Assembly (NCBI GenBank): GCA_963791815.1
Contig: CAWBTT010000004.1
Location: forward strand, 130,215 to 194,214
DNA length: 64,000 nucleotides
Source of the DNA: an uncultured Candidatus Micrarchaeota archaeon
GTDB taxonomy: Archaea; Micrarchaeota; Micrarchaeia; Anstonellales; Bilamarchaeaceae
Direction of reading: 5' to 3'
Shown: positions 1 to 64,000 of the stretch, piece after piece
How positions within the stretch are numbered: the stretch's first letter is position 1
Layout: each line of letters opens with the position of its first letter
The notes under the pieces: model-generated
What the model was told of the DNA's origin: nothing
The model's input: only the letters and a program-made list of their open reading frames with translations
The model's database searches: none
Translations under genes and position numbers: made by a program

Positions 1-93
1 CATGAAAAGATAGCAGAGCGCAGCACTAAAAGAATTGCGGTCAGGGCAGTGAAAAATGGGAAATTGTTTAATTATTGAAGGAGTTAGGATTCC

Positions 94-936
94 ATGAAAT
101 ATATTGCATTGTTTGTGGTTTTGCTGCTCTCTTTCGGATGCATCGGGAACCAGTACGATGATTACGAAGTGAGCCCCGGGATTGCCCCTGCACCTGAGGC
201 CTATGACGGCTCGGCATATGCCGTGAAAAACAGCCTGCAGTACTCTTCCGGCGCTCAGTACATGACGCAGGAGAGCTACATAAAGCTCAAGGTGGCCGAG
301 GGAAACCTGGAGAGCGGTTTCGCCATGATAAAGGGGAACCTGACCCTGCAGGGGGCCGAGCTTACTGACATCGACTACAGTGAGTACAGCGACAGGAAGC
401 AGTACACTGCGACGGTGAAGGTTGCCCCTTCGAAGTTCAACCAGATAAATGAGATGCTCAAAGGATTTGGAGAAGTGAAAGACATGTCAGTCAGCCTTGA
501 GGATGTCACCAAGCAGTACACTGACCTTGAGACCAGGATAAGGAACAAGGAAAACGAGCTTTCAAGATTGAACCAGCTCTACAACCAAAGCGAAAGCGTA
601 AGTGAGATTCTCGATGTTGAGAAGGAACTTACAAGGGTTGAGACCGAGCTTGAACTTCTCAAATCACAGAATGAGAGCCTCTCATCAAGAATTGCAAAAT
701 CAACAATCTCAGTCTCTGTTTATGAGGAGAAGGCGGCAACCCAGAGTTTGACTCTTCAGCTTGAGAATCTTGCTGCAATGTTCTTTGGAGCAGTGGCTGC
801 TGCAATAACATTGATTGTGGTGGCAATTGGATTCCTCCTCCCGGTGGGCGTACTTTTCGGAGTGCTCTGGTTTGGATACAAATTCGTGACTAGACCTCGA
901 AAGTCTTCGGCTTCCCGCTCTCGATCTCAACAATAA
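94..936 (+). CDS. envelope lipoprotein with DUF4349-like architecture
   Basis: Signal peptide ending in a lipobox-like Cys (MKYIALFVVLLLSFGC). Central coiled-coil-like E/L/K/S segment. C-terminal hydrophobic helices (AAMFFGAVAAAITLIVVAIGFLLPVGVLFGVLWF). Family assignment is from recalled domain architecture. Confidence 0.55.
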   Translation: MKYIALFVVLLLSFGCIGNQYDDYEVSPGIAPAPEAYDGSAYAVKNSLQYSSGAQYMTQESYIKLKVAEGNLESGFAMIKGNLTLQGAELTDIDYSEYSDRKQYTATVKVAPSKFNQINEMLKGFGEVKDMSVSLEDVTKQYTDLETRIRNKENELSRLNQLYNQSESVSEILDVEKELTRVETELELLKSQNESLSSRIAKSTISVSVYEEKAATQSLTLQLENLAAMFFGAVAAAITLIVVAIGFLLPVGVLFGVLWFGYKFVTRPRKSSASRSRSQQ

Positions 937-1216
937 GTTTTGTTGGTTTGTTTGAGGCCGGGAAAGTGAAGTCGACTGTCTGGCCTTTCCTTATTCTTTT
1001 TCTTTCGAATTTTATGGAATCGGAGCCAAAGCGCGCCTCGACTACTACTTTGTGCAGGTTGCGGTTTGCCATTACTGTGAGTGTGGTATTCTTGTCGGTA
1101 GTTTTCTTTTTGTAGCTGAAGGGTTTGTTGCGAAGAATCATGATTACTATTACTACTAGGAGAACCAGGACAAATGCCCCTATACAAACGCCAGCTACGG
1201 CGACATCATCACTCAT
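890..1216 (-). CDS. small single-pass membrane protein, function unknown
   Basis: N-terminal TM helix VAVAGVCIGAFVLVLLVVIVIMIL. Its ATG overlaps the stop of the upstream PIN gene (ATGA at 1213-1216). The 3' end overlaps the convergent ORF 94..936 by 47 nt. Confidence 0.4.
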   Translation of the reverse strand: MSDDVAVAGVCIGAFVLVLLVVIVIMILRNKPFSYKKKTTDKNTTLTVMANRNLHKVVVEARFGSDSIKFERKRIRKGQTVDFTFPASNKPTKLIVEIESGKPKTFEV

Positions 1217-1596
1217 ACGAATCCCAACTTTGACCTGGATTTAACTGTTGCAACTTTTATACCTAGCGGCCTCAGCCTTTTTCGGAGCGGCGCGTCGTTA
1301 GTACATACGATTGCACGGTTCTCATTTGCGTATTCTACAATCCAGTCATCGACTTTCCGGTCATTTTTTATTACATCAATAGGGTTGTTCTCGATTATTT
1401 TCAATGCGAGCCTTGCTGAAACCGCATCCTTCCCCCGTTTGGCTCCAAGTTTCTTGAGTTCGTCTATTGTGACTGATGAGACAACGAAAAAATGAGGGCC
1501 TTCTATCATGTAGTCTATTTCTTTTAGGATATTTATCTTGAACTGGAATGGAACAAGAAGGAAATTAGTGTCTAGAATAACCATCCTGGGAGGCAT
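1213..1596 (-). CDS. PIN-domain endoribonuclease, Fcf1/Utp24-like
   Basis: ILDTNFLL near the N-terminus and CTND..LRKRL near the C-terminus match the acidic PIN residues and the layout of archaeal Fcf1-type PIN proteins. Length 127 aa. Confidence 0.7.
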   Translation of the reverse strand: MPPRMVILDTNFLLVPFQFKINILKEIDYMIEGPHFFVVSSVTIDELKKLGAKRGKDAVSARLALKIIENNPIDVIKNDRKVDDWIVEYANENRAIVCTNDAPLRKRLRPLGIKVATVKSRSKLGFV

Positions 1597-1732
1597 ATAG
1601 TGGTAAATCTGGGCTAGTATAAAAGGGTTTGGGGGCCGGAATTGTGGGAGAATGTGTGAATAAAGGAGGGTTTATAAAGGTTTACACGTATAAATTCATA
1701 TAGCAACAACCTTGAGAGATGGTGAAAAAATT

Positions 1733-2416
1733 ATGGCAGAAATAGCTAAAGCAAAAGAAGAGAAGAAAGATGATGTTCGTACGGGTGGAGATGAGAAGAC
1801 TTCTGGTAGGAAGACACTCATGTCCAGATTTAGAAGGATGAAGGGACTTGTCGCAGGACTTGCGCTCGTAACCGGCATGTCACTCGCAGCAGCACAGGGA
1901 TGCGGCTCAGATGATAATGGAGTAGTTCCTTTGCCAGATGCCAGCCTTGATGCAGGCCCAGATTCTGATACTAACACTGATGGCGGAGATGGAGGAGGCC
2001 CAACAGACGCAGGACCTGACACAGACAGTGGTCCAGACGTTGACGCAGGCGACTTGGACTCTGGCCTTGATGGTGGAGAAACTGATTCAGGCACTGGTGA
2101 TGGAGGTTCTGACGCAGGACCAGCAACATGTTCAGGCGCAACAACTGGCGGTGTATTAGGAACACCATTCTATCCAGGAATTCCAGTAACAGTAGGCGGA
2201 TATGCAATTACTGTAACCGGTGAATCTTCAGACGGAGTTTATGTAGACATTGACTGCGGCTCTGACAGCGCATCTGTAGCAGTTGGCTTTAACTGCCCAG
2301 AGCAGACTAACGTTACAATCCCAGTCACAGCAGATGGAATGGAGATTAGGATTTGGAATGCAAGCAGCAGCTCATTCGTAGCAAACATGAATGTAACTGT
2401 TGCAGTTTCACCTTAG
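1733..2416 (+). CDS. secreted or lipid-anchored Asp/Gly/Pro-rich protein
   Basis: RFRRMKGLVAGLALVTGMSLAAAQGC is a basic n-region, hydrophobic core and lipobox-like Cys. It is followed by a D/G/P/T low-complexity linker and a C-terminal beta-rich domain. The ORF opens at TTG 1712; ATG 1733 or ATG 1820 are more likely starts. Confidence 0.5.
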   Translation: MAEIAKAKEEKKDDVRTGGDEKTSGRKTLMSRFRRMKGLVAGLALVTGMSLAAAQGCGSDDNGVVPLPDASLDAGPDSDTNTDGGDGGGPTDAGPDTDSGPDVDAGDLDSGLDGGETDSGTGDGGSDAGPATCSGATTGGVLGTPFYPGIPVTVGGYAITVTGESSDGVYVDIDCGSDSASVAVGFNCPEQTNVTIPVTADGMEIRIWNASSSSFVANMNVTVAVSP

Positions 2417-2808
2417 TCTTTCAAGCCAAGTACTTCTTTTGCTTTTTCCATATCTTTTTCTGTAGGTCGGATTGCGACTTCAGTGAAGTCGTTCTTCCTA
2501 CTGACGATATAGAGGCTTTCGAGGTTGACACCGCGGTTTGCAAGCTTGCGGGTCATCTTTGCAAGTTCACCTGGACGGTTATTCATTTTGAAAACAAGAG
2601 TATCTGCTTCCTCGACTTTGACGTTTGAGAGTCTTGAGAGGGATTTTAGGGATGTCGAAACATCGCCAGTAATGATTCTGAATACTGCTTTTCCTTCAGC
2701 ACCATATGCGGAAATGGCTTCTATGTTGACTCCTGTCGAACCAAGCGCTTCGGCTACCTTGGCAAGAGAACCCACATCATTGTCTGCTATCACTAATATC
2801 TCTTTCAT
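2413..2808 (-). CDS. tandem ACT-domain protein
   Basis: Two repeats of the ACT pattern (ILVIADNDVGSLAKVAEALGSTGVNIEAI and LVFKMNNRPGELAKMTRKLANRGVNLESL). Start placed at MKEILV (ATG 2808). Confidence 0.6.
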   Translation of the reverse strand: MKEILVIADNDVGSLAKVAEALGSTGVNIEAISAYGAEGKAVFRIITGDVSTSLKSLSRLSNVKVEEADTLVFKMNNRPGELAKMTRKLANRGVNLESLYIVSRKNDFTEVAIRPTEKDMEKAKEVLGLKD

Positions 2809-2870
2809 TGATACCACGAATAGGATTAGCTGCCGAAGCTTAAATAAGATTGCCATGAGAAATTGATTAT

Positions 2871-3185
2871 ATGGTTAGAAAAGAAGAAATCCTGGAGAAA
2901 CTTTCCCAGGTCATAGACCCTGAACTCGGCCTTAATATCGTCGATTTGGGGCTTATTTATGAAATTGACATTAAAGAAAAGAAAAAAGATGAATTGCAAA
3001 AAGTATTTATCAAAATGACATTTACAACGCCTGCATGCCCGCTTATGGGAGAAATGATTGAAGAGGTTAAACGCAAGCTGGATGAACTTCCGGAACTTGA
3101 TATTGAAGTAAACATAGTCTTCGAGCCTCTTTGGAAACCAGAAATGATGAGCGAACGAGCAAAGGCGAAATTGGGAATAATATGA
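2871..3185 (+). CDS. Fe-S assembly protein, MIP18/DUF59 (SufT-like)
   Basis: VIDPELGLNIVDLGLIY and MTFTTPACPL motifs are typical of DUF59. Length 104 aa. Confidence 0.7.
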   Translation: MVRKEEILEKLSQVIDPELGLNIVDLGLIYEIDIKEKKKDELQKVFIKMTFTTPACPLMGEMIEEVKRKLDELPELDIEVNIVFEPLWKPEMMSERAKAKLGII

Positions 3186-4480
3186 AATTAACATTTTACG
3201 GAGGTACGCAGGAAGTTGGCCGTGCGTGCATGCTCCTTGAAGACGGGCCAAAGAACATAATGCTTGATTGCGGAATCAAGCTTGGAGAAAAAACAGAATA
3301 CCCTCTCATTAAAGATGAGGATTTGTTGGGTGTGCAGAATGTGACAATATCTCACGCACATCTTGACCATTGCGGCTATTTGCCAAGGTTTTACGCCAAA
3401 AAGGCGAGGCCGAAGATATTTCTGACAAAACCGACAAGGGACCTGATGGGTGTTTTGCTCTCGGATTTCTACAGGATAATGAAACTGAAGGGTGAGAAGC
3501 CCATATTCACCCTCAAGGACATTGAGGGGGTGATGCGCGAGGCTCACATGTGCGAATACAGGGAACCTGCGAACAATGAATTTAGGAGCATATTCTTCCC
3601 TGCAGGGCACATAATGGGAAGCGCGATAACCTCAGTTGAGCGGTATGGAAAACGAGTAGTTTTCAGCGGAGACATCTGCATGCGCAAGACCAGGGTGCTG
3701 GATGCTTGTGAAAAGAATCTGAGCGCCAATACGCTTATTGTTGAAAGCACATATGGGGGCAAGGATGACAGTCTGCCAAGCTACAAGGAAAGCTATCAGA
3801 AAATGGTCAAAACCATCAACAGGACATTGGACCGCGGCGGGCATGTAGTAATACCAAGTTTCGCAGTTGGCAGGGCTCAGGAAGTCCTCATGGCTTTAGA
3901 TGATTATATGCGCTCAGGCTCGCTGCGGCCTGCCAAAATCTACATAGAAGGCATGATAGGCAAGGCAATGAAGATTTACCGGCACAACGCTATTTACGCC
4001 AATGATGACATCAAAAGAAGAATCCTCATGAGTGAGGATGACCCTTTCAAGAGCCCCAATTTCTACAAATCAAGGTCAAAGACAAGGGAGGATGTTCTTG
4101 AAGAGCCTTCAATCATAGTAACCACTTCTGGGATGCTGAGCGGAGGGCCTGTGATGTTCTATCTTGAGAAGCTTGGCCCAGACCCCAAGAACACCCTTAT
4201 TTTCGTCGGGTACCAGGCCGAAGGAACACTTGGCAACAAGGTCCAGAACGGGCAGAAGGAAATACGGATTGGAGAGAAAGAGATCAAGCTGAGAATGGAA
4301 ATTGATAGTGTCAAGATATCCGGCCACGCAGATTTCAATGAGCTTCTCCAGTTCATAAAGTCGTTCAAGGGACTGCGAAAAGTTTTCCTTATGCACGGGG
4401 AGAAAACTGACCTGAAGGATTATCTTGAAGATGACTATGAGGTAATAGTGCCTAAACAGCTAGAAACTCACAACATCTAA
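3182..4480 (+). CDS. beta-CASP metallo-beta-lactamase-fold ribonuclease (aCPSF2/RNase J-like)
   Basis: MKLTFYGGTQEVGRAC start, HAHLDHCG metal motif, and C-terminal ISGHADFNEL and LMHGE motifs. ATG 3182 overlaps the stop of the preceding gene (ATGA). Confidence 0.7.
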   Translation: MKLTFYGGTQEVGRACMLLEDGPKNIMLDCGIKLGEKTEYPLIKDEDLLGVQNVTISHAHLDHCGYLPRFYAKKARPKIFLTKPTRDLMGVLLSDFYRIMKLKGEKPIFTLKDIEGVMREAHMCEYREPANNEFRSIFFPAGHIMGSAITSVERYGKRVVFSGDICMRKTRVLDACEKNLSANTLIVESTYGGKDDSLPSYKESYQKMVKTINRTLDRGGHVVIPSFAVGRAQEVLMALDDYMRSGSLRPAKIYIEGMIGKAMKIYRHNAIYANDDIKRRILMSEDDPFKSPNFYKSRSKTREDVLEEPSIIVTTSGMLSGGPVMFYLEKLGPDPKNTLIFVGYQAEGTLGNKVQNGQKEIRIGEKEIKLRMEIDSVKISGHADFNELLQFIKSFKGLRKVFLMHGEKTDLKDYLEDDYEVIVPKQLETHNI

Positions 4481-4506
4481 TTAGAAAAATAGAGAAAAAG
4501 AAAAAA

Positions 4507-6594
4507 CTAGGAGTACTCCCAGCAGTCAGGTTCAAGTATGCTGAATGGAAGCGAGCAGCTGTGCGATGAATCGCCATCAACATACGCGTATATGGTTCCA
4601 GACTGGTATGGCTCCCCGGTGATATTGTAGTATGTTCCTGAGTCTGTTCCTCCCGAGACCCCCACATAGCCTGAGGCCGACCAGGTCACGTTTGCACATG
4701 GCTGATCAGCGTCCGGCCCGCAGTTGATGTTGACCCATCCGAATGCACCAGGATAAGCGCTGAATGCCCCATCCCCGATGGTACACCATTCGCTTGAGCC
4801 ATCGTCGTCATCATCGTCATCAGAGCCGTTGTCATCGCCTCCGTCGCCTATTTCAATCGGCGCAAGTGCGATTGCTCCAAGAATCGGGTCGTCTGCAGGG
4901 TTGTTCCAGTAGGCATAGCCAAGGAGGTTCCCTGTGCTGTTTGCGCCTGCTGTGAATGTTGTACCGTCAGTGCTTGAGTTGCCTGTCGAGCCGAGAAGGC
5001 CGTCTATGTTGTCATAGTCAGCATCATCCGGAGTGGACGGGTTTCCATCTTCGAAACAGTTGAGTTCGAAATATTCAGACTCGCCAGTTTCCATCGAAGC
5101 GCTTGGCGGGACGAACTCGCACTCATAGTGAATTGGAGTTGTCACAGAAACATCCGAAAGGCAGTGCGCTATTCCTGACTCGTAGTTCATCGTCCCGGTT
5201 GTGCCTGGAGATGAGGTTGGATAGGCAATTGCGTGCGTATTGTCCCTCTCGATGAATCCGCCTGAGATTGCGTCCCAGTACCAGTTGTTTCCAACACATG
5301 ATATTGGGTCTCCTGCAAGGTCCTCGCAAGCGACCTCGAACTCCGCTACTTCGAGTGTTCCAAGGTTAAGTGAGCTTGGGTCGATTTCGCATGTGATTGC
5401 ACCAGTAAGCGAAACTGAGTCACTGCACGATGAGGCGCCGCCGCATGCAGATGAGACTGTTGAGGCTGAGAAAGATAGTACTGTTCCGCCGGATGCTCCG
5501 GGGTTTCTCTGGACAAGAACGTATAGGTCCTTGTTTCCTCCTGGACCGATAGATTCACCGAATCCGTTGGAGCTTGGACAGTCTGAAGGCAGGAATCCCA
5601 GAGTAGTACTGCAAAGTGAGACTGGAAGCGGGTCAACATCATAGTCAAGGTTTGAGCCTGTGACGCCATTGATGGTGATGTGGTCTCCGCTGTTATGCTC
5701 TCTGACGATGACCATCATTAGGTCTTCATCAATTAATGATTTTTTGGCAGTCACTGAAACCTCGTTGAAGTTGCAGCTTCCACCTGCATCCTGGACTGTA
5801 AGTGATATCGTGTCAGTAGCAATTGACGGGCCTATTAAAGGCTGATTATCTGTGAAGTAATATAGCCTGAACCAGAGTGAGCTTGTTTTCTGAAGCGGGT
5901 TCTTTGCCAAAGCAGCAATACAATCGACATCCTGGAGCCTTGTTTTTACCTGGTATGAGCCAGAAGAACTCACTGTGAATGATGGCGAGGGAATCGAAGG
6001 CATGGCCGAGCTTCCGCCAGGAACAACGCTACCTCCACCAAGGACCTGATAGGTTCCTTTACAGAACACATTGCCCTCACCTCTGCGGTTGGCAAAGGTT
6101 CCGCTCAAGTTATGATAAGTCACTGGCTGGTAATGAAACGTTGCCAAATCATCATACCTTGATGTGTCCTGTGTCAATAGATTGCCATCACCAAATGTAT
6201 TATGATCAGTGTACTGCGACGATGTAATCCATTTGATATTCCTGTTAGTATTTGTAGTTGAATAACTGATAAATGTCGGACATCCACCTGTCGGACACTC
6301 TGGGAATAAGGAATCGATATCCAAACTTGATACTGCCCATTTGGAGTTCACTGACGGGTTGACATTGAGCGTTGCGCCACTGCAGATGACATCCCCGGTC
6401 TGGAGATTACTCGGATTTCCGCTAACGACATCGCCTGAACTGGATGCGCTCAAAGTGAAGTCAGTAGTGAACTGCATGTTGGTGTTGAAGTGATAAGGCT
6501 CACCAACATAGTTCTGGAAATTTCCAGGGACACTAGTAGCGAACGCAAATGCGCCAAAAAAAATCAAGATTGAAAAGAGTGTTTTGTACATCAT
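4507..6594 (-). CDS. secreted Cys-rich Ser/Thr/Gly/Asn/Asp-rich surface protein (orphan)
   Basis: Canonical signal peptide MMYKTLFSILIFFGAFAFATS, preceded by GAGGT 4 nt upstream of ATG 6594. Repeated Cys-bracketed beta-like modules and a poly-Asp tract (DDDDDDD). The ORF opens further upstream and overlaps the stop of gene 6602..8578. Confidence 0.6.
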   Translation of the reverse strand: MMYKTLFSILIFFGAFAFATSVPGNFQNYVGEPYHFNTNMQFTTDFTLSASSSGDVVSGNPSNLQTGDVICSGATLNVNPSVNSKWAVSSLDIDSLFPECPTGGCPTFISYSTTNTNRNIKWITSSQYTDHNTFGDGNLLTQDTSRYDDLATFHYQPVTYHNLSGTFANRRGEGNVFCKGTYQVLGGGSVVPGGSSAMPSIPSPSFTVSSSGSYQVKTRLQDVDCIAALAKNPLQKTSSLWFRLYYFTDNQPLIGPSIATDTISLTVQDAGGSCNFNEVSVTAKKSLIDEDLMMVIVREHNSGDHITINGVTGSNLDYDVDPLPVSLCSTTLGFLPSDCPSSNGFGESIGPGGNKDLYVLVQRNPGASGGTVLSFSASTVSSACGGASSCSDSVSLTGAITCEIDPSSLNLGTLEVAEFEVACEDLAGDPISCVGNNWYWDAISGGFIERDNTHAIAYPTSSPGTTGTMNYESGIAHCLSDVSVTTPIHYECEFVPPSASMETGESEYFELNCFEDGNPSTPDDADYDNIDGLLGSTGNSSTDGTTFTAGANSTGNLLGYAYWNNPADDPILGAIALAPIEIGDGGDDNGSDDDDDDDGSSEWCTIGDGAFSAYPGAFGWVNINCGPDADQPCANVTWSASGYVGVSGGTDSGTYYNITGEPYQSGTIYAYVDGDSSHSCSLPFSILEPDCWEYS

Positions 6595-6601
6595 AAAAAC
6601 C

Positions 6602-8578
6602 TCATTCATCCTCAGTTCTTCTCGGGGTAGCCCTTCGAACTGAACCCTCGGTTGGCGATGGCCTGAAGAACTCTCCAATGTTGAACTGAAGGTTCAGTCC
6701 ACCGAATGGAGTTCCTGGAAGCCTGTCGACTTCCTCTCCGCCGACCTCGCCAAGGTATCCTCCGCGAAGGTCCACCTGGAACATTCTGCGGTATGAGTAG
6801 CCAAGTCCGAGATAGCCCTCAAATGTGTGGACCGTGTTCCCGAAGTTGTAATCATACCTAAGGCCAGGGCCCGCAAAGAAGCGGTGCTGGCCTTCCTCAC
6901 CAGCATAAACTGAAAGGTTGAGCGGTCTAATGTCCCCGCCTACCCTGTGCTGCCTGAGGAAGTATGAGTACTGTGGCGTGATTGTTGACTGGAGTCTTAC
7001 ACGGTTCCCTTCCATCCAGTTGCCCTCCATTGTTATGTAGGCAAGGGGATTCATGAGTACTCCGGTTGTGTCTCCTCCTGGTGCCTGCTCAAGCGTTGGA
7101 ACCACGCCAAGACCGACCCTTGAGAGCCTGACTATTCCGCGGTTTCCTTCTTGGCCTGGGAATCTGACTTCAACGCTTGTCAAACCAAGCATCGCACCGG
7201 AATCTCCGACTTCAAGCGTTTCGGTTGAGCCGTCTGTCATTGCAACTTGCCCTGACATGCTCCACTCCTGATGCGGAATCACTGTTGCGCCAATCACGAT
7301 TTCCATTGGTACTGCCCAGCTCTCTCCGCCGACACCTGTACCGATTGCAATTTCTGGCCTCAAACCAACTGAATGGCCGGTGCCAGAAAGCCTTGTCCTT
7401 CCGACGGTTCTAAGTTCCTGAGTCTGCGGGTCGACCTGAAGCTGCTGGAGCTGTCCGCTCATTGCAAGGTATTCATAGTACAATCCAAGTGAAGTCCAGA
7501 TGAACCTCGGCTCAAAGCCGCCATGCCGTGTTCCTCTCATATACTCCTGGAACGCCTGCATGTTCTGGTCGAACTCGTATCGGACCGTTACTCCTGCTCT
7601 GAAAATCGCGACTGCCCTCTGGTTAACTGAAATGACATAGAGGTTGTTCAGCGACTGGAAAATACTGTTTAGGGTTGACTCACCAGCAAGTGACTGAAGA
7701 CCGCCTGAGAGGTCTCCTGACTGCAATTTTCTCATCGCATCCTGGAACCCTGGCCTCTGCCAGATTTCTCTCTCAGATGGAATCGCGCTCAGCGCGTTGA
7801 AAAGCGCTGTCGCAGCCGTCCTCAGTGCTGCTGCATCATTTGGATGGTTTGCAAGTACTGCGTAACCATTTGCAATTGCGTTGACACCTGCCTGTGCTGC
7901 TGCCTGATCCCCAAAAATCGCGCTCATCTCAAGACCCGGAGTCGCGTTGATTGCAACGACTGATTCCTGGCTGCCACGGCTCAGCAGTGTAATGTTACCA
8001 AGGTCATGCATTGGCACTTCAATAATTGGAAGCGCGGTTGCCCTTGCCGCTTCGTCAACTTCCCTTGGGCCTGTCTGGGCGTCTGTTGAGACACCTTCAG
8101 TCACGCCAAGAAGAGCTGTAAGCATAGCAAGATGAGAAGCGAATTCGCTGTATCCCTCTTCGTCAGCTGATGCCCCTCTGCTAATCCTCTGGAGCATTGT
8201 CCTGAATGCGGTTGCATTGTCTCCAAGAGCTGCTGCATCCTGCGGCTGAAGTTCCTGAAGCCTCTGCAGTGAAGCAACAAGTGCCCTCTGGGCATAGCCA
8301 AGTGCGCCTTCGCGTCCTTCGCCTTCTCCAAGCCTCACGATTGCCTGATCATAAACCCTCCTCATAGGGTCGCTTTCAGCCGGCCGCCCACCAAGAAGAA
8401 CCTGGTGAATCTGCGCGATTCTGAGCGAGTTGTTCACCGAAGCTCTCGCTGTCGGTGCCCTTGACGGATGGGTAGGCCTGTCTGTCCTACCTGCAATAAT
8501 GTCCAAAAATCCTACTAACTGGTCTGCTGAATAGAGACCCTGTGATTCAGTCGGTGTTTCCCGTTGCGCCTGTGCCAT
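6602..8578 (-). CDS. orphan 658-aa protein: helical N-terminal half, beta-strand-rich porin-like C-terminal half
   Basis: Long ORF with GGGGTGA 6 nt upstream of the ATG. Only one Lys in 658 residues. The C-terminal ~300 aa are alternating amphipathic Gly/aromatic-rich strands ending in GGLNLQFNIGEFF. No family recognised. Confidence 0.6.
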   Translation of the reverse strand: MAQAQRETPTESQGLYSADQLVGFLDIIAGRTDRPTHPSRAPTARASVNNSLRIAQIHQVLLGGRPAESDPMRRVYDQAIVRLGEGEGREGALGYAQRALVASLQRLQELQPQDAAALGDNATAFRTMLQRISRGASADEEGYSEFASHLAMLTALLGVTEGVSTDAQTGPREVDEAARATALPIIEVPMHDLGNITLLSRGSQESVVAINATPGLEMSAIFGDQAAAQAGVNAIANGYAVLANHPNDAAALRTAATALFNALSAIPSEREIWQRPGFQDAMRKLQSGDLSGGLQSLAGESTLNSIFQSLNNLYVISVNQRAVAIFRAGVTVRYEFDQNMQAFQEYMRGTRHGGFEPRFIWTSLGLYYEYLAMSGQLQQLQVDPQTQELRTVGRTRLSGTGHSVGLRPEIAIGTGVGGESWAVPMEIVIGATVIPHQEWSMSGQVAMTDGSTETLEVGDSGAMLGLTSVEVRFPGQEGNRGIVRLSRVGLGVVPTLEQAPGGDTTGVLMNPLAYITMEGNWMEGNRVRLQSTITPQYSYFLRQHRVGGDIRPLNLSVYAGEEGQHRFFAGPGLRYDYNFGNTVHTFEGYLGLGYSYRRMFQVDLRGGYLGEVGGEEVDRLPGTPFGGLNLQFNIGEFFRPSPTEGSVRRATPRRTEDE

Positions 8579-8584
8579 TTTTAG

Positions 8585-8740
8585 TCACCCCAAAGTGAAT
8601 GCTAATGGTATAGGAGCCTCGAACTTTAAAATATGCTCCGGTGACGCAACAAGAGCCGCCAGACCAAATGCCGCTGCCGCGCAAACCTTCTTTGCCCGCG
8701 TGACAATCCCATTTCGTTTTTCATTGTGTCTGAGTTTCAC
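8585..8740 (-). CDS. candidate 51-aa membrane or secreted peptide
   Basis: GTG start 7 nt downstream of a perfect AGGAGGT. Translation: (M)KLRHNEKRNGIVTRAKKVCAAAAFGLAALVASPEHILKFEAPIPLAFTLG. The stop lies 6 nt before the ATG of gene 6602..8578. Below the ORF-track size cutoff. Confidence 0.35.
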   Translation of the reverse strand: MKLRHNEKRNGIVTRAKKVCAAAAFGLAALVASPEHILKFEAPIPLAFTLG

Positions 8741-8786
8741 TTGTCATACCTCCTTCTGTCCTTGAGCGAATTGCCCAAGCTGTTTT

Positions 8787-8806
8787 ACAGGGGAGAAATC
8801 CCCTGT
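8787..8806 (-). promoter_or_regulatory. perfect 8-bp stem / 4-nt loop hairpin in the intercistronic spacer
   Basis: acagggga-gaaa-tcccctgt lies 36 nt downstream of the stop of the 1335-aa gene and upstream of the small ORF. Function unknown. Confidence 0.3.
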
Positions 8807-8841
8807 TCCATCCACCCTTGTTTTAGTATAAAAAAGAAATA

Positions 8842-11800
8842 TTATCTGGAACGACGAGCCGCTGCTGTCGGTGAAGTGCTCCTTGGTGATACGATTACCA
8901 CCGGGGTGCTCTCTCCGACCACGTAGGTCCAGCTCTGGTTGTGATCTGTCGGAGCGCAGACTGATTCCATATTTCTGCGGAATCGTTCGTCACGTACAGG
9001 CTCGAATCCACTGGTGCCCTCTATCCTGAAAAGCACATCAGAAGGCCTAACACGCTGTCGACCGTCCATAACAGGAACCCACTCGCGTCCGCTTGTTGGG
9101 CTTTCTCCTGAAGGCCTAACACGAACGACTGCCCTGGGGATTACTGTCCCATCAGTCAAGGTTACATTGTTAATAACCTGGCCGATGTGAGAACGTCTCC
9201 TGGCTTCTATAGTACTTGTCGGGTCATACTGCGGATTCCTAAGATACTGGGTTATCTGCCCATCCTGGTCGCGCCTTCCGAGGTTCTGATATACGAACCA
9301 GTAGTAGGTCAGGTTGACTGTCCTCTGGTGCTGTCTCTGATACCTCCTGTGGAAGTCTGCGAAGCTCATTGTGTCTCCGTCCGCTTCACGGACCATGACC
9401 TGCTCTGCAGTGAATCTTACCCTGCTTGATGAACCCCTAGAGTATCTCTCCTGCTCAATGCTTGTCCTTGGAACGTAGAACGAAAGCTGCGCAAGGTCGT
9501 CTGTAAGCCTTCCCTGCTGCTCTGGGTCTGGGAATCGGCTGAGGATGCTATCATCAAGGCTTGCGATTGCGAGTTCTGCTGTTGCAATTGCCAATCTTGG
9601 GTTCATGCGCCCAGTGAAAAGGTCGCTGCCCCTGTCTCTGTGAAGCGCTCCGCGCAGTGTTGTAAGCAAACGCTCAGCCTCAACTGCCCGAGTTACATAC
9701 ATTACTCTTGGGTCGCGGCTTCTTGCAAGGTCCCTTCTTGCGAACCTTGTTCCGCTTGCGACTGCGATTTCACCGTCCAATCTTGTCCTGAGTTCTCCAA
9801 GCCTTGTATCTAATATAGATATAAGCTGGCCGTTTGCTGATGCAAGTGTCTCAGTTGGCGTTGCAGTTGCGTATCCCTGTGAAATCTGCCACATCCTGCT
9901 CCGGAGTGGTGCTGGATCAATTGTCCTAAGCCACTGCGGGGTCTGCCCATTGCCCCGGAGAATCGCAAGTCTGTAAAGCTCGATATAAAGGCTTCCATAC
10001 TGGGCAATCCTCATATCCTCCTGAGGATTGCTTCCAAGGTTGGCATCGCCGCCAGTATTTGGCTCAGGAACGATGTGCTGGTCAACTTCTGAAACAGAAG
10101 TTCTTCCCCTTCCTGTGCTTCCCCTGAGTATCGGATGTCCACCTCTCTGTATTGGTTCGGTGGGATTACGCCCGACTGAAGGCTGCAGTAATGCGAATGC
10201 CCTTCTTGATGCGGCGTCCCTTGACCCGTAAGCTGAAACCGCGAATCTGGGTGTGCCTCTTACTCCAACAAGAAGTCTGAGGAACCTCTCTTCTGCCAGT
10301 TGTGCGGCCTGGGCTCTTTCAGCATCAGTTGGATTGGCAATATCAGCAACAGTAACTTCCTGTGATGAAGGCGATGCGTATGCCTGGTTTGTCGCTATTG
10401 TTGCAGGCGATTCAAGAACCCTGAAAGTAGCAGGCGCAAGAGCGTTGATTGCTGCATCTGCTATTGCTCCTGATATGTTGGGGTGGAAACCTGAATCGAC
10501 TTGCGGTGATGAGAAGCACCATACGAATGCCTGCTGTGCCTGCTGAATCATTGCATCGGCACGGCCAAGCCTTTCCTGTGAAAGGTTTGCCCGAATTGAG
10601 CTGGTTGACCTCCAAAGCTGAGCCTCACGGATTGAAGCGAGACTGAGTGCCATGTAATATAATGTATCAGACATCTGCGGAACCTGCGCCACGTCCACAG
10701 TTCCCTGAGAAGCTGTAATCCAGGCATTTGCCGCCTGAATCATCGGGTCTGTTGCTGGAAGTCCTGAACCAGTTACAACTTCCTGCAGAGAACTCCTTGC
10801 AAGAGTGAGCCGGGCAGTGCCTTGAAGCTCTGCCTCACTAAGAGGCTGTGGCGGATATGCTGCCATATCAAGCGCGAGCCGGTACCTTGCATACTCGTAG
10901 CGGATGTTGGGCCTGAGCCTCCTCATTGTCGCCATTGTCCTTATTGAAGATGAAACTGCACTAGGCGCTGCCGGGGCGAGTCTTGAAACTTCCAGGTAAA
11001 GCTTGTGCAAAACATCCTCATACCTGAAATCCCGGTTTCTCATAAGGGCAGGCAAAAGTTCAGTTTCTGCACGGCGCACCTGGGCATCTGTAATTGGAAC
11101 CCCGGTATGCCTAAGATATGCCCTTGCCATACTGCGCCTTGTGCCTGCAGTATAAAGTCTGTAAGGAATGAAATCTGAATCAAGCAATGTTGAGACTGCA
11201 TTTGCATATGCGGTCCTAAGCTGGATTCTTCTTGGAGTATCAAGGCCTGCTATGTTCTGCCCCCTTGTGAATTCCCAAAGGTCCACAACTGCGCGGATGA
11301 CCTGTTCTTCTGATACAACTGACTCATAAAGTTCATTGACAAGATGGTATGAGAGAGAACCTCCCCCCTGCGCACCCTGAAGAACCTGCCTTGCACGCGT
11401 AAGCCTTTCTTCCATTGAGCTTCTGATGTCTTCCCTTCCGGTACGGACACGGCGAAGAACTCTTGTGCCATCAGCATTTCTTACAGGTACATAATCATAG
11501 GTTCCCCTGCTCTGGCCATCAGCCCTTGCCGCTGCCGCAACCTCTGCTCTTGTTGGAAGGTGACTTCCATCAATTGCCTGGAGAGATGCCTGCGCGATTG
11601 GAACAACAAACTGCTCGAGCCTCTGGCGCATGAGCTGCTGCTCCTGGGTAAATATTGTATTGGCTGCTGTGAGTTTTTCCCTGGCAAGAGTTTCGTTGCC
11701 CGCTCGAATAGCATCGCGTGCCTCACCAATTCTTGTAACCATGCGTGATGCTGGACTTTCACCAAGAAGAAGCGCATCGTTAAGCCTTCCGATAAGGTTG

Positions 11801-12849
11801 TTTGCAAGATTTCTCCTTTCCTGTGAAACTGACTGGTCTGCTGCGACCGCCTGAAGGTCTGTAAGTATTGAGGTTACCCTCTGCGAAAGAGGATGTGCCG
11901 CTGCAGTGTCAACACCAGGAATATCGGTCATCCTTGCCTGTGCTGCTCTTGTCTGGGACCGTGCGAGTTCACTTGAAACTACACGTTCTGCTGCTGTGAC
12001 AAGCCTTGCAAGCTGGCGTTCCCTTGGGCCGCCGGTCCTGTTAAGTTCTGCATTCAATCTGGTAAGAGCCTGCTCAGCGCTCCTTCGAACGCCAGCATTT
12101 CTCCCATAATTAGAAATTACTTCAAGATTGTCGCGAAGCTGTCCGTGCTGCGGCGCTGCTGCAACTGCGGGTTCTGGCTGCGCTTCAACTCTCGCTGGAA
12201 CGGTTTCCCTTGCTGATGGTCTTTCAGTAGGTGCTGCAACTGGGGCAGGTGCTACTGTTGGCTGCGGGGTTGCCTGCGCGAGAACTGGGCCGACAGACGA
12301 ATCAGCCGATGGGGTGCCGAGCGCTGCCATGACCCTCTGCTCAAGAAGTTGAAGGCCTGCTGCATCGAGTGCCGCATCCCTTCCTCTTCCGAGCCATGTA
12401 TTCATTGAGCGGAATTTGTCTCTGTCTGTTGAACCTGAAATTGGAATGACTGCCTGGCCGCCGTTTGATGGGCGAAGCCTCTGGTCAAGTTGAACCAAAG
12501 CAGCAAGAAGTCTTCTCACGTTCGCATCAGTATAAGTAACCTGCACTGGTGTGATTCCCGCTTCCTGCATCTGGGTGAATGTACCCCGAATTGCAGTGAA
12601 ATGAGTAGTGAGATTTTCATAAGCCTGTTGTACTGCCCTAACATCTACCCGTGACTCTTGCGCATGCGCCTCTTTCATAGCCGGTTCTCCCATAATAGCA
12701 CCCATAAAACTCGCGACAAAAATTGCGCGATGGAAGAACCTCTTAACGGCTCCCCCAGTACCTTTTCTGTTAGTAGAATTTAAAGGTTCTCTATGGCGGC
12801 GATTCTCGTCTTTCTGTTCAGCAGAATAATTTAGTTTTGGACCTCCCAT
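8842..12849 (-). CDS. orphan 1335-aa Ala/Arg/Gln/Leu-rich, predominantly helical protein with N-terminal hydrophobic anchor
   Basis: Uninterrupted 4-kb ORF. KRFFHRAIFVASFMGAIMGEPAMKEAHA resembles a signal or anchor segment. A Pro/Ala linker follows (TPQPTVAPAPVAAPTERP). Eight Lys in total, five of them in the first 59 residues. No family recognised. Confidence 0.6.
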   Translation of the reverse strand: MGGPKLNYSAEQKDENRRHREPLNSTNRKGTGGAVKRFFHRAIFVASFMGAIMGEPAMKEAHAQESRVDVRAVQQAYENLTTHFTAIRGTFTQMQEAGITPVQVTYTDANVRRLLAALVQLDQRLRPSNGGQAVIPISGSTDRDKFRSMNTWLGRGRDAALDAAGLQLLEQRVMAALGTPSADSSVGPVLAQATPQPTVAPAPVAAPTERPSARETVPARVEAQPEPAVAAAPQHGQLRDNLEVISNYGRNAGVRRSAEQALTRLNAELNRTGGPRERQLARLVTAAERVVSSELARSQTRAAQARMTDIPGVDTAAAHPLSQRVTSILTDLQAVAADQSVSQERRNLANNLIGRLNDALLLGESPASRMVTRIGEARDAIRAGNETLAREKLTAANTIFTQEQQLMRQRLEQFVVPIAQASLQAIDGSHLPTRAEVAAAARADGQSRGTYDYVPVRNADGTRVLRRVRTGREDIRSSMEERLTRARQVLQGAQGGGSLSYHLVNELYESVVSEEQVIRAVVDLWEFTRGQNIAGLDTPRRIQLRTAYANAVSTLLDSDFIPYRLYTAGTRRSMARAYLRHTGVPITDAQVRRAETELLPALMRNRDFRYEDVLHKLYLEVSRLAPAAPSAVSSSIRTMATMRRLRPNIRYEYARYRLALDMAAYPPQPLSEAELQGTARLTLARSSLQEVVTGSGLPATDPMIQAANAWITASQGTVDVAQVPQMSDTLYYMALSLASIREAQLWRSTSSIRANLSQERLGRADAMIQQAQQAFVWCFSSPQVDSGFHPNISGAIADAAINALAPATFRVLESPATIATNQAYASPSSQEVTVADIANPTDAERAQAAQLAEERFLRLLVGVRGTPRFAVSAYGSRDAASRRAFALLQPSVGRNPTEPIQRGGHPILRGSTGRGRTSVSEVDQHIVPEPNTGGDANLGSNPQEDMRIAQYGSLYIELYRLAILRGNGQTPQWLRTIDPAPLRSRMWQISQGYATATPTETLASANGQLISILDTRLGELRTRLDGEIAVASGTRFARRDLARSRDPRVMYVTRAVEAERLLTTLRGALHRDRGSDLFTGRMNPRLAIATAELAIASLDDSILSRFPDPEQQGRLTDDLAQLSFYVPRTSIEQERYSRGSSSRVRFTAEQVMVREADGDTMSFADFHRRYQRQHQRTVNLTYYWFVYQNLGRRDQDGQITQYLRNPQYDPTSTIEARRRSHIGQVINNVTLTDGTVIPRAVVRVRPSGESPTSGREWVPVMDGRQRVRPSDVLFRIEGTSGFEPVRDERFRRNMESVCAPTDHNQSWTYVVGESTPVVIVSPRSTSPTAAARRSR

Positions 12850-13089
12850 TTAGCCATCCTCATTTAACATTACTATATACTATTTGAAACAAATGATTTA
12901 AAAACCATTGTTTTCCACTTTTCACTATTTTTCGGATTGTTTTTATGACTGTTTCAAACACAAAAGAATGATTACTATAAAATGCCTAATAGTGTTTAAA
13001 AAAGGTGGCTTAAGAGCGGAATTGAAGGAATCCCAATAAAAAACGTATTTTACTACAGAATACAAGTGAGATTTTCTAAAAAATCAAAA

Positions 13090-13926
13090 ATGCCCAGTTT
13101 TCGTGATGCAGGAGTGAGGAAACCATTTTGCAAAGCAGTGGTATTACTTTCATTCGTCTTCTCCTGTGGGGAAGCCGCGCATGAACCCATAGGGCAAAGA
13201 CCGGTCCGGGAAGAAGCAAGGCAGGTTGAGATAGAAGATGACTGCCTGGATAGGTATTTTGATTCTGACATCTCACCACCACTTTCTTTTGGAAAGGGAC
13301 TTGGCAGGGACAGGAGGGTCCGCGAAATGCGAATGGAAGTGGAAGATTTGTATTCAAAAATGAGACGAGGTTCTGAAAGCGCCGAATATTATGCAGAGTT
13401 TTTCAGCAAAGCCAGGCACTCTAATGGAGATTTGATGTTCCCAGGTGCTGCAGATGTTATCAGTGGAAATGTTTTCCCGAATGCGAGTTCCAAAAGGTTG
13501 GCTGGAAGAAGAATGGCAAAATCAATGAGAACAACAAGATTCCCAAATGCATATGCGCTTCTAAATTCAATGCCGAAAACAGCTGTTGTGCTCGTTGACA
13601 GGGTGAATCGCCCTCGAAGCGGAATGGATGTTGAACATGCAGAAGATATCGCTGGTTTTTTCCGCGCGCTGCTTGGATTCCAAAACAGGATGGGCTCTGA
13701 GCAGGAACTCTGTGATTTCCAGCCGAACATGAGCAGAGAGCAATTGAATGAATTTGATTCATATTATTCTAATAAGATATTAAACTGGAATAATCCAGTA
13801 ACAGGAAAACGAGTTTGTACTAATTGCAAGAAGTCAATCGAAACGGGAGATTTTGAAAGATTCGGATTGACAAGGTTTCCTGACGGAATGGAAGCTGCAT
13901 TCTGCAGACAAATAGAAACAGATTAA
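13090..13926 (+). CDS. putative lipoprotein (orphan)
   Basis: KPFCKAVVLLSFVFSCGE signal with lipobox-like Cys. C-terminal CTNC...C cluster. The ORF opens at GTG 13066; ATG 13090 is preferred. Confidence 0.5.
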   Translation: MPSFRDAGVRKPFCKAVVLLSFVFSCGEAAHEPIGQRPVREEARQVEIEDDCLDRYFDSDISPPLSFGKGLGRDRRVREMRMEVEDLYSKMRRGSESAEYYAEFFSKARHSNGDLMFPGAADVISGNVFPNASSKRLAGRRMAKSMRTTRFPNAYALLNSMPKTAVVLVDRVNRPRSGMDVEHAEDIAGFFRALLGFQNRMGSEQELCDFQPNMSREQLNEFDSYYSNKILNWNNPVTGKRVCTNCKKSIETGDFERFGLTRFPDGMEAAFCRQIETD

Positions 13927-13950
13927 TATTTCACAGTATAGTTGTGGGAC

Positions 13951-14646
13951 ATGTACAGACGATATTACTATTCGGTTCCTTATCAGTCGATAAAAAAAGC
14001 AAAGAAGTTCGCAACCAGGATGAAAAAATCCTGGGGCGCCAAGGTCAGTGCAGAGAAGAGGCAACTAACTGGGGTAGTAATGAAGAAGGGAAGCCGGGCA
14101 AAGAAGGTCACAGTAGTAACAAGTTATGATTTTGAAGTGGATAATCTTAGAGAGCTTTATGATAGCGAGATGCTAAATGGCCACCTTGATGCGCGTGCTC
14201 ATAAAGTAAAGAAAAATTTCGACATTAGAAGTTTGGTTAAAAAAGATTTGAAAAAATGCCTGAAGGAAGATGAGAAGCTGGAGCTCAGTTGTCCTTTAGA
14301 AGCTATGAACATTGTCAGAAAAGCAGTCGGACTTAAGCCTTTGGCAAAGGATTTCTTTGGAAAAAGGAAGGGCATGGAAATACTCAGGGTTTTGGCAAAG
14401 AAATCAAAAATAGAGACATACAAAATTGAGAAATTGTCGACGATGAACAAAGCCATGGTCCAGATACTCAAAGTTGGGAAATACAAAAAGAAGAAAGGCA
14501 CTCTGGCCATTACTGTTGAGTTCAAGAACAAGGTAAAGTTTGTCCAGGTTTCAAAACTGATTATGGAGAAATTCAGAAACATAGAAACTATCGAGAAAAT
14601 GGATTATCCCACAGGGAAAGGAATCCTTATTGTTGCAAAATACTGA
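13951..14646 (+). CDS. Lys-rich hypothetical protein
   Basis: Open frame in an AT-rich segment. Very basic K-rich sequence with no motif recognised. The ORF opens at TTG 13942; the first ATG is at 13951. Confidence 0.4.
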   Translation: MYRRYYYSVPYQSIKKAKKFATRMKKSWGAKVSAEKRQLTGVVMKKGSRAKKVTVVTSYDFEVDNLRELYDSEMLNGHLDARAHKVKKNFDIRSLVKKDLKKCLKEDEKLELSCPLEAMNIVRKAVGLKPLAKDFFGKRKGMEILRVLAKKSKIETYKIEKLSTMNKAMVQILKVGKYKKKKGTLAITVEFKNKVKFVQVSKLIMEKFRNIETIEKMDYPTGKGILIVAKY

Positions 14647-14647
14647 C

Positions 14648-14720
14648 GAAGGAAAAGTGCAGGGGAAGACAATCGAACAAGTTCAAAATCTTCCCTAGGC
14701 AAGAACTACGTCGGACTAAT
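14648..14720 (-). repeat. degenerate partial copy of the tRNA-Leu 3' half plus 3' flank
   Basis: 14648-14678 matches 14754-14784 at 28 of 31 positions (gaaggaaaagtgcaNgggaaga..tcgaac). cggactaa at 14712-14719 matches 14792-14799. Confidence 0.5.
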
Positions 14721-14763
14721 GAAGTTTTGTGCACTTTTAACATGAGCAGAACAGAAGGAAAAG

Positions 14764-14847
14764 TGCAAGGGAAGAGATTCGAACTCTCGAACGGACTAAC
14801 CGACCAGGCCCTGAACCTGGCGCCTTTGACCACTTGGCGACCCCTGC
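14764..14847 (-). tRNA. tRNA-Leu (anticodon CAG), no intron
   Basis: Reverse complement is GCAGGGGTCGCCAAGTGGTCAAAGGCGCCAGGTTCAGGGCCTGGTCGGTTAGTCCGTTCGAGAGTTCGAATCTCTTCCCTTGCA. It folds as a cloverleaf with a long variable arm and anticodon loop TTCAGGG. Confidence 0.9.
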
Positions 14848-14905
14848 TTGTAAGTTTTAGTCAAAAAACAGATTAGGGAATTAGATGATACAACCAAATA
14901 AAATA

Positions 14906-16141
14906 CTAATCCTCAGCCTTTGCAAACTCAACCGGCTGCCTTGTGTATGCCCGTGTTCCGGAAGGAACGTTCTTGTTTATTGAAACTCCGGAGTGAATCC
15001 AGCAGTCCTTCCCGATTATTTTTCCTGGCATGGTGCAGGAGAGCACGCCGAATTTTGTGTTGTCCCCTATTATTGCCCCGAGTTTTTTCCTGCCCGTATT
15101 CACCCAGCCTTTTTCAGTAAGCACATTGATGTATCCTTCATCAAAACGGAAGTTCGCAATCTGGGTGCCGGAGCCGAAGTTGACATTTTCGCCGATTACA
15201 CTGTCCCCGATATATGTGAGGTGTTTGGCATTTACATTGTCAAAGAGGATACTGTTTTTCACTGTCGAGCCTGCGCCGATTGAGCAGTTTCTCCCTATTG
15301 AGTTGAAACCGCGGATATATGCATTCGGGCCAATCACTGTTCCTTTTCCTATGTATGAGCAGCCCTCAACATAGCTGTGGGTAATTTTTGCCCCTTCTTC
15401 CATGATTACTTTGCCGTTTATTGTTGAGTTGTCCACCGCTCCGGACTGCGACTCAAGTTTCTGAAGAAGGAATTCATTAGCACCAAAAAGATCCCATGGA
15501 TATCCGATGTCTCTCCAATAGCCATCTACAACTACCGCAGTTGAACCGACAAGAATATTTGTAAGCTCATATTCTCCGCGCTCAGATTTCCCGACTGATT
15601 TCAAATCATTCAAGGCAGTTGGCTCCATACAGTAAACAGAAAGGTTTGCAAGGTCAGTTTTCGGGTGCTGTGGTTTTTCCTCAAATAAACTCACTTTCCC
15701 CCCTGAGATTTCAACAACTCCATATTCCCTAGGGTTCTTCACTTTCTTTACCGCGAGTGTGATGCGGCCTTCGCGTCCTTCAATAACGCTCTTGATTACC
15801 GCTGACTCTGTGATTGTATCTCCTGCTAGCACGACAAAAGTATCATTGAGTTCGGATTCTGCGCAAAGCAGCGCTGTTCCTGTCCCTTTCTCAGGACCCT
15901 GCTCAATGAATTTCAGCTTGATTCCCAAATCAACTTCTGAGAAGTAGTCGATGATTTTTTCCTTCATGTACCTGACTATTATGAGCGCTTCGCTGATTCC
16001 GGCTTTCTTAGCTTCTACCAAAAGATGGTGCAGGATTGGTTTTCCTGCGACATAGAGCATTGCCTTTGGCCTCGTAAGTGTAAGAGGCCGGAGCCGCACC
16101 CCCTCGCCTGCTGCCAGAATTACTGCTTTCATTAGAATCAT
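14906..16141 (-). CDS. bifunctional sugar-1-phosphate nucleotidyltransferase/acetyltransferase (GlmU-like, N-terminal NTP-transferase plus left-handed beta-helix)
   Basis: KAVILAAGEGVRLRPLT nucleotidyltransferase motif. C-terminal hexapeptide repeats (IGDSVIGENVNFGSGTQI and others). Confidence 0.8.
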   Translation of the reverse strand: MILMKAVILAAGEGVRLRPLTLTRPKAMLYVAGKPILHHLLVEAKKAGISEALIIVRYMKEKIIDYFSEVDLGIKLKFIEQGPEKGTGTALLCAESELNDTFVVLAGDTITESAVIKSVIEGREGRITLAVKKVKNPREYGVVEISGGKVSLFEEKPQHPKTDLANLSVYCMEPTALNDLKSVGKSERGEYELTNILVGSTAVVVDGYWRDIGYPWDLFGANEFLLQKLESQSGAVDNSTINGKVIMEEGAKITHSYVEGCSYIGKGTVIGPNAYIRGFNSIGRNCSIGAGSTVKNSILFDNVNAKHLTYIGDSVIGENVNFGSGTQIANFRFDEGYINVLTEKGWVNTGRKKLGAIIGDNTKFGVLSCTMPGKIIGKDCWIHSGVSINKNVPSGTRAYTRQPVEFAKAED

Positions 16142-16217
16142 CTTGTTCTCTGAAATTTAAGTGCTTTATGTATAACAAACATAATCATTTATAAATTGTA
16201 ACAAATAAAGTAAAGTG

Positions 16218-16955
16218 ATGCGCAAAAGAAAGAGCCTGGCTTTCAAAAGAGAAAAGCCAACTATGACAAAGAATCTTTTTTTCTCAACACTTGCCTTTGC
16301 AGCGACAATAACTTCTTGCGCGCCGGCTGTCACAGCACTCCCAAGAAGAGAGATTCAAAGGGAAACCACGATTACTGAGACAATAAGAAGAACTGAAAGA
16401 GCATGCAGAGTTGACCCAAGGAACTGGCTTAGGAAAGGGGAGAGGCTCAGGGGAACTGTGTGCAGGGACGGAAGGATTTTCGCACTGACAGAGGGCAGCC
16501 TCCTGATAGGAAGAGAGGCAACCGGAGACTTCTTTTTCAGTGACATCACACTCGAATCAAGCCATTCCAGAACAGATATGGCAGGGATACTTCGGGCAGG
16601 CCTGGTCGATTGGACAGCCTCACAAGACACTGCATATTTCCTGACAAGAGACAGGATGCTTACGCCAATCCCTGTTGGAGATATGGGAGAGCGGCTTAAC
16701 TCATATGAGATTCCAGCTGCGTACCTAAGCGGAAAGATGGAATTCCACAACGACTTTCTTTTGATTGCAGGAGCAGGAAAGATAATGGCAGTATCGTTTG
16801 ACCCGCACCTGGATTCAAGAGAGATACCATTCAGATTAAGAACAAAAACCGCAGATTTTTTCCAGCGTGAAGGAAAACTGTTTTTCGGAAATGAAAGAGA
16901 AAGAATAGAAATAATTTTTGAGAGCTCAAGGCTCTCAGATATCCGGGTTCGCTAA
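16218..16955 (+). CDS. putative lipoprotein (orphan)
   Basis: MTKNLFFSTLAFAATITSC signal with lipobox-like Cys. atttataaatt lies about 30 nt upstream of ATG 16218. Confidence 0.5.
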   Translation: MRKRKSLAFKREKPTMTKNLFFSTLAFAATITSCAPAVTALPRREIQRETTITETIRRTERACRVDPRNWLRKGERLRGTVCRDGRIFALTEGSLLIGREATGDFFFSDITLESSHSRTDMAGILRAGLVDWTASQDTAYFLTRDRMLTPIPVGDMGERLNSYEIPAAYLSGKMEFHNDFLLIAGAGKIMAVSFDPHLDSREIPFRLRTKTADFFQREGKLFFGNERERIEIIFESSRLSDIRVR

Positions 16956-17614
16956 CCGCTTGAGGGGCGTCTTCTAATAGACGCTACAGTAATAAGGTCC
17001 TCAGGCCTCTGGCCACCCAGCATGGACCTTTCCATACGGTTGTACCTGCCCACATAAGTTCTTGCAAACTGCTGACGCTGTGCTGCATTCAACTGTCTTC
17101 GGGCGCCAGTAGATGAAACTGCATAAACTCTCATTCCAGAAGCGCCTTCTACAAGAGCTTGGCGAAGTTGGCCCAATCTTGAACGTGCAAGGCCGGCAGT
17201 TCCAGTTCCGCTTCTTGCAGGCAGTTCAGTTCTGCTTACAACCTCATATGTACGAGTTCCCATAGTTACGCGGTAGGCATATGTCCTCTCAGGAGTTCTT
17301 CTTGGAACAGTTCTAATGGTTGGGCTGCGCACAGGTCCGTGGAGAAGGGTAAGATCACTAAGAATTTCCCTCCTCTGTCTTGGACGTGCGCGTCCATTTG
17401 CCATCGTAGAGGCTATCCTATTCAAATCATTGACATCCAGCCAGCTCTGATTTACAGCAACATTCTGGCCCCTTGCGAGCCTCCCTGCTAAGCCCATGAT
17501 TGTTGTGGCCTGCTGCCGGGAATACCCCCCGCTAATAAGCTGCTGCTGAATCTGCATGTTGAACTGCTGCATTGTCATTCCAGGTTGTTGTGTCCTTCTT
17601 CTTGATTGCGCCAT
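16952..17614 (-). CDS. Arg/Gln-rich lysine-free orphan protein, paralogue of 17621..18115
   Basis: GAGGTGAT Shine-Dalgarno 6 nt upstream of the ATG. No Lys in 220 aa. The core YRVTMGTRTYEVVSRTELPARSG aligns with the upstream paralogue. Confidence 0.6.
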   Translation of the reverse strand: MAQSRRRTQQPGMTMQQFNMQIQQQLISGGYSRQQATTIMGLAGRLARGQNVAVNQSWLDVNDLNRIASTMANGRARPRQRREILSDLTLLHGPVRSPTIRTVPRRTPERTYAYRVTMGTRTYEVVSRTELPARSGTGTAGLARSRLGQLRQALVEGASGMRVYAVSSTGARRQLNAAQRQQFARTYVGRYNRMERSMLGGQRPEDLITVASIRRRPSSG

Positions 17615-17620
17615 ACGAAA

Positions 17621-18115
17621 TCACCTCGAAGATGCTACTCTCACTTCTCTGCTTGGAACATACTGTCCCCCGCGGAAGGTCCGGGAAAGATAATCATCCC
17701 TAAAAATGTCAAGCCTTGCGTTTGGCGCTCGTGCATTGAAACGTTCATGGTTTCCTGGTCCGCCAATCTGCTGAACATCAGCATGTACTACTGCACCCCC
17801 AGTCTCAACAAGCTGGTTGCCAACAAGAAGTTCGTGAAGCCTTTCCCTTCCGCCCCTTGCAGGAAGCCTTTCAGGAAGAGTAACGCGGTAAGCTCTATCT
17901 CCAACACTTACACGATAAACATGCTGTTCAATTCTCCTAGGAGTAGGTCGGGTAGTTGGGCGTACTGTTCCCGCGCGCCTTCCTGCCGCCGCGCCCTGCT
18001 GAAGAAGATCCAGAACGTTCCGCAACATGTTCTTGATTTCAACCATTTCCTGCTGAAGGGATTGAAGAGTAGGTGCCTGCGTCCTTTGCCGTGGTTTACG
18101 AGCAGCTTGTGCCAT
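17621..18115 (-). CDS. Arg-rich orphan protein, paralogue of 16952..17614
   Basis: Core YRVSVGDRAYRVTLPERLPARGG is identical to its neighbour at 13 of 23 positions. N-terminus is MAQAARKPRQRTQAP. Two Lys in 164 aa. Confidence 0.6.
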   Translation of the reverse strand: MAQAARKPRQRTQAPTLQSLQQEMVEIKNMLRNVLDLLQQGAAAGRRAGTVRPTTRPTPRRIEQHVYRVSVGDRAYRVTLPERLPARGGRERLHELLVGNQLVETGGAVVHADVQQIGGPGNHERFNARAPNARLDIFRDDYLSRTFRGGQYVPSREVRVASSR

Positions 18116-18140
18116 ATATATCAGAAATACTTTGATGGCA

Positions 18141-18152
18141 AGTTTTTTTAAG
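18141..18152. promoter_or_regulatory. shared A/T block, candidate bidirectional TATA element
   Basis: agtttttttaag is centred about 27 nt upstream of purP ATG 18174 and about 31 nt upstream of the divergent ATG 18115. This suggests two leaderless transcripts. Confidence 0.3.
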
Positions 18153-18173
18153 AGAAGTCATACTCAATATCAT

Positions 18174-19214
18174 ATGCTCGATAAGAAGAGGATAGACGAT
18201 TTGCTATCTAATTATGAGGATTTTAAAATCGCAACAATTTGTTCACATTCTTCACTCCAGATATTCCACGGCGCCCGCAAAGAGGGCATAAAAACAGTCG
18301 GGATTGTCCAGAAAGGGAAACGAAAACTATACGAATCGTTCCCATATGGAAGACCGGATGAGTTCATAGAGGTTGACAGCTACAGCGACGTACCAGTCAA
18401 AGAGCTTGTGGACAATAACGCGATTGTGATACCGCACGGCTCATTTGTTGAATATGTCGGACCGAAATTTGATGATATGGAACTGCCTGTTTACGGAAAC
18501 CGCCAAAGTTTGATGTGGGAGCGGAACAGGTCCAAAATGTTCGAGTGGATTGACAAGGCAGGAATACCAAGACCAAAGATTCTTAAGCCCGAAGATATTG
18601 ACGGCCCTGCGCTTGTGAAATTCCCAGGCGCAAAGGGCGGGCAGGGATACCTGATAGTCAACAGCTACAATGAATTCGAAAAGAAAGTTGGCGAGCAGGA
18701 GTGCATGATTCAAGAGTTCATAATCGGGGTGCGCGCATACCCGCATTTCTTCTTCTCCCCATTCGGAGATGTTGGATACAAAACAGAGAAGGGAAGAATT
18801 GAAATGCTCGGTGTTGACACAAGAGTTGAGAGCAGCGCTGATGAAATTGCAAGGGCAGTATCAGTCGGTTTGAAACCAAAACTGGCATTCACAGTTGTCG
18901 GCAATGAACCCATGGTTCTTCGCGAATCCCTTCTTAGCACCTACATGGAATTCGGAAAGAAAATAAGTGACGCTTCATTCGATTTGTTCGGAGGAATTTA
19001 CGGTCCGTTCTGCATTGAGACAATCATCAATGAGGATTTGGAAATCTATGCATTTGAAGTCAGCGCGCGGATTGTCGCTGGAACAAATGTTTATCCGGAA
19101 GGCTCACCTTACTCTGTTTATTATTATGACAAACCTATGAGCACCGGGCGAAGAATAGCAATTGAACTCAAGCTTGCCAAGGAGAAAGGAAAACTTTCCG
19201 AGGTTGTTTACTGA
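18174..19214 (+). CDS. purP: 5-formaminoimidazole-4-carboxamide ribonucleotide synthetase
   Basis: IATICSHSSLQIFHGARKEGIKTVGI and an ATP-grasp-like remainder match archaeal PurP. Start placed at MLDKKRIDDL. Confidence 0.8.
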   Translation: MLDKKRIDDLLSNYEDFKIATICSHSSLQIFHGARKEGIKTVGIVQKGKRKLYESFPYGRPDEFIEVDSYSDVPVKELVDNNAIVIPHGSFVEYVGPKFDDMELPVYGNRQSLMWERNRSKMFEWIDKAGIPRPKILKPEDIDGPALVKFPGAKGGQGYLIVNSYNEFEKKVGEQECMIQEFIIGVRAYPHFFFSPFGDVGYKTEKGRIEMLGVDTRVESSADEIARAVSVGLKPKLAFTVVGNEPMVLRESLLSTYMEFGKKISDASFDLFGGIYGPFCIETIINEDLEIYAFEVSARIVAGTNVYPEGSPYSVYYYDKPMSTGRRIAIELKLAKEKGKLSEVVY

Positions 19215-19272
19215 CATTTCCTAGGAAATGTACTGTGTTTCTCTTTTTTTAAGGCAGAAACCTTAGTTAGAT

Positions 19273-19906
19273 ATGAAGAGAAAATTAGGAACAGCAGATT
19301 CGCTGGAGTTAGCCAATTATCTTGGAAAATTGTTGTTAGTTAAAACAAAGGGTAATGACGAAATCAGAGCATATAGGATTAGAGATTTTATCAATAGCAG
19401 GCTGAATGGGGAAAAAATTGTAGAAGTGGCCAAAAAAACGGAAACAAATCCTCGGAATATAGGCAATTGGCTAGGTAATACAAAAAGGGACATTGGATTT
19501 CCGCTTAGCAAACTACTAATTGTTTCAAAAATATACAATATTCGAAATCAGGATTTGTTCGGTGCCATCAAAATTTTTGGATGTACTGATAGTAAAAAAT
19601 CCAGATTACCAAAAAGGATTACCCCCAGATTAGCATACCTGCTTGGATATTTGATGGGAGATGGTCATTTGGCTAATCCTAAGGACACAATATCTAATGG
19701 ATTTGAGTATAATGCAGAGGTGAAAAATTCTTAAGGAATCTGGAATCTTAAGAGCCGGCATTTATGTGGATACTGGAATTCGAAAAGGAAAAAGAACAAA
19801 AAGTTATGTCTTGGCCATTCAAACGCAACGAGAGATTGGATTGTTTATAAAACAGTTCTTTTCATTGAAAATACAAGAGCGTGCAAGAAAATGGATGAAA
19901 AAATAG
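19273..19906 (+). pseudogene. free-standing LAGLIDADG homing-endonuclease-like gene with a frame disruption
   Basis: LAYLLGYLMGDGHL motif after a helix-turn-helix-like N-terminus. The frame stops at 19734. The C-terminal part (KILKESGILRAGIYVDTGIRKGKRTKSYVLAIQTQREIGLFIKQFF) continues in the +1 frame to 19906. Removing one A from the A5 run 19723-19727 joins the two parts. Confidence 0.6.
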
Positions 19907-20600
19907 TTCCTCAACATATTGCTTTCATCCCGGACGGAAATTAGAAAAAACCGTAAACCGGAGATGGAGCGAGCAGAAGGGAATTCCACGGAAAGAAGGC
20001 TACAAGATTGGGATTGAGCATATTGGGGATGTTCTCAAATGGTGCAAAGAGAAGGATGTCCGCATGGTGACCATGTGGGGATTCAGCACAGAAAATTTCA
20101 AAAGGGATTCGGAGGAGATTGAGGGACTCTTCAATCTGTTCAAGAAAAACCTTCTTGAGGGCCTTTCGACAAAGGAGGAAGAAGGGAAGAAAATCAAGGT
20201 AAGGTTCCTTGGCAGGACACATCTTTTTCCAAAAGACATTGTCGCTCTTTTCAAGAAAATCGAGGAAAAGACAAAGGACAACGGACCTTTTCAACTTAAT
20301 TTGCTTCTCTCATATGGGGGCCGCGGCGAAATAGTCGACGCGGTAAATGACATAATCAAGGAAGGCGCTCAGGAAGTGGATGAGGACATGATAGGAGAGC
20401 ACCTATACACCAAGGAGATGCCTGATCCTGATTTGGTCATCCGGACTTCCGGTGAGCAGAGGCTTTCGGGGCTTCTTCCGTGGCAGACCTGCTACAGCGA
20501 ATTTTATTTCTCAAAGAAACTGTGGCCGGACTTTTCCAAAGAGGATTTTGAAGAGGCTTTAGAAGAATACGCAAGAAGGAAAAGAAGGTTCGGGCGCTAG
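19891..20600 (+). CDS. uppS: undecaprenyl (cis-prenyl) diphosphate synthase, coding sequence interrupted by a 17-nt BHB element: join(19891..19939,19957..20600)
   Basis: MDEKIVPQHIAFIPDGN then TAG. The rest (RRWSEQKGIPRKEGYKIGIEH...MVTMWGFSTENF...RTSGEQRLSGLLPWQ) lies in another frame. Removing 19940-19956 gives PDGNRRW and a 230-aa product. Confidence 0.8.
19940..19956 (+). other. candidate 17-nt bulge-helix-bulge intron within uppS mRNA
   Basis: Helix CCGG 19930-33 with CCGG 19958-61. Bulge AAA 19955-57. 4-bp helix ACGG 19934-37 with CCGT 19951-54. Bulge AAA 19938-40. TT/AA closes a 6-nt loop. Cuts after the 2nd bulge nucleotide restore the frame. Confidence 0.6.
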
Positions 20601-20824
20601 CGTTTTTTCTTGTAATGCTTGACTATCCTGTCAGTAGATGTCTTCTGGTCAATAGCATACATGATTTTTGATAGTGCATAAAGAAGCACCACTGGAATAA
20701 GGAGGAGCACTCTTGTGATTATATCATCTGATATCACTATTAGCGCTATGAATAGGAACATGCCGAGGGCTGCCACGAAATGGAGCTTTGAGAGTATCTC
20801 GGCCAGCCTGAGCGGAAAGGACAT
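20597..20824 (-). CDS. small two-helix membrane protein
   Basis: Two hydrophobic segments (FVAALGMFLFIALIVI and VLLLIPVVLLYAL) and a basic C-terminus. Confidence 0.4.
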   Translation of the reverse strand: MSFPLRLAEILSKLHFVAALGMFLFIALIVISDDIITRVLLLIPVVLLYALSKIMYAIDQKTSTDRIVKHYKKKR

Positions 20825-20889
20825 CAGAATCCCATTTGTCAGGATGAGGTTTTAGAATGTTTTGATACTACCTATATGCTGCATTTTGA

Positions 20890-21029
20890 GCCGCAGTAGC
20901 TCAGTGGGAGAGCACTCCAGGTCCTTTTTTGTAATTAAAAAAAGAACCGGTGAAGCTGAAGTCTCACTGGGGGTTTAGTTCCCAGTTTCGGAAACGGAGG
21001 GGTCGCTAGTTCAAATCTGGCCTGCGGCA
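20890..21029 (+). tRNA. tRNA-Phe (GAA) with two introns: exons 20890..20918, 20955..20961, 20994..21029
   Basis: The joined exons give GCCGCAGTAGCTCAGTGGGAGAGCACTCC-GCTGAAG-ACGGAGGGGTCGCTAGTTCAAATCTGGCCTGCGGCA. This is a 72-nt cloverleaf with anticodon arm CTCCG/CTGAAGA/CGGAG. Both introns lie in BHB-type structures. Confidence 0.85.
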
Positions 21030-21035
21030 TTTTTT
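21030..21035 (+). terminator. oligo-T tract immediately after tRNA-Phe
   Basis: A T6 run directly follows the discriminator base. Oligo-T is the usual archaeal termination signal. Confidence 0.4.
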
Positions 21036-21058
21036 CTAATAATCGGACAGTGATAAAC

Positions 21059-22063
21059 ATGAAACTGCATATACCGAGAGACTACAAACCGTTGATAGGA
21101 GTAAGGAAGACAGAGGCAGCAATACCGAAGATTCAAAGATTTTTCCAGGCCAGGCTATCTGAGAATCTGAATCTTGAGAGGGCGTCTGCTCCAATGTTCG
21201 TGCGGGCAGGAACTGGAATCAACGACGACTTGAACGGGGTAGAGCAGAAAGTCTCTTTTGATGTAAAGGATGAGAAAGGCACAGTCGCAGAGGTAGTGAA
21301 CTCACTTGCCAAGTGGAAGAGAATGGCACTTGCCAGATACGGCTACTCGCATGGCGAGGGCATCTGGACAGACATGAACGCAATCAGGCCGGACGAAGAA
21401 CTTGACAACCTGCACTCACTTTATGTTGACCAGTGGGACTGGGAGCGCGTAATTTCACCGCAAGAAAGAACAAAAGAGTTCCTCATGGGCGTTGTTGGAA
21501 AGATATATGACGCAATCAGAAAAGCAGAAAGGATGATATGGCGCGAATACGATGTAGCACAGGAACTTCCTGAAGATATCAAGTTTGTCACAACCAGAGA
21601 GCTTGAGGGAATGCACCCTGAGCTTTCAAGAAAAGAAAGGGAGGACGCCATAGCAAAGCAGCACCTTGCTGTTTTCCTGATGGAAATAGGCTGGCCGCTC
21701 AAGGATGGAGAGTCCCACGATGGCCGTGCACCAGATTATGATGACTGGTCTCTTAACGGAGACATATTGGTTTGGAACGATGTTCTGCAAAGAGCCTTCG
21801 AATTATCCTCAATGGGAATCCGAGTAGATACGGATTCCCTGCTCAGCCAGCTAAGGCACGCTGGAGCAGAAGACAGACTGAAACTCCAGTTCCACAAGAT
21901 GCTGATGGGAGGCGAGCTTCCGCTTTCAGTTGGCGGTGGAATAGGACAGTCAAGGCTTTGCATGTATCTTCTTAGGAAAGCCCATATAGGAGAGGTTCAG
22001 GCCAGCATCTGGCCAGAAGAGATGCACTCGGAACTAAGGAAGAGCGGAATCCATCTTTTATGA
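21059..22063 (+). CDS. asnA: aspartate-ammonia ligase (asparagine synthetase A)
   Basis: SLAKWKR..., IRPDEE...LHSLYVDQWDWERV, DILVWN...AFELSSMGIRVD and GGGIGQSRL closely track E. coli AsnA as recalled. Confidence 0.85.
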   Translation: MKLHIPRDYKPLIGVRKTEAAIPKIQRFFQARLSENLNLERASAPMFVRAGTGINDDLNGVEQKVSFDVKDEKGTVAEVVNSLAKWKRMALARYGYSHGEGIWTDMNAIRPDEELDNLHSLYVDQWDWERVISPQERTKEFLMGVVGKIYDAIRKAERMIWREYDVAQELPEDIKFVTTRELEGMHPELSRKEREDAIAKQHLAVFLMEIGWPLKDGESHDGRAPDYDDWSLNGDILVWNDVLQRAFELSSMGIRVDTDSLLSQLRHAGAEDRLKLQFHKMLMGGELPLSVGGGIGQSRLCMYLLRKAHIGEVQASIWPEEMHSELRKSGIHLL

Positions 22064-22600
22064 TTCTAGGAACTCCAGTATCTTTGGGTAGCTGGTAAAG
22101 CCAGCGCCTTCATTGATGTGGCCAGCGCCATGCTCGACTATAAGCTCGGCGCCAAGCTTCTCTGCCAATCTTTTCCCTTCTTCCAGTTCTATGAAAGGGT
22201 CATTGTCAGAATTTATTACTACGAATTTGTCTGCCTTGCTTTTGATTTTCTCGAAGTCGAATTCCTTCTCGACAAAAGAATGAATCTCTGGTATCCCCAA
22301 ATCCTTTGCGAAGGCAGCGACCATGATTACAGTGCCGACTTTTTCTTCAGGGCCAAATGATTCGAGCAGCCTGAGGATTGTGGGGCCCCCGAGGCTGTGG
22401 GAAACCAGGACCCAATCCTTGTCGAATTTCGGGACTTCTTTTCGGACTGATTCGAGCCACTCGCCAAGCTGGGGTTCGTTGGTATTCGGAAAATCTGGAG
22501 ATTTGACTTCCACTCCATTCTCCTTCATTTTATCAGCAAGCCAGCCTCTCCAGCAGCTCCTTGAATCCCCTCCCCAGCAATGAAAAATGAATAGTTTCAT
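22058..22600 (-). CDS. alpha/beta serine hydrolase (YdeN/RBBP9-like)
   Basis: MKLFIFHCWGG start, nucleophile elbow SHSLGG, and NSDNDPF and GAGH motifs. Confidence 0.65.
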   Translation of the reverse strand: MKLFIFHCWGGDSRSCWRGWLADKMKENGVEVKSPDFPNTNEPQLGEWLESVRKEVPKFDKDWVLVSHSLGGPTILRLLESFGPEEKVGTVIMVAAFAKDLGIPEIHSFVEKEFDFEKIKSKADKFVVINSDNDPFIELEEGKRLAEKLGAELIVEHGAGHINEGAGFTSYPKILEFLES

Positions 22601-22605
22601 AGAAA

Positions 22606-22956
22606 TCAAAGAAGTTTCAGCTTGCCGAAGATATTATCTAATTCCTCTTCTTTCCAAGGGCCTGCTGCGAAGCATGTGATTGTGCCAGGCTCAATCTGCG
22701 TGTGGCCAGCATCTCGAATCAATTCCACTGGGATGCCAGCGTCTTTTGCCCTCTGGAAATATTCAATCAGCTCATCTTCGCTTGAGACTTTGAGGACGAC
22801 CTTTTCCTGTCCTATCGCCTCCCATTGCTTGACAACATCAGGGTCTGCCCGAAGGGTTTTCTTGTATGCTCCTAGTGATGCGTGCGACCCCTGAGCGACC
22901 TGCTTTCCTTTACCTAGTTTAAGGTCGCTTCTGATAACTATCGTCTGTTTGTACAC
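22606..22956 (-). CDS. pth2: peptidyl-tRNA hydrolase, archaeal type
   Basis: 116 aa. KQTIVIRSDLKLGKGKQVAQGSHAS and GHTQIEPGTITCFAAGP are typical of Pth2. Confidence 0.85.
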   Translation of the reverse strand: MYKQTIVIRSDLKLGKGKQVAQGSHASLGAYKKTLRADPDVVKQWEAIGQEKVVLKVSSEDELIEYFQRAKDAGIPVELIRDAGHTQIEPGTITCFAAGPWKEEELDNIFGKLKLL

Positions 22957-22979
22957 AAAAGAAAAATAGAAGGGAAAAA

Positions 22980-23690
22980 TTATAAGGATGTTTTCAACGC
23001 TGTCAGAGCCTGGTCCGCAACTGCCTCTCCGGAAACCGGCTGCCGCGGGGCGGGCCTTAGGCTATTGATATCCACAACTCCTGCTGGCAGCGCAGCCCTT
23101 GGCATGTCCTCTGCCATTGGAGGCCTTAGCGCCTCAAGAAGCCGAAGGAAGTTCTCGGCAGTCCTTGCTGCATATTGCACATCGCAGCTGCCGTAATTGC
23201 CCTCTCGGACGACATAGGTTCTTTCAGTCCTTGGCTCATACCATCTGAGGACCTTCTTGCCCTCTGCGGTCTGCATAGTGCGGGTGCGTAGTTCATATCG
23301 GTCTTCATCTGTGGGGCCAGTTACAGGCTCAGAGCGCAGCGAGAGCTTGAATCCCATGGCAGAAACCATGTGCTCAAGGTCTGTGTCTAATGAGCGGTCC
23401 GTGGTCCGGAATTCATATCTGGTGGCCACTTTGGTTGGTTGCTCCCTTCCACCCACAAGCTCAAGTACCGCACCATAGGTATCACTGGCCTTTTCCTTTG
23501 CCTCAATAAACTTGAAATAATCCTTGCGGGCTCTTCTTCCTCCAAAAAGCGCAATTACATTGTGCACTTCCTGGTCAGACAAAGTCCTTGCGCCTTCTAA
23601 TAGCGGCGCGGCATTGCGTAGATTCTTCCTCGGTTGTTCCGATGGCACGGGGCCTAACTTTCGAACTGGTGCGTTCCTCATGGTGGTCAC
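22980..23690 (-). CDS. Arg-rich orphan protein
   Basis: Open frame with tttataaa and GGTGA upstream of ATG 23681 (GTG 23690 is also possible). Internal RYEFRTT / RYELRTRT repeat. TERTYVVRE resembles PERTYAYRV of gene 16952..17614. Confidence 0.5.
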   Translation of the reverse strand: MTTMRNAPVRKLGPVPSEQPRKNLRNAAPLLEGARTLSDQEVHNVIALFGGRRARKDYFKFIEAKEKASDTYGAVLELVGGREQPTKVATRYEFRTTDRSLDTDLEHMVSAMGFKLSLRSEPVTGPTDEDRYELRTRTMQTAEGKKVLRWYEPRTERTYVVREGNYGSCDVQYAARTAENFLRLLEALRPPMAEDMPRAALPAGVVDINSLRPAPRQPVSGEAVADQALTALKTSL

Positions 23691-23763
23691 CTGTGGGATA
23701 GCAGCACCGAAGATTTATAAAGGTCTGTCACAAAAAACCGCGGAATTAGACTGAATCGCCACA

Positions 23764-26295
23764 CTAAGAAAGTTTCCAATATTTCTTGTTCTTGATGAAA
23801 TTCTTCTGCGCTTCAAGCAAATCCAGGATGAATGTTTCCTCATCCTTGTGAAGCTTTCGAAGAACACGGTCTGCAACGACGGCGCCGACTCCATATGTCA
23901 TCAGAGCAATCAGGGCTTTCTTTCCATAGGAACGTATCAGACCTGAAGTGAATTCAAGGTCAGTCCCTTTGACTGCGAGGCTCGCGTGGTCGCATTTGTG
24001 GCATTTGATTTTCTGCGGGGCGCTGGCAAGATGCATGAACCTTGTCGCCTTGCAGTTGGTGCAGACAAGCTCTGCCGTTTTTGATAGGATATTCTCCTTG
24101 AATGCGGCGACTATTCTTTCCCTTGGCTCGAATGCGCCAAGACTCTCCCCTCCGGAAAGTCTTTTGATTCCAATCTCGGCAAAGAACCCTGGTTTTTTCC
24201 TCTGGTCGACTAGGAGTTCAATCTTCCCGTTTCGAATTAAGTTCATGATTTCCTCTGCTTTTTTCACATCAAAATAACGGAAAAAGATAGAGCGGACCGT
24301 TTCCTCATAAACAACCGAGTACCTAAGCGCATGAATGAACCTGCTGCTCACATTAGCGTCAACTGAAAGAAGGCCGAACATCCTTCCAACGTGCAGGAAC
24401 TTGAATCTCAGAAGTGCAGAGGATTCAAGAGACTCTTCAAGCGCGAGTTTGATATTCCTTATTGAAAGGAAAGAATCCTTCACATGCTCCTCTTTCAGCG
24501 GAAAAGGAAGCTTCAGCATAATCCGGTATGGGTCAGTGACAGCGTAAACGCTCTCCCCGACAAGTGATGAAAGCTTCTTTGAGAATATTCTTGCAAGCGC
24601 GTTGTTTACCTTGTGGCCAAAGCAGGCATGGACGATTATCAAGTCCTGTATAATCTCAATGACCACGGTTTTATCATCAGGAACTATGTTCGTATTCTTG
24701 GCTTTTCTCATCCTTCCGACTTCCTGCGCAACTTCGAATGATACTGGGATATCTTCGCCGCTCCATGAGGGCACCATGATTTGCGAGCCTCCGCTCGGCT
24801 CTGCAAGAACAGCATCATCAGTGATGTCAACAACGCTCCATGGTTTTCCCTGTGAAAGGAAAGATGTGCCAGGCTCCAGATTGACAACGAACTCCTCATC
24901 AAGAGAGGAGATTACCCTGTTTGAGGATATGTCCTTCATGAAAAAACGTTTTGTTTTCGGAATTGTGCTTAGGAATGTGTAGTAGTATTCCCTTGCCCTC
25001 CGTTTTGCTCGTATGGATACTCCGCGCTCATGTTCATCATAGAATACAATGTCCTCTGAGTGGAGCTGGAGCGCGATTTTCCGGAGCTCTTCGTATGAGA
25101 TTCCATATGCATATGAACGTGAAAGAATCTGGTGGATTTTCGAGAGTTCAGTGCGGCCAAAATCAAGAAGGATACCGACGATTTGATGGGCAATGACATC
25201 ATATGCCCCGCGCTCGACGAGCTTTTTCTCTATCCTCCCGTTTTCAGCAAATACTGCTAGCACCTGCGATTCAAGAAGGTCATCAAAATCATTGGTAAAT
25301 ATTATCCCTCTTGGTTTTTTGTCAAGCGAATGCCCTGATCTGCCAACCCTTTGAATCAGGCGGAAAACCTGGTGCGGGGAGCCATACTGCATGACCAGGG
25401 AAACATCACCCACGTCAATGCCAAGTTCGAGTGAGGATGTGCAGAGAATGGAATTGATTTCGCCATTCTTGAACATGTCCTCAGCAGAGAGCCGCACCCC
25501 CTTTGCCAATGAACCATGATGAACAGCAATTGGAGCTTTCAGTTCCTGCAATGAGGCTCCAAGTTCCTCTGCAGTGCTTCTTGTATTCACAAAAATGAGA
25601 GAACGGTTTTCTTCTGAGAGTTCCTTCATCCGCGCCTCTTGTTTTTTCTCTGAGGAAATATTTTCTATTGCGATGTCCATGTGGCGGTTCTTCCCGGTTT
25701 CACAGACCATGTAGGGCCGCTCGCCAAATGAGAGTTTTGCAGCTTCCTTCTCATCTGCGACAGTCGCGCTGATTGCGATTCGCTGGAATTTGGCAATTTC
25801 ATTCAAACGTTCAAGGCCAAGGGATAGCTGCGCGCCGCGCTTGTTGTCAACAATGTCATGAACTTCATCAATAATCACAAACTGGATATTCATCAGGTGC
25901 TTGCGCATGATTGGTCCCATGAGAAGAGCCTGCAGTGATTCGACGGTAGTAAGAAGTATTTTAGGTGGATTCTTCCTGTGCTTTGTTCTTGTTGCCTGAG
26001 AGGTATCTCCTGAGCGGATATCATGACTAATATCAAGCCTCTCACACCACCAGTTGAATCTTTCTTTCAAATCTCTGGAGAGCGCTCTTAATGGAGTGAT
26101 GTAAAGGGCGCATATTCCGCTTTCTTTATCATGGATTTTCTCAAGGACTGGGAGTAGCGCGCATTCGGTTTTGCCTGAACCGGTTGGAGCAAGGATAAGG
26201 ACATTCTGCCCAGATAGCACTCTGGGTATGGCAAGTTTCTGAATAGGAGTAAGCTCACCGAACCTTTCTCTGACCAGAGAAGCAACATTGGCCAT
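23764..26295 (-). CDS. lhr: Lhr-family superfamily-2 DNA helicase
   Basis: Motifs APTGSGKTE, DEVH, SATV and RVGRSGH. 843 aa with a C-terminal Cys-cluster extension. Confidence 0.8.
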   Translation of the reverse strand: MANVASLVRERFGELTPIQKLAIPRVLSGQNVLILAPTGSGKTECALLPVLEKIHDKESGICALYITPLRALSRDLKERFNWWCERLDISHDIRSGDTSQATRTKHRKNPPKILLTTVESLQALLMGPIMRKHLMNIQFVIIDEVHDIVDNKRGAQLSLGLERLNEIAKFQRIAISATVADEKEAAKLSFGERPYMVCETGKNRHMDIAIENISSEKKQEARMKELSEENRSLIFVNTRSTAEELGASLQELKAPIAVHHGSLAKGVRLSAEDMFKNGEINSILCTSSLELGIDVGDVSLVMQYGSPHQVFRLIQRVGRSGHSLDKKPRGIIFTNDFDDLLESQVLAVFAENGRIEKKLVERGAYDVIAHQIVGILLDFGRTELSKIHQILSRSYAYGISYEELRKIALQLHSEDIVFYDEHERGVSIRAKRRAREYYYTFLSTIPKTKRFFMKDISSNRVISSLDEEFVVNLEPGTSFLSQGKPWSVVDITDDAVLAEPSGGSQIMVPSWSGEDIPVSFEVAQEVGRMRKAKNTNIVPDDKTVVIEIIQDLIIVHACFGHKVNNALARIFSKKLSSLVGESVYAVTDPYRIMLKLPFPLKEEHVKDSFLSIRNIKLALEESLESSALLRFKFLHVGRMFGLLSVDANVSSRFIHALRYSVVYEETVRSIFFRYFDVKKAEEIMNLIRNGKIELLVDQRKKPGFFAEIGIKRLSGGESLGAFEPRERIVAAFKENILSKTAELVCTNCKATRFMHLASAPQKIKCHKCDHASLAVKGTDLEFTSGLIRSYGKKALIALMTYGVGAVVADRVLRKLHKDEETFILDLLEAQKNFIKNKKYWKLS

Positions 26296-26319
26296 GTAAT
26301 AGAATTATGGATGCGAAAG

Positions 26320-26598
26320 TTAATTGACATCATTGTCAGGGTTGTTTATGTCGATTTTGATTTCTCCAGGCTCCTCCTTCTTTTCTTGCTGCTGCGGGGA
26401 ATGAGCTGGCGCCCGTATTCTGGGCCTCTTGTCTTCTTTTTCACGTTCCCTCCTCTGGCGGTCCCTTTTCAGCCACTCCTCTATGATTACCTGGTGCGGC
26501 ATATGAAGTGTCGGGGCTGCCTTCTGAGCAGGTTGCTTATTAAGTCGCCTAAAGCGAACGTTCATGTAAGTACTATGTAATATCCTGTATTTAAACAT
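26320..26598 (-). CDS. possible small basic protein
   Basis: ORF between the helicase and map. Highly charged (RDRQRREREKEDKRPR). A mirror ORF exists on the + strand, so coding status is uncertain. Confidence 0.2.
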   Translation of the reverse strand: MFKYRILHSTYMNVRFRRLNKQPAQKAAPTLHMPHQVIIEEWLKRDRQRREREKEDKRPRIRAPAHSPQQQEKKEEPGEIKIDINNPDNDVN

Positions 26599-26637
26599 TT
26601 GTCACAGATAATATTGTTCATATTCTGAGGTTATCAT

Positions 26638-27534
26638 ATGACTGATAATGAAATTGAGGCATTCAGGCAGGCTGGTTTGCTTGCATCAAAAATCAGAGAA
26701 GACAGCAAAAGGCTCATCATGGTAGGCGAATCCCTTCTGGACATCGCCGAGACTGTTGAGCAGATGATTGGGGAAGAGGGCGCAAAACCAGCATTCCCGG
26801 TCAATATTTCGATAAACGACATCGCAGCACATTACACCCCCGAAGCTGGATCCCAGGCCAGCCTTGAGGATGATGATTTGGTCAAAGTGGACATGGGACT
26901 GGAACTGAATGGCGGATTGTCTGACACTGCTTATACGATAGACCTCTCAGGCAAGAGTGAGAAACTTGTCCAGGCGTCAGAGGACGCGCTCCAGAAAGCG
27001 ATTGACGCGATAAAGCCGGGGATTGCTGTTGGAGATATTGGCGGGGTGATTGAGGAAACAATCAAGGGCTATGGCTACAAGCCAATAGCCAATCTCTCAG
27101 GCCACATGATTAAGTCCAACGAGCTTCATGCAGGGGTGGAAATCCCGAACATTAAGACTAATGACAATTACCAGCTCAAAGAAGGCGAGATATTCGCAGT
27201 TGAGCCATTCTCAACAACTGGTAACGGATTTGTCGAGGACCTTGAGCAGGTCGAAATATTCTCATTGTATTCTCCTGCCAAAGTAAGGATGAGGCAGTCA
27301 AGAAAAATAATCGAGCATGTCATCAAGAACTACGGCATGCTGCCATTTGCAGAAAGATGGGTGAGGAAGGAATTCAAGTCCAAGCTTCTTGTAAGCGCTG
27401 CCCTTAGGGAACTTCTGGAGAATCAGTTCATTAGAGGCTACCCGGTTTTAAGAGAAGTCAGCAGAGGTTTGGTCGCCCAGTCAGAGCATACTATCTTAGT
27501 GACTGCAGATGGGTGCGAAGTACTGACTAAATGA
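26638..27534 (+). CDS. map: methionine aminopeptidase, type II (archaeal)
   Basis: 298 aa. FPVNISINDIAAHYTP, DLVKVDMG, GHMI and FAVEPF metal-ligand contexts. Confidence 0.9.
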   Translation: MTDNEIEAFRQAGLLASKIREDSKRLIMVGESLLDIAETVEQMIGEEGAKPAFPVNISINDIAAHYTPEAGSQASLEDDDLVKVDMGLELNGGLSDTAYTIDLSGKSEKLVQASEDALQKAIDAIKPGIAVGDIGGVIEETIKGYGYKPIANLSGHMIKSNELHAGVEIPNIKTNDNYQLKEGEIFAVEPFSTTGNGFVEDLEQVEIFSLYSPAKVRMRQSRKIIEHVIKNYGMLPFAERWVRKEFKSKLLVSAALRELLENQFIRGYPVLREVSRGLVAQSEHTILVTADGCEVLTK

Positions 27535-27859
27535 GTTTGTACTCTCCCCTTTCCTTGTAGATGATACTGGGTTTTCCATCCACTAGGTCGTTCATAAGTT
27601 TGAGAATCAGCCTCAGCTCCCCTGCGACAACGAAACTTGGCACTCCGGATTCTTCTGCTATTATTGCAACGCACATGCCCGCCTCGCTGGCAGTCCTTGC
27701 GAATATCCGGAGGTGTATATCCTCATCTAAAGAAGATGCGATTCTCTGCCGAAGCTCAAGCTCAGGCAGTTTGGATGAGAACTCGTTTATCCTCTGGGAT
27801 ATCTGCGGGCCTTGCTCCTTTGGCTTGAAGAGAGCGAAGGCTCTGCCTGGCTGTTTCAT
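27527..27859 (-). CDS. hypothetical protein
   Basis: 110-aa ORF with no motif recognised. Overlaps the map stop by 8 nt (convergent). Confidence 0.35.
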   Translation of the reverse strand: MKQPGRAFALFKPKEQGPQISQRINEFSSKLPELELRQRIASSLDEDIHLRIFARTASEAGMCVAIIAEESGVPSFVVAGELRLILKLMNDLVDGKPSIIYKERGEYKLI

Positions 27860-27967
27860 TGGTAATATGGTTGATTGCTACATAATATAAATATTTCCAT
27901 ATTTAACCACAATAAGTAAAAGCACTAGAGAATGTTTTATGAATAGTAATGGTTTATGAATACTCAC

Positions 27968-28067
27968 GGGCCCGTGGCTTAACCTGGATATAGCGAGTGG
28001 CTTCGGAAGCCTTCTCCAAATCGCTGGAGAAACCACTAGGTTAGGGGTTCGAATCCCCTCGGGCCCG
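27968..28067 (+). tRNA. tRNA-Arg (TCG) with canonical 25-nt intron (28007..28031)
   Basis: GGGCCCG...AGTGG CTTCGG | intron | A CCACT AGGTT AGGGGTTCGAATCCCCT CGGGCCC G. BHB: CTTC pairs with GGAG; the bulges are GG|A and AA|A. Confidence 0.9.
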
Positions 28068-28070
28068 ATT

Positions 28071-29069
28071 CTAATTAACTTCAGAGGTCAGATAGAGATG
28101 GTTCCGATAATGCATATGGTCTTTTACCATTATCTCAAGACCGCTGGCAAGATAGAACGCTCCTCTTGAAAACATGGAAATCTGGTCATCAATCAGGTGT
28201 TCGGGAAGTTCATCGGCATGAACTCTTAGAGAGGCTGCTGCAAGAAGAGAATACGTTTTCGTCATTTTTGATTTTAAGAAATCGAGCGCCCTTCCAATGT
28301 ATGGGCTCTCTGGCCAGTGCCTTCCGCATTCGAAAAGCGAATCACCCATAAGTTCAACCATGCGGTGCACCTCATCCTCAGGCGGATACTCCCCCTCAAT
28401 CTGCATCATGGCAATCGTCCTCTGGGCAAGAAGCCTTGCCGTGTTCTCAGCTGCCATGGCATGGGTTGCTCCGAGCATCGCCATGTCGCTTATGAGCTCC
28501 AGGGTATGCATGGGCGGGGGGATTTGCGAAAGTGATAGGATTGCAAAGGGGCTCTCCTCAATCCCCATTATGGCAAGGACAGGCTCGAATTCCTCATGCC
28601 CGATTATCGCGAGCGCAGGGTAGCACTCAAAGCCGTTCCTGCGCAGCAGTGATGTTGCAAGCATGTAGGGCTCAAGGATATGTGTGAATGAAATGGAAAG
28701 GTGTCCTTCCCTCGACTCGCCGCCAAGGATTGAGCCTGCTGTTATCGGGAGCTCTGAAAGAACGACTGAATCGTTCATTGTAAAGGAACTTTTATCCGTG
28801 ATTGCCTCTGCTGTTTTTTCTACAAACTCCATCCTGGATGAGCTCATCCTTAGGATGTGTCCGCAAAGCCTTCCAACAATTCCCCCGCAATCAGAATATG
28901 GGCCTTCCTCAAGAGGGATTGCGTATTTTCGCAGCTCTTCTGAAGCAGCGTCCATGCTGGTAAGAACATGGTGCTTGCCAGCCATTTTTGTCGGGTCAAG
29001 AATCCTGCTGGGGCTCTTATTATCGAATACGATTCGCCGGAGGTTTATTCTTGATGTTGTTGTCTGCAT
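28071..29069 (-). CDS. orphan protein, partner of the HExxH protein
   Basis: 332-aa ORF, 9 nt downstream of gene 29079..30830. Its stop lies 3 nt from the tRNA-Arg 3' end. No motif recognised. Confidence 0.5.
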   Translation of the reverse strand: MQTTTSRINLRRIVFDNKSPSRILDPTKMAGKHHVLTSMDAASEELRKYAIPLEEGPYSDCGGIVGRLCGHILRMSSSRMEFVEKTAEAITDKSSFTMNDSVVLSELPITAGSILGGESREGHLSISFTHILEPYMLATSLLRRNGFECYPALAIIGHEEFEPVLAIMGIEESPFAILSLSQIPPPMHTLELISDMAMLGATHAMAAENTARLLAQRTIAMMQIEGEYPPEDEVHRMVELMGDSLFECGRHWPESPYIGRALDFLKSKMTKTYSLLAAASLRVHADELPEHLIDDQISMFSRGAFYLASGLEIMVKDHMHYRNHLYLTSEVN

Positions 29070-29078
29070 TCGAACATC

Positions 29079-30830
29079 TCAGTGCATTATCGGTTTGGGC
29101 TTCTGGCCAGTATCTTCAAGCAGTCTGCTGAGCCTCGCCTTCCAGGGCTCTTCCATTCCAGCATACCCATATTCATTTAGTATTGAGGCTGTTGTCACTG
29201 CGATTGGACTTCCCCCTCCGAATACGCTCAGGCTGGAGAGCATTGTACTTGCTATCGCATGCCCAAGTGCGTATTCCATGCTCGCCCCGGGAGTGGTTGT
29301 AAGCGTGATTTCTGCCCCCCAGGAGTTTCCAAGGAGGTTGTTTGACAATTCAGTATCAGTTGGAGATACTGGAAATTCCCTTAAAAGATGAGCGTATATC
29401 TCGCTGACTTCGGCTGGTGCCACCTCATACATAGCAAGCTCAGTGATGCCGCGGATTGCCCATTCCCTCATCCTGGTCCCATCAAGGAATTTAGATGTAA
29501 GATAGACCAAATTGTGATCTTCGGGTGTGAAACTTCCAAGTTCCGATATTGCTCTCGAATCAGATATCAAAGCCTCAACAGTTATTGCCATTGCTTCTCT
29601 GAATGCTTCAGTATCTGTTTTGTAGAATCTGGACCCATCATTACGGTCCATCCCATCATAGTGAAGTATGTGTCCAGTCTCATGTGCAAGCGCCGCGAGA
29701 TACTGCCTTGGGTCCTGCTTTGTGCCTGGATTCACTCCGGCAACATAATCCCGGACCCCTTTTCCAAACCTGAGCGCGCCCTCCTCTGCCCCTGCTGCTG
29801 GACTGAGCTCAAGCGATACGAAGTGCGGCGCATCACCAAATGATTTGAGGTCCAGGTAGGGTTTTCCATTAACTTCACCAAAGAATCCGCACATGTCCAT
29901 AATGTGCTTGAAGAAGCCAAATGAGCCTTGAAGCGATTGCGGATAAACTTCAAGAACTCCAGATTGCCCAAGGAACTGGCTAACTAGCCGATAATCATTG
30001 AGCGGGCTTGGTTTCACTCCAGCTGCTCTCCCAATCTCATCAAGGAATTCGCCTAGGTTTTTTACAGAATTTAAAAGAGTGACAACCCTATCCTTGAATT
30101 CGGCGGGGCTAAGCTCGTTCCTTCCAAGCACCACATCAGCAAAGGTCTTGACATCCATGCCAAGCTCTTTGCCAGCCTCTCTGGAAATCTGGTTCGCGAC
30201 TCTTGCGACATTGAACGCGATTGGTTGAAGCGTTGCTGATTGCCTCAGATACTCCATATACATTGCTCTTGAGATTACAGGTTCACTATCACTCATTGAC
30301 TGCCATGCTGTCATCAAATCGGCCTTTGCCATGGTCTGGCCTGAGAATTCATAGCGGAATGAGATGAGTTCTTTTGACGCTGCTTCTCGCGCCTCGAGCA
30401 GTTCTGGATTGCGGGCAACTGCCAAGTAGAGCAGTTCCCTGCGCCGGACATCCACCTCGCGCTTTTCTGCCGGGGTGCTGGCTTCAATTGCTGCTGATTT
30501 GAGTGCTCCGTAATAGTCCAATTTTTTTGGAAGCTCGGCAAGCTCTTTGCCAAGCCCCACTATTTCATCATAGCTTGCTGCGCCGTGCCAATCTGCCCAT
30601 ATGAGCCTTTTCTGTTTCTCTGAAAGTTCTGCTTCCAAAGAATCAAATGCCTCAAGCTTTCCTCTTGTGCTGTTTGATATCCCTGACCCGGGTTCTGGTT
30701 TCAATTCGTCTGTTTTTGGTTTTGCCCCACTGAACTCGGCTCCCCTTTCTTTCTGCAACCCAGCTAGGCGTGCCATCCTCTCTCTAACTGATAATTTTTT
30801 TCCTGCCATTGGACCACGACGATTATTCAA
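29079..30830 (-). CDS. putative gluzincin-type zinc metallopeptidase (HExxH)
   Basis: LAALAHETGHILHY with Glu residues 24-27 aa downstream (TEAFREAMA) fits an HExxH...E site. The remainder is unrecognised. Confidence 0.5.
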   Translation of the reverse strand: MNNRRGPMAGKKLSVRERMARLAGLQKERGAEFSGAKPKTDELKPEPGSGISNSTRGKLEAFDSLEAELSEKQKRLIWADWHGAASYDEIVGLGKELAELPKKLDYYGALKSAAIEASTPAEKREVDVRRRELLYLAVARNPELLEAREAASKELISFRYEFSGQTMAKADLMTAWQSMSDSEPVISRAMYMEYLRQSATLQPIAFNVARVANQISREAGKELGMDVKTFADVVLGRNELSPAEFKDRVVTLLNSVKNLGEFLDEIGRAAGVKPSPLNDYRLVSQFLGQSGVLEVYPQSLQGSFGFFKHIMDMCGFFGEVNGKPYLDLKSFGDAPHFVSLELSPAAGAEEGALRFGKGVRDYVAGVNPGTKQDPRQYLAALAHETGHILHYDGMDRNDGSRFYKTDTEAFREAMAITVEALISDSRAISELGSFTPEDHNLVYLTSKFLDGTRMREWAIRGITELAMYEVAPAEVSEIYAHLLREFPVSPTDTELSNNLLGNSWGAEITLTTTPGASMEYALGHAIASTMLSSLSVFGGGSPIAVTTASILNEYGYAGMEEPWKARLSRLLEDTGQKPKPIMH

Positions 30831-30951
30831 TATTGTTACAATATGTATAAAAATGTATTTTATTCGCTATAACGGCTAATGCCGACATGCATTACGATAA
30901 TTTTTTAATTGGTGGCCCAAAAGAGGTATAGAATCCCAAACACGTGAGACT

Positions 30952-32760
30952 ATGGACTTTATTTGTAAAATAGCCGGTCAGGCCGGCGCAGGAATTATGG
31001 TTACAGGACGGATGATGGCCAAGTGCTTCACCCGTGGCAGCTACAATGTAGTAGGCTACCCAGAATACCCATCATTAGTCAGGGGAGGGCACAACGTTGT
31101 CCAGGTTTTTGTCAGCGACAAGGAAATCCATTCGCCAAGGCAAAAATGCGACGCAGTGATAGCGCTCAACAGGGACGCAATCTTCTACCACAAGGACTTT
31201 GTGAAAAAGGACGGCGTGATAATATATGACGAGGCACTTGACATCAGCGAATTCAAGATTCCAAAGGGAATCAAAGCCATGCCAGTGCCCCTCATGAAGC
31301 TCATCAGCAATGCTGGAGGAAGCGTGAAGATGAAAAACACTGTCGCTTTGGCTGGCGCGCTCGCCCTTGTTGAATATCCTTTTGATGTGCTTTCCAAAGT
31401 CATATCAGACGAGTTCGGAAGAAAGGGCCAGGAGATAGTTGACAAGAACATAGCAGCTGCCAAAGAGGGCTATGAATATGTAAAAGAGAAGAATGGCAGT
31501 TTCCCAATCAAAATGAAACCAATCTCAAATAAGAGGAAAATAGTTCTTGGAGGAAACGAGGCGGTGGCGCTTGGGGCTGTCGCGGGCGGAATGAAATTCT
31601 ACTCAGCATACCCAATGACCCCAGCCTCTTCAATATTGCACTACTTGTTTGCCAATGAGAGGAAATTCAATATCCTTGTTAAGCAGACAGAAGATGAGAT
31701 TGCGGCTATGAATTACACTGTCGGAGCTTCATTTGCCGGGGTCCGCTCAATGACCGGAACTTCCGGTGGCGGATTCGCTCTGATGGTAGAGGCCCTTGGA
31801 ATGGCTGCTCTGGCTGAGACTCCGATTGTAGCAGCATTGGTGCAGAGGGTCGGTCCAAGCACAGGGATGCCAACATGGACCGAGCAGGCTGATTTGCGTT
31901 TCGCACTCCATGCCTCGCAGGGAGATTTCCTGCGGGTTGTAGTCGCTCCTGGAGATGTTGATGAGGCATTCTACCTCTCAGCAGAGTCATTCAACCTGGC
32001 TGAGAAGTACCAGCTTCCAGTGATAATCATATCAGACAAGTTCCTTGCAGAGTCAGTCTTCTCAACTGAAAGGTTTGACCAGAAGAAGGTGAAGATTGAG
32101 CGGGGGAAAATCGTTGACAAGCTTCCGCCGCTCGAGGCTAACACTAGGTACAAACGATACAAGCTTACAAAGGATGGTGTTTCGCCAAGAGTGTTCCCTG
32201 GAACGCCGAACGGAATGCATGTCGGAACTTCATATGAGCATGATGAGACAGGTTTCAGTTCTGAAAGTTTCATCATGAGAACAAAGCAGGTCGACAAAAG
32301 AGCCGCCAAGCTCAATGGGCTGCTGAAGGACCTTCCCGCGCCAAAGGTTTATGGACCAAAGAAGGCAGACGTAACTCTGATGTGCTGGGGCTCGCACAAA
32401 ATGCCTGCCTTGGATGCTCTTAAGATGCTTGAGGAGGAGGGCGTGAAGGCCAATCTGGTCCATTTCACTTATCTCTATCCGCTTGATCAGAAGAAGATTG
32501 AGAAGATTCTTTCAGGCTCAAACAAAACAGTCATGCTTGAGAACAATTCAACAGGCCAGTTCGCTGGAATGCTCAAGGAATACTGCAGCATTGAGCCTGA
32601 CTTCCTGGTGCTCAAGTATGATGGAAGGCAGTTCTTTGCAGAGCAGATTACAGAGGAAGTTACGAAACTTGTCAAGAACAAGTTCAAGTCAGAGCGGGAA
32701 ATAAGGATTTGCGAGAAGGAGGATTTGGAATATTACAACCCGCAGAGGCATGGATTATAG
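30952..32760 (+). CDS. korA: 2-oxoacid:ferredoxin oxidoreductase, fused gamma/alpha subunit
   Basis: N-terminal gamma-like domain (GQAGAGIMVTGRMMAK), then the alpha domain (GNEAVALGAVAGGMKFYSAYPMTPAS). Confidence 0.85.
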   Translation: MDFICKIAGQAGAGIMVTGRMMAKCFTRGSYNVVGYPEYPSLVRGGHNVVQVFVSDKEIHSPRQKCDAVIALNRDAIFYHKDFVKKDGVIIYDEALDISEFKIPKGIKAMPVPLMKLISNAGGSVKMKNTVALAGALALVEYPFDVLSKVISDEFGRKGQEIVDKNIAAAKEGYEYVKEKNGSFPIKMKPISNKRKIVLGGNEAVALGAVAGGMKFYSAYPMTPASSILHYLFANERKFNILVKQTEDEIAAMNYTVGASFAGVRSMTGTSGGGFALMVEALGMAALAETPIVAALVQRVGPSTGMPTWTEQADLRFALHASQGDFLRVVVAPGDVDEAFYLSAESFNLAEKYQLPVIIISDKFLAESVFSTERFDQKKVKIERGKIVDKLPPLEANTRYKRYKLTKDGVSPRVFPGTPNGMHVGTSYEHDETGFSSESFIMRTKQVDKRAAKLNGLLKDLPAPKVYGPKKADVTLMCWGSHKMPALDALKMLEEEGVKANLVHFTYLYPLDQKKIEKILSGSNKTVMLENNSTGQFAGMLKEYCSIEPDFLVLKYDGRQFFAEQITEEVTKLVKNKFKSEREIRICEKEDLEYYNPQRHGL

Positions 32761-33639
32761 GTGAATATCATGGTAGTTACAATCAAGGATTTGGATGTTA
32801 AGGAAAAGATTCAGTGGTGCCCAGGATGCGGGGATCATGCCATAGTGAATTCTCTCAAGGGAGCTATAGCAGACCTTGATTTGGATTTGCACAACACGGT
32901 CGTTGTCTCAGGAATCGGATGCTCAAGCAAGCTTCCGCACTATGTTGACACATATGGATTCGAAAGCATCCACGGAAGGGGGCTGCCAGTCGCATCAGGA
33001 ATCAAGCTCGCAAACACTGACCTAAACGTAATTTCGGTCGGAGGAGACGGCGATGGGTATGGAATCGGAGTTCAGCACTTTGTCCACATCATGAGAAGGA
33101 ACTATGATTTGACATACATAGTTCACAACAACCAGATTTACGGCCTTACAACCGGCCAGGCATCACCCACAAGCCAGGAGGGAATGAAAACCAAGACAAC
33201 TCCGTGGGGAGTTATTGAGGAGCCTTTCAAGCCCCTGGTTACAGCGATAAATGGGGGTGCGACTTTTGTTGCAAGGGGATATGCAGGGGACCCAGTGCAC
33301 CTCAAAGAGCTCATGGAGCAGGCTATTCGGCACAAAGGGTTCGCATTCATTGATGTCCTCCAGCCATGCGTTACATTCAACAAGCTGAATACTTACCCAT
33401 GGTTCCAAGAGAGGGTATACAAGCTTGGGGATGACCATGACCCAACCGACAGGTGGGCTGCTCTGAAGAAGGCATATCAGGATTCTGAGTCTGACTTTGA
33501 GAAAGTTCCGATTGGTGTGTTCTACAAGGTTGAGAAGCCAACTTACGAGTCCCAGCTCCCTCAGATAAAGGATACTCCAATGGTCAAACAGAGCCTGAAG
33601 AATATCGACATTTCAATGGCTTATGAACATCTGGAATAA
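32761..33639 (+). CDS. korB: 2-oxoacid:ferredoxin oxidoreductase, beta (TPP-binding) subunit
   Basis: WCPGCGDH, SGIGCSS and GGDGDGYGIG motifs. The start (GTG 32761 or ATG 32770) abuts the korA stop. Confidence 0.85.
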   Translation: MNIMVVTIKDLDVKEKIQWCPGCGDHAIVNSLKGAIADLDLDLHNTVVVSGIGCSSKLPHYVDTYGFESIHGRGLPVASGIKLANTDLNVISVGGDGDGYGIGVQHFVHIMRRNYDLTYIVHNNQIYGLTTGQASPTSQEGMKTKTTPWGVIEEPFKPLVTAINGGATFVARGYAGDPVHLKELMEQAIRHKGFAFIDVLQPCVTFNKLNTYPWFQERVYKLGDDHDPTDRWAALKKAYQDSESDFEKVPIGVFYKVEKPTYESQLPQIKDTPMVKQSLKNIDISMAYEHLE

Positions 33640-33666
33640 AAATGGGGATTGCACAATAGATAACTT

Positions 33667-35157
33667 GTGAAGCTTGAACCAAGGCAATACCAGCAGGCCA
33701 TCTACAATTCAATTGTCGAGCATGGAAACACGCTAGTTGTACTGCCAACTGGGCTTGGGAAGACGCTTATTGCCCTTATGCTGATTAAGGATAAAATAAA
33801 GGAAGGCAGGTGCCTCCTTCTCACACCAACAAAACCATTGGCAAAACAGCACCAGAAATCTGTGATGGACATTCTTGGCATGAATGAGAATGAAGTCAAA
33901 CTGATTACAGGTGACATTACCCCTGCCAAAAGAAAGGAGGAATACGATACTGATGTTGTCATCAGCACCCCGCAGACGATAAGAAATGATTTGGAGAAGG
34001 GGGTTCTGAAACCAAAATTCTCGCTTGTTATATTCGATGAGTGCCACAGGGCAATTGGGGATTATGCGTATACTCCAATAGCAAAGAAACTGCATGGAAA
34101 TTCTCTTTTTGTGGGCCTGACAGCTTCCCCAGGCGGAAGAAGGGAGCGGATAAAGAAAGTCATGAAGGCACTGCACATTGACAATGTGGAGATACGCAGC
34201 CAGGATGATGAGGATGTATCCCAATATGTTCAGAAAAGCAATGTGAAATGGGTGCCGATTGCTCTATCAAATCATTTCAAGGAAATCAAAAAATGCCTTG
34301 ATTCTCTCAGCATGAAACACGCCCAAAGGCTTGGCGCCATGGGGTTCCGCCCTCCATTGAAACATAAGGGGCAGTTCATGCAGATGCGCCAGAGAATCCT
34401 TAACACGAGGCACAACATCAAATTCCCGGCCATGGTCCAGTACTCGATACTCCTCCACGTTCTCCACATGACTGAACTGCTTGAGACGCAGGGCGTTTTT
34501 CCACTTAGAGGCTACATAGAGAAACTGGAGGAAAAAACTAGCAAGTCAGCCAAAATGCTGGTGAACTCCCCTGAGTTTGCCCAAATGAAGATGCTTGCCC
34601 AAAAGGATGAGGATCATCCGAAGATGCCGGTTCTTGTGAAATATATCAAGAAGCTCAAGGGCAAGAAGATGATTGTCTTTGTTCAATACAGGGCGCAGAT
34701 TGCAAGGATTGTGAGCGTATTGAATGAGAACGGAATCAGCGCGATGCAGTTTGTAGGCAAGAAAGATGGCGTGACAAAAAAGATACAAGAGCAGACCATT
34801 GCTGATTTTAGGGATGAGAAATTTGATGTTCTGGTTGCGAGCAGTATTGGAGAGGAAGGGCTTGACATTCCCGCAGTCGATGCCGTGATATTCTATGAGC
34901 CAGTTCCAAGCGAGATACGTTCAATCCAAAGAAGGGGAAGGGCGGCCAGGTTCAAGGAAGGGGAAATCATAGTTCTCATGACCAAGGGAACCCGAGATGA
35001 ATACTATTACTACGCTTCAATCAACAAGGAGAAAAAGATGAAGAATATACTTTCTGGGATGCAGAAAAAGCCCAAGGCAAAAGGAGCCCCAAAATCCAAG
35101 AAACCGGCTAAGAAAGAACTTAACGGCCAGACAAAAATGAGCGATTTTTTCAATTAG
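33667..35157 (+). CDS. hef: Hef/FANCM-type SF2 helicase (helicase domains only, Lys-rich tail)
   Basis: PRQYQ, LPTGLGKT, DECH and QRRGRAAR motifs. No ERCC4 nuclease domain is present in this ORF. Confidence 0.75.
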   Translation: MKLEPRQYQQAIYNSIVEHGNTLVVLPTGLGKTLIALMLIKDKIKEGRCLLLTPTKPLAKQHQKSVMDILGMNENEVKLITGDITPAKRKEEYDTDVVISTPQTIRNDLEKGVLKPKFSLVIFDECHRAIGDYAYTPIAKKLHGNSLFVGLTASPGGRRERIKKVMKALHIDNVEIRSQDDEDVSQYVQKSNVKWVPIALSNHFKEIKKCLDSLSMKHAQRLGAMGFRPPLKHKGQFMQMRQRILNTRHNIKFPAMVQYSILLHVLHMTELLETQGVFPLRGYIEKLEEKTSKSAKMLVNSPEFAQMKMLAQKDEDHPKMPVLVKYIKKLKGKKMIVFVQYRAQIARIVSVLNENGISAMQFVGKKDGVTKKIQEQTIADFRDEKFDVLVASSIGEEGLDIPAVDAVIFYEPVPSEIRSIQRRGRAARFKEGEIIVLMTKGTRDEYYYYASINKEKKMKNILSGMQKKPKAKGAPKSKKPAKKELNGQTKMSDFFN

Positions 35158-36336
35158 TTACTTCTTCTTGATTCTGCTGACGCTCGTCTCCATTATGAAA
35201 GCCATCTCATCCTCATCCAGTTCATAGAAGTCCATGATTTCCTGAGCGTGCTTCTTGCCCATTTCCTTGAAGATGGGGAAGTATGTCCTTGCGTACCTTG
35301 AGCTTGTATGCAGTTTTGAGCCGAGTTTTTTGCCAACGGCCTTCCTCATTGCCCTGCTCGCGACTGTCCTTGACATGTTGCGAAGGTAGCTTGGAAACTG
35401 ATACTTGGTGAATTTATGGTAAACCCCTTTCTTGGCAAGGGCGACCCCTGCTGTGGAAAGGTCTATTGAGTACTTGAGGAGCTTCCAGTGGGTTTTCCTT
35501 ATCCTGCCATCGAAAACGTCCCCTTTGGAAAGAGAATCATATGCCGCTGCCACATCGGAAGTGACATCATACTCAAGAGGGATGTTCTCATCAATCCAGA
35601 GTTTTATCAATTCATAATCAATATCGCCATCAAGCGCTTCCTTTGCCTCGGCATAGGTATGTGCCTTGAATATTCCTCGTACAACTCTGAAGATGTCTTT
35701 CTCATGGTTTCTTGCGCTTGAGCGCAGGGATTGCAAATCATTCAGAGCTGCCCGGACATCCCCTTGCGCATTCTCGGCAATTGCAGCAACCTGCCCATCT
35801 GAAAGTGGAAGGGATTCCTCTTTTGCTATTTTTTCAAGAAGATTCTTCACTGAGACCTTGCTTATTCTTTTGAGTTCAATCTGCTCGCATTCTGCCCTTA
35901 ATGGGGCGAATTTCTTGTCCCATATGTCTGATGCGGTTACGATAACCGGGTGTGTTGAATCCCTAAGCAAGGTGCGGAGTGCTGAGCCGCCCCCGCTGTC
36001 TTTTCTCCCTGCCAGAATATCAGCATCATCAATGAGTATGAGCCTTCCCTGGCCGAATAGTGACTGTGCCAGTGTTGCTCCGCCAAGGACTTTTTCGACT
36101 CTTTTTTTATTGCGGAGTTCGCTCGCGTTCATCTCAATTATGTCAAGGTCAAATTCCTCTTTGAGAGCATAAGCTGTAGTTGTCTTTCCGGTGCCTGATG
36201 GGCCCCAAAGAAGTATTGGCTTTCTTTTCTTTCCTGCCATGCACTGGAGCATCCACTGCTTAATGTGTTCGAGTTTCTCCTTATTGCCAAGAATGTCATC
36301 GATTTTCTTTGGCGCGTATTTGATTGTGTATAGCAT
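35158..36336 (-). CDS. rfcL: replication factor C large subunit
   Basis: YAPKKIDDILGN, LLWGPSGTGKTT, EMNASE and LILIDDAD AAA+ clamp-loader motifs. Confidence 0.8.
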   Translation of the reverse strand: MLYTIKYAPKKIDDILGNKEKLEHIKQWMLQCMAGKKRKPILLWGPSGTGKTTTAYALKEEFDLDIIEMNASELRNKKRVEKVLGGATLAQSLFGQGRLILIDDADILAGRKDSGGGSALRTLLRDSTHPVIVTASDIWDKKFAPLRAECEQIELKRISKVSVKNLLEKIAKEESLPLSDGQVAAIAENAQGDVRAALNDLQSLRSSARNHEKDIFRVVRGIFKAHTYAEAKEALDGDIDYELIKLWIDENIPLEYDVTSDVAAAYDSLSKGDVFDGRIRKTHWKLLKYSIDLSTAGVALAKKGVYHKFTKYQFPSYLRNMSRTVASRAMRKAVGKKLGSKLHTSSRYARTYFPIFKEMGKKHAQEIMDFYELDEDEMAFIMETSVSRIKKK

Positions 36337-38166
36337 TCAGAGCCTCCAGAACTCCTCGACCGCGGCTTCTGGCCTGTCGGTTACCAATATCATCTCATCT
36401 TTATTTAAAATCCAGTTGTACTTGTTCCACTTGAAGCGCTCGTCCATGTAAACAACAGCAAGGCGGTCGCTTTCTTTTCTCCTGCCACGGCCAGCTGCCT
36501 GAAGCGCCTTTATGGTTCCTGGGTAAAGATAGCCATAGTCCCAGCCACGCCCAAATTTCTCATCATAGTAATCAATCAGCGCCCTTGTCTCAACATCCAT
36601 TTCTTCAAGAGCAACGCCTACTATGACAGCGGTTTTTATCTCTCCTTCAGGGTAATCAACCCCTTCGGAAAGGGAGCCCCCCTGCACCCCGCAAAGAACT
36701 CCGCCGCCCTTGAATTTCTTAATCATCGCCCGGATTTCTGCAGGCTTCATGCCAGGACTCTGGATTTGGAGATTATCTGATTTGACATGGTTCAGGATAT
36801 TGTCCATAACGCCATACGAGGGAAAGAAAATCGCGGTCCCCCCAGGAGTTTCTTTCGCGATTTTGTCGATTGATGATGCCATTGCAGAATATTCCTTTGT
36901 ATTTCTGCGCGAATATTTTGTAGTGAAATTCTCTGTTATGATGTTGACGATATTTGCTGTGTCAAATGGGGAGCGGTAGGTCTTCATTTTGGTCTTGTTT
37001 GGATCCAACCCAAGAACATCCCTGTGCATTTCCAAGGGTAGCAGTGTGCCGCTCATCAGGATTGATGATGCGCACTGGTTGAGCACCTTTGTTGCCGGTG
37101 TCGGGTCAAGAAGCCTCTTTGACAAAACAAAATGATTGTCTTTTCTTTTCAGTATTCTGACGCACTGGTAGTGGTCTGATTTCCATTCAAGCATGAACTT
37201 GGCAAGGCTCAGGCAGGCGCTTTTCTTTCCGGTTTTCTCAACAAACTGGGAACCGGATTCTATCAGGCGCTCAGTCGCATCTTCCATGGTCAGCCCAAAA
37301 CGTTCGATAAAGAATGCGAACTCAAATGCGGCTATTGTAGCTTCCTTTTTGCTGCCCAATATTTCTTCAGACCATTTGGTGAATTCCTCATTGACGGGCC
37401 CGGCGTCTTTCCCCAGCATCTCCATCTCCTTTGCCATTCGGAGGAAAGTGAAATTGCTGACACTCCGCGAGAGGCTGCTCCGGATTCTTGATGCGAGGTT
37501 GTGCGCCTCATCGATTATTATGACAGAATCCTCGATACGCTTCTTCACCTTCATCAGGAATATTTCCCTGACGCTTGGAATCATCATGTGATAGTAATCA
37601 GCGACTATTACGTTGGACGCTTCCCCAAGCTTGATAAGCCATTCATAGGGGCAGCAGTCTTTTTCCATCCCGAGATTTATCACGTCGGCGGCGGGCATTC
37701 CGGATCCGTAGTGGGAAAGCAGCTCCTTGAATTTCCTTTCGGCAAAAAGCTCCTGGACCCTGCCGTTTCCGCGGGCGTTGGAGAAATAAATGCACTGCTT
37801 GTCCTTGATTTTCCTTGAGCAGCTTGTGTGGAAACTATCGTGGTCCAGTTTCTGCAAAGAAGGCTCGATGCAGCAGTGCGAGCGCCCGATTATATCTACT
37901 GCCCGCATTGGAAGCTTGTGCTTCTCAATGATGCCCTTGGCAGCTTCCATTGCTATTTTGTGCTGGGATATTTTTGATGTCAGGAAGAAAACGTTCAGGT
38001 TCTCTTCTGCCGCGGCTGTTATTGCAGCAGAAAGAGCAGCGTCGGTTTTCCCGAGCCCTGTCGGAGCCTGCGCCATGAAATTTCTCCTCTCAGAAATGGC
38101 AGAATGGATGTCCTCCATCAGCTCCTTCTGGGACGGGCGCGGCTTCTCGTGCCTGAAATAAACCAT
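36337..38166 (-). CDS. xpd: XPD/Rad3-family Fe-S DNA helicase
   Basis: QAPTGLGKT and DEAHN motifs. Four-Cys cluster between motifs I and II (CC..C..C..CC). C-terminal QAAGRGRR. Confidence 0.8.
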   Translation of the reverse strand: MVYFRHEKPRPSQKELMEDIHSAISERRNFMAQAPTGLGKTDAALSAAITAAAEENLNVFFLTSKISQHKIAMEAAKGIIEKHKLPMRAVDIIGRSHCCIEPSLQKLDHDSFHTSCSRKIKDKQCIYFSNARGNGRVQELFAERKFKELLSHYGSGMPAADVINLGMEKDCCPYEWLIKLGEASNVIVADYYHMMIPSVREIFLMKVKKRIEDSVIIIDEAHNLASRIRSSLSRSVSNFTFLRMAKEMEMLGKDAGPVNEEFTKWSEEILGSKKEATIAAFEFAFFIERFGLTMEDATERLIESGSQFVEKTGKKSACLSLAKFMLEWKSDHYQCVRILKRKDNHFVLSKRLLDPTPATKVLNQCASSILMSGTLLPLEMHRDVLGLDPNKTKMKTYRSPFDTANIVNIITENFTTKYSRRNTKEYSAMASSIDKIAKETPGGTAIFFPSYGVMDNILNHVKSDNLQIQSPGMKPAEIRAMIKKFKGGGVLCGVQGGSLSEGVDYPEGEIKTAVIVGVALEEMDVETRALIDYYDEKFGRGWDYGYLYPGTIKALQAAGRGRRKESDRLAVVYMDERFKWNKYNWILNKDEMILVTDRPEAAVEEFWRL

Positions 38167-38247
38167 GTCAATAGTGTGAAGCGAATTGTTTAAGCGGATT
38201 GGGGGGAAAATTTAATAGAGTGAAGTACGAGAAGAGTTGGGGGTAAA

Positions 38248-39540
38248 ATGCGCATACTGCTTGTAGGAGACGGTGCAAGAGAGCACGCGCTTGCAGAACA
38301 GCTAGCCAAAAGCTCTGAGCTTTTTGTTGCGATGGAGCAGGAAAACCCTGGCATCGCAAGCATTTGCCAGAAAAGATTCGTAAGCGAATTCTCAAACATT
38401 GAGGCAATAGGAAGCTGGGCAATCAAGGAGAAGATTGACGTTGCGCTTGTGACTTCAGAGCGCGCCCTGGCCAGGGGGGTTGTTGATGCTTTGGAAGAAG
38501 CAGGAGTAACTGCAGCGTCCCCCAGGACCAGCGGAAGCGTAATTGGAGAGAACAGGGCATACTCATACAACCTGATGGAAAATGCGGGGATAGCAAGGCC
38601 GGAGCACAGGATTTGCAAGAACATTTCAGAAATCAAAAAAGCTGCAAAAGAGCTTGGAAAAACAGTGATGAAACCATCCCTCCGCGTTGAGTGGCAGGGA
38701 ACAAAATTCACTGACATCGATATGAAAAAAACGGGAATGGAAACGCAGGGAAAGGCATTCATCAAAAGGCACGGCTCAGTCATTCTTGAGCGCATGATTG
38801 ATGGCGAGAGCTTCACGCTCCAAGGATTCACAGATGGGAAAAGTATCACAGTTGGATTGCCAGTACAGGCAGTGAAACGGGCCCTTGATGGGGATGAGGG
38901 AGAATTGACTGAAGGAATGGGAGGATACTCCTCAGGAAGGCTTCTTCCTTTTATGGAAACCAGTGATTTGGAATATGCAAGGTCGGCCCTGAAAAGACTG
39001 GTTGGCGTGATGAGAAAAAAGGGGATTGATTACAAAGGACCAATCCGTGGAGAATTCATAACATCCAGAGGCGGGCCGCTTATGATTGATGCATATGCAA
39101 CACTAGGAGGAATAGCGACCCTCAACAATTTCCTTGTGTTGCGGACCCAGCTTGGTGACATCATACGTTCTGTTGTTGAGGGGAAACTGATGAGCGCATC
39201 ATTTGTTGAGAATGCGACGGTTGTGAAATACCTTGCGCCGCTCAGGTACCCCGGCAAAACAACAAGAAAGGGAGAACTGACAATTGATGAGCGGGTGCTC
39301 TGGAACAATGGGACAAAAACTTATGTCCACTCTTTAGGGATGGTGGATGGAAAGATGATGCTCACAGATGACCGGGCAGTTGCTGTTTGCGCAAGGGGCG
39401 CAATACTTCCGGAAGCCAATGTGAAAGTAGAAGGCTCGATGGTCGGGATATCCGGCAGGGTAAGGCACAGGAAGGACATTGCTTCGCGGAATTTTGTTGG
39501 GCGGGCAGTCAAGCACATGGCACTGTTAAGGAGGAAGTAA
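38248..39540 (+). CDS. purD: phosphoribosylamine-glycine ligase
   Basis: MRILLVGDGAREHALAEQL N-terminus and an ATP-grasp body. 430 aa. Confidence 0.85.
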   Translation: MRILLVGDGAREHALAEQLAKSSELFVAMEQENPGIASICQKRFVSEFSNIEAIGSWAIKEKIDVALVTSERALARGVVDALEEAGVTAASPRTSGSVIGENRAYSYNLMENAGIARPEHRICKNISEIKKAAKELGKTVMKPSLRVEWQGTKFTDIDMKKTGMETQGKAFIKRHGSVILERMIDGESFTLQGFTDGKSITVGLPVQAVKRALDGDEGELTEGMGGYSSGRLLPFMETSDLEYARSALKRLVGVMRKKGIDYKGPIRGEFITSRGGPLMIDAYATLGGIATLNNFLVLRTQLGDIIRSVVEGKLMSASFVENATVVKYLAPLRYPGKTTRKGELTIDERVLWNNGTKTYVHSLGMVDGKMMLTDDRAVAVCARGAILPEANVKVEGSMVGISGRVRHRKDIASRNFVGRAVKHMALLRRK

Positions 39541-40299
39541 ATGAAGTTCATTTACGATGCGCCTGCGCTGCTCCACAAGAAAGCACTCATCCTTGGGGAC
39601 ACTCATTTTGGAATGGAAAACAAGCTGAGGCGCAAAGGAGTTTATGATGCGCAGTTCAGCATGAGGCTTTTTGAGAAACTTGAGGGCATTGTGAAAAAAC
39701 ATAAAGTGAAACGCGTGATTTTCCTGGGTGATGTAAAAGAGGACATCACCATGCTTGATGACAATACAAGAAGGATACTTGAAAAGCTTGGAAATCTTTG
39801 TGACATTACAATAGTAAGAGGCAACCATGATGGGGGGATAGAACAATTCCTGAACGCGGAGATTGTTCCATCGCAAGGTTTTGTTTTTGAGAACCTTGGG
39901 CTATTGCACGGACATTCGTGGCCTTCGGAGGAACTTTTGGGGTGCGAATATTTGGTCATGGGACACCAACATCCAATGATTAGTTTCACAGATACCATGG
40001 GCAGAAAACACAGTGAACCTGTTTGGATTATTGCTGATTCGGACAATGAAAAAATTGCAGAGCGATACAAAAAATTCAACAAAAAAATCAAATTGATTTT
40101 GATGCCGGCGTTCAATCCGCTCGTCGGTTTTCCAATCAATTTTTCGAAAAAAGATGCGCTTGGACCTCTGATTAACAACAAGCTATTTAAACTCGACCGT
40201 GCAATATTGTTTCGGTTGGATGGAACTTGTTTAGGACGTTTCAACAACATAAATTTTGATAAAAGTGGGGCACATGGGAAAGAAAAGAAGAGGACGTGA
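39541..40299 (+). CDS. calcineurin-like metallophosphoesterase
   Basis: GDTHFG, GDVKED, GNHD and GHQH metal-binding motifs in canonical order. Confidence 0.65.
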   Translation: MKFIYDAPALLHKKALILGDTHFGMENKLRRKGVYDAQFSMRLFEKLEGIVKKHKVKRVIFLGDVKEDITMLDDNTRRILEKLGNLCDITIVRGNHDGGIEQFLNAEIVPSQGFVFENLGLLHGHSWPSEELLGCEYLVMGHQHPMISFTDTMGRKHSEPVWIIADSDNEKIAERYKKFNKKIKLILMPAFNPLVGFPINFSKKDALGPLINNKLFKLDRAILFRLDGTCLGRFNNINFDKSGAHGKEKKRT

Positions 40300-40525
40300 C
40301 AGACAAGTTACATGTGCGAACTGTGGGCGTACAGTTCCGCGTACAAAAGCGGTCGATTATGATAAACGGACCCATCTCACAACTGATTTGAAGGGAGAAG
40401 ATAACGTAACATTCACAGGATTCAGAACAGTCTACTACTGCATCAGCTGCGGGAAACACTCAGGAATTTTCGAAAAGAAGAAAGAGCAGGCCCGGAGAAG
40501 AAAGCAGAGGGAAATGTATGGATGA
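40274..40525 (+). CDS. rps26e: ribosomal protein eS26
   Basis: MGKKRRGRDRQVTCANCGRTVPRTKAV...YYCISCGKH gives two CxxC pairs and a basic N-terminus, as recalled for S26e. Overlaps the preceding gene by 26 nt. Confidence 0.65.
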   Translation: MGKKRRGRDRQVTCANCGRTVPRTKAVDYDKRTHLTTDLKGEDNVTFTGFRTVYYCISCGKHSGIFEKKKEQARRRKQREMYG

Positions 40526-40811
40526 AGTATCTTTCGAGGGGAAAAGATACGTGGCTGTAAAACACGAGATTGGAAATCTACCACTTATTGTTGTAAAGGC
40601 AAAGAACGGCTATGTTGCTTGCAGCTACATAGACAGGGCGACTGCTGAAAAGGTGGGCGATGTTGCTGCTTTTGTTTCTGGTGTAAAGAACATTGGAGAT
40701 TTGAAGAAAGCTAAAATAAGGCACGCAACCTCATGGGCAGAAGACCTTGGAATAAGAGAAGGCATGAGCGTAAAGAAAGCCCTTGAACTCATGGACGCAA
40801 TGTACGAGTAA
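40518..40811 (+). CDS. DUF1805 (YunC-like) protein
   Basis: PLIVVKAKNGYVACSYIDRATAEKVGDVAAFVSGV matches the recalled DUF1805 pattern. Confidence 0.5.
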   Translation: MDEVSFEGKRYVAVKHEIGNLPLIVVKAKNGYVACSYIDRATAEKVGDVAAFVSGVKNIGDLKKAKIRHATSWAEDLGIREGMSVKKALELMDAMYE

Positions 40812-41322
40812 ACACGAGTAGAAGGGGCAATATAAACACAACACTGCAGAGGCTGTTAGGATTATTCTGGTAAAGGTTGTCAGGTGCGATTGAAGCAAGG
40901 GACTCGACTTCCTGATAGCACATGTCTTTAGTCACATCTTCTCCAAGCAGGCTGATTCCAAGATTATCCTTTTTCTCTATTTGGCCGCAAAGAGCAGGGT
41001 TCTTCGTTATTTTGGCTATGTCATAATAACATTTGTTATACACGAGCTCTGCTTTTCTCCGGATGTCATTTCCGCTGTCCGGCGCCCCTGAGAATTGTGT
41101 CCAGATTCTTGTGCATATTGAGCGGGCCCCGCTTTCATCGCAGAGATACGCTGATGTAATTGCCGCAGTATGATAGCACTGCATCCTGGCAGAATCCCTT
41201 GTGTGCGCACTATCACACTCATCAATAGTCTTGAATCCGAACGGGGACTTGCCCTCAGTACCAGTACACCCATAAAGAAGAAGGAATAATGAAAAAATGA
41301 TTAATAGATTCCTCACGTTCAT
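40789..41322 (-). CDS. Cys-rich lipoprotein with C-terminal hydrophobic anchor
   Basis: MNVRNLLIIFSLFLLLYGC signal with lipobox-like Cys. Several Cys residues. C-terminal LCSVVFILPLLLVF. Confidence 0.5.
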   Translation of the reverse strand: MNVRNLLIIFSLFLLLYGCTGTEGKSPFGFKTIDECDSAHTRDSARMQCYHTAAITSAYLCDESGARSICTRIWTQFSGAPDSGNDIRRKAELVYNKCYYDIAKITKNPALCGQIEKKDNLGISLLGEDVTKDMCYQEVESLASIAPDNLYQNNPNSLCSVVFILPLLLVFTRTLRP

Positions 41323-41882
41323 CTCCGCGGTTTTTCGGCATATGGCTTGAGAAGTTTCTTTGCCTTATCAAGCGCTTGCACAATCTCCTTTTCATTCTTT
41401 GCGCCGGCGCAGATGACCTTGCCGTTTTTGAAAAGCAAAAGCGAGGCTTTGGGCTCGCGGAATTTGAGTATCGCACCAGGGAACTGCTCTGGCTCATATT
41501 CAACATCCCGAAGCTTGTATGCAATCTTGTATAGGTCAAGCTCCATGTGCAGGTTGGCTGAAGCCACAATGTTGGTAATCTCAATCTTGGGCTTCTTTGT
41601 CTTTGTTATCTTCTTTGCATATGGAGTCAGCTTCTTGATGGTTTTAGCGATTGTCTTTTCAATCATATCACGCTTCTTGCATCCAACGCAGACAACCTTC
41701 CCATTCTTGAAAAGAAGCAGAGATGCTTTTGGATCCGTGTATTTCAGGATAGCTCCCGGAAACTGTTCTGGCTCATATTCAATCTCTGGAATCTTATTGG
41801 CCAGTGCATACAAATCCAGTTCCAGTCCCAAAGAAGCAGAAGCAACCATATTAGTTATTACATAGTCGGGTTTTTTTGACAA
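41319..41882 (-). CDS. tbp: TATA-box binding protein
   Basis: Two direct repeats (ITNMVASASLGLELDLYALA... and ITNIVASANLHMELDLYKIA...). The frame begins at TTG 41882. An out-of-frame ATG at 41886 sits behind an A7 run. Confidence 0.9.
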   Translation of the reverse strand: MSKKPDYVITNMVASASLGLELDLYALANKIPEIEYEPEQFPGAILKYTDPKASLLLFKNGKVVCVGCKKRDMIEKTIAKTIKKLTPYAKKITKTKKPKIEITNIVASANLHMELDLYKIAYKLRDVEYEPEQFPGAILKFREPKASLLLFKNGKVICAGAKNEKEIVQALDKAKKLLKPYAEKPRR

Positions 41883-41983
41883 TCATCCCACCTTTTTAAA
41901 AGCCTTATGAGGATTTATAAAGGGGGGATGTATTTAAAAACACTTTCTCCCAACATCAACACACGAATTATGCCGTGATTACT

Positions 41984-42262
41984 ATGGTTAAACGTTCAAA
42001 AGGTACATTAAGTGGAAAAACGCGGATGCTGCGCGGCAAGGGTAAAGTCAGCGTTGCAAAAGCCGTGGCTACATTCAACATCGGTGACAAGGTCGTAATC
42101 ACACCAAGGGCTATCAGATCTGGCCAGCCACATCTGAGATATGCAAACAGGCATGGCAAGATTGTGGAAAAGAGAGGCATGGCTTATCTTGTAGAGGTCA
42201 CTGACATGAATGCTACTAAAAGACTAATAGTAGGAACTGTTCATCTTCAGCTTTCAATATAA
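41984..42262 (+). CDS. rpl21e: ribosomal protein eL21
   Basis: MVKRSKGTLSGKTR...GDKVVI...HGKIVEKRG is a typical L21e. Confidence 0.85.
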   Translation: MVKRSKGTLSGKTRMLRGKGKVSVAKAVATFNIGDKVVITPRAIRSGQPHLRYANRHGKIVEKRGMAYLVEVTDMNATKRLIVGTVHLQLSI

Positions 42263-42275
42263 CGGTGATATTCAA

Positions 42276-42593
42276 ATGAAAATAAAATCTTCTTCTGTGG
42301 TTTCTGTGTCCGAAGCAAAGGAAATACTTTCCAAAAGGCAGGAGGACGGAGAACTTGGCTATGAGCAGGCACAGGCATTGGAACATGCCGAGAAGTTCTG
42401 CATAGAGAAGCCGGAAAACTGCAAAAAGATTATAGCGGCTCTTGCAAAGCACGAAAAAATAACAGACGAAGTCGCAGTCAAGATTGCAGACATCGGCCCC
42501 TCTGACCCAGCCACTCTTAAAGCTATCCTAGCAAAGGATAGAATAGAGATATCTGATGAGGAAGCGGCTGCTATCCTTAAGGATATGGCATAA
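42276..42593 (+). CDS. rpoF: RNA polymerase subunit Rpo4 (F)
   Basis: 105 aa. Sits in the conserved archaeal L21e-RpoF-DUF655 gene order. Helical HRDC-like C-terminus. Confidence 0.7.
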   Translation: MKIKSSSVVSVSEAKEILSKRQEDGELGYEQAQALEHAEKFCIEKPENCKKIIAALAKHEKITDEVAVKIADIGPSDPATLKAILAKDRIEISDEEAAAILKDMA

Positions 42594-42607
42594 CGCGGGG
42601 GGCTATT

Positions 42608-43180
42608 ATGGAAGACTATGCATGGGTTATCGAGTACTTGCCAGAAGGTCACGCTTCGGCAGTCAGAAAAGAGCCAGTCGTTCAGCTTCTTGGAAGCAAA
42701 TTCTTCACCCTGCTTGAGGCAACTATTAATCCTGATTCAACCATTTTCATGGGACAGAAAGTCTATGTTGGCAAAGAGGGAAGGGAAGAAATAACCCACA
42801 TCAAGGGAAGGCTCAAGTATGATGACCTTACCAATGGAGCCCGGGGATTCCTTCCGGCGATGCTGAAGAAGATAATTATGGAGAGGGAATCAGACTTCGT
42901 AGGATTCCTCAACAACGCTAAATCCATTTCCATCAGAGTACATATGCTTGATTTGCTTCCAGGAATCGGAAAAAAGACCATGGAAGCGCTCCTGCGGGAG
43001 AGGGAAGAGAAGCCATTTGAGACTTTTGAAGATATTCATAAGAGAGTCCCTGCTCTGGCTGACCCTGTCGGGATTTTCGTCCACAGGATTTCAAGTGAAC
43101 TGATGGGCAATGAGAAATACTTCTTATTCACTAAGCCGCCATCTTTGCCAAGGCCTCAAGGCGGATACAGAAGACGCTAG
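42608..43180 (+). CDS. DUF655 putative RNA-binding protein
   Basis: EDYAWVIEYLPEGHA N-terminus and a helix-hairpin-helix-like C-terminus. Conserved position after rpoF. Confidence 0.7.
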   Translation: MEDYAWVIEYLPEGHASAVRKEPVVQLLGSKFFTLLEATINPDSTIFMGQKVYVGKEGREEITHIKGRLKYDDLTNGARGFLPAMLKKIIMERESDFVGFLNNAKSISIRVHMLDLLPGIGKKTMEALLREREEKPFETFEDIHKRVPALADPVGIFVHRISSELMGNEKYFLFTKPPSLPRPQGGYRRR

Positions 43181-44529
43181 TTTTTTGTTTTTTCACTCTT
43201 TGGAGAGTACACATACACAAACTTCTTTCCTTCAACAACTTTCTTACAATAATTCAGGTGAGAAAGAAGATCCAAATCTGTTCTGGCAGTCTCATATACC
43301 ACATTGTAAATTTGTTGAATTTCACGAATGGTAAACTTTTTCAGTGGGTGTCTCATAAAGCGGAGTATAATGTCAGATTGACGAAAATTCAGTAACTTAT
43401 CATTCTCTAGAAGTTCCCTTACCTTCATACTCTCCTCACGCTTTTGTTTAATGTAGTCCATGAAAGCGGTTAAGGCAATTTGCAACTGGCGAAGATTAAA
43501 CACTATGAAATATGTCAAATCATTTTGATCGGTCTCAGTAAAGAGATATGCCTTGGAATAACGTCCTGGGGCTTCCTTAATCACTCTTGAGATGGGCATG
43601 TATTCGAATAACCAGTAACCCTGCTTCAATACATACCAGTAGAACAAAGCACGGGCAGTTCTCCCATTACCATCCACAAATGGGTGGATATAACCAATCA
43701 TGAAATGTAGAATTATTGCTTTCAATAAGGGATGTAAAAATGTCTTCCCCTCAGAATTCATGAATTCACATAACGAATCAATCATTTTGGGGATTTTTTT
43801 GTGATCGGGTGGAGTGTAGACTGGTTCGTTAGTAGCAACATCTATAACGTGGATCTTGTTGTTATTTCTGAATTCTCCCAGTTCACCATCGTCAATAGTG
43901 TTTTTTGTGATACTTGAATGGATTTGACATATCAACTCAGGAGTCAGTTGAAGATTCCTAATATCCTTCAGATACAGCAATGTCCTATATGCATTTACAA
44001 TCATGTGCTGGGATTCATCTTTGGGTTTTTTTCCCATCCGAAGCATTTCTTTAGCGACTTCTCTTGTGGTTACTGCGCCTTCCAACTGAGAAGTCGCAAC
44101 TGCTTCTTCCATGATAGAGTTGATAAGATATTTTTCCATGGACTCTTCTGGAGCTAAATCATCTGTCTTTGACTCTAAAGTGCCAGAGGCTTGCTGATCA
44201 AGCTCCTGAAAAGATTTTAGGATATTATCAGTTAGAACGTAACGAAAAACTACATCGCCAATAGATATTGAACGATATTGTGCCAATCTGCTCCATTTCA
44301 ACAAACTCCACATCATTTCAGATGCAAGCCCCTTGGGGTGATTGTGATGGCGCATTTCGTCCCAGTGAAGATATTTTTGATTCATATTGAATATATAATC
44401 CTGCATTTCTTGGTCTGACTGCAAGTCAAGGATAACGCTGAATTCTTTCGGGTTTTCTAATATCTTTCGTGGGGGTTTTTGAATGCCCATAAAGTACATA
44501 TTACCCATAACATTTATAAAACATACCAA
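43177..44529 (-). CDS. Fic-domain protein (class II, with inhibitory helix and C-terminal winged-helix-like region)
   Basis: Fic motif HPFVDGNGRTAR. Upstream TSQLEG fits the [ST]xxxE[GN] auto-inhibition motif. AT-rich gene. The probable start is ATG 44490, about 22 nt after ttttataaa. Confidence 0.8.
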   Translation of the reverse strand: MVCFINVMGNMYFMGIQKPPRKILENPKEFSVILDLQSDQEMQDYIFNMNQKYLHWDEMRHHNHPKGLASEMMWSLLKWSRLAQYRSISIGDVVFRYVLTDNILKSFQELDQQASGTLESKTDDLAPEESMEKYLINSIMEEAVATSQLEGAVTTREVAKEMLRMGKKPKDESQHMIVNAYRTLLYLKDIRNLQLTPELICQIHSSITKNTIDDGELGEFRNNNKIHVIDVATNEPVYTPPDHKKIPKMIDSLCEFMNSEGKTFLHPLLKAIILHFMIGYIHPFVDGNGRTARALFYWYVLKQGYWLFEYMPISRVIKEAPGRYSKAYLFTETDQNDLTYFIVFNLRQLQIALTAFMDYIKQKREESMKVRELLENDKLLNFRQSDIILRFMRHPLKKFTIREIQQIYNVVYETARTDLDLLSHLNYCKKVVEGKKFVYVYSPKSEKTKN

Positions 44530-44541
44530 CAGAACAGAAAT

Positions 44542-44699
44542 TAGTAGTTGTTTTGTTCAGACGAGAAATATAGGAAATTGTTTGCAAAATACTAATAGAA
44601 CTAGTAAAATTAGTAGGTAATAGTAGTTGTTTTGTTCAGACGAGAAATATAGGAAATTGTTTGCAAAATACTAATAGAACTAGTAAAATTAGTAGGTAT
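44542..44699. repeat. perfect tandem direct repeat, 2 x 79 bp
   Basis: 44542-44619 is identical to 44621-44698 (78 of 78). Unit: tagtagttgttttgttcagacgagaaatataggaaattgtttgcaaaatactaatagaactagtaaaattagtaggta. The second copy ends exactly at the tRNA-Val 3' end. Confidence 0.9.
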
Positions 44700-44808
44700 G
44701 GGCCCGCCCAGGATCGAACTGGGGATCTTTCGCGGTCTTAAAGAAGAATAAGTATCAACGAATTCTTCCGATGTAAGGCGAACGTCTTAACCACTCGACT
44801 ACAGGCCC
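44699..44808 (-). tRNA. tRNA-Val (TAC) with canonical 37-nt intron (44735..44771)
   Basis: Reverse complement is GGGCCTGTAGTCGAGTGGTTAAGACGTTCGC CTTACA | intron | C GCGAA AGATC CCCAGTTCGATCCTGGG CGGGCCC A. BHB: CTTA pairs with TAAG; the outer helix has 7 Watson-Crick pairs plus one G-U pair. Confidence 0.9.
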
Positions 44809-44850
44809 TTAAAAGATAAATAAAGAGATAAAAAGAAAAATAAAACGGTT

Positions 44851-46230
44851 TCAGACGTTGAAGTACTTCTGGAGCTCAAGGCCGGTTATCCCCTTCTGGG
44901 ATTCCTTGTGCTGCTTGAGCTTGATATCCAGGTAGTCCCCCAGAAGCTCTGCTGGAACGACGCCCTTGAGGAATTTGGTGTCGCTCTCAAGTTCAGCAAT
45001 TGCATCATAAAGACTGCCGGGAAGCTCTCTTTCAACGCGCTTCTTCTTGCTCTCAACCTCAACCGGGTCTCCAGGGTCAATCTTGTTCTTCATGCCATCA
45101 AGTCCAGCTGCGCAGACGACCGCATACGCAAGGTATGGGTTGGCCGCAGGGTCAGCTCCCTTGTAGGCAATTCTCTTGACCTCTTTGACGTTCTTCTTGG
45201 TGTGCGGAACGTGGATAAGCGCGTCCTTGTCAGATACGCTCCATCCGACCTTGAAGTTGTTTATTGCCAATCTCTTGTATGAGTTTGGTGTTGGCGCGGT
45301 AAAGAGTGAAAGCGCAGGCGCATGCTCAAGAAGCCCGCCTATGAAGTAGCGGCCCATCTGGCTGAGTTGCCCATAGCTCTCCTTGCCGTCATAGAAGACA
45401 TTGTTCTCGCTGGTCTTCCAAAGACTCACTGCAATTTTCAAAGAGTTTCCAACCTCGCCCTCAATCGGGTATGGCATGAATGTCGCTGAAGCATTGACAG
45501 CTGTTGCAAGGTTCTTTGTAATGTATTTCAGGGTGTTGACAGTGTCAGCTGCTGACTTCAAGCCCCTTGGAGCAAGCTCAAAGGTCTGCTGCGCTGTCGG
45601 CGCTCTTCCGTGCCTGTGAGAGTCAATGAACATTCCGAAGTTGTCTTCCATTGTCTCTGCAATCTGAGTTCTTGCAGTGTACATGGAGTCATGCGGAGTC
45701 GCGACATAGGCGCCGCTTCCAACGTTTGACATTGGAGATGGGCCCCAGAATGCTTCCCTGGAATCCATAAGGACACCCACACCTCTTGGCCTGGTAGTCT
45801 TGTCTGCTGTGGCAGTATCCAGGATATAACAGTCCACCTCAGCTCCGACCAAGGAATTCTTGATTCCAGCCGCGCTCAGGTTGGTCTCCATCCTCTCAGC
45901 TACATACCTTGGGTCTTTCAGGAACCTTTCCTTCTTGATTGCGACGACTACATCACAAATCAGCCTTACTGTTGCAGGCTCCCATGGCACCCTTGACAAA
46001 GTGTCCGGGTCAGGCAGAAGTACTAATTCGCCCTGTTCATTGGGACCAAAAACATCAGTGAGTTCGGCAGCATAAATACCGTTTCCGAACGTTGACTCGC
46101 CAAGTTTCCTGTTTGAAACAGTGATGCGGTGCATCTTTCCTTTAATATCAAAAAACTGCAAGTCTATCCATCTAATTTCGTTTGTGGCGACATATTTCAT
46201 TACGTCATCTATAGCAGACAAAACAAACAC
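44851..46230 (-). CDS. glnA: glutamine synthetase
   Basis: 459 aa with typical GS beta-grasp and catalytic regions (FMPYPIEGEVGNS, SYKRL and others). Confidence 0.9.
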   Translation of the reverse strand: MFVLSAIDDVMKYVATNEIRWIDLQFFDIKGKMHRITVSNRKLGESTFGNGIYAAELTDVFGPNEQGELVLLPDPDTLSRVPWEPATVRLICDVVVAIKKERFLKDPRYVAERMETNLSAAGIKNSLVGAEVDCYILDTATADKTTRPRGVGVLMDSREAFWGPSPMSNVGSGAYVATPHDSMYTARTQIAETMEDNFGMFIDSHRHGRAPTAQQTFELAPRGLKSAADTVNTLKYITKNLATAVNASATFMPYPIEGEVGNSLKIAVSLWKTSENNVFYDGKESYGQLSQMGRYFIGGLLEHAPALSLFTAPTPNSYKRLAINNFKVGWSVSDKDALIHVPHTKKNVKEVKRIAYKGADPAANPYLAYAVVCAAGLDGMKNKIDPGDPVEVESKKKRVERELPGSLYDAIAELESDTKFLKGVVPAELLGDYLDIKLKQHKESQKGITGLELQKYFNV

Positions 46231-46285
46231 CGATACCTAATAGCCATATATAATAATAAATACGTTTCGAAGACAGCTTTACACT

Positions 46286-47575
46286 ATGTTCGGGACTTCA
46301 GGCATCAGAGGCATCTACGGCGAAGACGTTACAGAGGAGCTGGCGGTCAAAATAGGCAATGTTTTCGCTAAGGATGAGCTTTTCATAGCAAGAGACCTTC
46401 GCTCAAGCGGGATTCCGCTATCCCTGGCAGTCGCTGCCGGAGCCCTTTGCGCTGGAAGCGATGTGATAGACGTTGGAATCGCTCCAACCCCGACACTTGC
46501 CCTTGCTGCTAGAAAATCAAGAGGAATCATGGTCACTGCTTCGCACAATCCACCCGAATATAATGGATTGAAGCTTGTTGAGGATGGGAAGGAGATTAGC
46601 AAAGGCCTTGAGAAGGAGGTCCAGGAGAAATACGCTCTGCCGCTTGGAAAAGGAGAGGTTGGGGACTTTTCACACAATAATGATTGTATTGCGGCGCACA
46701 AGGAACTGATTCTTTCAATGGTCGATGTTGAGGCTATCAGGAAAAAAGCCCCAAGGGTGATTGCAGAATGCAATGGCGCAGCTGCTGTGATTACCCCATA
46801 TCTGCTTTCAGAACTGGGGTGCAGGGTAGTCAGCGTCAACTCCTCTTTGGAATGCTTCAATCGGCCCTCAGAGCCGAATGAAGAGAACCTTAAGCACCTT
46901 AGCGCCCTTGTCCGGGATAGCGGGGCTGACTTTGGAATAGGGCATGATGGTGATGGGGACCGGTGCGTAATAATAGATGAAAAAGGCCAGATTCTGCCAT
47001 TTGACGTTCAGCTTGCCATGATGATTGAGCATGAGCTCTCAAAGAGCAAGAACAGAAAAATAGTATCCACTGTGGAGGCTTCACTCACAATCAGGGAGGT
47101 TGTCGAAAAGAATGGCGGGGAAATAGAGATTACTCCTGTCGGAAGCACCTATGTTGGGGAAGCGATTGAGAGGAGTGGCGCCTTGTTCGGAGGAGAGCCA
47201 TGCGGTGAATATGTTTACCGGGACGGGGTGCATGTCCCTGATGCCCCAATGGCGGTCGCGAAGTTCGCTGAGATATTCTGCACAAAGGGGAAGTTCTCAG
47301 AACTACGCAAAAATTACAAGCAGAATTTTATTGCAAGAGAGAAATTCCGCGCCAAGGACAAGAAAGAGACTGTTGAGAAGGTGAAGAAAGGCCTGGACAT
47401 CGAAGGGAAAATCAGGGATGATGATGGCATCCGGGTTGATGAGGAGGATGGGTGGTTCCTTGTCCGCGCATCAGGGACTGAGCCGATTGTCAGGCTGACG
47501 ATGGAATACTCAACAAAGGAAAAACTAGAGCAACGAAAGAAGAAATTAGTTGAAATGATACAGAATCATTGCTAA
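46286..47575 (+). CDS. glmM: phosphoglucosamine/phosphohexose mutase
   Basis: Active-site loop TASHNPPEYNGLK and metal loop GHDGDGDR. Confidence 0.8.
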   Translation: MFGTSGIRGIYGEDVTEELAVKIGNVFAKDELFIARDLRSSGIPLSLAVAAGALCAGSDVIDVGIAPTPTLALAARKSRGIMVTASHNPPEYNGLKLVEDGKEISKGLEKEVQEKYALPLGKGEVGDFSHNNDCIAAHKELILSMVDVEAIRKKAPRVIAECNGAAAVITPYLLSELGCRVVSVNSSLECFNRPSEPNEENLKHLSALVRDSGADFGIGHDGDGDRCVIIDEKGQILPFDVQLAMMIEHELSKSKNRKIVSTVEASLTIREVVEKNGGEIEITPVGSTYVGEAIERSGALFGGEPCGEYVYRDGVHVPDAPMAVAKFAEIFCTKGKFSELRKNYKQNFIAREKFRAKDKKETVEKVKKGLDIEGKIRDDDGIRVDEEDGWFLVRASGTEPIVRLTMEYSTKEKLEQRKKKLVEMIQNHC

Positions 47576-47985
47576 GAGAGGTTCTGTAGGATTTCTATTG
47601 CCTTATCCTTTTTCTCATATGGAACAAAAAGATGGTCGTGATGATATGCAGAAAAAGCATTCACGCTGATTTTTTCTGATGCAAGGGCGCGAGTTATCTT
47701 TGCAAGCAAGCCAACTGCCATCAAATCCGAGTATACTTCGAGGCTAATCATTGCAAATGGGCCCACGGCACTTGATTTGGACGCTGTTTCCATATCCTCC
47801 AGTATCTCTTCTGAAAAAACTATGCTGAAGCCTTCTTTTTCCCGGAAAACATCAACGATATAGTTTAGGTAATTGACAATGACCATGAGCTGGGATTCGT
47901 CTATGGATGAGAGGAAGTATTTGCCTTCCTGAAGGCTGGGTTTCAAGTTTTTCAGCAATTCATCTAGGTCAGATATTGTCTCCAT
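47572..47985 (-). CDS. ACT-like domain protein (ACT_7/DUF2241-like)
   Basis: C-terminal LLAKITRALASEKISVNAFSAYHHDHLFVP pattern, as recalled for ACT_7. Confidence 0.45.
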   Translation of the reverse strand: METISDLDELLKNLKPSLQEGKYFLSSIDESQLMVIVNYLNYIVDVFREKEGFSIVFSEEILEDMETASKSSAVGPFAMISLEVYSDLMAVGLLAKITRALASEKISVNAFSAYHHDHLFVPYEKKDKAIEILQNLS

Positions 47986-47995
47986 AGAAGCACCT

Positions 47996-48541
47996 TCAGA
48001 TTAGGACTCCCCTTGCCTGCTCAATCTGGTGCCTGGCCGAATCCTGCTTTCTTCTGAATTCAGGAAGAACCGAGTTTGAGAAGCGAAGGGGCAAAAGCTC
48101 GTTGAATATCCCTTCCATCATTGAGAAATATTTTTCAGCATCTTCCTTGTTGCCCTTTCTCAGGCATTCGTACATCTCTCTTTTCAATTCCCCGACAGCG
48201 TCGAGAAGGCCGGATATGTAAGCCACTTCCGGAACGTTTAGCTCTGAATGTGATGGTATTTTATTCTCTTCAATTGCGCTGAGAACTATCCTGGCTTCTG
48301 AATATTCCTGGAGCACATGGTTCACCTGCGCTGGGAACCGGTCTCCCAATGGCTGGAGTTCCTTGACCCCTGTTTCAGCCTCGCCGAGATATTTTTTCGC
48401 CTCCTCAAGGTCTGTCGAGTGCATTGCTTTGATTGCGTTGGAGCACATGCGCACAACCAGCCTGCTTTTCATCATAACCGCATCTAGGTTTTTCTCTTTT
48501 TCAGAGAGTGTTTTCTGAATCTCTTGAATTCCAAGTTCCAT
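47996..48541 (-). CDS. translin-family protein
   Basis: All-helical, about 180 aa. The LQEYSEA...ISGLLDAVGELKRE pattern is as recalled for archaeal translin-like proteins. Confidence 0.5.
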   Translation of the reverse strand: MELGIQEIQKTLSEKEKNLDAVMMKSRLVVRMCSNAIKAMHSTDLEEAKKYLGEAETGVKELQPLGDRFPAQVNHVLQEYSEARIVLSAIEENKIPSHSELNVPEVAYISGLLDAVGELKREMYECLRKGNKEDAEKYFSMMEGIFNELLPLRFSNSVLPEFRRKQDSARHQIEQARGVLI

Positions 48542-48590
48542 AAATAGAACTCTCAATCAAGGTTAAAAAAGTAGCATAAGAAATAGAGCC

Positions 48591-49364
48591 ATGGCAGTGG
48601 AGGATATTCTTGGCATTTGTTTGGTGCCCGTGATTTTTGTTGGAGGAATAATGCTTCTTGGTTCAATCAAGATTCTTTACCAGTATCAGAAAGGAATCCT
48701 GTTCCAGCTTGGAAAATACAGCAGAACGGTCAATCCAGGGCTCACAATTGTGATACCCATTCTCCAGGAATTGCGGATTGTTGATATGAGGATTACAACT
48801 GTAGATATTCCAAAGCAGGAAGTCATTACCAAGGACAACATACCGGTTCTTGTCAACACTGTCGTCTATTACAAAGTTGAGAAGCCAGACGATGCGATTC
48901 TTAAGATTCAGAATTTCGATTATGCTATCAGGCAGTACACCCAGGCAGCCCTTAGGGATGTCATTGGAAACAATGAGCTTGATTTCGTCCTGACCGAGAG
49001 GGAAAAGGTAGCCGGCTCAATCAAGCAGATAGTCGATGCTGAGACATCTGAGTGGGGAGTTGACATCTCTGCAATCAAGATTCAGGAGATTGAATTGCCA
49101 GCAGAGATGAAGCGGGCAATGGCAAAGCAGGCAGAGGCTGAGCGTGAGAGGCGCGCTGTCGTTATTTCATCTGAGGGTGAACTCCAGGCGTCTTTGAACC
49201 TGCAGAAGGCGGCTGTGAACCTTTCAAAGTCATCTGCGGCAATCCACCTGAGGACCCTGCAGACAATCAGGGATATCGCAGCTGACCCGTCTGAAAAGAT
49301 AGTGCTCTTCATGCCCAGCGACTATGGCAAGATTGCTGAGGGACTGCTCGGAAGGAAGAAATGA
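48591..49364 (+). CDS. SPFH/band-7 (stomatin-like) membrane protein
   Basis: N-terminal TM segment, then an SPFH core (PGLTIVIPILQELRIVDMR...TKDNIPVLVNTVVYY) and a coiled-coil tail (MAKQAEAERERRA). Confidence 0.8.
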   Translation: MAVEDILGICLVPVIFVGGIMLLGSIKILYQYQKGILFQLGKYSRTVNPGLTIVIPILQELRIVDMRITTVDIPKQEVITKDNIPVLVNTVVYYKVEKPDDAILKIQNFDYAIRQYTQAALRDVIGNNELDFVLTEREKVAGSIKQIVDAETSEWGVDISAIKIQEIELPAEMKRAMAKQAEAERERRAVVISSEGELQASLNLQKAAVNLSKSSAAIHLRTLQTIRDIAADPSEKIVLFMPSDYGKIAEGLLGRKK

Positions 49365-50029
49365 CGCTTGACAACAAGTACAGGTACCTGCAGATAGCAT
49401 TCAACCATGACTCGCAAACAGTGGCAAGGGTGCTCCCCAAGATTCCAAGGGATGAGCGGATAATAATAGAGGCAGGAACCCCCTACATCAAAAGGGAGGG
49501 TGTGAATGCCATCAGATACATCCGAAGGCTCTGGCCAGGCTATGTTCTTGCTGATATCAAGACAATGGACGGCGCGGCTGAGGAAGCTGCCATGGCCGCT
49601 TATGCAGGGGCAAATGCTGCCACTGTACTCGGCGCTGCCCCTCCTGAGACAATCAACCTTTTCATTGAGACTTGCAAGGAGCTTGGCATCGATTCCTACA
49701 TTGACATGATAGGCGTTGATGATCCAATCAAGGTTTTGCGCAATGTAAGGAAGCCCCCCACGACAATAATTCTGCACAAAGGCAGGGACGAGGAGAGCAC
49801 ACGCTCAAAAGTCATCAAATATGTGCACATAAAGAGAGTGCTCAGCAAGTATGAGGTTCTGATTTCAGCTGCTGGCGGGATTGATTTGCGCCAGGCCCAG
49901 AGCGCCTCATTCAACGGAGCAAACATAGTGACAGTAAATGTTGTCAAGCCAGATGACCCATTCGAGGGAATAAGCACTCAGGATGAAATTGAGAAACTGG
50001 CAAAGGATTTCCTTGCTGGAATCGACTAG
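49361..50029 (+). CDS. 3-hexulose-6-phosphate synthase-like (OMP-decarboxylase family)
   Basis: LQIAFN...IIIEAGTPYIKREG...LADIKTMDGAAEEAAMA matches the HPS/KGPDC pattern. The start overlaps the stomatin stop (ATGA). Confidence 0.6.
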   Translation: MTLDNKYRYLQIAFNHDSQTVARVLPKIPRDERIIIEAGTPYIKREGVNAIRYIRRLWPGYVLADIKTMDGAAEEAAMAAYAGANAATVLGAAPPETINLFIETCKELGIDSYIDMIGVDDPIKVLRNVRKPPTTIILHKGRDEESTRSKVIKYVHIKRVLSKYEVLISAAGGIDLRQAQSASFNGANIVTVNVVKPDDPFEGISTQDEIEKLAKDFLAGID

Positions 50030-50673
50030 TTCATATAGCCCCGCATGAAAAGCCTTCCCATTGTGGAGAGGCAGACCTGCACCCTTCCTTTCATATTCTC
50101 AGTGTCAACCAGCTCCAGTTCAGATAAGCCCTTTGATTTGGCTGAGCCGTTGATATGGTATGAGAGAAGCTGCAGTGACATGTTCGTGCTTTTGGCCAGC
50201 TCCTCCAATGAGCTTGAGCACTTGCTCTTGTGAAGCTCCTGCAAAACCTTCAGCTTCTTTGGTGAGAGCATATTGCTGTAGGAAAGTTTGAGTATTGGAA
50301 GAACCATGACATGGGTCTCGAAAACAGCGATTGCCTTTATGCCATTGACGTGTGCTGCGTTTGTAAGCGCGCACTGCGAAATCCGGTCAGCAGTGGAGAT
50401 ATTGATTACTATGTTTTCCTTCTCCTGGCCCTCGAGGACTTCTGCCACGCTGACAAAATAATCTTCCCAAGGGTTTCCGCTGGAATTTATCTTCACTGTT
50501 GAGGTGGTTATCCCAAGCTTCTCCAGCTGCTTTGAGAATTCCTCTGCCTTGACTATGCCATCAGGAGATGTCAGGAATATCATTTTTTCAGTCGGAAATT
50601 CCCGGACTGGCAGGAGCACAATCTTTTCCATGGATTCAGAATTAATAGGGGCAACAATTGTTTTCTTCTTCAT
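50026..50673 (-). CDS. Csa3-like regulator: Rossmann/CARF-like N-domain plus C-terminal winged helix
   Basis: About 215 aa. C-terminal LSPKKLKVLQELHK...SLEELAKSTNMSLQLLSYHINGS...GLSELE is wHTH-like. The overall layout is as recalled for cas_HTH/Csa3. There is no CRISPR in the window. Confidence 0.4.
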   Translation of the reverse strand: MKKKTIVAPINSESMEKIVLLPVREFPTEKMIFLTSPDGIVKAEEFSKQLEKLGITTSTVKINSSGNPWEDYFVSVAEVLEGQEKENIVINISTADRISQCALTNAAHVNGIKAIAVFETHVMVLPILKLSYSNMLSPKKLKVLQELHKSKCSSSLEELAKSTNMSLQLLSYHINGSAKSKGLSELELVDTENMKGRVQVCLSTMGRLFMRGYMN

Positions 50674-50760
50674 AAGACCCGCCTCTTTCAAAATTGTATT
50701 TTATTATAAAAACAGATTATTTAAATGCCAGACGGATTCATTAAAAAAATTTAGCAAGGA

Positions 50761-51452
50761 ATGCTCTGCATGCACATTGTTCTTTCAGTAGGCGGAAGCT
50801 CGGTAATACCAGACCTTAAGGCAGATCTTGGATTTGTGAAATCCCTGGCCAGAATCATCAAGAAGAGCAAGAATAAATTCGGGATAATCACTGGCGGGGG
50901 CTCTGTTGCCAGGCTGTACGCCAATGCTGCAAGGAGCCTTGGGGCAAGCGAATATGAGGCGGACAACGTTGCCATAATCTCGACAAGGCAGAATGCCCAC
51001 CTTGTGATTGCAGGGCTTAGGGCTGAAGGGATTGACGTTTACAAGAAGGTAGTCATTGACTTTGAGGAAGCAAAGGGAATAACGAACAAAGTTGTTGTGA
51101 TGGGAGGGACCATTCCCGGAATCACAACTGACACTGATTCAGTGCTTCTTGCTGAGGCTGTAGGCGCGAGCAAATTGGTCAACATAAGCAATGTGGATGC
51201 TATTTACGATTCTGACCCGAGGAAGAACCCCAAGGCAAAGAAATATGCGTGAAAATGAGCTATGATGAATTGATTGCCCTGGCAGCCTCAAGCGACAAGA
51301 GAAAGGCAGGGACCAACTTCGTCTTTGATTTGCTTGCCTGCAAACTGATTTCACGCTCTAACATTGAGACCCATTTTGTCAGCGGAAAAAGCCTGAAGGA
51401 TGTGGAAGCAGCAATAGAAGGAAAGAAGCACAGCGGAACTGTTGTAAAGTAG
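50761..51452 (+). pseudogene. pyrH: UMP kinase (archaeal PyrH) split by a 1-nt frame change at about 51241-51252
   Basis: ORF 50761..51252 (IVLSVGGS...ITGGGSVAR...MGGTIPGITTD...DPRKNPKAKKYA*) and ORF 51249..51452 (KMSYDELIAL...GTVVK) together make one PyrH. One extra A in the run 51241-51243 would read AKKICVKMSYDEL. Confidence 0.7.
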
Positions 51453-51468
51453 TTGAGTATTCTTTACC

Positions 51469-52278
51469 CTATTCAGAGATACGCCGAATCTCCCAGCCTG
51501 CGAGTGAATTGTCACGCCAGCTGCTCTGCAACACGAATGAGCCGTGCTCAGTTTCAAATGGAACTCCTTCCATCACGCGTAGTGGAGTGTCAAGAAGAAC
51601 AATATCAACTTGCTCCACCCCAGAAAGAGGACATGGGCCAACATTAGTAACAAGAAGGTAGTGCATCTGGGTTCCTGAATCCAATTCAAGATAAAGCCCT
51701 GGAACCGCCGTCTCGTTTACCGAGATGCCGTTTGGACCAACAACATGCAGTATGAAACCATCTGCACTTTCAGAAACAGAAATCTGCGTCCCATCCCTCA
51801 TAGTGCGCCGCATCCCAGGACGGCTGTAAAAGCTGTCTGTCTCTTTGGCGAAAATCATCTCTTCTGGCCCTGGACTGACAAGGAGATATTCTTCCCCAAG
51901 GAAGGAAACTGAATATTTGCCTGGAGAGACGAACCAACCGCCTTCTGGATTAACATCCATTTGAGGCTGGAACTCTGAATCCTCAGAAATGAAAGGCGCA
52001 TCCTGCAAACAGCTCCTTTTAGTGACAATCTGCAATGCGTCGCCAGATGGGAATTCCCTTCGGAGTTCCATTGTGTCCACTTCGGTTTCAGAAGAACACC
52101 TCGCAACGGCGGGACCTTCATCCAAATCAGAACCATCCAAATCAAGATTTATCGGGGCGGTGAGATTACAGGCAGAGACAAGAGCAAGAGAAGCAACAGC
52201 CAGTTTAGCTTTTAGGAATACCCGTTTTTTTGCATCTTCCCTTACACGGCCGGATGAACATTTTGACAATAATTTCAT
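51469..52278 (-). CDS. putative lipoprotein (orphan)
   Basis: KLAVASLALVSAC signal with lipobox-like Cys, then an Asp/Glu-rich and beta-rich body. Confidence 0.5.
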   Translation of the reverse strand: MKLLSKCSSGRVREDAKKRVFLKAKLAVASLALVSACNLTAPINLDLDGSDLDEGPAVARCSSETEVDTMELRREFPSGDALQIVTKRSCLQDAPFISEDSEFQPQMDVNPEGGWFVSPGKYSVSFLGEEYLLVSPGPEEMIFAKETDSFYSRPGMRRTMRDGTQISVSESADGFILHVVGPNGISVNETAVPGLYLELDSGTQMHYLLVTNVGPCPLSGVEQVDIVLLDTPLRVMEGVPFETEHGSFVLQSSWRDNSLAGWEIRRISE

Positions 52279-52433
52279 GCTGTCGCCCCAGTTGTAGTTT
52301 ATTATCTTGTATGTGTATTAACTAACACAATAATCATTATAAATGTGTCCTCCATTGGAGGCATCAATAATAAATCAAAAATATTGGCCAGGAAAAGAGA
52401 AGGGCACAGCTGGGAGTTTGTATGTTAAAACAA

Positions 52434-52475
52434 AATAGAAGGAAAGAAACACAGCAGAGCCGTGATAAGGTAATT
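52434..52475 (+). repeat. relic copy of the pyrH 3' terminus (direct repeat of 51413..51454)
   Basis: 34 of 42 nt identical, 23 of the first 25. Same register: IEGKKHSRAVIR* against the genuine IEGKKHSGTVVK*. Confidence 0.65.
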
Positions 52476-52585
52476 ACCCAAAATGATTTGTTTTTATATA
52501 TAAAAAAACGTTAAATAGCTAAAAATAGGCCAAAAATAGGCTAAATGACATATATTTATATATGGTTAATGCGTACTTATAGGAC

Positions 52586-53920
52586 ATGAAAAAATATTAT
52601 ATACTTAAATTGATATTCGAAAGTCCCAGAGGGATTAGTCCTAGGGAGTTATCGGTAAAGGCCAAAACATCAATTACTAACATATATGTTTACCTGAAGG
52701 AGCTTGTTAAAGAAGAGCTACTGAGGAAAGATGATGGAGGCAAATATTTAGTTAATAAAACAAATGAAAATCTAGGACAGGTACTGGACCTACAAGCGAT
52801 GGCGCCAAATAAATTCCATTTACTCATTGCCCCACAATACAAAGACATCCTGTCAAAATTATGTGAGAGAACAATCTGCAATGGGATGTCATTTTCTAAG
52901 TCCGAAATTAGTAAAATCGAGAGGATACTGATACCTCTAAGAATTGTCCTGAAGACATCAAAAAAACCATCCAGGTATTGTCTGAAGATAAATGAAAATC
53001 TCACTACTTCATTACTAGAGTACCATGACCTAAATCCAAATTTCAGTTTAATCGACTTTGATGGAGCCATCGATAGAATTGAAATTAGAGAAACTGAAGG
53101 GAAAACCAAGAATGCAATTAGTGAGAAGGAAGTCGAAGAAATGTGCAACAGTGCTTATCGGGCAGAAGAGGATACCACAATACTTAAAAATTGTGAAAAA
53201 TTCGAATTAGACTCTAGATTAGCGGATTTACTACGGATTGCAGATCAGATTAACAAGGAGTACAGGTTGTTTCTGAATGGATTAGACGAGAAATTGAAAA
53301 GAGAATTGGTGGGGCAGTGGGAGAAAAAGTACATATACAACACAAACAGTATAGAAGGAAATACAATGAGTGAAAAAGAAGTCAGTGAATTCCTAAAAAA
53401 GAGGATAGAACCAAAAGGAGCATCAAAAAGAGAATTGCATGAAACCACAAACATGAGACATGCCCTGAATTTTCTCAAATTGGCCCAAAATCAGGACATT
53501 GATGGTGGAGTTGTAAGGAACCTGCATTTCCTGGTCCAAAAAGATATTGGATGGGATGCTGGACAATATAAGAAGTTTTACAATTACGTCAAGCCAAACA
53601 GTCCGACAACACCCCCGCAGCACGTCAAAGAAAGAATGAGAATGTTAGTTGAATGGCATGAGAAAAATGCCGAGCGTATGCATCCGTTTGTTCTGGCTTC
53701 AATCTTCCATATGCAATTTGAACTGATTCACCCATTTGGTGACGGTAATGGAAGAGTAGGAAGACTTTTGATGAACATGATACTGCAGCAGAACCATTTT
53801 ATGCCAGTGACTATTTTGGAAAAAACCAAACAGAATTACTATCGTGCATTGGAGAATAGGAGCATACACCAATTTCTCCTATATACTTTGACAGCATTTA
53901 TAGAGGAATACAGGAGATAA
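52586..53920 (+). CDS. Fic-domain protein with N-terminal winged helix
   Basis: Fic motif HPFGDGNGRVGR. Upstream TNSIEGN fits [ST]xxxE[GN]. N-terminus has a MarR-like wHTH (ISPRELSVKAKTSITNIYVYLKELVKEELL). AT-rich. Confidence 0.8.
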   Translation: MKKYYILKLIFESPRGISPRELSVKAKTSITNIYVYLKELVKEELLRKDDGGKYLVNKTNENLGQVLDLQAMAPNKFHLLIAPQYKDILSKLCERTICNGMSFSKSEISKIERILIPLRIVLKTSKKPSRYCLKINENLTTSLLEYHDLNPNFSLIDFDGAIDRIEIRETEGKTKNAISEKEVEEMCNSAYRAEEDTTILKNCEKFELDSRLADLLRIADQINKEYRLFLNGLDEKLKRELVGQWEKKYIYNTNSIEGNTMSEKEVSEFLKKRIEPKGASKRELHETTNMRHALNFLKLAQNQDIDGGVVRNLHFLVQKDIGWDAGQYKKFYNYVKPNSPTTPPQHVKERMRMLVEWHEKNAERMHPFVLASIFHMQFELIHPFGDGNGRVGRLLMNMILQQNHFMPVTILEKTKQNYYRALENRSIHQFLLYTLTAFIEEYRR

Positions 53921-53944
53921 ATAAAGAGTTAGAAGAATATAGCA

Positions 53945-54655
53945 TTATTTCAGGAACTTGGCAACTTCCTTGTCTGGAAGTGTCACGCACTTCTTTGTCC
54001 TTGTTGTGACATAGGAGATTTCCATATTCTCAGCAATGAGCTTCTCTTCCTGAGTCACTCTTAATGCGTCGACTGCCACCCTTACTGCTTCATCAACAGT
54101 GAGTTTCTCATCGTATTTTTTCTCAAGAATCTCATCGACTTCTTTCTTGTGGATGCCGATTGAGTCTGCCTTGTACGCAGTCATCGCGCCGCTTGGCTCT
54201 GCTTCGTAGAGCTTTGGCCCCTGGCTGTCAACTCCTGCAATAAGAAGAGAAACACCGAATGGCCTGATTCCGCCATACTGTGTGTAAACCTGCATAAGGT
54301 CGCAGACACTTCTTGCGATTGTGTCAACGCTCGGTTCCTCATTGTATGTGATTCTGTGCTTCTGCGCATCTACCCTGGCAATGTCAACCAACCGCCGGGC
54401 ATCGGCGATAAGTCCGCTTGCTGTTACGCAGATATGGTCATCAACTTCGAATATCTTTCGCAGTGAGTCTGTTATCACCAGGTTTGAGTGGATTGATTTG
54501 AATGCAACAAGCGCGACGCCGTCTTTGGCTGTGATGCCAATTGCTGTTGCGCCCCTTTTCACCGCCTCCTTGGCGTACTCTACCTGGAAAAGCCTTCCAT
54601 CCGGACTGAATACAGTAATAGCTCGGTCATATGCTTGGGGAGATACTCCGTACAT
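53945..54655 (-). CDS. psmA: proteasome alpha subunit
   Basis: YDRAITVFSPDGRLFQVEYA N-terminal signature. 236 aa. Confidence 0.9.
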   Translation of the reverse strand: MYGVSPQAYDRAITVFSPDGRLFQVEYAKEAVKRGATAIGITAKDGVALVAFKSIHSNLVITDSLRKIFEVDDHICVTASGLIADARRLVDIARVDAQKHRITYNEEPSVDTIARSVCDLMQVYTQYGGIRPFGVSLLIAGVDSQGPKLYEAEPSGAMTAYKADSIGIHKKEVDEILEKKYDEKLTVDEAVRVAVDALRVTQEEKLIAENMEISYVTTRTKKCVTLPDKEVAKFLK

Positions 54656-54762
54656 AATTTTACACCTCTGAGAAGAATCATAGAAATAAGCGGGAGTGTA
54701 TTTATATTGCTTGCCATCCTTCTGCGGACAGACATAAAAATATCCAATGGTTTAACCCATGC

Positions 54763-56043
54763 ATGCCAGAACACGTCAAGGAACTGCTCAAGAAGCTGGA
54801 GAGTAATGATAGAAAGAAATGGCTAGATGCCATAAATGGCCTGGGAAGCGCTGCCCAGAAGGGGGAGGACATCTCTGCTGGAGCAGGTGCTTTGGAAAAG
54901 GCATTGTCAAGTGAGGATAGCATCGTCAGAGTAAGGGCTGGCTGGGCATTGGCGATGCATAGGCTGCAGAAAGGCGAGATGACGAAGCTTGCGGAATTGT
55001 ATACCGAAGGAGGGGCAGAAGTTCGCAACGGCGTTGCGCAGGCCCTAAGCTTTTGGGTCCGGAGAGGCGCAGACATCTCTCTTTTGGTCCCTGCTCTGGA
55101 AAAAGACCTTGATAACCCGGAACTCGGAAGCAGGGTGGTATCCGGACTTTCGGATTTCTATATCCTGAAAGGGATGGACAAAGAATACTCTGAACTCCTG
55201 AACAAGGATGAATCCGTAAGATTCGGCGCAGTGGCCGTATGCAGAAGCGCAGCATCGGATGGAAAGGATATTTCGAAATTCGTGCCCGCGCTCAAGAAGG
55301 CGCTTGGGGATTCTGATGCTTCTGTAAGCAAGGCAGCTGCAGGTGCGCTTGTCACTTATTATGCTAAGAGGAGGAGGTGGGAGGAGATTAATCCGCTCCT
55401 GGTTCACAAGAAAGGGATAGTAAGATACGCTGCAGTGGATTCATTGTACAGCTTCGCAGGATTAATCGATATTCCGCAGGATTTGCCGAACCTGCTAAAG
55501 ACCCTTCAGGATGGGGATTTGGAAGTCGGGAAATGCGCGATGGGAATCATCCGGAGTGCTGCAGAAAAGGGGAGGGACATCTCTTATGCCGTGCCGATTC
55601 TGAAGGCTAGTTCTTTGAAAGAAGAGGCAGGCCTTGCCCTGAAGACTTATGAACTCATGAAGGATGCGGGCGGGCGCTGCGCCAAATGCCTGGGCTGTGA
55701 GCTGGGCAGGAAACCTGGAGATGAATCAGGAAGCATCGAGGACCTCTCAAGCATAGTCAAGGAGATACCATGCTGCGCAGGGATAGTTACGCACAGCATA
55801 TTCAGATGCAAAGAATGCGGAAAATACTTCTCATCCTCCTATTACGACCATACAGGATTCGAGTCAGAGCAGTACAGCATCCAGGAGATAAGCAAAGAGG
55901 AGGCCGAGAGCGCTACTCTTGAGATAAAAAAATGCAAGAATCCGGAGGATAAAAAATGCAGCTGCATTGTACATAAGGAGTTCCTGAAGAATGATGCGCT
56001 TCCAATAAAGGGAGTTCTGAAGTTCTCCGAGACAATTGATTGA
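54763..56043 (+). CDS. HEAT-repeat protein with C-terminal Cys-cluster (zinc-ribbon-like) region
   Basis: Repeated D.SVR..AA.AL-type HEAT units. C-terminus has CAKCLGC ... CKECGKY ... CSC. Confidence 0.55.
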   Translation: MPEHVKELLKKLESNDRKKWLDAINGLGSAAQKGEDISAGAGALEKALSSEDSIVRVRAGWALAMHRLQKGEMTKLAELYTEGGAEVRNGVAQALSFWVRRGADISLLVPALEKDLDNPELGSRVVSGLSDFYILKGMDKEYSELLNKDESVRFGAVAVCRSAASDGKDISKFVPALKKALGDSDASVSKAAAGALVTYYAKRRRWEEINPLLVHKKGIVRYAAVDSLYSFAGLIDIPQDLPNLLKTLQDGDLEVGKCAMGIIRSAAEKGRDISYAVPILKASSLKEEAGLALKTYELMKDAGGRCAKCLGCELGRKPGDESGSIEDLSSIVKEIPCCAGIVTHSIFRCKECGKYFSSSYYDHTGFESEQYSIQEISKEEAESATLEIKKCKNPEDKKCSCIVHKEFLKNDALPIKGVLKFSETID

Positions 56044-56044
56044 A

Positions 56045-56929
56045 TTACATCGCTTTCAGTTTTTTGATTCGTTCATCTATCGGCGGGTGTGTCGAGCCCA
56101 GGAAACCAATCTTATGGGGGAACGGATTTGAGAAGAATAGTGATGCTGTAGTGTCGTTTGCCGCGTTTGTGGGGATGTTGGCTGTTTTTATTTTCTCTAA
56201 TGCGCTTGCCAAGCCTGGGGCATATCTTGTGATTTTGGCAGCGCTCGCATCAGCCAGGTATTCCCTCTGCCGGGAGATTGCCAGCCTGACAATCTGGGCA
56301 AATATAGGTGAGAGGACTACAAATACCAAAGCGATAACGATAAGGATTCCGCCTCCGCCGTCCCTCCTTCTGCCTCCTCCGCCATAGAACATCATCCTCC
56401 AGGCAAAGTCGCCGAGAAGGGCGATTGCTCCGACAAAGACTACTGCAATCATGGAGAAGCGGATGTCAAAGTTTGCTATGTGAGAAATCTCATGGGCAAC
56501 AACCCCTTCCAATTCCTCTTTTTTCATCATCTCAAGAAGGCCGCTTGTAACTGCAATTGACGCATGCTTCGGGTCTCTTCCAGTTGCAAAGGCGTTCGGG
56601 CTTGGGTCGTTGATGATATAGACCTTGGGCATTGGAATCCCGGAAGCTATTGAAAGCCCCTCAACAACATTGTAAAGGAATTTGTACTCTTTGGCCTTGG
56701 CTTCCTTTGCCCCTGCAAGTGCGAGAATCACCTTGTCTCCTGAGTAGAATACTGCTACTGTGTAAACTAGCAAGGCAAAAAATCCTAGGACTGGGCCGCA
56801 TATTCCAACATCGAAAATGTAGGATATGGACCAGATTGCGCCCAGGAAAATAAGAAACATCACCCCCATCAGGATGAGGGTGTTCCTCTTGTTCGCCTCA
56901 ATGGCGTCGAAGAAGCTTATTTTTTCCAT
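56045..56929 (-). CDS. htpX: zinc metalloprotease HtpX (M48)
   Basis: HEISHIANFD motif, four TM segments and C-terminal THPPIDERI. Confidence 0.85.
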   Translation of the reverse strand: MEKISFFDAIEANKRNTLILMGVMFLIFLGAIWSISYIFDVGICGPVLGFFALLVYTVAVFYSGDKVILALAGAKEAKAKEYKFLYNVVEGLSIASGIPMPKVYIINDPSPNAFATGRDPKHASIAVTSGLLEMMKKEELEGVVAHEISHIANFDIRFSMIAVVFVGAIALLGDFAWRMMFYGGGGRRRDGGGGILIVIALVFVVLSPIFAQIVRLAISRQREYLADASAAKITRYAPGLASALEKIKTANIPTNAANDTTASLFFSNPFPHKIGFLGSTHPPIDERIKKLKAM

Positions 56930-57492
56930 CAGAACTTCACTTTGACAGCTTCTTTCTCTGCATCAGGGGCCTCGAAATAAGCTCTTGGCTTGAATCCGAA
57001 GATGCCGGCGATTAAGTTGCTCGGGAACATCTCAAGAGCATTGTCATAGGAAAGCACAGAGTCGTTGTAGGCTGTCCTGATGTATGAAATCTTGTTCTCT
57101 GTCCCTGCAAGCTCTTCCTGCAGCTGCTGGAAGTTCTCAGTTGCCCTGAGTTTTGGATAGTTCTCGGCAACTGCGAAAAGTGATTTCAGAGTATCAGTGA
57201 GCATGTTGTTCGCTTTTGCACGGTCCTCAACAGAGCCGGTCATGATAGCGGACCTGTATTTGGTTATGTTCTCAAGCGTCCCTTTCTCGTGCTTCATGTA
57301 GCCTTTGACAGCTTCCACAAGATTAGGGATAAGGTCATACCTCCTCTTCAGTTGGACATCAATCTGAGCCCATGCATTTTCCACCCTGTTCCTCAATGTT
57401 ACAAGGCGGTTGTAAGTCATTACCACGTAAGCCAGCAGGCCGAGTCCGGCCAAACCAACACAAACAAGTACGATAAGTTCTTCTCCTGCCAT
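56929..57492 (-). CDS. lemA: LemA-family membrane protein
   Basis: YNRLVTLRNRVENAWAQIDVQLKRRYDLIPNLVE is the LemA signature. Has an N-terminal TM segment. Confidence 0.8.
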   Translation of the reverse strand: MAGEELIVLVCVGLAGLGLLAYVVMTYNRLVTLRNRVENAWAQIDVQLKRRYDLIPNLVEAVKGYMKHEKGTLENITKYRSAIMTGSVEDRAKANNMLTDTLKSLFAVAENYPKLRATENFQQLQEELAGTENKISYIRTAYNDSVLSYDNALEMFPSNLIAGIFGFKPRAYFEAPDAEKEAVKVKF

Positions 57493-57525
57493 TGGAATAC
57501 ACCACTGGAAATAGTACAATCTGGA

Positions 57526-57774
57526 TTATTTAATACTTAGCAAAAAGGAATCCCAGGCACTCTGGGAGATATCCAGCTCCAAAACCTTGCGCCTTGACTT
57601 CTGACCGGAAACAATAGTTACCTGGCACCCCAGGAGTTTTGATAGCTCTTTGGCAAGTTCAAGATTGGCCTTGTTCTTCTCAGGCGGGCTTTTCAGATAG
57701 GCTTTCAGTTTTCCTTCTTTCAAGGATAATTCGAACCTGCCGGATTTTGGAACGACGGAAACCTCAACAATCAT
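57526..57774 (-). CDS. DUF167 (YggU-like) protein
   Basis: 82 aa. V.PKSGR...LK.....P.KNKAN.EL...L...L pattern. Confidence 0.55.
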   Translation of the reverse strand: MIVEVSVVPKSGRFELSLKEGKLKAYLKSPPEKNKANLELAKELSKLLGCQVTIVSGQKSRRKVLELDISQSAWDSFLLSIK

Positions 57775-58418
57775 TCAATCAGCTGCCTGATTTGCGATGA
57801 TGTCTTGTAGCCTGAATAGGTTTTGCCGTCAATCACGATTGATGGGTATGATGAGATATTGTACTGCCTCGCGAACGCGTCGGCGACAGGGCTTCCGAGT
57901 TCCCCGTCGAATGAGTAGAGCTTGAGCTTTATTTTTCCTGATAATTCATCCCTTGCCTTGAGGATTTCGTTGCCCTGCTCCCTGCAGTTATCGCAGTTCT
58001 TGTTGGAATAGAAGTGTATCAGAAGGATGTTCTCATCATCGCAGATTTGCCTGACCTTTTGGGATAACAGGTAGGATTCTGCCTGGAGAACGAAATACTG
58101 TTTCTTCAATTCCGGGTCGAACATCTGCCGGTCTTCCTCAAGATAGGTGAGCTTGTATCCCACGCGCTCAACCTCATCATCAATTGAATCCAGCTCTGAT
58201 GAATATACCGGGCAGAAGGCTGATGAGTTGGCTTCCATAAGAAGCAATAATTGCACTGATGCGACTTTCTGCGAGACATCCTGAACATCTGAGGAAAGGG
58301 TTCTCATGCTGGATTCGTCCATCAGCTGGCCCACATAGATTCCGCTAAGGAATATGATTAGGGAGAGCAGGAACGCGCCGGCATACAATCCAATTGAGAT
58401 TTTCCTCATAGTCACCAC
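57771..58418 (-). CDS. membrane-anchored thioredoxin-fold protein
   Basis: N-terminal TM segment. CDNC (CxxC) and a later YPSIVIDGK cis-Pro-like loop. Confidence 0.45.
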   Translation of the reverse strand: MVTMRKISIGLYAGAFLLSLIIFLSGIYVGQLMDESSMRTLSSDVQDVSQKVASVQLLLLMEANSSAFCPVYSSELDSIDDEVERVGYKLTYLEEDRQMFDPELKKQYFVLQAESYLLSQKVRQICDDENILLIHFYSNKNCDNCREQGNEILKARDELSGKIKLKLYSFDGELGSPVADAFARQYNISSYPSIVIDGKTYSGYKTSSQIRQLIE

Positions 58419-59596
58419 GAGTATGAGTCCCTTTTGAGTTCCTTGAAGAGGAACAGGACATTATAGCTAATCATGAGATACCAGTAAAAGATTATGAACA
58501 TAAGCATGTAGTGGATTCCGACCCTTTCGCTCTTGAAGCTTTTCACTGAGAGGAAAGTGAATATTATGCTTGAAAGGATTACGAATGCGCCGACGAAAGT
58601 GTAAAGGCCGATGCTCATGCCAAAGATTTCAGTCCAGACATACTGGTAGTAATAGGGGGTTGTGAATATTGAATGAACCATGAGGCCCAAGAGAACGAAC
58701 AATGCTGTCAGTCCGGCAAAGTTCAATGGAACGAAATACATGCCGAAATCCCCGTATTTCGGGTTTATCATGAAGCGGTATTTCCAGAAGTTCCTTATTC
58801 CTCCCCTCTGCCATCTTACACGCTGCTTGAGGAGGTCTGGAATGTTGTCAGGGGGCTCTGTGTAGACATCAGCGGTCATTGAGCTTCTGATTTTGTAATT
58901 GTGGGATTGGATTCTGAGTGCGATTTCCTGATCTTCGACCAGGTTGTGCTCATCGAATAAGCCAACTTCATCAAACACTTTGGCCCTGAAGATGCTGAAA
59001 GGGCCTGGCGTGACAGGAACGCTGTCAATCAGGCTCAAAAGTTTCCTTGAGAAGAGAATCATCAGGTATTCCACTCTCTGGAGCTCTTTGAGTGGTGAGC
59101 CGTCTGATTTGATTTTGACTGCTGGAGTGACTGCCATCACTTTGTCTTCATTGAAGAATGGAAGGAGTTCGTAGATGGTATTCTTTGTGAGGTAGGAATC
59201 AGCGTCCATGGTCGCTATGATTTCGCCCTTGGCCTGTTTTATGCCGTGGTTGAGGGCGCTCCCCTTTCCGCCGTTTTTCTTTGTCAGGACCTTGACCAAG
59301 TCACTTTCGAATTCCTTGGCGAGTGTGTATGTGTCATCTGTCGAGCCATCATCAACTACTATTATTTCCAGTTTTTCCTTAGGGTAATCCACTTTGAGGA
59401 TTGTCTCCAGAGATTTCTTGATGTATTCCCCTTCATTGTATGCAGGGAGAATGATGGACACTGTAGGCTCCCAGTCTGTTTTTGGGGGGGTTTTCAGGTA
59501 GTTGTCCCTGTGCTTGAGATATAGGAGAATGAAGACATTGGCTACGAAGAGTGAGAAGAACGCTATAACGTAATTCGTAAGAGTAACCAAATCCAT
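58412..59596 (-). CDS. family-2 processive glycosyltransferase (membrane-embedded)
   Basis: ILPAYNE, VVDDGSTDDT, DAD and QRVRWQRG motifs plus C-terminal TM helices. Confidence 0.8.
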   Translation of the reverse strand: MDLVTLTNYVIAFFSLFVANVFILLYLKHRDNYLKTPPKTDWEPTVSIILPAYNEGEYIKKSLETILKVDYPKEKLEIIVVDDGSTDDTYTLAKEFESDLVKVLTKKNGGKGSALNHGIKQAKGEIIATMDADSYLTKNTIYELLPFFNEDKVMAVTPAVKIKSDGSPLKELQRVEYLMILFSRKLLSLIDSVPVTPGPFSIFRAKVFDEVGLFDEHNLVEDQEIALRIQSHNYKIRSSMTADVYTEPPDNIPDLLKQRVRWQRGGIRNFWKYRFMINPKYGDFGMYFVPLNFAGLTALFVLLGLMVHSIFTTPYYYQYVWTEIFGMSIGLYTFVGAFVILSSIIFTFLSVKSFKSERVGIHYMLMFIIFYWYLMISYNVLFLFKELKRDSYSW

Positions 59597-59622
59597 AGGA
59601 ATGCACTTGAAAAAGAAAATTA

Positions 59623-60470
59623 TTAAAGAAGGAGGAGGCTTGAGCCGAAAAGAAGTCCGAGCACCATGCCTATCAGCAGGAATGGAAGGAACGGCGGAAG
59701 CTTTGTGTATACTGACACTTCCTCAATCTTTGTCTTCTTCAGCCTTTCTATCTCTTTCTTTGTTAAGAGCCTTTGGAGCTTGTAGCGCTCAACCAGGTCC
59801 TTGTTCATGACATCCAAAGCAAGGACATCTTCTTCTTCAAGCTGTGAGACCGGGAGAGTTTCTGACAAAACTCCCATCAAGGGCTTCTTGAACATCAGGA
59901 AGAATATGCTGGCGAACAGCAGTATCGTGATGAACGCGAAGTAAACCGGCGAGAAGAGGAATGAGTTGATGTATACCCATGCGAAAAGGAAGTATGGTAT
60001 GAACATCAGGAGGTAGAGCCAGTTTGGCTTTGCCTCGACTTTGTATAGCTTGTAGCCAAAGTATATCATGACGTACAGGGCAAATAATACTCCTGAGAAG
60101 ACTATCACCGAGAATATGAACGGCAGGTTGAATGCCATTCCCACAAATGATGGGTGAATCGGAAGGAGCAGGATTATTGAGGCGAGGACGAAAACGTCGG
60201 CTCCGCCAAGCTGCCCACTCTGTAGAAGATGTATCCTATTGCAGAGAAGAACAAAGCCACTGCTATGGAGAACCAGAACAAATCTTCCTGGAAAAGGACT
60301 AAGTTCACAATGAACGCGATTGCAAGGAAACCGTAGAGAACATTGTTCGGAACGTTCTTCTTGTTGTAAAGGTCATAGTACGAAGCTACGGCTGTTCCGA
60401 TGAACGCGATTAAAACTCGGATAATCTCTCCGGGCATAGTTATCTGCCCGAAAATGACATCTTCTAACAT
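59623..60470 (-). pseudogene. A24-family prepilin/preflagellin peptidase with a 1-nt frame change at about 60203-60218
   Basis: ORF 60174..60470 carries the first Asp context (ASYYDLYNKKNVPN). The second Asp motif, LGGADVFVLAS, is readable only in the -1 frame, which runs into ORF 59623..60144. Confidence 0.6.
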
Positions 60471-60514
60471 ATCAATACCTCAAGTGAAACAATGTTGGAA
60501 AGCGTTTATAAAGA

Positions 60515-62131
60515 CTATTTATCGGCTATGCCGAAGGAAATGAGCTTGGTTGCCATGGAAGGAACCGGCTCAGGGACTTTGAATTTCCGGAAAAGCGACT
60601 GGAGAAGGGCGCGGTCTTCCCCTTTGAAGCATTTGAGCAGGATTGCGAATACGAGGAAAATGGCTGCTGAGAGTGAGGTCATGACTCCGAGGAAGGCAAG
60701 GAAAAGGACCTGGCCTTTGAAATCTTCGGTGAATGTTAATCCAGTAAGCTGTGTGCTTATCAGAAGAAGGACCAGGAAGGAGAATGCACCTGCGAAGAGG
60801 AGAAGGTAGGCCTGGCCAGGGAAAGTGAATGAGAAGAGTTTTTTCGCATAGTGACGAAGGAGGAAGAAATGGAAGATGAAACTGAGGAGCGAAGCGAATG
60901 CCGCTCCCTCCATGCCCGCAATTGGGATGAACAGGATCGTTAGAATCACATTCATGGTTGCAGTTGATGCGGCCATTATAAGCTCTGCTTTGATTTTGCG
61001 CATCGCTGCAATGACGAATGTGACGATATAGGTAAACGCACGGACAGCCACCCCAAGAACGAAGATTGACATTGCAAGGCCGCCTGCCCCATAGACACTG
61101 CCATAGATTACGCTGAGTATGTCAGATGAGAATACTATGAGAACTGATGCGACTGGGAGGGTAACAATCAGGGACCAGCGGAGTGAAGATGCGGTTGTCT
61201 CCCGTATCTGCCCGATATCGTTTTTTCCAACGAGCCTTGAGATGATTGGCATAAATATCTGGCCTAGTGACATGGGAAAGATTGTTAGCATCAGTGCAAA
61301 GGTTGTTGCGACTGAGTAGATACCAACTATGTCCAAAGAGTTTGGAATCAGATATCCAAGAAGGATTTTGTCACTGGATGAGAGCAGGATGGAAATTGAA
61401 GACACAGCGCTGATTGTCAGTCCAAGCGGGATTATGTCATTGATAATTTCTTTTCTTGATATGAAATCATCAGAGACAGGAAGCTCCCTCGTTTTTTTCC
61501 ACAGCAAGTACAGTGAGACCAATGAGGATAGGAAAAGCGCGCCAAGAAGGCCCATTATCATGCTTATTGCCGTTGGGCCGATGAAATAGAAGAATGCCAG
61601 TGTAAGAGCAAGCTTCAGCATGTTAAGGAGGTTGTTGACAAACTGCATGGACTTCATGTCCGCCCTGCCCTGGAGATAGTATGTCTGGAGCTGGGATACG
61701 CCGAATAAGAGGACATAAACTGAGAAATATTTCAAAGCCTCAGAAAGAGGAGGGCTCTCATACAATGACGCTATGAAATCCGCACTGAACCAGAAGAGCA
61801 GGAAGAATATGATTGCGGAGATGAAAATGACAGCGTAGCTGAATTTGAGCATGTGGCGGATTTTCCCGAACTCCTTCCTGGACTCGTAGAATGGGATGAA
61901 CCTCTGCAGTGATGATGGGATGCCAAGGTGGGCTACGATCCCAACGCCCTGCATTATGGCAAGAGAGAGGTAGAAGAGTCCGACTTCGGACTCGCTTGCC
62001 ATCCTGGCAATCAGGATGACATAGAGGAATGAGATGATTTTGTAGAAGGCGTTGCCGCCCAAAGTCCAGAAACTGCCCTTTGCTATTTCTTTTGAGGATT
62101 GTGAAACTGTTTCATCTGCTATTGGTAGCAC
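60515..62131 (-). CDS. polysaccharide/oligosaccharide flippase (Wzx/MOP superfamily)
   Basis: 538 aa with about 14 hydrophobic helices, located inside a glycan-biosynthesis cluster. Confidence 0.7.
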   Translation of the reverse strand: MLPIADETVSQSSKEIAKGSFWTLGGNAFYKIISFLYVILIARMASESEVGLFYLSLAIMQGVGIVAHLGIPSSLQRFIPFYESRKEFGKIRHMLKFSYAVIFISAIIFFLLFWFSADFIASLYESPPLSEALKYFSVYVLLFGVSQLQTYYLQGRADMKSMQFVNNLLNMLKLALTLAFFYFIGPTAISMIMGLLGALFLSSLVSLYLLWKKTRELPVSDDFISRKEIINDIIPLGLTISAVSSISILLSSSDKILLGYLIPNSLDIVGIYSVATTFALMLTIFPMSLGQIFMPIISRLVGKNDIGQIRETTASSLRWSLIVTLPVASVLIVFSSDILSVIYGSVYGAGGLAMSIFVLGVAVRAFTYIVTFVIAAMRKIKAELIMAASTATMNVILTILFIPIAGMEGAAFASLLSFIFHFFLLRHYAKKLFSFTFPGQAYLLLFAGAFSFLVLLLISTQLTGLTFTEDFKGQVLFLAFLGVMTSLSAAIFLVFAILLKCFKGEDRALLQSLFRKFKVPEPVPSMATKLISFGIADK

Positions 62132-63021
62132 CTGATAAGGCGTTCAATGCCTTCATCAATACTTACTTTTGCCTTGAAGCCAAGCTCTTTTTCTGCCAAA
62201 GTAGTGTCGGCCAGGGTGTGCTGGACATAGTTCTTGATTTTATTTTCCTGGTAGGTTGGCTTGATTTCCGTGCCCATTTTCTGGTTGAGCTTCTCGACAA
62301 TTTCGTTGAGGGTTGTGCTCTTTCCATTGCCCACGTTGAAAACACCGAATTTTCCATAGTTCATGGCGAGCATATTGGCCTCGACTATATCATCAACATA
62401 TGTGAAATCCCTGGTCTGGCTCCCGTCACCGAAGATTAATGGCGCCTTGCCCTCTTTCATTTCCCAGAGGAATTGTGTGATAAGATTGGCATAGCCTTTC
62501 TTGGCTTTCTCATGAGGACCGTAGACGCTGAAATATCGAAGGCCAACAACTGGAACTCCGTGCAAATCGTAATAGAGCTTTCCCAATCTTTCCATGATGA
62601 TTCTTGCCTCACTGTAATAGTCCTTCACAAGAGGAACGATATCCTCCTTGTGTGGTGGTGTGATGCCATTGTACATTGAGCTTGTGGATGCGAAAACAAC
62701 TCTGCTTCCGTTCTTTTTCGCATATTCCATGATGGAGATGAACTCATCAATGGCTTTTGCCACGAGGTGAGGCTCGTCCTTGTACATTGGCGAAGAGGAG
62801 TAAATTCCATTGTGGAAGATGACATCATATTTTTCCCCGGTTTTCTCGATTTCCCCAGAATTCAGCTCAAAGAATTTGACCTTGTCCTTGATTGATTCGA
62901 TGTTTTCCATGCTGCCAGTGTGCAGATTGTCAATGATTGAAACCTCATGCCCTTCCTTAAGAAGGCGCTCGGCCAGGTTTGAGCCGATGAATCCAAGAGC
63001 GCCAGTAACTAGAATTTTCAT
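62119..63021 (-). CDS. NAD-dependent sugar epimerase/dehydratase
   Basis: MKILVTGALGFIGSNL Rossmann motif. YSEAR resembles the YxxxK region. Confidence 0.85.
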   Translation of the reverse strand: MKILVTGALGFIGSNLAERLLKEGHEVSIIDNLHTGSMENIESIKDKVKFFELNSGEIEKTGEKYDVIFHNGIYSSSPMYKDEPHLVAKAIDEFISIMEYAKKNGSRVVFASTSSMYNGITPPHKEDIVPLVKDYYSEARIIMERLGKLYYDLHGVPVVGLRYFSVYGPHEKAKKGYANLITQFLWEMKEGKAPLIFGDGSQTRDFTYVDDIVEANMLAMNYGKFGVFNVGNGKSTTLNEIVEKLNQKMGTEIKPTYQENKIKNYVQHTLADTTLAEKELGFKAKVSIDEGIERLIRCYQ

Positions 63022-63073
63022 GGAAATGAATTAGCAGGAGATTTTTTTAAGAATTGCTAAGAATAACACCCCA

Positions 63074-63814
63074 ATGGCAGAACTCGAAGAGACACTCAGA
63101 TTGCTTGCAGGCCAGGTCTGGGACAGGACTGTGGAGCTTGTCCTTGCTCCGATTAACAACATAGACATGCTATGGGTCGCTATTCCGTTTTTCATCGCCA
63201 CATTGTTCATGACAATGTACTTTGGCAGGTACAAGAAAGAGGAGCTTGGCTGGAATACTGCTTTCGGAAACACAATGGTATTTGTTTTCGTCGCTGTTGC
63301 CATAATCCGTGAGATGTATATCCAGGGGGGAGAAACTTTTGATGCTATCTTCGCAGGGGGGCTTTATTCTGCTCTTGCTGCTGGGCTGATTGGGGTCGGG
63401 TTCCTCCTGATGTTCTTTACCTATTTCCACCTCTTGCCCAAGAGACTGGCATTCTTCATGTTTTCTGCTCCGCCAATCAATGTTTCAGTGTATGCTGTAA
63501 TGAGCCTGGTCTATGCCAACGTGGCCGCTGACCACATAACCGCTCTGGCGGCATTCGTCCTGCTGATATGCATACTCATAATAGCAAAAATTCTGCAGTT
63601 CCTAATTAGACTGATTGGCCTCGAGGAGCACATTGACAATCTTGAGATTCCAGGCGGAGTTGTCAAGGCAATAGGAAAGGAAGAGGAAACTGATGAGAGC
63701 TTGAGAAGGAAATCAAGAAGAAGCGCTGATTTCCCTTGCCTTTTCCTCAAACCTTTTCAGGAACTTGTCCCATGTGAAATTAGCGAGGACTTTCTTTCTT
63801 CCTGCTTTTCCTAG
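63074..63814 (+). CDS. polytopic membrane protein, unknown function
   Basis: Five or six hydrophobic helices. The last ~100 nt overlap the convergent GT1 gene, so the 3' end is doubtful. Confidence 0.45.
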   Translation: MAELEETLRLLAGQVWDRTVELVLAPINNIDMLWVAIPFFIATLFMTMYFGRYKKEELGWNTAFGNTMVFVFVAVAIIREMYIQGGETFDAIFAGGLYSALAAGLIGVGFLLMFFTYFHLLPKRLAFFMFSAPPINVSVYAVMSLVYANVAADHITALAAFVLLICILIIAKILQFLIRLIGLEEHIDNLEIPGGVVKAIGKEEETDESLRRKSRRSADFPCLFLKPFQELVPCEISEDFLSSCFS

Positions 63815-64000
63815 TTCCTCGCATTTTTCAGGATGCTTTGGCAAGCACCTCCATAGCATCTGCCATCTTCCACATGCTTGGGACAAGATAGCCATCTTTG
63901 CCATGAATTATTGTTTCCCTAGGGCCTCCCTCATTCTTGGCAATGCATGGCTTGGACGATGCCATAGCTTCAAGATGGAACAAGGCCATAATCCTCATTG
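63713..64000 (-). pseudogene. GT1-family glycosyltransferase, C-terminal part (runs off the window), with a 1-nt frame change at about 63828-63840
   Basis: The reverse strand reads ...[32 protein letters not shown]...AMEVLAKAS*, then in the +1 frame [25 protein letters not shown]. Together these form a normal GT1 C-terminus. Confidence 0.6.

Follow-up and report, generated by a model that had tools for sequence, protein, structure and literature searches.

The four-gene cluster and its junctions

Within the window, i.e. the whole stretch of 64,000 nt that was analysed and that is archaeal, as its tRNAs contain introns, the ORF list and its translations show four co-oriented ORFs on the minus strand, on which all features given below are located. 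These are a giant of 1335 aa with an ATG start (8842–12849), a micro-ORF of 51 aa with a GTG start (8585–8740), p658 with 658 aa and an ATG start reading MAQAQ (6602–8578), and a Cys-rich ORF (4507–6678). For the latter, ATG 6609 or, better, ATG 6594/6591 preceded by GAGG and 5 nt are plausible starts, and from 6594 (4507–6594) a protein of about 695 aa with the classical signal peptide MMYKTLFSILIFFGAFAFATS would result. The positions of the four ORFs, the hairpin, the SD motifs and the stop/start junctions, as given in a previous sequence-only reading, were all confirmed. That reading had recognised no family for any of the products, in agreement with our searches of Pfam, NCBIfam, PHROGs and PDB sequences, which gave no match for any of the four.

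A coupling of all junctions had been proposed as well, which applies to two of them. The micro-ORF, with an AGGAGGT SD (8748–8754) located 7 nt before its GTG at 8740, shares its frame with p658, and both are separated by a single TGA (8585–8587) lying inside GGTGA, the archaeal SD of p658 (junction GGTGA-CTAAAA, 8579–8589); the TGA is followed by 6 nt (CTAAAA) and then by the p658 ATG at 8578. At the other junction, ATGAATGA (6602–6609) contains the stop codon of p658 and, overlapping it, an ATG from which the Cys-rich ORF can start, and the GAGG at 6600–6603 doubles as SD for ATG 6594. The p658/Cys junction is adjacent or overlapping also in the related loci L001, L011, L014, L016, L017 and L018. 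In contrast, giant and micro-ORF are not tightly coupled, being separated by a 101-nt spacer that folds better than its shuffles (MFE −29.9 kcal/mol, z = −3.0). It carries the hairpin ACAGGGGA-TTTC-TCCCCTGT (8787–8806) with a perfect 8-bp stem and a 4-nt loop; L015 and L016, both close relatives, retain it with a shorter stem, while distant loci lack it. Immediately 3' of the giant stop codon the oligo-T run TATTTCTTTTTTATAC (8826–8841) resembles an archaeal terminator or a TATA box, and in the MFE fold it base-pairs with the SD of the micro-ORF.

Upstream of the giant we found an SD-like GAGGA (12857–12861) 7 nt 5' of its ATG, with GAGGAT-GG being conserved before the ATG of the orthologs, and a promoter-like element of about 53 nt (GTGGAAAACAATGGTTTTTAAATCATTTGTTTCAAATAGTATATAGTAATGTT with the TATA-like TTTTTAAA, 12866–12918). 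This element is near-invariant in 13 orthologous loci, even though their giants are just 28–35% identical; it is single-copy in the window and occurs once per locus in the nine loci matched by a shorter exact sub-pattern. As a search for a consensus RNA structure found none, it is constrained at the DNA level. A second conserved block, GCGTCACCGGAGCATATTTTAAAG...CCATTAGCATTCAC (8595–8646), is TATA-like, overlaps the 3' half of the micro-ORF, lies about 50 nt 5' of the ATG of p658 and survives in L007 and L017, in which the micro-ORF is disrupted or no longer encodes the hydrophobic core. Even the third codon positions of CCATTAGCATTCAC are invariant. The block may act as an internal promoter that drives p658 and the Cys-rich gene. 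The oligo-T run and the internal TATA-like elements before p658 suggest more than one transcript, making it doubtful that the cluster is transcribed as one unit, as had been proposed.

The encoded proteins and their export signals

The giant (147 kDa, pI 10.1) is rich in Arg (11.8%) and has only 0.6% Lys. Its sole hydrophobic segment is N-terminal and had been regarded as an anchor; it rather resembles a long cleavable signal peptide, in which a basic n-region of 40 residues is followed by a weak, A/G-rich h-region and the site AHA/QE, and the orthologs share the long basic n-region, the A/G-rich h-region and the motif A-x-A-Q-[DE]. Up to about residue 1140 the body leans towards helix, and the last ~190 aa lean towards β; the label helical rests on a crude propensity index, as there is no structural model of the giant.

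The Cys-rich protein is acidic (pI 4.05), has 21 Cys and carries a poly-Asp linker at about residues 585–597. Its signal peptide was borne out by hydrophobic-segment analysis, and 16 Cys are invariant among the 37 aligned of the 41 homologs found in our search. The AF2 model is confident (pLDDT 87) and consists of tandem β-sandwich (Ig-like) domains, for which Foldseek returned titin, contactin, cadherin, invasin (1cwv, E = 3.4e-8), the S-layer proteins EA1, SbsB, Sap and SbsC and phage Ig-domain proteins with E-values from 1e-12 to 1e-7. Thus, the earlier description as exposed and adhesin-like fits a signal-peptide-bearing, disulfide-rich, extracellular protein with an adhesin- or S-layer-like fold.

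For p658 (pI 5.3, 0.2% Lys) the situation is different, as from its own start we could detect neither a signal peptide nor a TM helix or hydrophobic segment. Its N-terminal half is helical (residues about 15–300), followed by an amphipathic β-meander (residues about 310–635) and a charged tail, with an AF2 pLDDT of 80–93 for residues ~20–160, 54–87 for residues 200–300 and about 40 for the β half. The translation start is defined by its own conserved SD and MAQxQ: GGTG(A) precedes ATG-GCN-CAR-GCN-CAR by 5–7 nt in nearly all orthologs examined, be they split from the micro-ORF, fused to it or preceded by a paralog, while the second p658 copies of L003 and L005 have the SD and a different start. 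Most of about 100 representatives of the family are of this MAQ type and lack a signal peptide. Nevertheless p658 is preceded by a signal-bearing partner in every examined locus, which is either the micro-ORF, a fused module or a p658 paralog with a signal peptide.

The micro-ORF was described as a membrane micro-protein, and it does contain one hydrophobic segment of 14 residues. Its composition of a K/R-rich n-region starting with KLRH, the h-region VCAAAAFGLAALVA and the conserved tail SPEHILKFEAPIPLAFTLG is however that of a signal-peptide-like module, and in relatives it is the N-terminal extension of p658. A split arrangement with the identical junction was found in L002, L014/L015, L016 and L018, and an in-frame fusion to p658 in the four loci L004, L006, L009 and L013. 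In a comparison of 15 loci the micro-ORF is missing or degenerate wherever the signal-peptide-type p658 paralog is present, and n- and h-region are intact exactly where this paralog is missing. Since the own product of p658 has no export signal, its extracellular location rests on comparative logic. Short members of the p658 family consist of a signal peptide and the β-domain alone, which argues that this domain works outside the cell, and it also sits behind signal peptides in the p658 paralogs.

Conservation in the Micrarchaeota

Using tblastn and gene tables, the order giant, micro-ORF (where present), p658 and Cys-rich gene was found in at least 15 Candidatus Micrarchaeota loci, and it reaches loci with about 28% identity and differing flanks. 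Synteny is kept in L018 although its p658 is only ~28% identical, and in L011, L016 and L017 despite changed flanking genes. Thus, the cluster is not unique to one assembly but conserved across the phylum, and the presence of the three large proteins and their order in independent Micrarchaeota assemblies is more than chance. The p658 family comprises 106 representative clusters with every named member being from the Micrarchaeota, and the eight close homologs of the giant are all from metagenomes or Micrarchaeota. Additionally, a natural fusion protein (P0120) combines a giant-like (HMM E = 3.5e-39) and a p658-like part (E = 2.5e-16). From these sequence comparisons the cluster is most likely vertically inherited and restricted to the Micrarchaeota. 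Lys is nearly missing from giant, p658 and Cys-rich protein (housekeeping background 8.5%), and this common depletion points to a shared selective environment.

A possible surface assembly, its alternatives and known counterparts

We propose that the products of the cluster belong to a single extracellular assembly associated with the envelope, which in these episymbionts most likely serves as a surface or adhesion structure, a proposal that we regard as about evenly balanced between right and wrong. Of the sequence-only reading this would keep the conserved orphan cluster and the exposed adhesin-like part; the membrane micro-protein and the anchor are seen differently here, and the porin and the single transcript are doubtful. 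With export signals at the N-termini of giant and Cys-rich protein, the basic, Arg-rich and mostly helical giant may bind p658, as the fusion might indicate, and the signal-bearing partner could deliver or tether the signal-less p658 at the outer face of the membrane, possibly as a fused isoform, through UGA read-through at a low level or by acting in trans. The exposed outer part would be formed by the acidic Ig-like protein. Expression might depend on a strong promoter upstream, on partial termination behind the giant and on the putative internal promoter in the micro-ORF. Least certain of all is the biological role, which may lie in envelope architecture, in host-cell attachment or in both. 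The known S-layer protein of Micrarchaeota belongs to a different family, PF05123 (bioRxiv 10.1101/2021.04.28.441871), and the cluster is therefore not required to explain their S-layer.

Alternatively, p658 could be a single-chain porin-like β-barrel pore in a second envelope layer or the host membrane, which in combination with giant and Ig-like adhesin would form an envelope-spanning or cell-to-cell conduit for the uptake of host metabolites or lipids. The C-terminal ~330 aa are indeed predicted as about 15 long antiparallel strands with a strict hydrophobic/polar alternation and abundant Gly and aromatics, and several neighbouring hairpins are backed by mfDCA, but barrel closure is not detectable by the same method and a terminal aromatic β-signal is missing, as is an own signal peptide. 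Likewise, the Foldseek list for p658 contains mostly OMP barrels and lipid-transfer proteins, but none of them reaches E ≤ 0.001 and the TM-scores are 0.1–0.2, as obtained with a β half of low pLDDT. Pfam OMP families are absent across 74 p658-family members, one of which shows an isolated weak match (E = 0.005) to a Pfam family that we take to be an outer-membrane β-barrel. A dependence of the episymbiotic Micrarchaeota on their host would suit such a conduit and so would the avoidance of Lys in the three large proteins, which is also known from proteins that have to survive inside another cell. However, cultured Micrarchaeota have an S-layer and not an outer membrane, and in the single co-culture imaged the nanotubes between cells come from the host. 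A porin-like nature of p658 is thus not established and we consider the pore improbable.

It is also conceivable, if rather unlikely, that the genes are mere neighbours, with secretion limited to the Cys-rich protein and perhaps the giant, MAQ-type p658 having an unrelated cytoplasmic or membrane-peripheral role and the micro-ORF being no more than the decaying rest of a former signal peptide, in overlap with the p658 promoter. The independent start of the signal-less p658, the overlap between the conserved portion of the micro-ORF and a DNA block retained also in loci with a disrupted reading frame, and the T-run together with the internal TATA-like elements would agree with this. However, n- and h-region of the micro-ORF are intact exactly where the paralog is missing and decay where it is present, which speaks against this reading, as do the four tolerated fusions, the signal peptides before the β-domain in paralogs and short homologs, the giant–p658 fusions, which place p658 behind the export signal of the giant, and a gene order kept over deep divergence and in changed flanks. 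That the cluster is part of an integrated virus or another mobile element and encodes its structural proteins, e.g. capsid, spike or receptor-binding proteins, is close to refuted and has in our view hardly any probability left. The orphan proteins, a GC content of 51–52% compared to about 45% nearby and the many phage Ig-domain proteins matched in BFVD by the Ig-like protein might suggest it. Yet the Arg/Ala-rich, Lys-poor protein composition accounts for the GC shift, the BFVD matches are generic Ig-like domains, no integrase, terminase, capsid or other PHROG match was found, the flanking genes are housekeeping genes and the chromosomal site, with a sugar nucleotidyltransferase on one side and a β-CASP nuclease on the other, stays the same down to 28% p658 identity.

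For the proposed surface assembly, no homology to characterised surface systems was found, and no cluster component shows a membrane anchor, an archaeosortase signal or an S-layer domain. In organisation it is similar to slaA-slaB of the Sulfolobales, adjacent co-oriented genes for very large, lineage-specific, secreted and fast-evolving envelope proteins, one of which presumably keeps its partner at the membrane. Neither sequence nor fold are related, the C-terminal TM helix and coiled-coil stalk of SlaB occur in no cluster component, and two components there compare to three proteins and a signal module here, in a phylum already having its own S-layer protein. S-layer proteins are also normally Cys-poor, unlike the Ig-like protein. 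Intimin/invasin inverse autotransporters combine a β-barrel anchor with an Ig-like (Big) array, as the cluster combines a β-rich module with an exposed Ig-like chain, and some autotransporters have similarly long 'extended' signal peptides. In the cluster both parts are on separate polypeptides and the barrel is only putative; sequence homology is absent, and neither an outer membrane nor BAM machinery is known from the organism. Giant surface proteins confined to other DPANN lineages, e.g. the SPEARE proteins of Nanohaloarchaeota, suspected to act in host interaction, are likewise large, orphan, secreted and restricted to one DPANN phylum, but the cluster proteins differ from them in architecture, are far smaller, form a fixed three-gene operon and have no protease, nuclease or adhesion Pfam domains.

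The Tat 'hitch-hiker' export, e.g. of the small and large hydrogenase subunits, offers a parallel for a signal-less protein always encoded beside a signal-bearing partner. A twin arginine is not a conserved feature of the family and the Pfam Tat-signal model gave no match to the cluster signal peptides even at E ≤ 10, but as in Tat substrates these are long and weakly hydrophobic, their c-region contains a basic residue and their n/h boundary is often marked by [KR]RF.

Organization and conservation of the cluster

The cluster consists of four genes on the minus strand, which translation of the window gave exactly as an earlier sequence-only reading had described them: a giant protein of 1335 aa (8842–12849), a micro-ORF of 51 aa with a GTG start (8585–8740), a 658-aa protein termed p658 (6602–8578) and a Cys-rich protein whose ORF ends at 4507. 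For the last ORF there are plausible starts at ATG 6609, where it would overlap with the stop codon of p658 within ATGAATGA, and at ATG 6594/6591, which has GAGG and 5 nt in front of it and yields MMYKTLFSILIFFGAFAFATS. The perfect hairpin behind the giant (8787–8806), the AGGAGGT-7nt-GTG start of the micro-ORF and the gap of 6 nt between its stop codon and the ATG of p658 were also found as proposed. Translational coupling had been suggested for all four genes. Judged by common strand, conserved order and adjacent or overlapping stop and start codons with a Shine-Dalgarno (SD) sequence, it applies to the junctions from micro-ORF to p658 and from p658 to the Cys-rich protein, but not to that from giant to micro-ORF, where a spacer of 101 nt with a T-run is located. 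The predicted fold of this spacer is more stable than those of shuffled sequences (z = -3.0). No family had been recognised for any of the four products and we can extend this to Pfam, NCBIfam, PHROGs and PDB sequences, as none of them has a match there; the PDB sequence searches with single sequences and profiles gave nothing below E = 0.01. No relationship between giant and p658 was detected by hhalign.

Homologues of p658 come solely from Candidatus Micrarchaeota MAGs and unassigned metagenome contigs. When the family profile was used in a full HMMER scan, 106 representative clusters were obtained, all named representatives being Micrarchaeota, and the same taxonomy was observed for the Cys-rich protein (at least 41 homologues) and the giant (eight close homologues). 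A cluster unique to this assembly and without conserved order would have spoken against the sequence-only reading; instead, using tblastn and gene tables, the order giant, p658 (one or two copies) and Cys-rich protein was found in every orthologous Micrarchaeota locus retrieved. It is unchanged in locus L018, though the p658 encoded there is about 28% identical to that of the window, and also in L011, L016 and L017, where the flanking genes differ, showing that the linkage is a property of the cluster itself. A metagenome scan with peptide patterns, which were over-specific, added only one extra locus.

The genes bordering the cluster are archaeal housekeeping genes. A sugar-1-phosphate nucleotidyltransferase (14906–16141, minus strand) and a β-CASP nuclease (3131–4480, plus strand) are located at its borders in most loci including the very distant L002 and L018, so that the synteny block is unusually stable for such fast-evolving genomes. 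Two ORFs oriented divergently to the giant (286 and 234 aa; 13066–14646, plus strand) have no match in Pfam, NCBIfam or PHROGs, and this pair is not kept beside the cluster in other loci. Rfam at gathering threshold detected only tRNAs in the window, four in number (14763–14847, minus; 20890–21029, plus; 27968–28067, plus; 44699–44808, minus). Three of them are 100–140 nt long and therefore contain introns, are missed by ARAGORN and identify the window as archaeal.

A putative signal module in front of p658 and candidate promoters

The micro-ORF and p658 share one reading frame and are separated solely by a single TGA, which sits within GGTGA, an archaeal SD, 6 nt ahead of the p658 ATG (junction GGTGACTAAAAATG). 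This split form with the identical junction GGTGACTAAA[A/T]ATGGCNCAGGCGCAA is present in L002, L014/15, L016 and the distant L018. In the fused form (L004, L006, L009 and L013) the stop codon is missing and the signal module is the N-terminus of p658, with the GGTG(A) SD and the Met of MAQAQ still being kept. In the third form (L003, L005, L007, L008 and L011) there is no micro-ORF and p658 is preceded by a paralogue with its own long signal peptide (SP-type); only a remnant of the micro-ORF with the hydrophobic core lost was found in L007 and L017. In none of 15 loci does an intact signal module coexist with an SP-type paralogue. The need for one signal-bearing and one signal-less copy appears to be served by three interchangeable genetic routes, namely a mini-gene with its stop codon inside the ribosome-binding site of the next gene, an in-frame fusion or a paralogue. 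General recoding of UGA, either as sense codon or as Sec, was rejected as an explanation of the junction, as TGA is a common stop codon that ends 19 of the 54 long ORFs in the window; read-through confined to the UGA-CUA site may occur.

The micro-ORF product has a K/R-rich n-region starting with KLRH, a 14-residue Ala/Gly-rich core and then LVA|SPEH. It had been regarded as a membrane micro-protein, but is unlike a stable TM helix and looks like a signal peptide. The DNA sequence of the 3' half of the micro-ORF (…GGAGCATATTTTAAAG…CCATTAGCATTCAC) is conserved also in loci with a broken ORF and carries a TATA-like box about 50 nt ahead of the p658 ATG, and part of this conservation is therefore probably due to a candidate internal promoter.

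An AT-rich block of 53 nt (12866–12918, minus strand) ends 17 nt before the ATG of the giant and contains TTTTTAAA and GTTTCAAATAGTATATAG. It is almost invariant in 13 loci (L002–L007, L009, L011, L013 and L015–L018), in which the proteins have diverged to about 30% identity. In the window the block is unique, and in each of the nine loci picked up with a short exact pattern it is present a single time. No RNA structure was found in it. Its near-invariance, its uniqueness and the lack of RNA structure point to a candidate promoter or operator under strong constraint. This promoter-like element is more conserved than the proteins of the cluster. A related GGGTGGA(AAA)..TGG motif recurs in the spacer between giant and p658 of several loci.

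Directly 3' of the stop codon of the giant an oligo-T run is located, which pairs with the SD of the micro-ORF in the MFE fold; we infer that transcription might partially terminate after the giant and that the SD might be unmasked by terminating ribosomes. TATA-like blocks at 8826–8841 and 8595–8646 argue for additional transcription starts. The T-run and the internal TATA-like block suggest that the giant on the one hand and p658 and the Cys-rich protein on the other hand are differentially expressed rather than being part of one uniform transcript.

Properties of the encoded proteins

The giant (147 kDa, pI 10.1) starts with a basic n-region of 40 residues, a weak h-region and AHA|QE, a signal pattern that is kept in its orthologues and common to the SP-type p658 paralogues including the N-terminal (K/R)LRH motif. 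In giants, SP-type paralogues and the micro-ORF (in the window e.g. 8690–8740 and 12700–12849) we observed an extended signal peptide composed of (K/R)LRH, an n-region of 20–45 residues, often [KR]RF, a weak A/G-rich core and A-x-A-Q-[DE]. It is found in two unrelated families and may be a lineage-specific targeting signal. A P/A/T-rich linker follows at about residues 190–235 of the giant, and according to a crude propensity index, for which the two modelled proteins served as calibration, the body would be mostly helical up to about residue 1140 and the C-terminal part of about 190 aa β-leaning. In L006 a small separate ORF (3926–4525) lies upstream of the gene for the giant and resembles this C-terminal domain only (31% identity, residues 1126–1317).

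Besides the conserved gene order, natural fusions of giant and p658 and a shared amino acid composition speak for a joint action of the cluster's products. In P0120 (1717 aa) the giant profile covers positions 141–1112 (E = 3.5e-39) and is followed by p658 (E = 2.5e-16), and P0159 (1559 aa) has the same pattern in a weaker form. The p658 part of P0120 stands in place of the C-terminal β-domain of the giant. P0161 (1597 aa), metagenomic like the other two, is also a fusion of a giant-like and a p658-like part. Lysine is almost absent from the giant (K 0.6%, R 11.8%), p658 (K 0.2%, R 8.1%) and the Cys-rich protein (K 1.4%), while the housekeeping proteins of the window have K 8.5% and R 5.2%. 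The depletion was also found in many, not all, orthologues (P0053–P0059, P0001–P0011, P0012–P0047), and the locally raised GC content results from this Lys-poor and Arg-rich composition. A set of surface proteins with lysine almost completely replaced by arginine is a general curiosity.

The protein p658 had been described as porin-like. AF2 structure prediction with 11 sequences gave a helical N-half with pLDDT values mostly of 78–93 over residues 20–160 approximately and of 54–87 over residues 200–300, and a C-half forming a β-meander of about 15 long strands at low confidence (pLDDT about 40). Foldseek with this model found nothing at E ≤ 0.001, the best match to an outer-membrane protein (OMP) having E = 0.014 and a TM-score of about 0.1–0.2. 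OMP barrels and large lipid-transfer proteins are frequent among the weak matches, but this is not evidence because of the pLDDT of about 40. In Pfam searches (E ≤ 1) with 74 members of the p658 family no domain family recurred and one isolated weak match (E = 0.005) was obtained, and coevolution analysis (mfDCA) of 87 family sequences was noisy, with signals for neighbouring hairpins only and none for closure. The protein starts with MAQAQ without a hydrophobic segment and hence without an N-terminal Sec signal peptide, and has a charged tail of 20 residues after ...NIGEFF in place of a C-terminal aromatic β-signal. For cultured Micrarchaeota an S-layer has been reported in the literature, not a second membrane. 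No significant similarity of p658 to OMPs or porins was found in sequence or structure, the protein did not qualify as a porin by any criterion that could be applied, and we regard the porin or conduit reading as improbable. The p658 family is divided into two classes, the majority being MAQ-type (MAQxQ start, no signal) and the others SP-type. Short members of 350–430 aa consist of a signal peptide and the β-domain only, so that the β-domain of this family is predicted to function outside the cell.

For the Cys-rich protein the proposed signal peptide is visible in the sequence. AF2 (37 sequences, pLDDT 87) predicted an almost exclusively β-structured protein with tandem sandwich domains, a poly-Asp linker and a small Cys-rich C-terminal domain; sixteen cysteines are invariant. 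In Foldseek the model matched hundreds of structures with Ig-like arrays. At E ≤ 0.001 there were 266 matches in the PDB, headed by titin, contactin, cadherin, invasin and S-layer proteins, the latter being the bacterial EA1/SbsB/Sap/SbsC, and further matches were to phage Hoc-like and tail Ig-domain proteins. The C-terminus is a conserved ...EPDCWEYS, in which neither a TM segment nor a sorting motif was found. Export signal and tandem β-sandwich domains, the two features of an Ig-like surface protein or adhesin, are both present, and according to the model the architecture is that of a generic extracellular adhesin or S-layer-type protein.

Possible function of the cluster

A literature search found neither a description of the cluster nor any mention of its proteins. 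According to our sequence comparisons two of the three large-protein families are true orphans with members in one phylum only, and the third, the Cys-rich one, newly joins the Ig-like surface proteins by virtue of its predicted structure. An origin from a virus or mobile element is very unlikely, as the chromosomal position is conserved and PHROG matches are missing. None of the four products matches the models for archaeal S-layer proteins (PF05123 S_layer_N / MSTP-like) in Pfam and NCBIfam; the known Micrarchaeota S-layer protein SLP_Mh (PF05123/TIGR01564/TIGR01567) belongs to a different family (bioRxiv 10.1101/2021.04.28.441871). In giant, SP-type p658 and micro-ORF the frequent [KR]RF is suggestive of Tat substrates, but the twin arginine of the Tat motif S/T-R-R-x-F-L-K is not conserved, and a Pfam Tat-signal search with nine such N-termini and the Sec signal of the Cys-rich protein as tenth query gave no match at E ≤ 10.

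Like other DPANN archaea, Micrarchaeota rely on physical contact with their host cells, and we know of no protein identified as responsible for this contact in Micrarchaeota. The cluster provides a short list of testable candidates, as it is phylum-wide, phylum-restricted and includes one adhesin-like fold. We regard it as improbable that it encodes the host-contact machine of Micrarchaeota with the Ig-like adhesin outermost, the Arg-rich giant as scaffold and p658 as membrane-inserting β-barrel or β-sheet made in two forms. Here p658 would be an archaeal single-chain amphipathic β-barrel or β-sheet in the own or the host membrane that moves lipids or metabolites, and its exported and non-exported forms would be made deliberately via a split signal peptide (UGA inside the SD, by read-through or re-initiation), via in-frame fusion and internal initiation, or via duplication. 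Should the β-domain indeed turn out to be a membrane barrel, archaea would have their first native family of porin-like proteins. We give an even chance to the reading that is best supported, in which the cluster encodes a lineage-specific secreted assembly associated with the envelope. In such an assembly the acidic Ig-like protein would be exposed at the surface, and the giant would be attached to p658. From the comparative pattern the signal-less p658 would always require a signal-bearing partner encoded just upstream. It might be exported as a fused isoform, generated by internal initiation in the fused loci or by UGA-CUA read-through in the split loci, with the help of the mini-protein or the paralogue acting in trans, or by folded co-export.

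Elsewhere in the window, two ORFs of 332 and 583 aa (28071–30830, minus strand) have no Pfam family, Pfam being the only database considered for them. Two proteins with a Fic/DOC domain are encoded at 43177–44529 (minus strand) and 52586–53920 (plus strand). The second of these genes is located in the segment with the lowest GC content of the window (52–54 kb, 37.6%) and may have been acquired horizontally.

Follow-up and report, generated by a model that had tools for sequence, protein, structure and literature searches.

The 658-aa protein encoded on the minus strand at 6602..8578 of the window (the whole stretch of DNA that was analysed, 64,000 nucleotides) may equally well prove to be, or not to be, a two-domain envelope protein, in which a helical N-terminal domain is joined to a 13-strand porin-like beta-barrel or a nearly closed, barrel-like sheet. 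The protein (P0001) has no sequence match in Pfam, NCBIfam or the PDB, including by PDB profile search, and no description of its family was found in the literature. As predicted, it would found a new, Micrarchaeota-specific porin-like family with a fold that one would not expect of an archaeon such as the tiny DPANN host. Diderm bacteria and the organelles descended from them are held to be characterised by transmembrane beta-barrels, and the archaeal outer membrane protein Ihomp1 of Ignicoccus is helical; we know of no use of transmembrane beta-barrels by archaea.

The N-terminal domain (residues about 14-309; 7652..8539, minus strand) is predicted by AF2 to be mainly helical, with helices in residues 18-160 and 216-309, a disordered linker at 165-186 and a short hairpin at 196-209. 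Its pLDDT is mostly 78-93 at residues 21-160 in both AF2 models and drops after the linker, and no structural match to the domain was found. The beta-domain (residues 313-633; 6680..7642, minus strand) is predicted to consist of 13 antiparallel strands with short turns, as delineated by AF2, covariation and its hydrophobic belt; in paralogues the domain is also found on its own. It is followed by a C-terminal tail (residues 634-658; 6605..6679, minus strand), in which IGEFF, corresponding to a family motif PxxWF, leads into a charged segment. In the family tabulation this segment holds the conserved motif (A/T)(V/T)P[KR][KR]xE, while its pLDDT is below 50 for residues 641-658. The stop codon of the ORF (TGA, 6602-6604) overlaps the start of the next gene (ATG, 6607-6609).

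A preliminary description of this DNA had drawn attention to Gly- and aromatic-rich stretches of alternating polarity in residues ~330-640 (window 6662-7591, which is about residues 330-639), and both composition and hydrophobic moment bear this out. Glycine makes up 14.6% of residues 306-640 compared with 8.9% of residues 1-305, and F, Y and W together 11.1% compared with 3.9%. The period-2 (beta) hydrophobic moment lies 2.9 SD above that of shuffled sequences in the C-terminal half and 1.7 SD below it in the N-terminal half. Within the strands the hydropathy averaged over the family swings between about +3 and -2, so that the alternation is a conserved pattern and not a chance property of one sequence. 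All the peptides quoted in that description are present, each within or across an AF2-predicted strand, and the end of the protein is as it was given there: the last strand PFGGLNLQFN, then IGEFF, then a 20-aa Arg/Pro/Glu tail.

AF2, run with an alignment of 33 sequences, folds residues 313-633 into long antiparallel strands that form a single up-and-down meander, each strand pairing with its next neighbour. The strands span residues 313-335, 358-382, 389-416, 423-446 and 452-472 (strands 1-5), 483-498, 504-523, 527-540, 543-559 and 565-578 (strands 6-10), and 583-596, 600-613 and 623-633 (strands 11-13). The mean pLDDT of this model is 77.5, with 10-residue blocks of the beta-domain at 57-92, mostly 65-92, and it is far better than that from an 11-sequence run. 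Further representatives of the family entered only the tabulations and the direct-coupling analysis (DCA), which was carried out by mean-field and pseudo-likelihood methods on 121 family sequences (Neff about 100) and is independent of AF2. The top DCA pairs are adjacent hairpins and recover most of the hairpin registers of the AF2 meander, with i+j sums of 693, 772, 839, 898, 1003, 1050, 1082, 1123, 1161, 1195 and 1232; the register between strands 5 and 6 is weak. Pairing of strand 1 with strand 13 was enriched 2.2-fold at this Neff, which with 4 pairs is not significant, and gave no ladder signal. The structure prediction proposed in the preliminary description as a check gives a porin-like meander with an odd number of strands. 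Together with the recovered registers and the Foldseek matches given below, it favours the porin-like reading among the alternatives raised there and makes a solenoid or sandwich unlikely for the beta-domain; the 13-strand sheet may close into a barrel that carries its belt on the outside.

Along 11 of the 13 strands the most hydrophobic alternating stripe falls on one common face of the sheet, where 2 of the 12 registers used were second-best DCA peaks chosen for consistency of the face. Averaged over the family, its Kyte-Doolittle hydropathy is +1.5 to +2.95, compared with -0.2 to -2.1 for the opposite face. The belt is 7 to 10 residues long on each strand, has Y and W at its edges and is slanted, its centre rising about 0.86 residues per strand, as expected of the tilted strands of a barrel. 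In a membrane barrel this face would point outwards, though a hydrophobic alternating face is equally expected of a soluble sheet with a buried core.

The higher-probability Foldseek matches of the AF2 model are almost all transmembrane beta-barrels: BtuB, OmpG, BrkA, FadL, OprC, FhaC, SlpA and PopA at probabilities of 0.5-0.84, and DUF481, opacity-protein, autotransporter and porin barrels in BFVD. No solenoids or sandwiches are among the best 50 matches, and neither library names a pore-forming toxin in its top 50. These are similarities of fold class, with no match at E <= 0.001, rmsd values of 10-25 Å and a best TM-score of 0.42 (target-normalised), to OmpG. Profile similarity to OMP families is absent, with 1 of 56 members matching Phenol_MetA_deg, at an E-value of 0.0048 only, and hhalign against E. 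coli OmpG gave a probability of 0.2%. A relationship to Ricin-B lectins was also considered; the profile matches, P0097 and P0105, are bacterial-type lectin-peptidase proteins, and were judged spurious because no family member carries RicinB in Pfam.

The family comprises more than 100 clusters at 50% identity and is limited to one Micrarchaeota family, being near-universal in one genus (25 of 27 genomes). Further homologue searches gave only close clusters and a metagenome scan a single locus; in the host genome hmmsearch with the beta-domain profile found no paralogue besides the target. In other members the beta-domain stands alone, and these paralogues are scattered away from the gene cluster among archaeal housekeeping genes, which shows that they are not bacterial contamination. 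As in bacterial OMPs, the last strand is often also the end of the chain, with F, W, Y or L as its final residue. Among the 24 relatives with six or fewer residues past the last strand, 13 have such a C-terminal residue (for example ...GALSLGLTF). The 658-aa protein itself lacks this terminal-aromatic beta-signal, its last strand being followed by IGEFF and the 20-aa charged tail.

The one-sided hydrophobic face would suit an interior cavity equally well, and the protein might then be a soluble secreted or pseudo-periplasmic one, whose large curved and possibly closed beta-sheet shuttles lipids or other hydrophobic molecules and forms no membrane pore. The lowest Foldseek E-values, 4.7e-3 to 1.8e-2, belong to vitellogenin, lipovitellin and microsomal triglyceride transfer protein (MTP), large lipid transfer proteins that likewise pair a helical domain with large amphipathic beta-sheets. 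PopA, a lipid-trapping porin-like protein (PMC12228718), is also among the matches, and DPANN archaea often rely on partners. However, the TM-scores of the lipid-transfer matches are 0.05-0.11 and their probabilities 0.15 or less, so that we treated them as noise, and these proteins differ in domain order and have no sequence similarity to the 658-aa protein. GGGP synthase and CarS are both encoded in the host genome, which leaves no obvious need to scavenge lipids, and the terminal-aromatic last strand of the paralogues is a trait of OMPs and not of lipid transfer proteins. We therefore consider a lipid shuttle unlikely.

Both flanking genes are constant neighbours and code for secreted proteins. 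Upstream, on the minus strand at 8842..12849, lies a protein of 1335 aa that carries a signal or anchor at its N-terminus (..KRFFHRAIFVASFMGAIMG..EAHAQE) and whose synteny with the family was seen in 12 loci; in P0072 a giant protein of this type is fused to a 658-aa-like module. Downstream, at 4507..6609 on the same strand, is a protein of about 700 aa that is rich in Cys, Ser, Thr and Gly and has a classical signal peptide (MNEVFMMYKTLFSILIFFGAFAFA). The gene order with both neighbours is conserved and the three large proteins look co-transcribed.

Such a set of proteins, secreted or with secreted relatives, would also be expected if the 658-aa protein were a structural subunit that, with the giant helical protein and the Cys-rich one, builds a lineage-specific protein envelope in the manner of an S-layer lattice or a sheath, in which the belt is buried in protein-protein contacts of the oligomer and not in lipid. 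The occurrence of the cluster in nearly all genomes of the genus fits this, as does the presence of SlpA of D. radiodurans, an S-layer beta-barrel protein, among the Foldseek matches. The S-layer domain S_layer_N (PF05123) has no match in the 658-aa protein, in the host genome or in 11 same-genus genomes (0/11), while six genomes of the same taxonomic family that belong to other genera do match it. This complementary distribution is weak, because PF05123 is insensitive in the phylum, exceeding its cut-off in only 2 of 201 genomes, and genus g13 holds both families, though in different genomes. The scattered stand-alone paralogues are also better explained by porin-like diversification, and it seems improbable to us that the protein is a lattice subunit.

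The absence of a signal peptide, pointed out in the preliminary description, is true of the 658-aa ORF but incomplete as a picture of the family. Signal-peptide-like N-termini are found in at least 32 relatives, orthologues and paralogues alike, many with AxA-Q cleavage sites. In the orthologues L007, L009 and L013 the signal peptide is fused directly before the MAQAQ motif. Just upstream of the 658-aa ORF, moreover, we found a separate 51-codon gene (8585..8740, minus strand) with a GTG start 7 nt after GGAGGT. The micro-protein has a basic N-terminus, a hydrophobic helix and then ...ASPEHILKFEAPIPLAFTLG, and shows homology to signal peptides found elsewhere in the family. The gene stops at a TGA inside an SD-like GGTGA, with the ATG of the 658-aa ORF following 6 nt later. 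The stop is two codons ahead of the main ATG in the window and in L004, L005 and L023, whereas the segment is fused to the main ORF in L007, L009, L013 and the L002/L016 contig. In L015, L022 and L030-L032 the micro-ORF is independent, ending in ...PIPLAFT in another frame than the main ORF and with other stops, which identifies it as a separate gene and rules out that read-through of the TGA joins it to the 658-aa protein. Hitch-hiking through the Tat pathway was considered as well and rejected; TatC is present, but the twin-arginine motif is conserved neither in the micro-protein nor in the signal peptides.

That the protein is cytoplasmic, with its porin-like look a product of AF2 on a shallow alignment of 33 sequences, is very unlikely: this would take the missing signal peptide at face value, in keeping with a conserved MAQxQ start without one in 34 family sequences, the 658-aa ORF among them, and with second tandem paralogues (L003, L006, L008, L010 and L011) that have no upstream signal-peptide ORF, but cleavable signal peptides are present in homologues that share the domain, some of them fused before MAQAQ, the strand pairings are reproduced by the AF2-independent DCA, and the genes on either side code for secreted proteins.

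In the two-domain envelope protein that we prefer, the signal-less 658-aa copy would be exported and its beta-domain would work outside the cytoplasmic membrane, possibly as a channel. The belt would sit within a layer of lipid or something similar to it, which could belong to the outer envelope of the cell itself or, with lower probability, to a partner cell as its membrane. The helical domain and the long, polar ends of the first five strands would reach into the aqueous space. The protein would act together with the 1335-aa giant and the Cys-rich protein and probably also with the 51-aa membrane micro-protein. Several observations count against an envelope barrel: there is no signal peptide in this copy, the strand number is odd, cultivated Micrarchaeota have one membrane and an S-layer (Gfrerer et al., bioRxiv 10.1101/2021.04.28.441871), and Omp85/BamA (PF01103) was not found in the host genome (G000, 88% complete), in a search whose control was positive in 7 diderm genomes. 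A bolder proposal, which we regard as doubtful, is that one Micrarchaeota lineage makes genuine lipid-embedded porin-like barrels without Omp85/BAM, and either has an outer lipid layer or delivers the barrels into a partner membrane as members of a surface complex that also contains the Cys-rich protein and the helical giant. In this proposal the strand-like PIPLAFT tail of the micro-protein could serve as a 14th strand or as a membrane anchor in trans. An outer lipid layer, if true, would bring back the earlier view that ARMAN cells have two membranes. Membrane insertion of the family would bear on the envelope make-up of uncultivated DPANN cells, on whether beta-barrels insert without BAM and on how DPANN symbionts contact their partners. 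Even if soluble, the protein belongs to a large, uncharacterised and lineage-specific envelope system with a conserved surface-protein operon.

Within the same phylum, the Micrarchaeota S-layer protein SLP_Mh (PF05123-like; Gfrerer et al., 10.1101/2021.04.28.441871) is also a large surface protein with an ambiguous N-terminal signal or anchor, but is of an unrelated family. The beta-pore-forming toxins (haemolysin, aerolysin, MACPF/CDC) are built differently: their barrels are oligomeric, and each soluble protomer adds a hairpin or two, whereas the 658-aa protein has its 13 predicted strands in one chain. An N-terminal helical domain and a C-terminal barrel are combined in one chain by the tethered porins of the OmpM/SlpA type (Deinococcus-Thermus, Negativicutes), which consist of an SLH domain, a helical stalk and a barrel, and by the TPR-plus-barrel exporters of the BcsC type. 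SlpA complexes (8agd, 7zgx) and BcsC (9b8a) are among the Foldseek matches with TM-scores of only 0.1-0.2; the 658-aa protein has no detected SLH or TPR, its barrel would be far smaller than the 30-strand barrel of SlpA, and the likeness is an analogy of architecture only. The closest comparison is with the bacterial outer-membrane beta-barrels, which have an even number of strands. The 658-aa protein departs from them in its 13 predicted strands, of which strands 1-5 are very long (21-28 residues), in its lack of a signal peptide, its charged 25-aa tail past the last strand and the absence of sequence or profile similarity, and in belonging to an archaeal host with no Omp85 found and no known outer membrane. 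With OmpG, FadL, the autotransporter beta-domains and the barrels of TonB-dependent transporters it shares a predicted antiparallel next-neighbour meander, whose amphipathic strands are rich in Gly and aromatics and joined by short turns, a one-sided hydrophobic belt and the best Foldseek fold class. Its relatives share with them signal peptides of the Sec type and F, W, Y or L as the closing residue of the last strand.

The 658-aa ORF lies on the minus strand of the window (6602..8578), and every strand peptide quoted from it in the preliminary description is present in its product. The composition and periodicity reported there also hold. In residues 306-640 Gly makes up 14.6% and aromatics 11.1%, the corresponding values for the N-terminal half being 8.9% and 3.9%, and the period-2 hydrophobic moment of the C-terminal half is 2.9 SD above that of shuffled sequences (-1.7 SD for the N-terminal half). 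The strand pattern is conserved, since hydropathy averaged over the family also alternates within the strands. No match was found in Pfam or NCBIfam for the protein, its upstream micro-ORF, the giant upstream protein or the downstream Cys-rich protein, nor in profile searches of the PDB with the family. Pfam searches (E ≤ 1) with 56 diverse members gave isolated single matches, the sole OMP-type one being Phenol_MetA_deg (E 0.0048, one of the 56 members). Alignment of the family profile with E. coli OmpG by hhalign gave a probability of 0.2%, and we found no paper that describes the family.

With 11 sequences AlphaFold2 (AF2) was confident for the helical N-terminal domain alone, the C-terminal half having pLDDT values of 35-45. 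An alignment of 33 sequences (A6), combining the close clusters, a second subfamily and translations of related loci, raised the mean pLDDT to 77.5. The C-terminal half is then predicted as 13 long strands (S1-S13) joined by short turns, with 10-residue blocks mostly at 65-92 and one at 57. The topology was cross-checked independently of AF2 by analysing 121 sequences (Neff about 108) with mean-field DCA and with a pseudo-likelihood model. In both models the top-ranked couplings are adjacent-hairpin contacts, which set the register in 11 of 12 pairs of neighbouring strands (S5-S6 is weak). Within the 400 strongest couplings, adjacent pairs show a 1.6- to 5.8-fold enrichment. For S1-S13 the 2.2-fold enrichment derives from four pairs and is not significant at this Neff, the best ladder being at noise level, so closure of a barrel is neither shown nor excluded.

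When the strands are placed on a register lattice, in which two of the registers follow the second-best DCA peak so that the faces agree, the most hydrophobic alternating stripe falls on one common face in 11 of the 13 strands. Averaged over the family, KD values range from +1.5 to +2.95 on this face, those of the opposite face from -0.2 to -2.1. The centre of the belt rises by about 0.86 residues per strand and its edges are occupied by Tyr and Trp, while in the lower halves of S1-S5 both faces are polar. The most likely reading, given about an even chance, is that the domain is a porin-like barrel which would belong to a surface complex and act outside the cytoplasmic membrane. The belt pattern is compatible with either orientation and does not tell which face is outward; a soluble lipid-binding sheet seems unlikely.

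Many family members have N-terminal signal peptides with AxA-Q sites. The earlier statement that the 658-aa protein lacks one is true of the ORF itself; a signal-like segment is, however, encoded in a separate upstream gene of 51 codons (8585-8740, minus strand, GTG start; KLRHNEKRNG...AAAAFGLAALVASPEHILKFEAPIPLAFTLG), whose product is similar to the N-termini of signal-bearing relatives. In loci L007, L009, L013 and the L002/L016 contig this segment is continuous with the MAQAQ start of the main protein. An in-frame TGA divides the two in the window, L004, L005 and L023, and the segment lies in a different frame in L015, L022 and L030-L032. From this arrangement the micro-ORF is a conserved gene in its own right that encodes a small membrane protein, with translational coupling to the 658-aa ORF via GGTGA-N7-ATG; the other-frame copies led us to reject a read-through leader. 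The micro-protein ends in ...ASP(E/G)(H/Q)(I/F)(I/L)xxxxPIPLAFT in the window and in all eight loci with a split or other-frame copy. At the DNA level the window and L004 are near-identical over the final ~85 nt of the micro-ORF plus the ~20 nt that open the 658-aa ORF (about 5 differences in about 100 nt, counted by eye), though the main proteins are 67% identical, which suggests selection on the RNA or ribosome-binding region.

Some genomes carry two tandem paralogues (L003, L006, L008, L010, L011); only the first of the pair bears a signal peptide, and the second is the orthologue of the 658-aa protein. MAGs of the same genus contain stand-alone beta-domain paralogues (340-430 aa). Their neighbours are CDC48, archaeal PheRS-beta and acetyl-CoA synthetase, so contamination is rejected as their source. 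The last residue is F, W, Y or L in 13 of 24 relatives with at most six residues past the last strand, P0084 ending in ...GALSLGLTF; longer members have in common PxxWF past the last strand and an (A/T)VP[KR][KR] tail motif. Separately, five MAQ[AST]-start proteins of the window's genome contain almost no lysine (0-1.2% K, 8-16% R): C2:217889-218392 (+), C4:44962-45795 (+) and, in the window, 16952-17614, 17621-18115 and 6602-8578 (all minus strand). The remaining five MAQ- proteins have 6-10% K, and the low-lysine set may have an N-terminal motif in common or form a class.

A word-indexed search gave at least 11 clusters of close relatives, and when 1.84 billion representatives were searched exhaustively with the profile, at least 106 clusters at 50% identity were recovered, at least 60 of the 106 with E < 1e-30. 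All named genome records in which homologues were found are Candidatus Micrarchaeota/Micrarchaeia MAGs. Among the phylum's GTDB genomes, the family was found in 25 of 27 sampled from the window's genus, in five genomes from three other genera of the same taxonomic family, and in none of ~325 from other taxonomic families. The window's own genome (1.47 Mb, 88% complete) has one copy. The window is archaeal, with PurP and intron-containing tRNAs, the latter suggested by three Rfam tRNA matches of 100-140 nt (44699-44808, 27968-28067 and 20890-21029) that ARAGORN did not call.

The conserved gene order is the giant protein (about 1250-1390 aa; 8842..12849, minus strand, in the window), sometimes a paralogue, the 658-aa protein and the Cys-rich ~700-aa protein (4507..6609, minus strand), and the cluster adjoins a beta-CASP RNase gene. 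The G+C content of 2-kb windows is 49-52% in the four-gene block (4500-12850) and about 43-46% in its flanks; a recent island was rejected, the position being syntenic across the genus. P0072 (1717 aa) fuses a part resembling the window's giant protein (1335 aa) to one resembling residues 217-553 of the 658-aa protein by BLAST, and as a Rosetta-stone fusion hints that the two proteins may interact; in P0113 (1597 aa) the target-like part alone was matched. The host genome encodes TatC, GGGP synthase and CarS; Omp85 was not found in this 88% complete assembly. S_layer_N had no match there or in any of 11 same-genus genomes, against six genomes of sister genera with matches. We consider it improbable that the protein is itself a lattice subunit. 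That it is cytoplasmic, or the model an artefact, is the least probable reading, given little weight beside the signal peptides of relatives and the DCA registers.

Foldseek gave no match at E ≤ 0.001 in the PDB or BFVD, and the lowest E-values, for vitellogenin and MTP, were discounted since their TM-scores are 0.05-0.11. Neither a solenoid nor a sandwich, which had been proposed as alternatives, is named among the best 50 matches. Those with appreciable probability are mostly transmembrane beta-barrels: BtuB (0.84), OmpG (0.82, TM 0.42), BrkA (0.75) and FadL (0.69), followed by OprC, FhaC, SlpA and PopA; the BFVD matches are DUF481, opacity, autotransporter and porin barrels. A cultivated Micrarchaeon has one membrane plus an S-layer (Gfrerer et al., 10.1101/2021.04.28.441871), and the same authors review an older two-membrane hypothesis. 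In the PopA paper (PMC12228718), Altiarchaeales are noted as having a possible, distal relative of porin-like type.

What the first reader, a model, noticed from the sequence alone, without database searches (positions are those of the whole stretch)
6602..12849. Extreme lysine avoidance in the large orphan proteins
Counting directly in the translations:
- The 658-aa protein has 1 Lys (AMRKLQ).
- The 1335-aa protein has 8 Lys, 5 of them in the first 59 residues, so 3 in about 1275 aa.
- Arg is abundant in both.
- The tandem paralogues at 16952-18115 have 0 of 220 and 2 of 164.

Neighbouring housekeeping proteins (for example RFC, Hef, uppS) are visibly Lys-rich. These genes look only moderately more G+C-rich by spot counts (32/60 at 7021-7080). 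Base composition alone therefore seems insufficient to explain the depletion.

Lys-free proteins are classically interpreted as evading Lys-directed modification or degradation (ubiquitin-like tagging, acylation) or Lys-specific proteases. That would fit proteins acting outside the cell or inside another cell. This interpretation is speculative.
Basis: partly seen in the sequence, partly recalled or inferred. Interest (0 to 1): 0.7.

Follow-up and report, generated by a model that had tools for sequence, protein, structure and literature searches.

The report
Lysine-purged exported proteins in Micrarchaeota
A conserved set of envelope proteins in a tiny symbiotic archaeon has had almost every lysine removed, mostly in favour of arginine, by natural selection and not by DNA base composition, and only in the parts that leave the cell, which points to an unidentified lysine-targeting hazard at the cell surface.

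Summary
A (1335 aa) has 8 Lys/158 Arg, B (658 aa) 1/53, and the small paralogues 0/36 and 2/26, against K/(K+R) of about 0.62 in neighbouring genes (residual z -4.2 to -7.6 after regression on GC). GC does not explain it. Orthologues in genomes from GC 0.40 to 0.63 are equally purged. GC3 is not raised. Arg codon choice matches each genome, yet about 150 AGR codons one transition from Lys stay Arg.

The proteins are not orphans. They belong to a vertically inherited Micrarchaeota core operon, A-leader-B-C. Across about 100 B-family representatives K/(K+R) is bimodal (27 below 0.15, main mode 0.4-0.6), with about 15 independent switches and one relaxed lineage.

Lys persists in signal-peptide n-regions (0.27 in both states) but not in mature parts (0.03 vs 0.48). 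Several lipoproteins follow the same state. The Cys-rich operon partner C does not.

Best reading: purifying selection against any Lys on extracytoplasmic parts, imposed by a lineage-specific Lys-directed "one-hit" process (proteolysis, tagging or cross-linking). The agent is not identified. B has a confidently predicted alpha plus large beta-meander fold with no known relative.

The parts
8842..12849 (-). Protein A (1335 aa): exported, Arg/Ala/Gln-rich, K=8, R=158. First gene of the conserved A-leader-B-C operon.
   Evidence: Orthologues in 13 or more lineages. No Pfam, NCBIfam, PHROG or PDB hit.
12661..12849 (-). Predicted signal peptide of A (residues 1-63): basic n-region with a conserved LNSTNR motif, a 13-aa hydrophobic core and AHA|QE. 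Holds 5 of A's 8 Lys.
   Evidence: The consensus RxAxAQE is conserved in alignment A4. The cleavage site is inferred, not tested.
8585..8740 (-). 51-aa leader ORF with a signal-peptide-like sequence (5 Lys). In frame with B, ending in a TGA that lies inside B's Shine-Dalgarno-like GGGGTGA.
   Evidence: The arrangement is conserved in 6 lineages. Leader and B are fused in L007, L009 and L012.
6602..8578 (-). Protein B (658 aa): K=1, R=53.
8099..8527 (-). B, N-terminal helical domain (residues 18-160).
   Evidence: AlphaFold2 with a 77-sequence alignment, mean pLDDT 90, pTM 0.70.
7652..7933 (-). B, second helical domain (residues 216-309).
6680..7642 (-). B, C-terminal domain of about 14 long antiparallel beta strands (residues 313-633), meander or barrel-like, followed by a basic tail.
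   Evidence: Foldseek finds no significant match in PDB or BFVD; the weak hits are bacterial outer-membrane barrels.
4507..6609 (-). Protein C (about 700 aa): signal peptide, Ser/Thr-rich, more than 20 invariant Cys. Overlaps B's end by 8 nt. Not Lys-purged (mature K9/R9).
   Evidence: Serves as an internal control within the same operon.
16952..17614 (-). P220: small, very basic protein, K=0, R=36, no signal peptide.
   Evidence: (10 homologues, K=0-1).
17621..18115 (-). P164: paralogue of P220 sharing its C-terminal domain of about 110 aa. K=2, R=26.
16215..16955 (+). Y246: lipoprotein-like protein. Five of its 10 Lys are in the leader; mature K5/R28. Its K/(K+R) follows the lineage state.
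13066..13926 (+). X286: lipoprotein-like protein, partly depleted (mature K10/R27).
1712..2416 (+). D: small acidic lipoprotein. All 8 Lys are in the first 44 residues and none in the mature part. The family follows the lineage state.
   Evidence: Mature Lys counts are 0, 2, 3, 2, 3, 0 in depleted lineages and 7, 9, 8, 7, 7 in normal ones.
51469..52278 (-). Lipoprotein-like ORF: 6 Lys in the leader, 3 in the mature part (mature R=12).

Best explanation
A, B, the B' paralogues, P220, P164 and several lipoproteins of this Micrarchaeon are under strong purifying selection against lysine in the parts of the polypeptide that leave the cytoplasm.

Lys is replaced mainly by Arg, which keeps the charge, and otherwise by Ala, Thr, Gln and Ser. 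The selection is lineage-specific and switch-like. It has turned on or off about 15 times within the family.

The most likely cause is a Lys-directed 'one-hit' process acting outside the cytoplasmic membrane, where a single accessible epsilon-amino group is enough to lose the protein. My first choice is a Lys-specific endoprotease made by the host, the community or the symbiont itself. Lys-directed covalent capture or cross-linking at the symbiont-host interface is the alternative.

Shown: the depletion, its independence from GC, its restriction to mature parts, its bimodality and convergence, and its co-variation across protein families.
Inferred: export, which rests on heuristic signal peptides, and the nature of the selective agent.
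For: 1. GC independence. A and B are purged (K/(K+R) 0.00-0.14) in loci of GC 0.40, 0.42, 0.47, 0.53, 0.60, 0.61, 0.62 and 0.63, whose backgrounds are 0.34-0.74. They are normal (0.42-0.55) in loci of GC 0.45-0.53.
2. Active selection. The AGR fraction of Arg codons in A+B equals the local background in every lineage, yet AAR stays near zero where background AAR:AGR is 2.5-3.6.
3. Relaxation control. L002 is nested among depleted relatives and has regained 65 Lys in A and 18 in B, and its P164 and P220 carry more Lys too (7 and 10).
4. Compartment specificity. n-region K/(K+R) is 0.27 in both states. Mature parts are 0.03 in depleted and 0.48 in normal lineages. This also holds at family scale.
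5. Bimodality with a near-zero mode and few intermediates (bimodality coefficient 0.67). Depleted members fall in about 15 separate clades. This is what all-or-nothing liability predicts.
6. The lipoprotein families Y246, D and X286 follow the same state.
7. C sits in the same operon, is exported and is stabilised by many invariant Cys, and it keeps its Lys. That fits a hazard which a compact or shielded fold can escape.
8. The shift is specific to K->R: -5.2 and +4.0 points in B, with all other residues under 1.3.
Against: - No Lys-directed enzyme, host or habitat was identified. The agent is entirely inferred.
- In the window lineage B, P220 and P164 have no signal peptide. B has its own ribosome-binding site after the leader's stop codon, so their export is unproven.
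- C and some other exported proteins are not purged, except in L017.
- Signal peptides were called with a simple hydrophobicity rule, not a trained predictor.
- Co-variation of P220 and P164 with A and B rests on a single relaxed lineage.
- All four GC-rich loci (GC 0.60 or more) are in the depleted state, so some contribution of GC history to how the state arises cannot be excluded.
Confidence: 0.45

Rival explanations
1. Effector-type lysine avoidance. A, B and the small basic proteins are transferred into or onto the host cell, and lack Lys so that they escape Lys-linked tagging (SAMP/Urm1/ubiquitin-like) and proteasomal degradation there. This would parallel the A chains of AB toxins.
For: - The R-over-K bias matches toxin A chains, and the spared partner C parallels toxin B chains (PMC4030972).
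- DPANN depend on physical contact with a host (PMC8975820).
- The SP-less, very basic P220 and P164 are purged too.
- B has a large beta-meander or barrel that could be a membrane-active module.
Against: - Lipoproteins that should stay anchored on the symbiont also follow the state.
- No catalytic or toxin domain is detectable.
- Cytoplasmic continuity was not seen in the cultivated Micrarchaeon.
- The existence of Lys-directed degradation tagging in the unknown hosts is assumed.
Confidence: 0.15
2. Physicochemical adaptation of exported proteins to the external medium, chiefly high pH. There Lys loses its charge and Arg does not, as in secreted enzymes of alkaliphiles.
For: - The known alkaline-adaptation signature is fewer Lys and more Arg, His and Gln (PMC8153356).
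- Depleted B proteins gain Arg, His and Gln and become more acidic overall (net charge -16 vs +0.7).
- Only extracytoplasmic parts are affected.
Against: - C and other exported proteins in the same genomes keep Lys.
- Asn falls, and Glu rises in B, which is opposite to the published signature.
- A graded physicochemical pressure does not predict near-zero counts and a bimodal distribution.
- The record names that hint at habitat (a marine-labelled MAG and a Danish survey MAG) suggest no alkaline source, but no pH metadata were available.
Confidence: 0.08
3. Positive need for arginine rather than avoidance of lysine. The guanidinium group could be required for binding host lipids, glycans or nucleic acids, or for self-assembly of the A-B machine.
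For: - Arg rises by about 4 points.
- P220 and P164 are 16% Arg with very few acidic residues (5% in P220).
- Arg-rich proteins are known to interact more strongly with phosphate-bearing surfaces (general knowledge).
Against: - About two thirds of family members work with Lys at the same columns.
- Only 22% of the Lys columns become Arg in A. The rest become Ala, Thr, Gln or Ser.
- Total K+R falls rather than rises.
- Unrelated lipoproteins with hardly any basic residues also lose their few Lys.
Confidence: 0.08
4. Lysine economy. Exported proteins cannot be recycled, so an auxotrophic symbiont for which Lys is limiting removes Lys from what it exports, while the Lys in cleaved signal peptides is recovered.
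For: - Cultivated Micrarchaeota lack almost all amino-acid biosynthesis (PMC8975820).
- Leaders keep Lys and mature parts do not.
Against: - C is co-transcribed, with an 8-nt overlap with B, and has no lower Lys density in depleted than in normal lineages.
- Replacement is by Arg, a costly residue.
- Cost selection per residue is weak and should give a graded decline, not 0-1 Lys per 650 aa with bimodality.
- Expression level could not be assessed because the window has no ribosomal genes.
Confidence: 0.07
5. Mutational (GC) bias, or historical lag from a GC-rich ancestor.
For: - Gene GC correlates weakly with K/(K+R) in the window (r=-0.34).
- All four loci with GC of 0.60 or more are depleted.
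Against: - The depletion is present at GC 0.40 with GC3 0.22.
- Residual z is -4 to -8 after regression.
- Arg codons have fully re-equilibrated to each genome.
- The relaxed lineage regains Lys quickly.
- The state is scattered across the tree.
Confidence: 0.02
6. Selection at the mRNA or tRNA level: avoidance of AAA/AAG codons, for instance to allow translation when tRNA-Lys is depleted or cleaved.
For: Lys-codon-poor transcripts are known to be favoured when tRNA-Lys is cleaved in mycobacteria (my own recollection, not checked here).
Against: - The same transcripts begin with 4-6 Lys codons in their leaders.
- Both AAA and AAG are avoided.
Confidence: 0.02

Closest known systems
Arginine-over-lysine bias of the A chains of ER-translocating AB toxins (cholera, ricin, Shiga, pertussis, CDT)
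   Same: - Extreme R:K ratios (15-24 Arg to 2 Lys) in one component, with normal Lys in the partner subunit of the same system (PMC4030972).
- Here A and B are purged and operon partner C is not.
- In both, K->R keeps the charge while removing epsilon-amino groups.
   Different: - The toxins are short catalytic chains that enter eukaryotic cytosol and evade ubiquitin.
- Here the proteins are 650-1335 aa with no detectable enzyme domain, in an archaeal symbiont.
- Entry into another cell is not shown.
- The trait is switch-like among orthologues and reaches membrane-anchored lipoproteins.
Lysine deserts of ubiquitin-proteasome components and of Actinobacteria with pupylation
   Same: Long, evolutionarily maintained Lys-free stretches (719 and 374 aa here) with partial compensation by Arg (PMC10665810, PMC10169902).
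   Different: - Those deserts are cytoplasmic, often in disordered regions.
- The Actinobacteria case may be confounded by high GC, which that paper's text does not mention.
- Here the deserts cover folded domains of exported proteins in a 47% GC archaeon.
- They stop at the signal-peptide boundary and are independent of GC.
Alkaline adaptation of secreted enzymes of alkaliphilic Bacillus (M-protease, Shirai et al. 1997, as summarised in PMC8153356)
   Same: Fewer Lys and more Arg, His and Gln in proteins that work outside the cell.
   Different: - The published change is moderate and graded, and is accompanied by fewer Asp and Glu and more Asn.
- Here it is near-total and bimodal, and Asn falls.
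- A co-exported operon partner is exempt.
Bacterial outer-membrane beta-barrel proteins (for the fold of B only)
   Same: About 14 long antiparallel strands in a meander. The weak Foldseek hits are autotransporter beta-domains, TonB-dependent receptors, porins and OmpG.
   Different: - No significant match (best E 9e-3, query TM-score 0.21 or less).
- Two N-terminal helical domains.
- No C-terminal aromatic beta-signal.
- The organism is an archaeon that, according to the literature, has a single membrane plus an S-layer.

Membership tests
Lysine-desert proteins (sensu Szulc et al. 2023 / Kampmeyer et al. 2023) | Lys-free region of at least 150 aa or at least 50% of the sequence | tested here: met
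   Lys-free runs of 719, 246 and 223 aa in A, and 374 and 283 aa in B. P220 has no Lys at all.
Lysine-desert proteins (sensu Szulc et al. 2023 / Kampmeyer et al. 2023) | Desert conserved among orthologues | tested here: inconclusive
   Kept in orthologues down to about 20% identity in 8 or more lineages, but absent from about two thirds of the family. The trait is a lineage-specific state.
Lysine-desert proteins (sensu Szulc et al. 2023 / Kampmeyer et al. 2023) | Protein exposed to a Lys-directed conjugation system (ubiquitin, Pup) in its own compartment | not testable with these tools
   No such system was identified. The proteins are predicted to be extracytoplasmic.
AB-toxin A-chain type arginine-over-lysine bias | Extreme R over K in the translocated component but not in its partner | tested here: met
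   A is K8/R158 and B is K1/R53, against mature C at K9/R9 in the same operon.
AB-toxin A-chain type arginine-over-lysine bias | Catalytic toxin domain | tested here: not met
   No Pfam, NCBIfam, PHROG or PDB-sequence hit for A, B, P220 or P164. No significant Foldseek match for B.
AB-toxin A-chain type arginine-over-lysine bias | Entry into the cytosol of a target cell | not testable with these tools
   Needs localisation experiments.
Alkaline-adapted secreted proteins | Fewer Lys and more Arg | tested here: met
   B: Lys -5.2 and Arg +4.0 points. A: Lys -6.5 and Arg +4.2.
Alkaline-adapted secreted proteins | Fewer Asp and Glu, more Asn, His and Gln | tested here: not met
   Gln is up in both and His is up in B only. 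Asn falls in both families and Glu rises in B.
Alkaline-adapted secreted proteins | Applies to the secretome in general | tested here: not met
   C and several other exported proteins in depleted lineages keep K about equal to R.
Alkaline-adapted secreted proteins | Alkaline habitat | not testable with these tools
   No pH metadata. An accession search in the literature found nothing.
Bacterial outer-membrane beta-barrel proteins (for B) | Significant structural similarity to a known barrel | tested here: not met
   Best Foldseek E 9e-3, query TM-score 0.21 or less, rmsd 14-24 A.
Micrarchaeota S-layer protein (PF05123 / MSTP-like) | S-layer N-terminal domain PF05123 | tested here: not met
   No Pfam hit for A, B or C at E up to 0.1. 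The published S-layer protein carries PF05123.
Viral or mobile-element proteins | Relatives in viral contigs or phage protein families; variable genomic context | tested here: not met
   No PHROG hit. No relative in IMG/VR. Synteny with housekeeping genes is conserved across distant lineages.

The most novel reading that the evidence does not exclude
The switch-like, convergent purge of lysine from the host-facing proteins of Micrarchaeota records an undiscovered Lys-directed attack-and-evasion axis between archaeal symbionts and their hosts or neighbours. The agent could be a Lys-specific surface protease or a Lys-linked tagging or cross-linking system that acts on foreign proteins.

On this reading the A-B-C operon is the conserved host-interaction machine of the phylum, and B is a barrel-like beta protein of a kind not described in archaea. 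It would be a prokaryote-against-prokaryote counterpart of lysine avoidance in toxins and effectors.
Probability: 0.2. Interest if true: 0.85.

Novelty: new variant of a known kind. Interest (0 to 1): 0.7.

Why it matters
Lysine avoidance is an accepted signature of proteins that must survive a Lys-directed system, but the documented cases are eukaryote-facing toxins, ubiquitin-system components and GC-rich Actinobacteria.

Here the same signature appears in an archaeal episymbiont. It is cleanly separated from GC, limited to the exported part of each polypeptide, bimodal, and has arisen or reverted about 15 times. That makes it a natural experiment. Comparing depleted and normal Micrarchaeota genomes, hosts and habitats should reveal what targets lysine at archaeal cell surfaces.

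It also singles out a phylum-wide operon of unknown function, with a confidently predicted new fold, as a leading candidate for the DPANN host-contact machinery, whose molecular parts are largely unknown.

Tried and rejected
- **GC or mutational bias:** rejected.
- **Lag from a GC-rich ancestor:** rejected, because Arg codon usage has re-equilibrated in every lineage.
- **Codon or tRNA-Lys-level avoidance:** rejected, because leaders on the same mRNAs are Lys-rich.
- **Foreign, viral or mobile origin:** rejected, given host-like Arg codon use, conserved housekeeping synteny, no PHROG hit and no IMG/VR relative.
- **S-layer protein identity:** rejected.
- **Programmed UGA readthrough joining leader and B:** considered because the in-frame TGA is conserved in six lineages. 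Downgraded because GGTGA 6 nt before the ATG is a ribosome-binding site and TGA is an ordinary stop.
- **A single conserved Lys as a dedicated modification site:** rejected. Residue 392 is Lys in only 5 of 8 depleted A proteins and residue 145 in 4 of 8.
- **Cys co-depletion as part of the trait:** rejected. Cys is low in both states.
- **GC proxy from G/A/P against F/Y/M/I/N content across the B family:** the proxy tracks locus GC poorly (rho 0.27), so the result was discarded as inconclusive.
- **Same-sample test of depleted against normal lineages:** not possible, since all retrieved samples differ.
- **Habitat tracing by accession in the literature:** nothing found.
- **Metagenome scan for more loci:** only one locus.
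- **First AlphaFold model with 11 sequences:** poor (pLDDT 58) and its Foldseek hits were not used.
- **Expression estimate from codon bias:** not possible, because the window has no ribosomal protein genes.
- **Viral-contig scan with the A alignment:** failed, as the alignment has no conserved stretch usable for the search.

Full report
**1.

| Protein | Coordinates (strand) | Length | Lys | Arg |
|---|---|---|---|---|
| A | 8842-12849 (-) | 1335 aa | 8 | 158 |
| B | 6602-8578 (-) | 658 aa | 1 | 53 |
| P220 | 16952-17614 (-) | 220 aa | 0 | 36 |
| P164 | 17621-18115 (-) | 164 aa | 2 | 26 |

Thirteen housekeeping genes of the window average 8.5% Lys and 5.2% Arg. The window includes RFC, XPD, Lhr and Hef-type helicases, GlnA, TBP, uppS and a beta-CASP nuclease.

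The four genes have residual z of -7.6, -6.1, -5.2 and -4.2, with binomial p from 3e-7 to 4e-42. GC3 has no predictive value (r=0.16). Their higher GC (0.51-0.54 against 0.466) sits at codon positions 1 and 2. GC3 is equal or lower. Arg codon choice is the same as in housekeeping genes, with AGA+AGG at 0.68 against 0.63. So the genes are native, and amino-acid content drives their base composition.

**2. They are not orphans**

A and B have homologues only in Candidatus Micrarchaeota / Micrarchaeia. A profile search of 1.84 billion representatives finds 106 B-family clusters at 50% identity.

Gene order is conserved even where B is only about 20% identical: uppS, a purP-like gene, an NTP-transferase, then A, B (sometimes two paralogues, B' and B) and C, then a beta-CASP nuclease, FeS_assembly_P and an ACT protein. 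One distant member, P0079, is a natural A-B fusion, which argues that A and B act together.

There are no relatives in phage families or viral contigs. This is a vertically inherited, phylum-specific core operon.

**3. GC does not explain the depletion; selection does**

K/(K+R) of A and B against flanking genes, by locus:

| State | Loci (GC) | A and B | Flanking background |
|---|---|---|---|
| Depleted | window (0.47), L003/L011 (0.40-0.42), L006, L008, L010 (0.60-0.63) | 0.00-0.14 | 0.34-0.74 |
| Depleted | L016 (0.61), L017 (0.53) | 0.00-0.03 | about 0.5-0.6 in L017; too few flanking genes in L016 |
| Normal | L005, L007, L009, L012 (0.45-0.53) | 0.42-0.55 | 0.55-0.59 |

In L003, A's GC3 is 0.22, and mature A is K1/R130.

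In every lineage the share of Arg codons that are AGA/AGG in A+B matches the local genome: 0.66 vs 0.70 in L003, 0.70 vs 0.65 in the window, 0.39 vs 0.26 in L008. So Arg codons have had time to re-equilibrate. Even so, about 150 AGR codons stay Arg, although each is a single G->A transition from Lys and the background AAR:AGR ratio is 2.5-3.6.

One lineage, L002, is nested among depleted relatives and shows what happens when the constraint lapses. A has regained 65 Lys and B 18, mostly at Arg positions, and its P164 and P220 carry more Lys too.

**4. The trait is a two-state switch that has flipped many times**

Among about 100 B-family representatives, 27 have K/(K+R) below 0.15 (17 of them below 0.05). 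Only 4 lie between 0.15 and 0.30, and the main mode is 0.40-0.60. K+R stays at roughly 8-11% in most members. The bimodality coefficient is 0.67.

On a tree built with K and R merged into one symbol, depleted members fall in about 15 separate clades. The change is specific. Depleted B proteins differ from normal ones by -5.2 points Lys and +4.0 Arg, and by less than 1.3 for every other residue. In A, columns that are Lys in normal members are Arg (22%), Ala, Thr, Gln or Ser in depleted ones. No Lys is universally retained.

**5. Only the part that leaves the cytoplasm is purged**

A begins with a basic n-region, a 13-residue hydrophobic core and AHA|QE. The consensus RxAxAQE is conserved across the family. 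All five N-terminal Lys precede this site. B' paralogues and C also have signal peptides.

Pooling A and B proteins with such leaders:

| State | n-region K/(K+R) | Mature K/(K+R) | Fisher p |
|---|---|---|---|
| Depleted | 0.27 | 0.03 | 2e-12 |
| Normal | 0.27 | 0.48 | 9e-3 |

The family-wide sample agrees. Because the same mRNAs start with several Lys codons, explanations based on codons or tRNA-Lys fail.

**6. The trait reaches beyond A and B but is not universal**

- The lipoprotein-like Y246 has mature K/(K+R) of 0.15, 0.28 and 0.42 in depleted lineages, against 0.55, 0.62 and 0.78 in the relaxed and normal ones.
- A family of small acidic lipoproteins (window 1712-2416) has 0-3 mature Lys in depleted lineages and 7-9 in normal ones. 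Its leaders carry up to 8 Lys.
- X286 and the ORF at 51469-52278 lean the same way.
- C is exported, overlaps B by 8 nt and has more than 20 invariant Cys. It keeps Lys about equal to Arg in both states, except in L017.
- P220 and P164 are very basic, have no signal peptide, and lack Lys in nine of the ten P220 homologues found.

**7. What the proteins are**

No sequence library or PDB sequence search gives a hit. With a 77-sequence alignment, AlphaFold2 models B confidently (pLDDT 90, pTM 0.70). The model has two helical domains (residues 18-160 and 216-309) and about 14 long antiparallel strands (313-633).

Foldseek finds nothing significant in PDB or BFVD. The weak hits are bacterial outer-membrane barrels and large lipid-transfer proteins. 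I could not inspect coordinates, so I do not know whether the sheet closes into a barrel.

The published Micrarchaeota S-layer protein carries PF05123 and is a different protein.

**8. Mechanism**

Shown: strong, lineage-specific purifying selection against Lys on extracytoplasmic parts of a defined set of envelope proteins.

Inferred: the cause. Near-zero counts, bimodality and fast recovery on relaxation fit a liability in which any one Lys is enough to lose the protein. Candidates are a Lys-specific endoprotease, or Lys-directed capture or cross-linking, at the cell surface or symbiont-host interface. C's exemption fits a compact, disulfide-rich and probably glycosylated protein that such an agent cannot reach.

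The closest precedent is the arginine-over-lysine bias of AB-toxin A chains, which is absent from their B chains (PMC4030972). Lysine deserts of ubiquitin and pupylation systems are related (PMC10665810). Neither has been described for archaea in the papers I could search.

Rivals:
- **Delivery into the host and escape from ubiquitin-like tagging.** Weakened because anchored lipoproteins share the trait.
- **Alkaline adaptation (PMC8153356).** The signature matches only in part, and C is exempt.
- **Lysine economy.** C is exempt, Arg is costly, and the distribution is bimodal.
- **A positive need for Arg.** Most family members work with Lys.

**9. Limits**

- Signal peptides were called with a simple rule.
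- Export of B, P220 and P164 in this lineage is unproven.
- No habitat, host or enzyme data were available.
- Co-variation of P220 and P164 rests on one relaxed lineage.
- All four GC-rich loci are depleted, so GC may make it easier to enter the state, even though it cannot maintain it.

Noticed in passing
window 8585-8740 (-) and the junction at 8576-8591: A 51-aa ORF encodes a signal-peptide-like leader. It is in frame with B and separated from it by TGA plus two codons (...AFTLG*LKMAQAQ). The same arrangement, always with TGA and the context (A/G)GGTGA CTA AAN ATG GCA CAG, is conserved in six lineages down to about 20% B identity. In L007, L009 and L012 leader and B form one ORF. GGTGA 6 nt before the ATG looks like B's ribosome-binding site, so termination-reinitiation coupling is the simplest reading. 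Low-level UGA-CUA readthrough producing a signal-peptide-B fusion is not excluded.
   Followed up: partly
window 6680-7642 (-), residues 313-633 of B: A confidently predicted domain of about 14 long antiparallel beta strands (pLDDT above 90 over most of it) has no significant structural neighbour. The weak neighbours are bacterial outer-membrane barrels. Early cryo-EM work proposed two membranes for Micrarchaeota, and later work reinterpreted the outer layer as an S-layer. A barrel-like envelope protein conserved across the phylum deserves a look at the coordinates.
   Followed up: partly
P0079 (1717 aa, from the profile search); corresponds to window A 291-1109 plus B 217-553: A natural fusion of A-like and B-like regions in one polypeptide in a distant lineage, with normal Lys content (K/(K+R) 0.44).
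   Followed up: partly
window 13942-14646 (+): A 234-aa ORF with 19.7% Lys (46 K, 12 R) and GC 0.39 sits between the Lys-poor genes X286 and A's neighbourhood. It is absent from this position in the close relative L013, so it looks like a lineage-specific AT-rich insertion.
   Followed up: no
window 43177-44529 (-) and 52586-53920 (+): Two Fic/DOC-domain genes, each inside a local AT-rich island (GC 0.37-0.38 against 0.47). They are probably acquired elements.
   Followed up: no
window 6602-6609: B's stop and C's likely start (MNEVFMMYK...) overlap by 8 nt. The same overlap is called in L014, which suggests translational coupling of B and C.
   Followed up: no
N-termini of B (8578), P220 (17614) and P164 (18115): The three Lys-free proteins without a signal peptide all start MAQ-x-x-R (MAQAQRE, MAQSRRR, MAQAARK), and orthologues do the same. 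This could be a targeting signal or simply a favoured initiation context.
   Followed up: no
mature N-termini of A (after residue 63) and of B' in L003, L006, L008 and L010: The predicted signal-peptidase sites are AxA|Q[DE], so the mature proteins would start with Gln. If that Gln cyclises to pyroglutamate, a Lys-free mature chain would carry no primary amine at all. The Gln is also present in lineages with normal Lys.
   Followed up: no
window 17606-18151 (+): A 181-aa ORF lies antisense to P164 with unusual composition (GC3 0.66, 2% acidic residues). It is almost certainly a shadow ORF and not a gene.
   Followed up: no
window 22980-23690 (-): A 236-aa ORF with no family hit is GC-rich for the window (0.54) and Arg-biased (K11/R26), with no signal peptide. 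It may be a mild further member of the Lys-poor set.
   Followed up: no
L017 12368-14488 and 16646-18073: In this distant depleted lineage the purge goes further. Mature C is K1/R20, and a 475-aa lipoprotein has all six of its Lys in the leader (mature K0/R16).
   Followed up: partly
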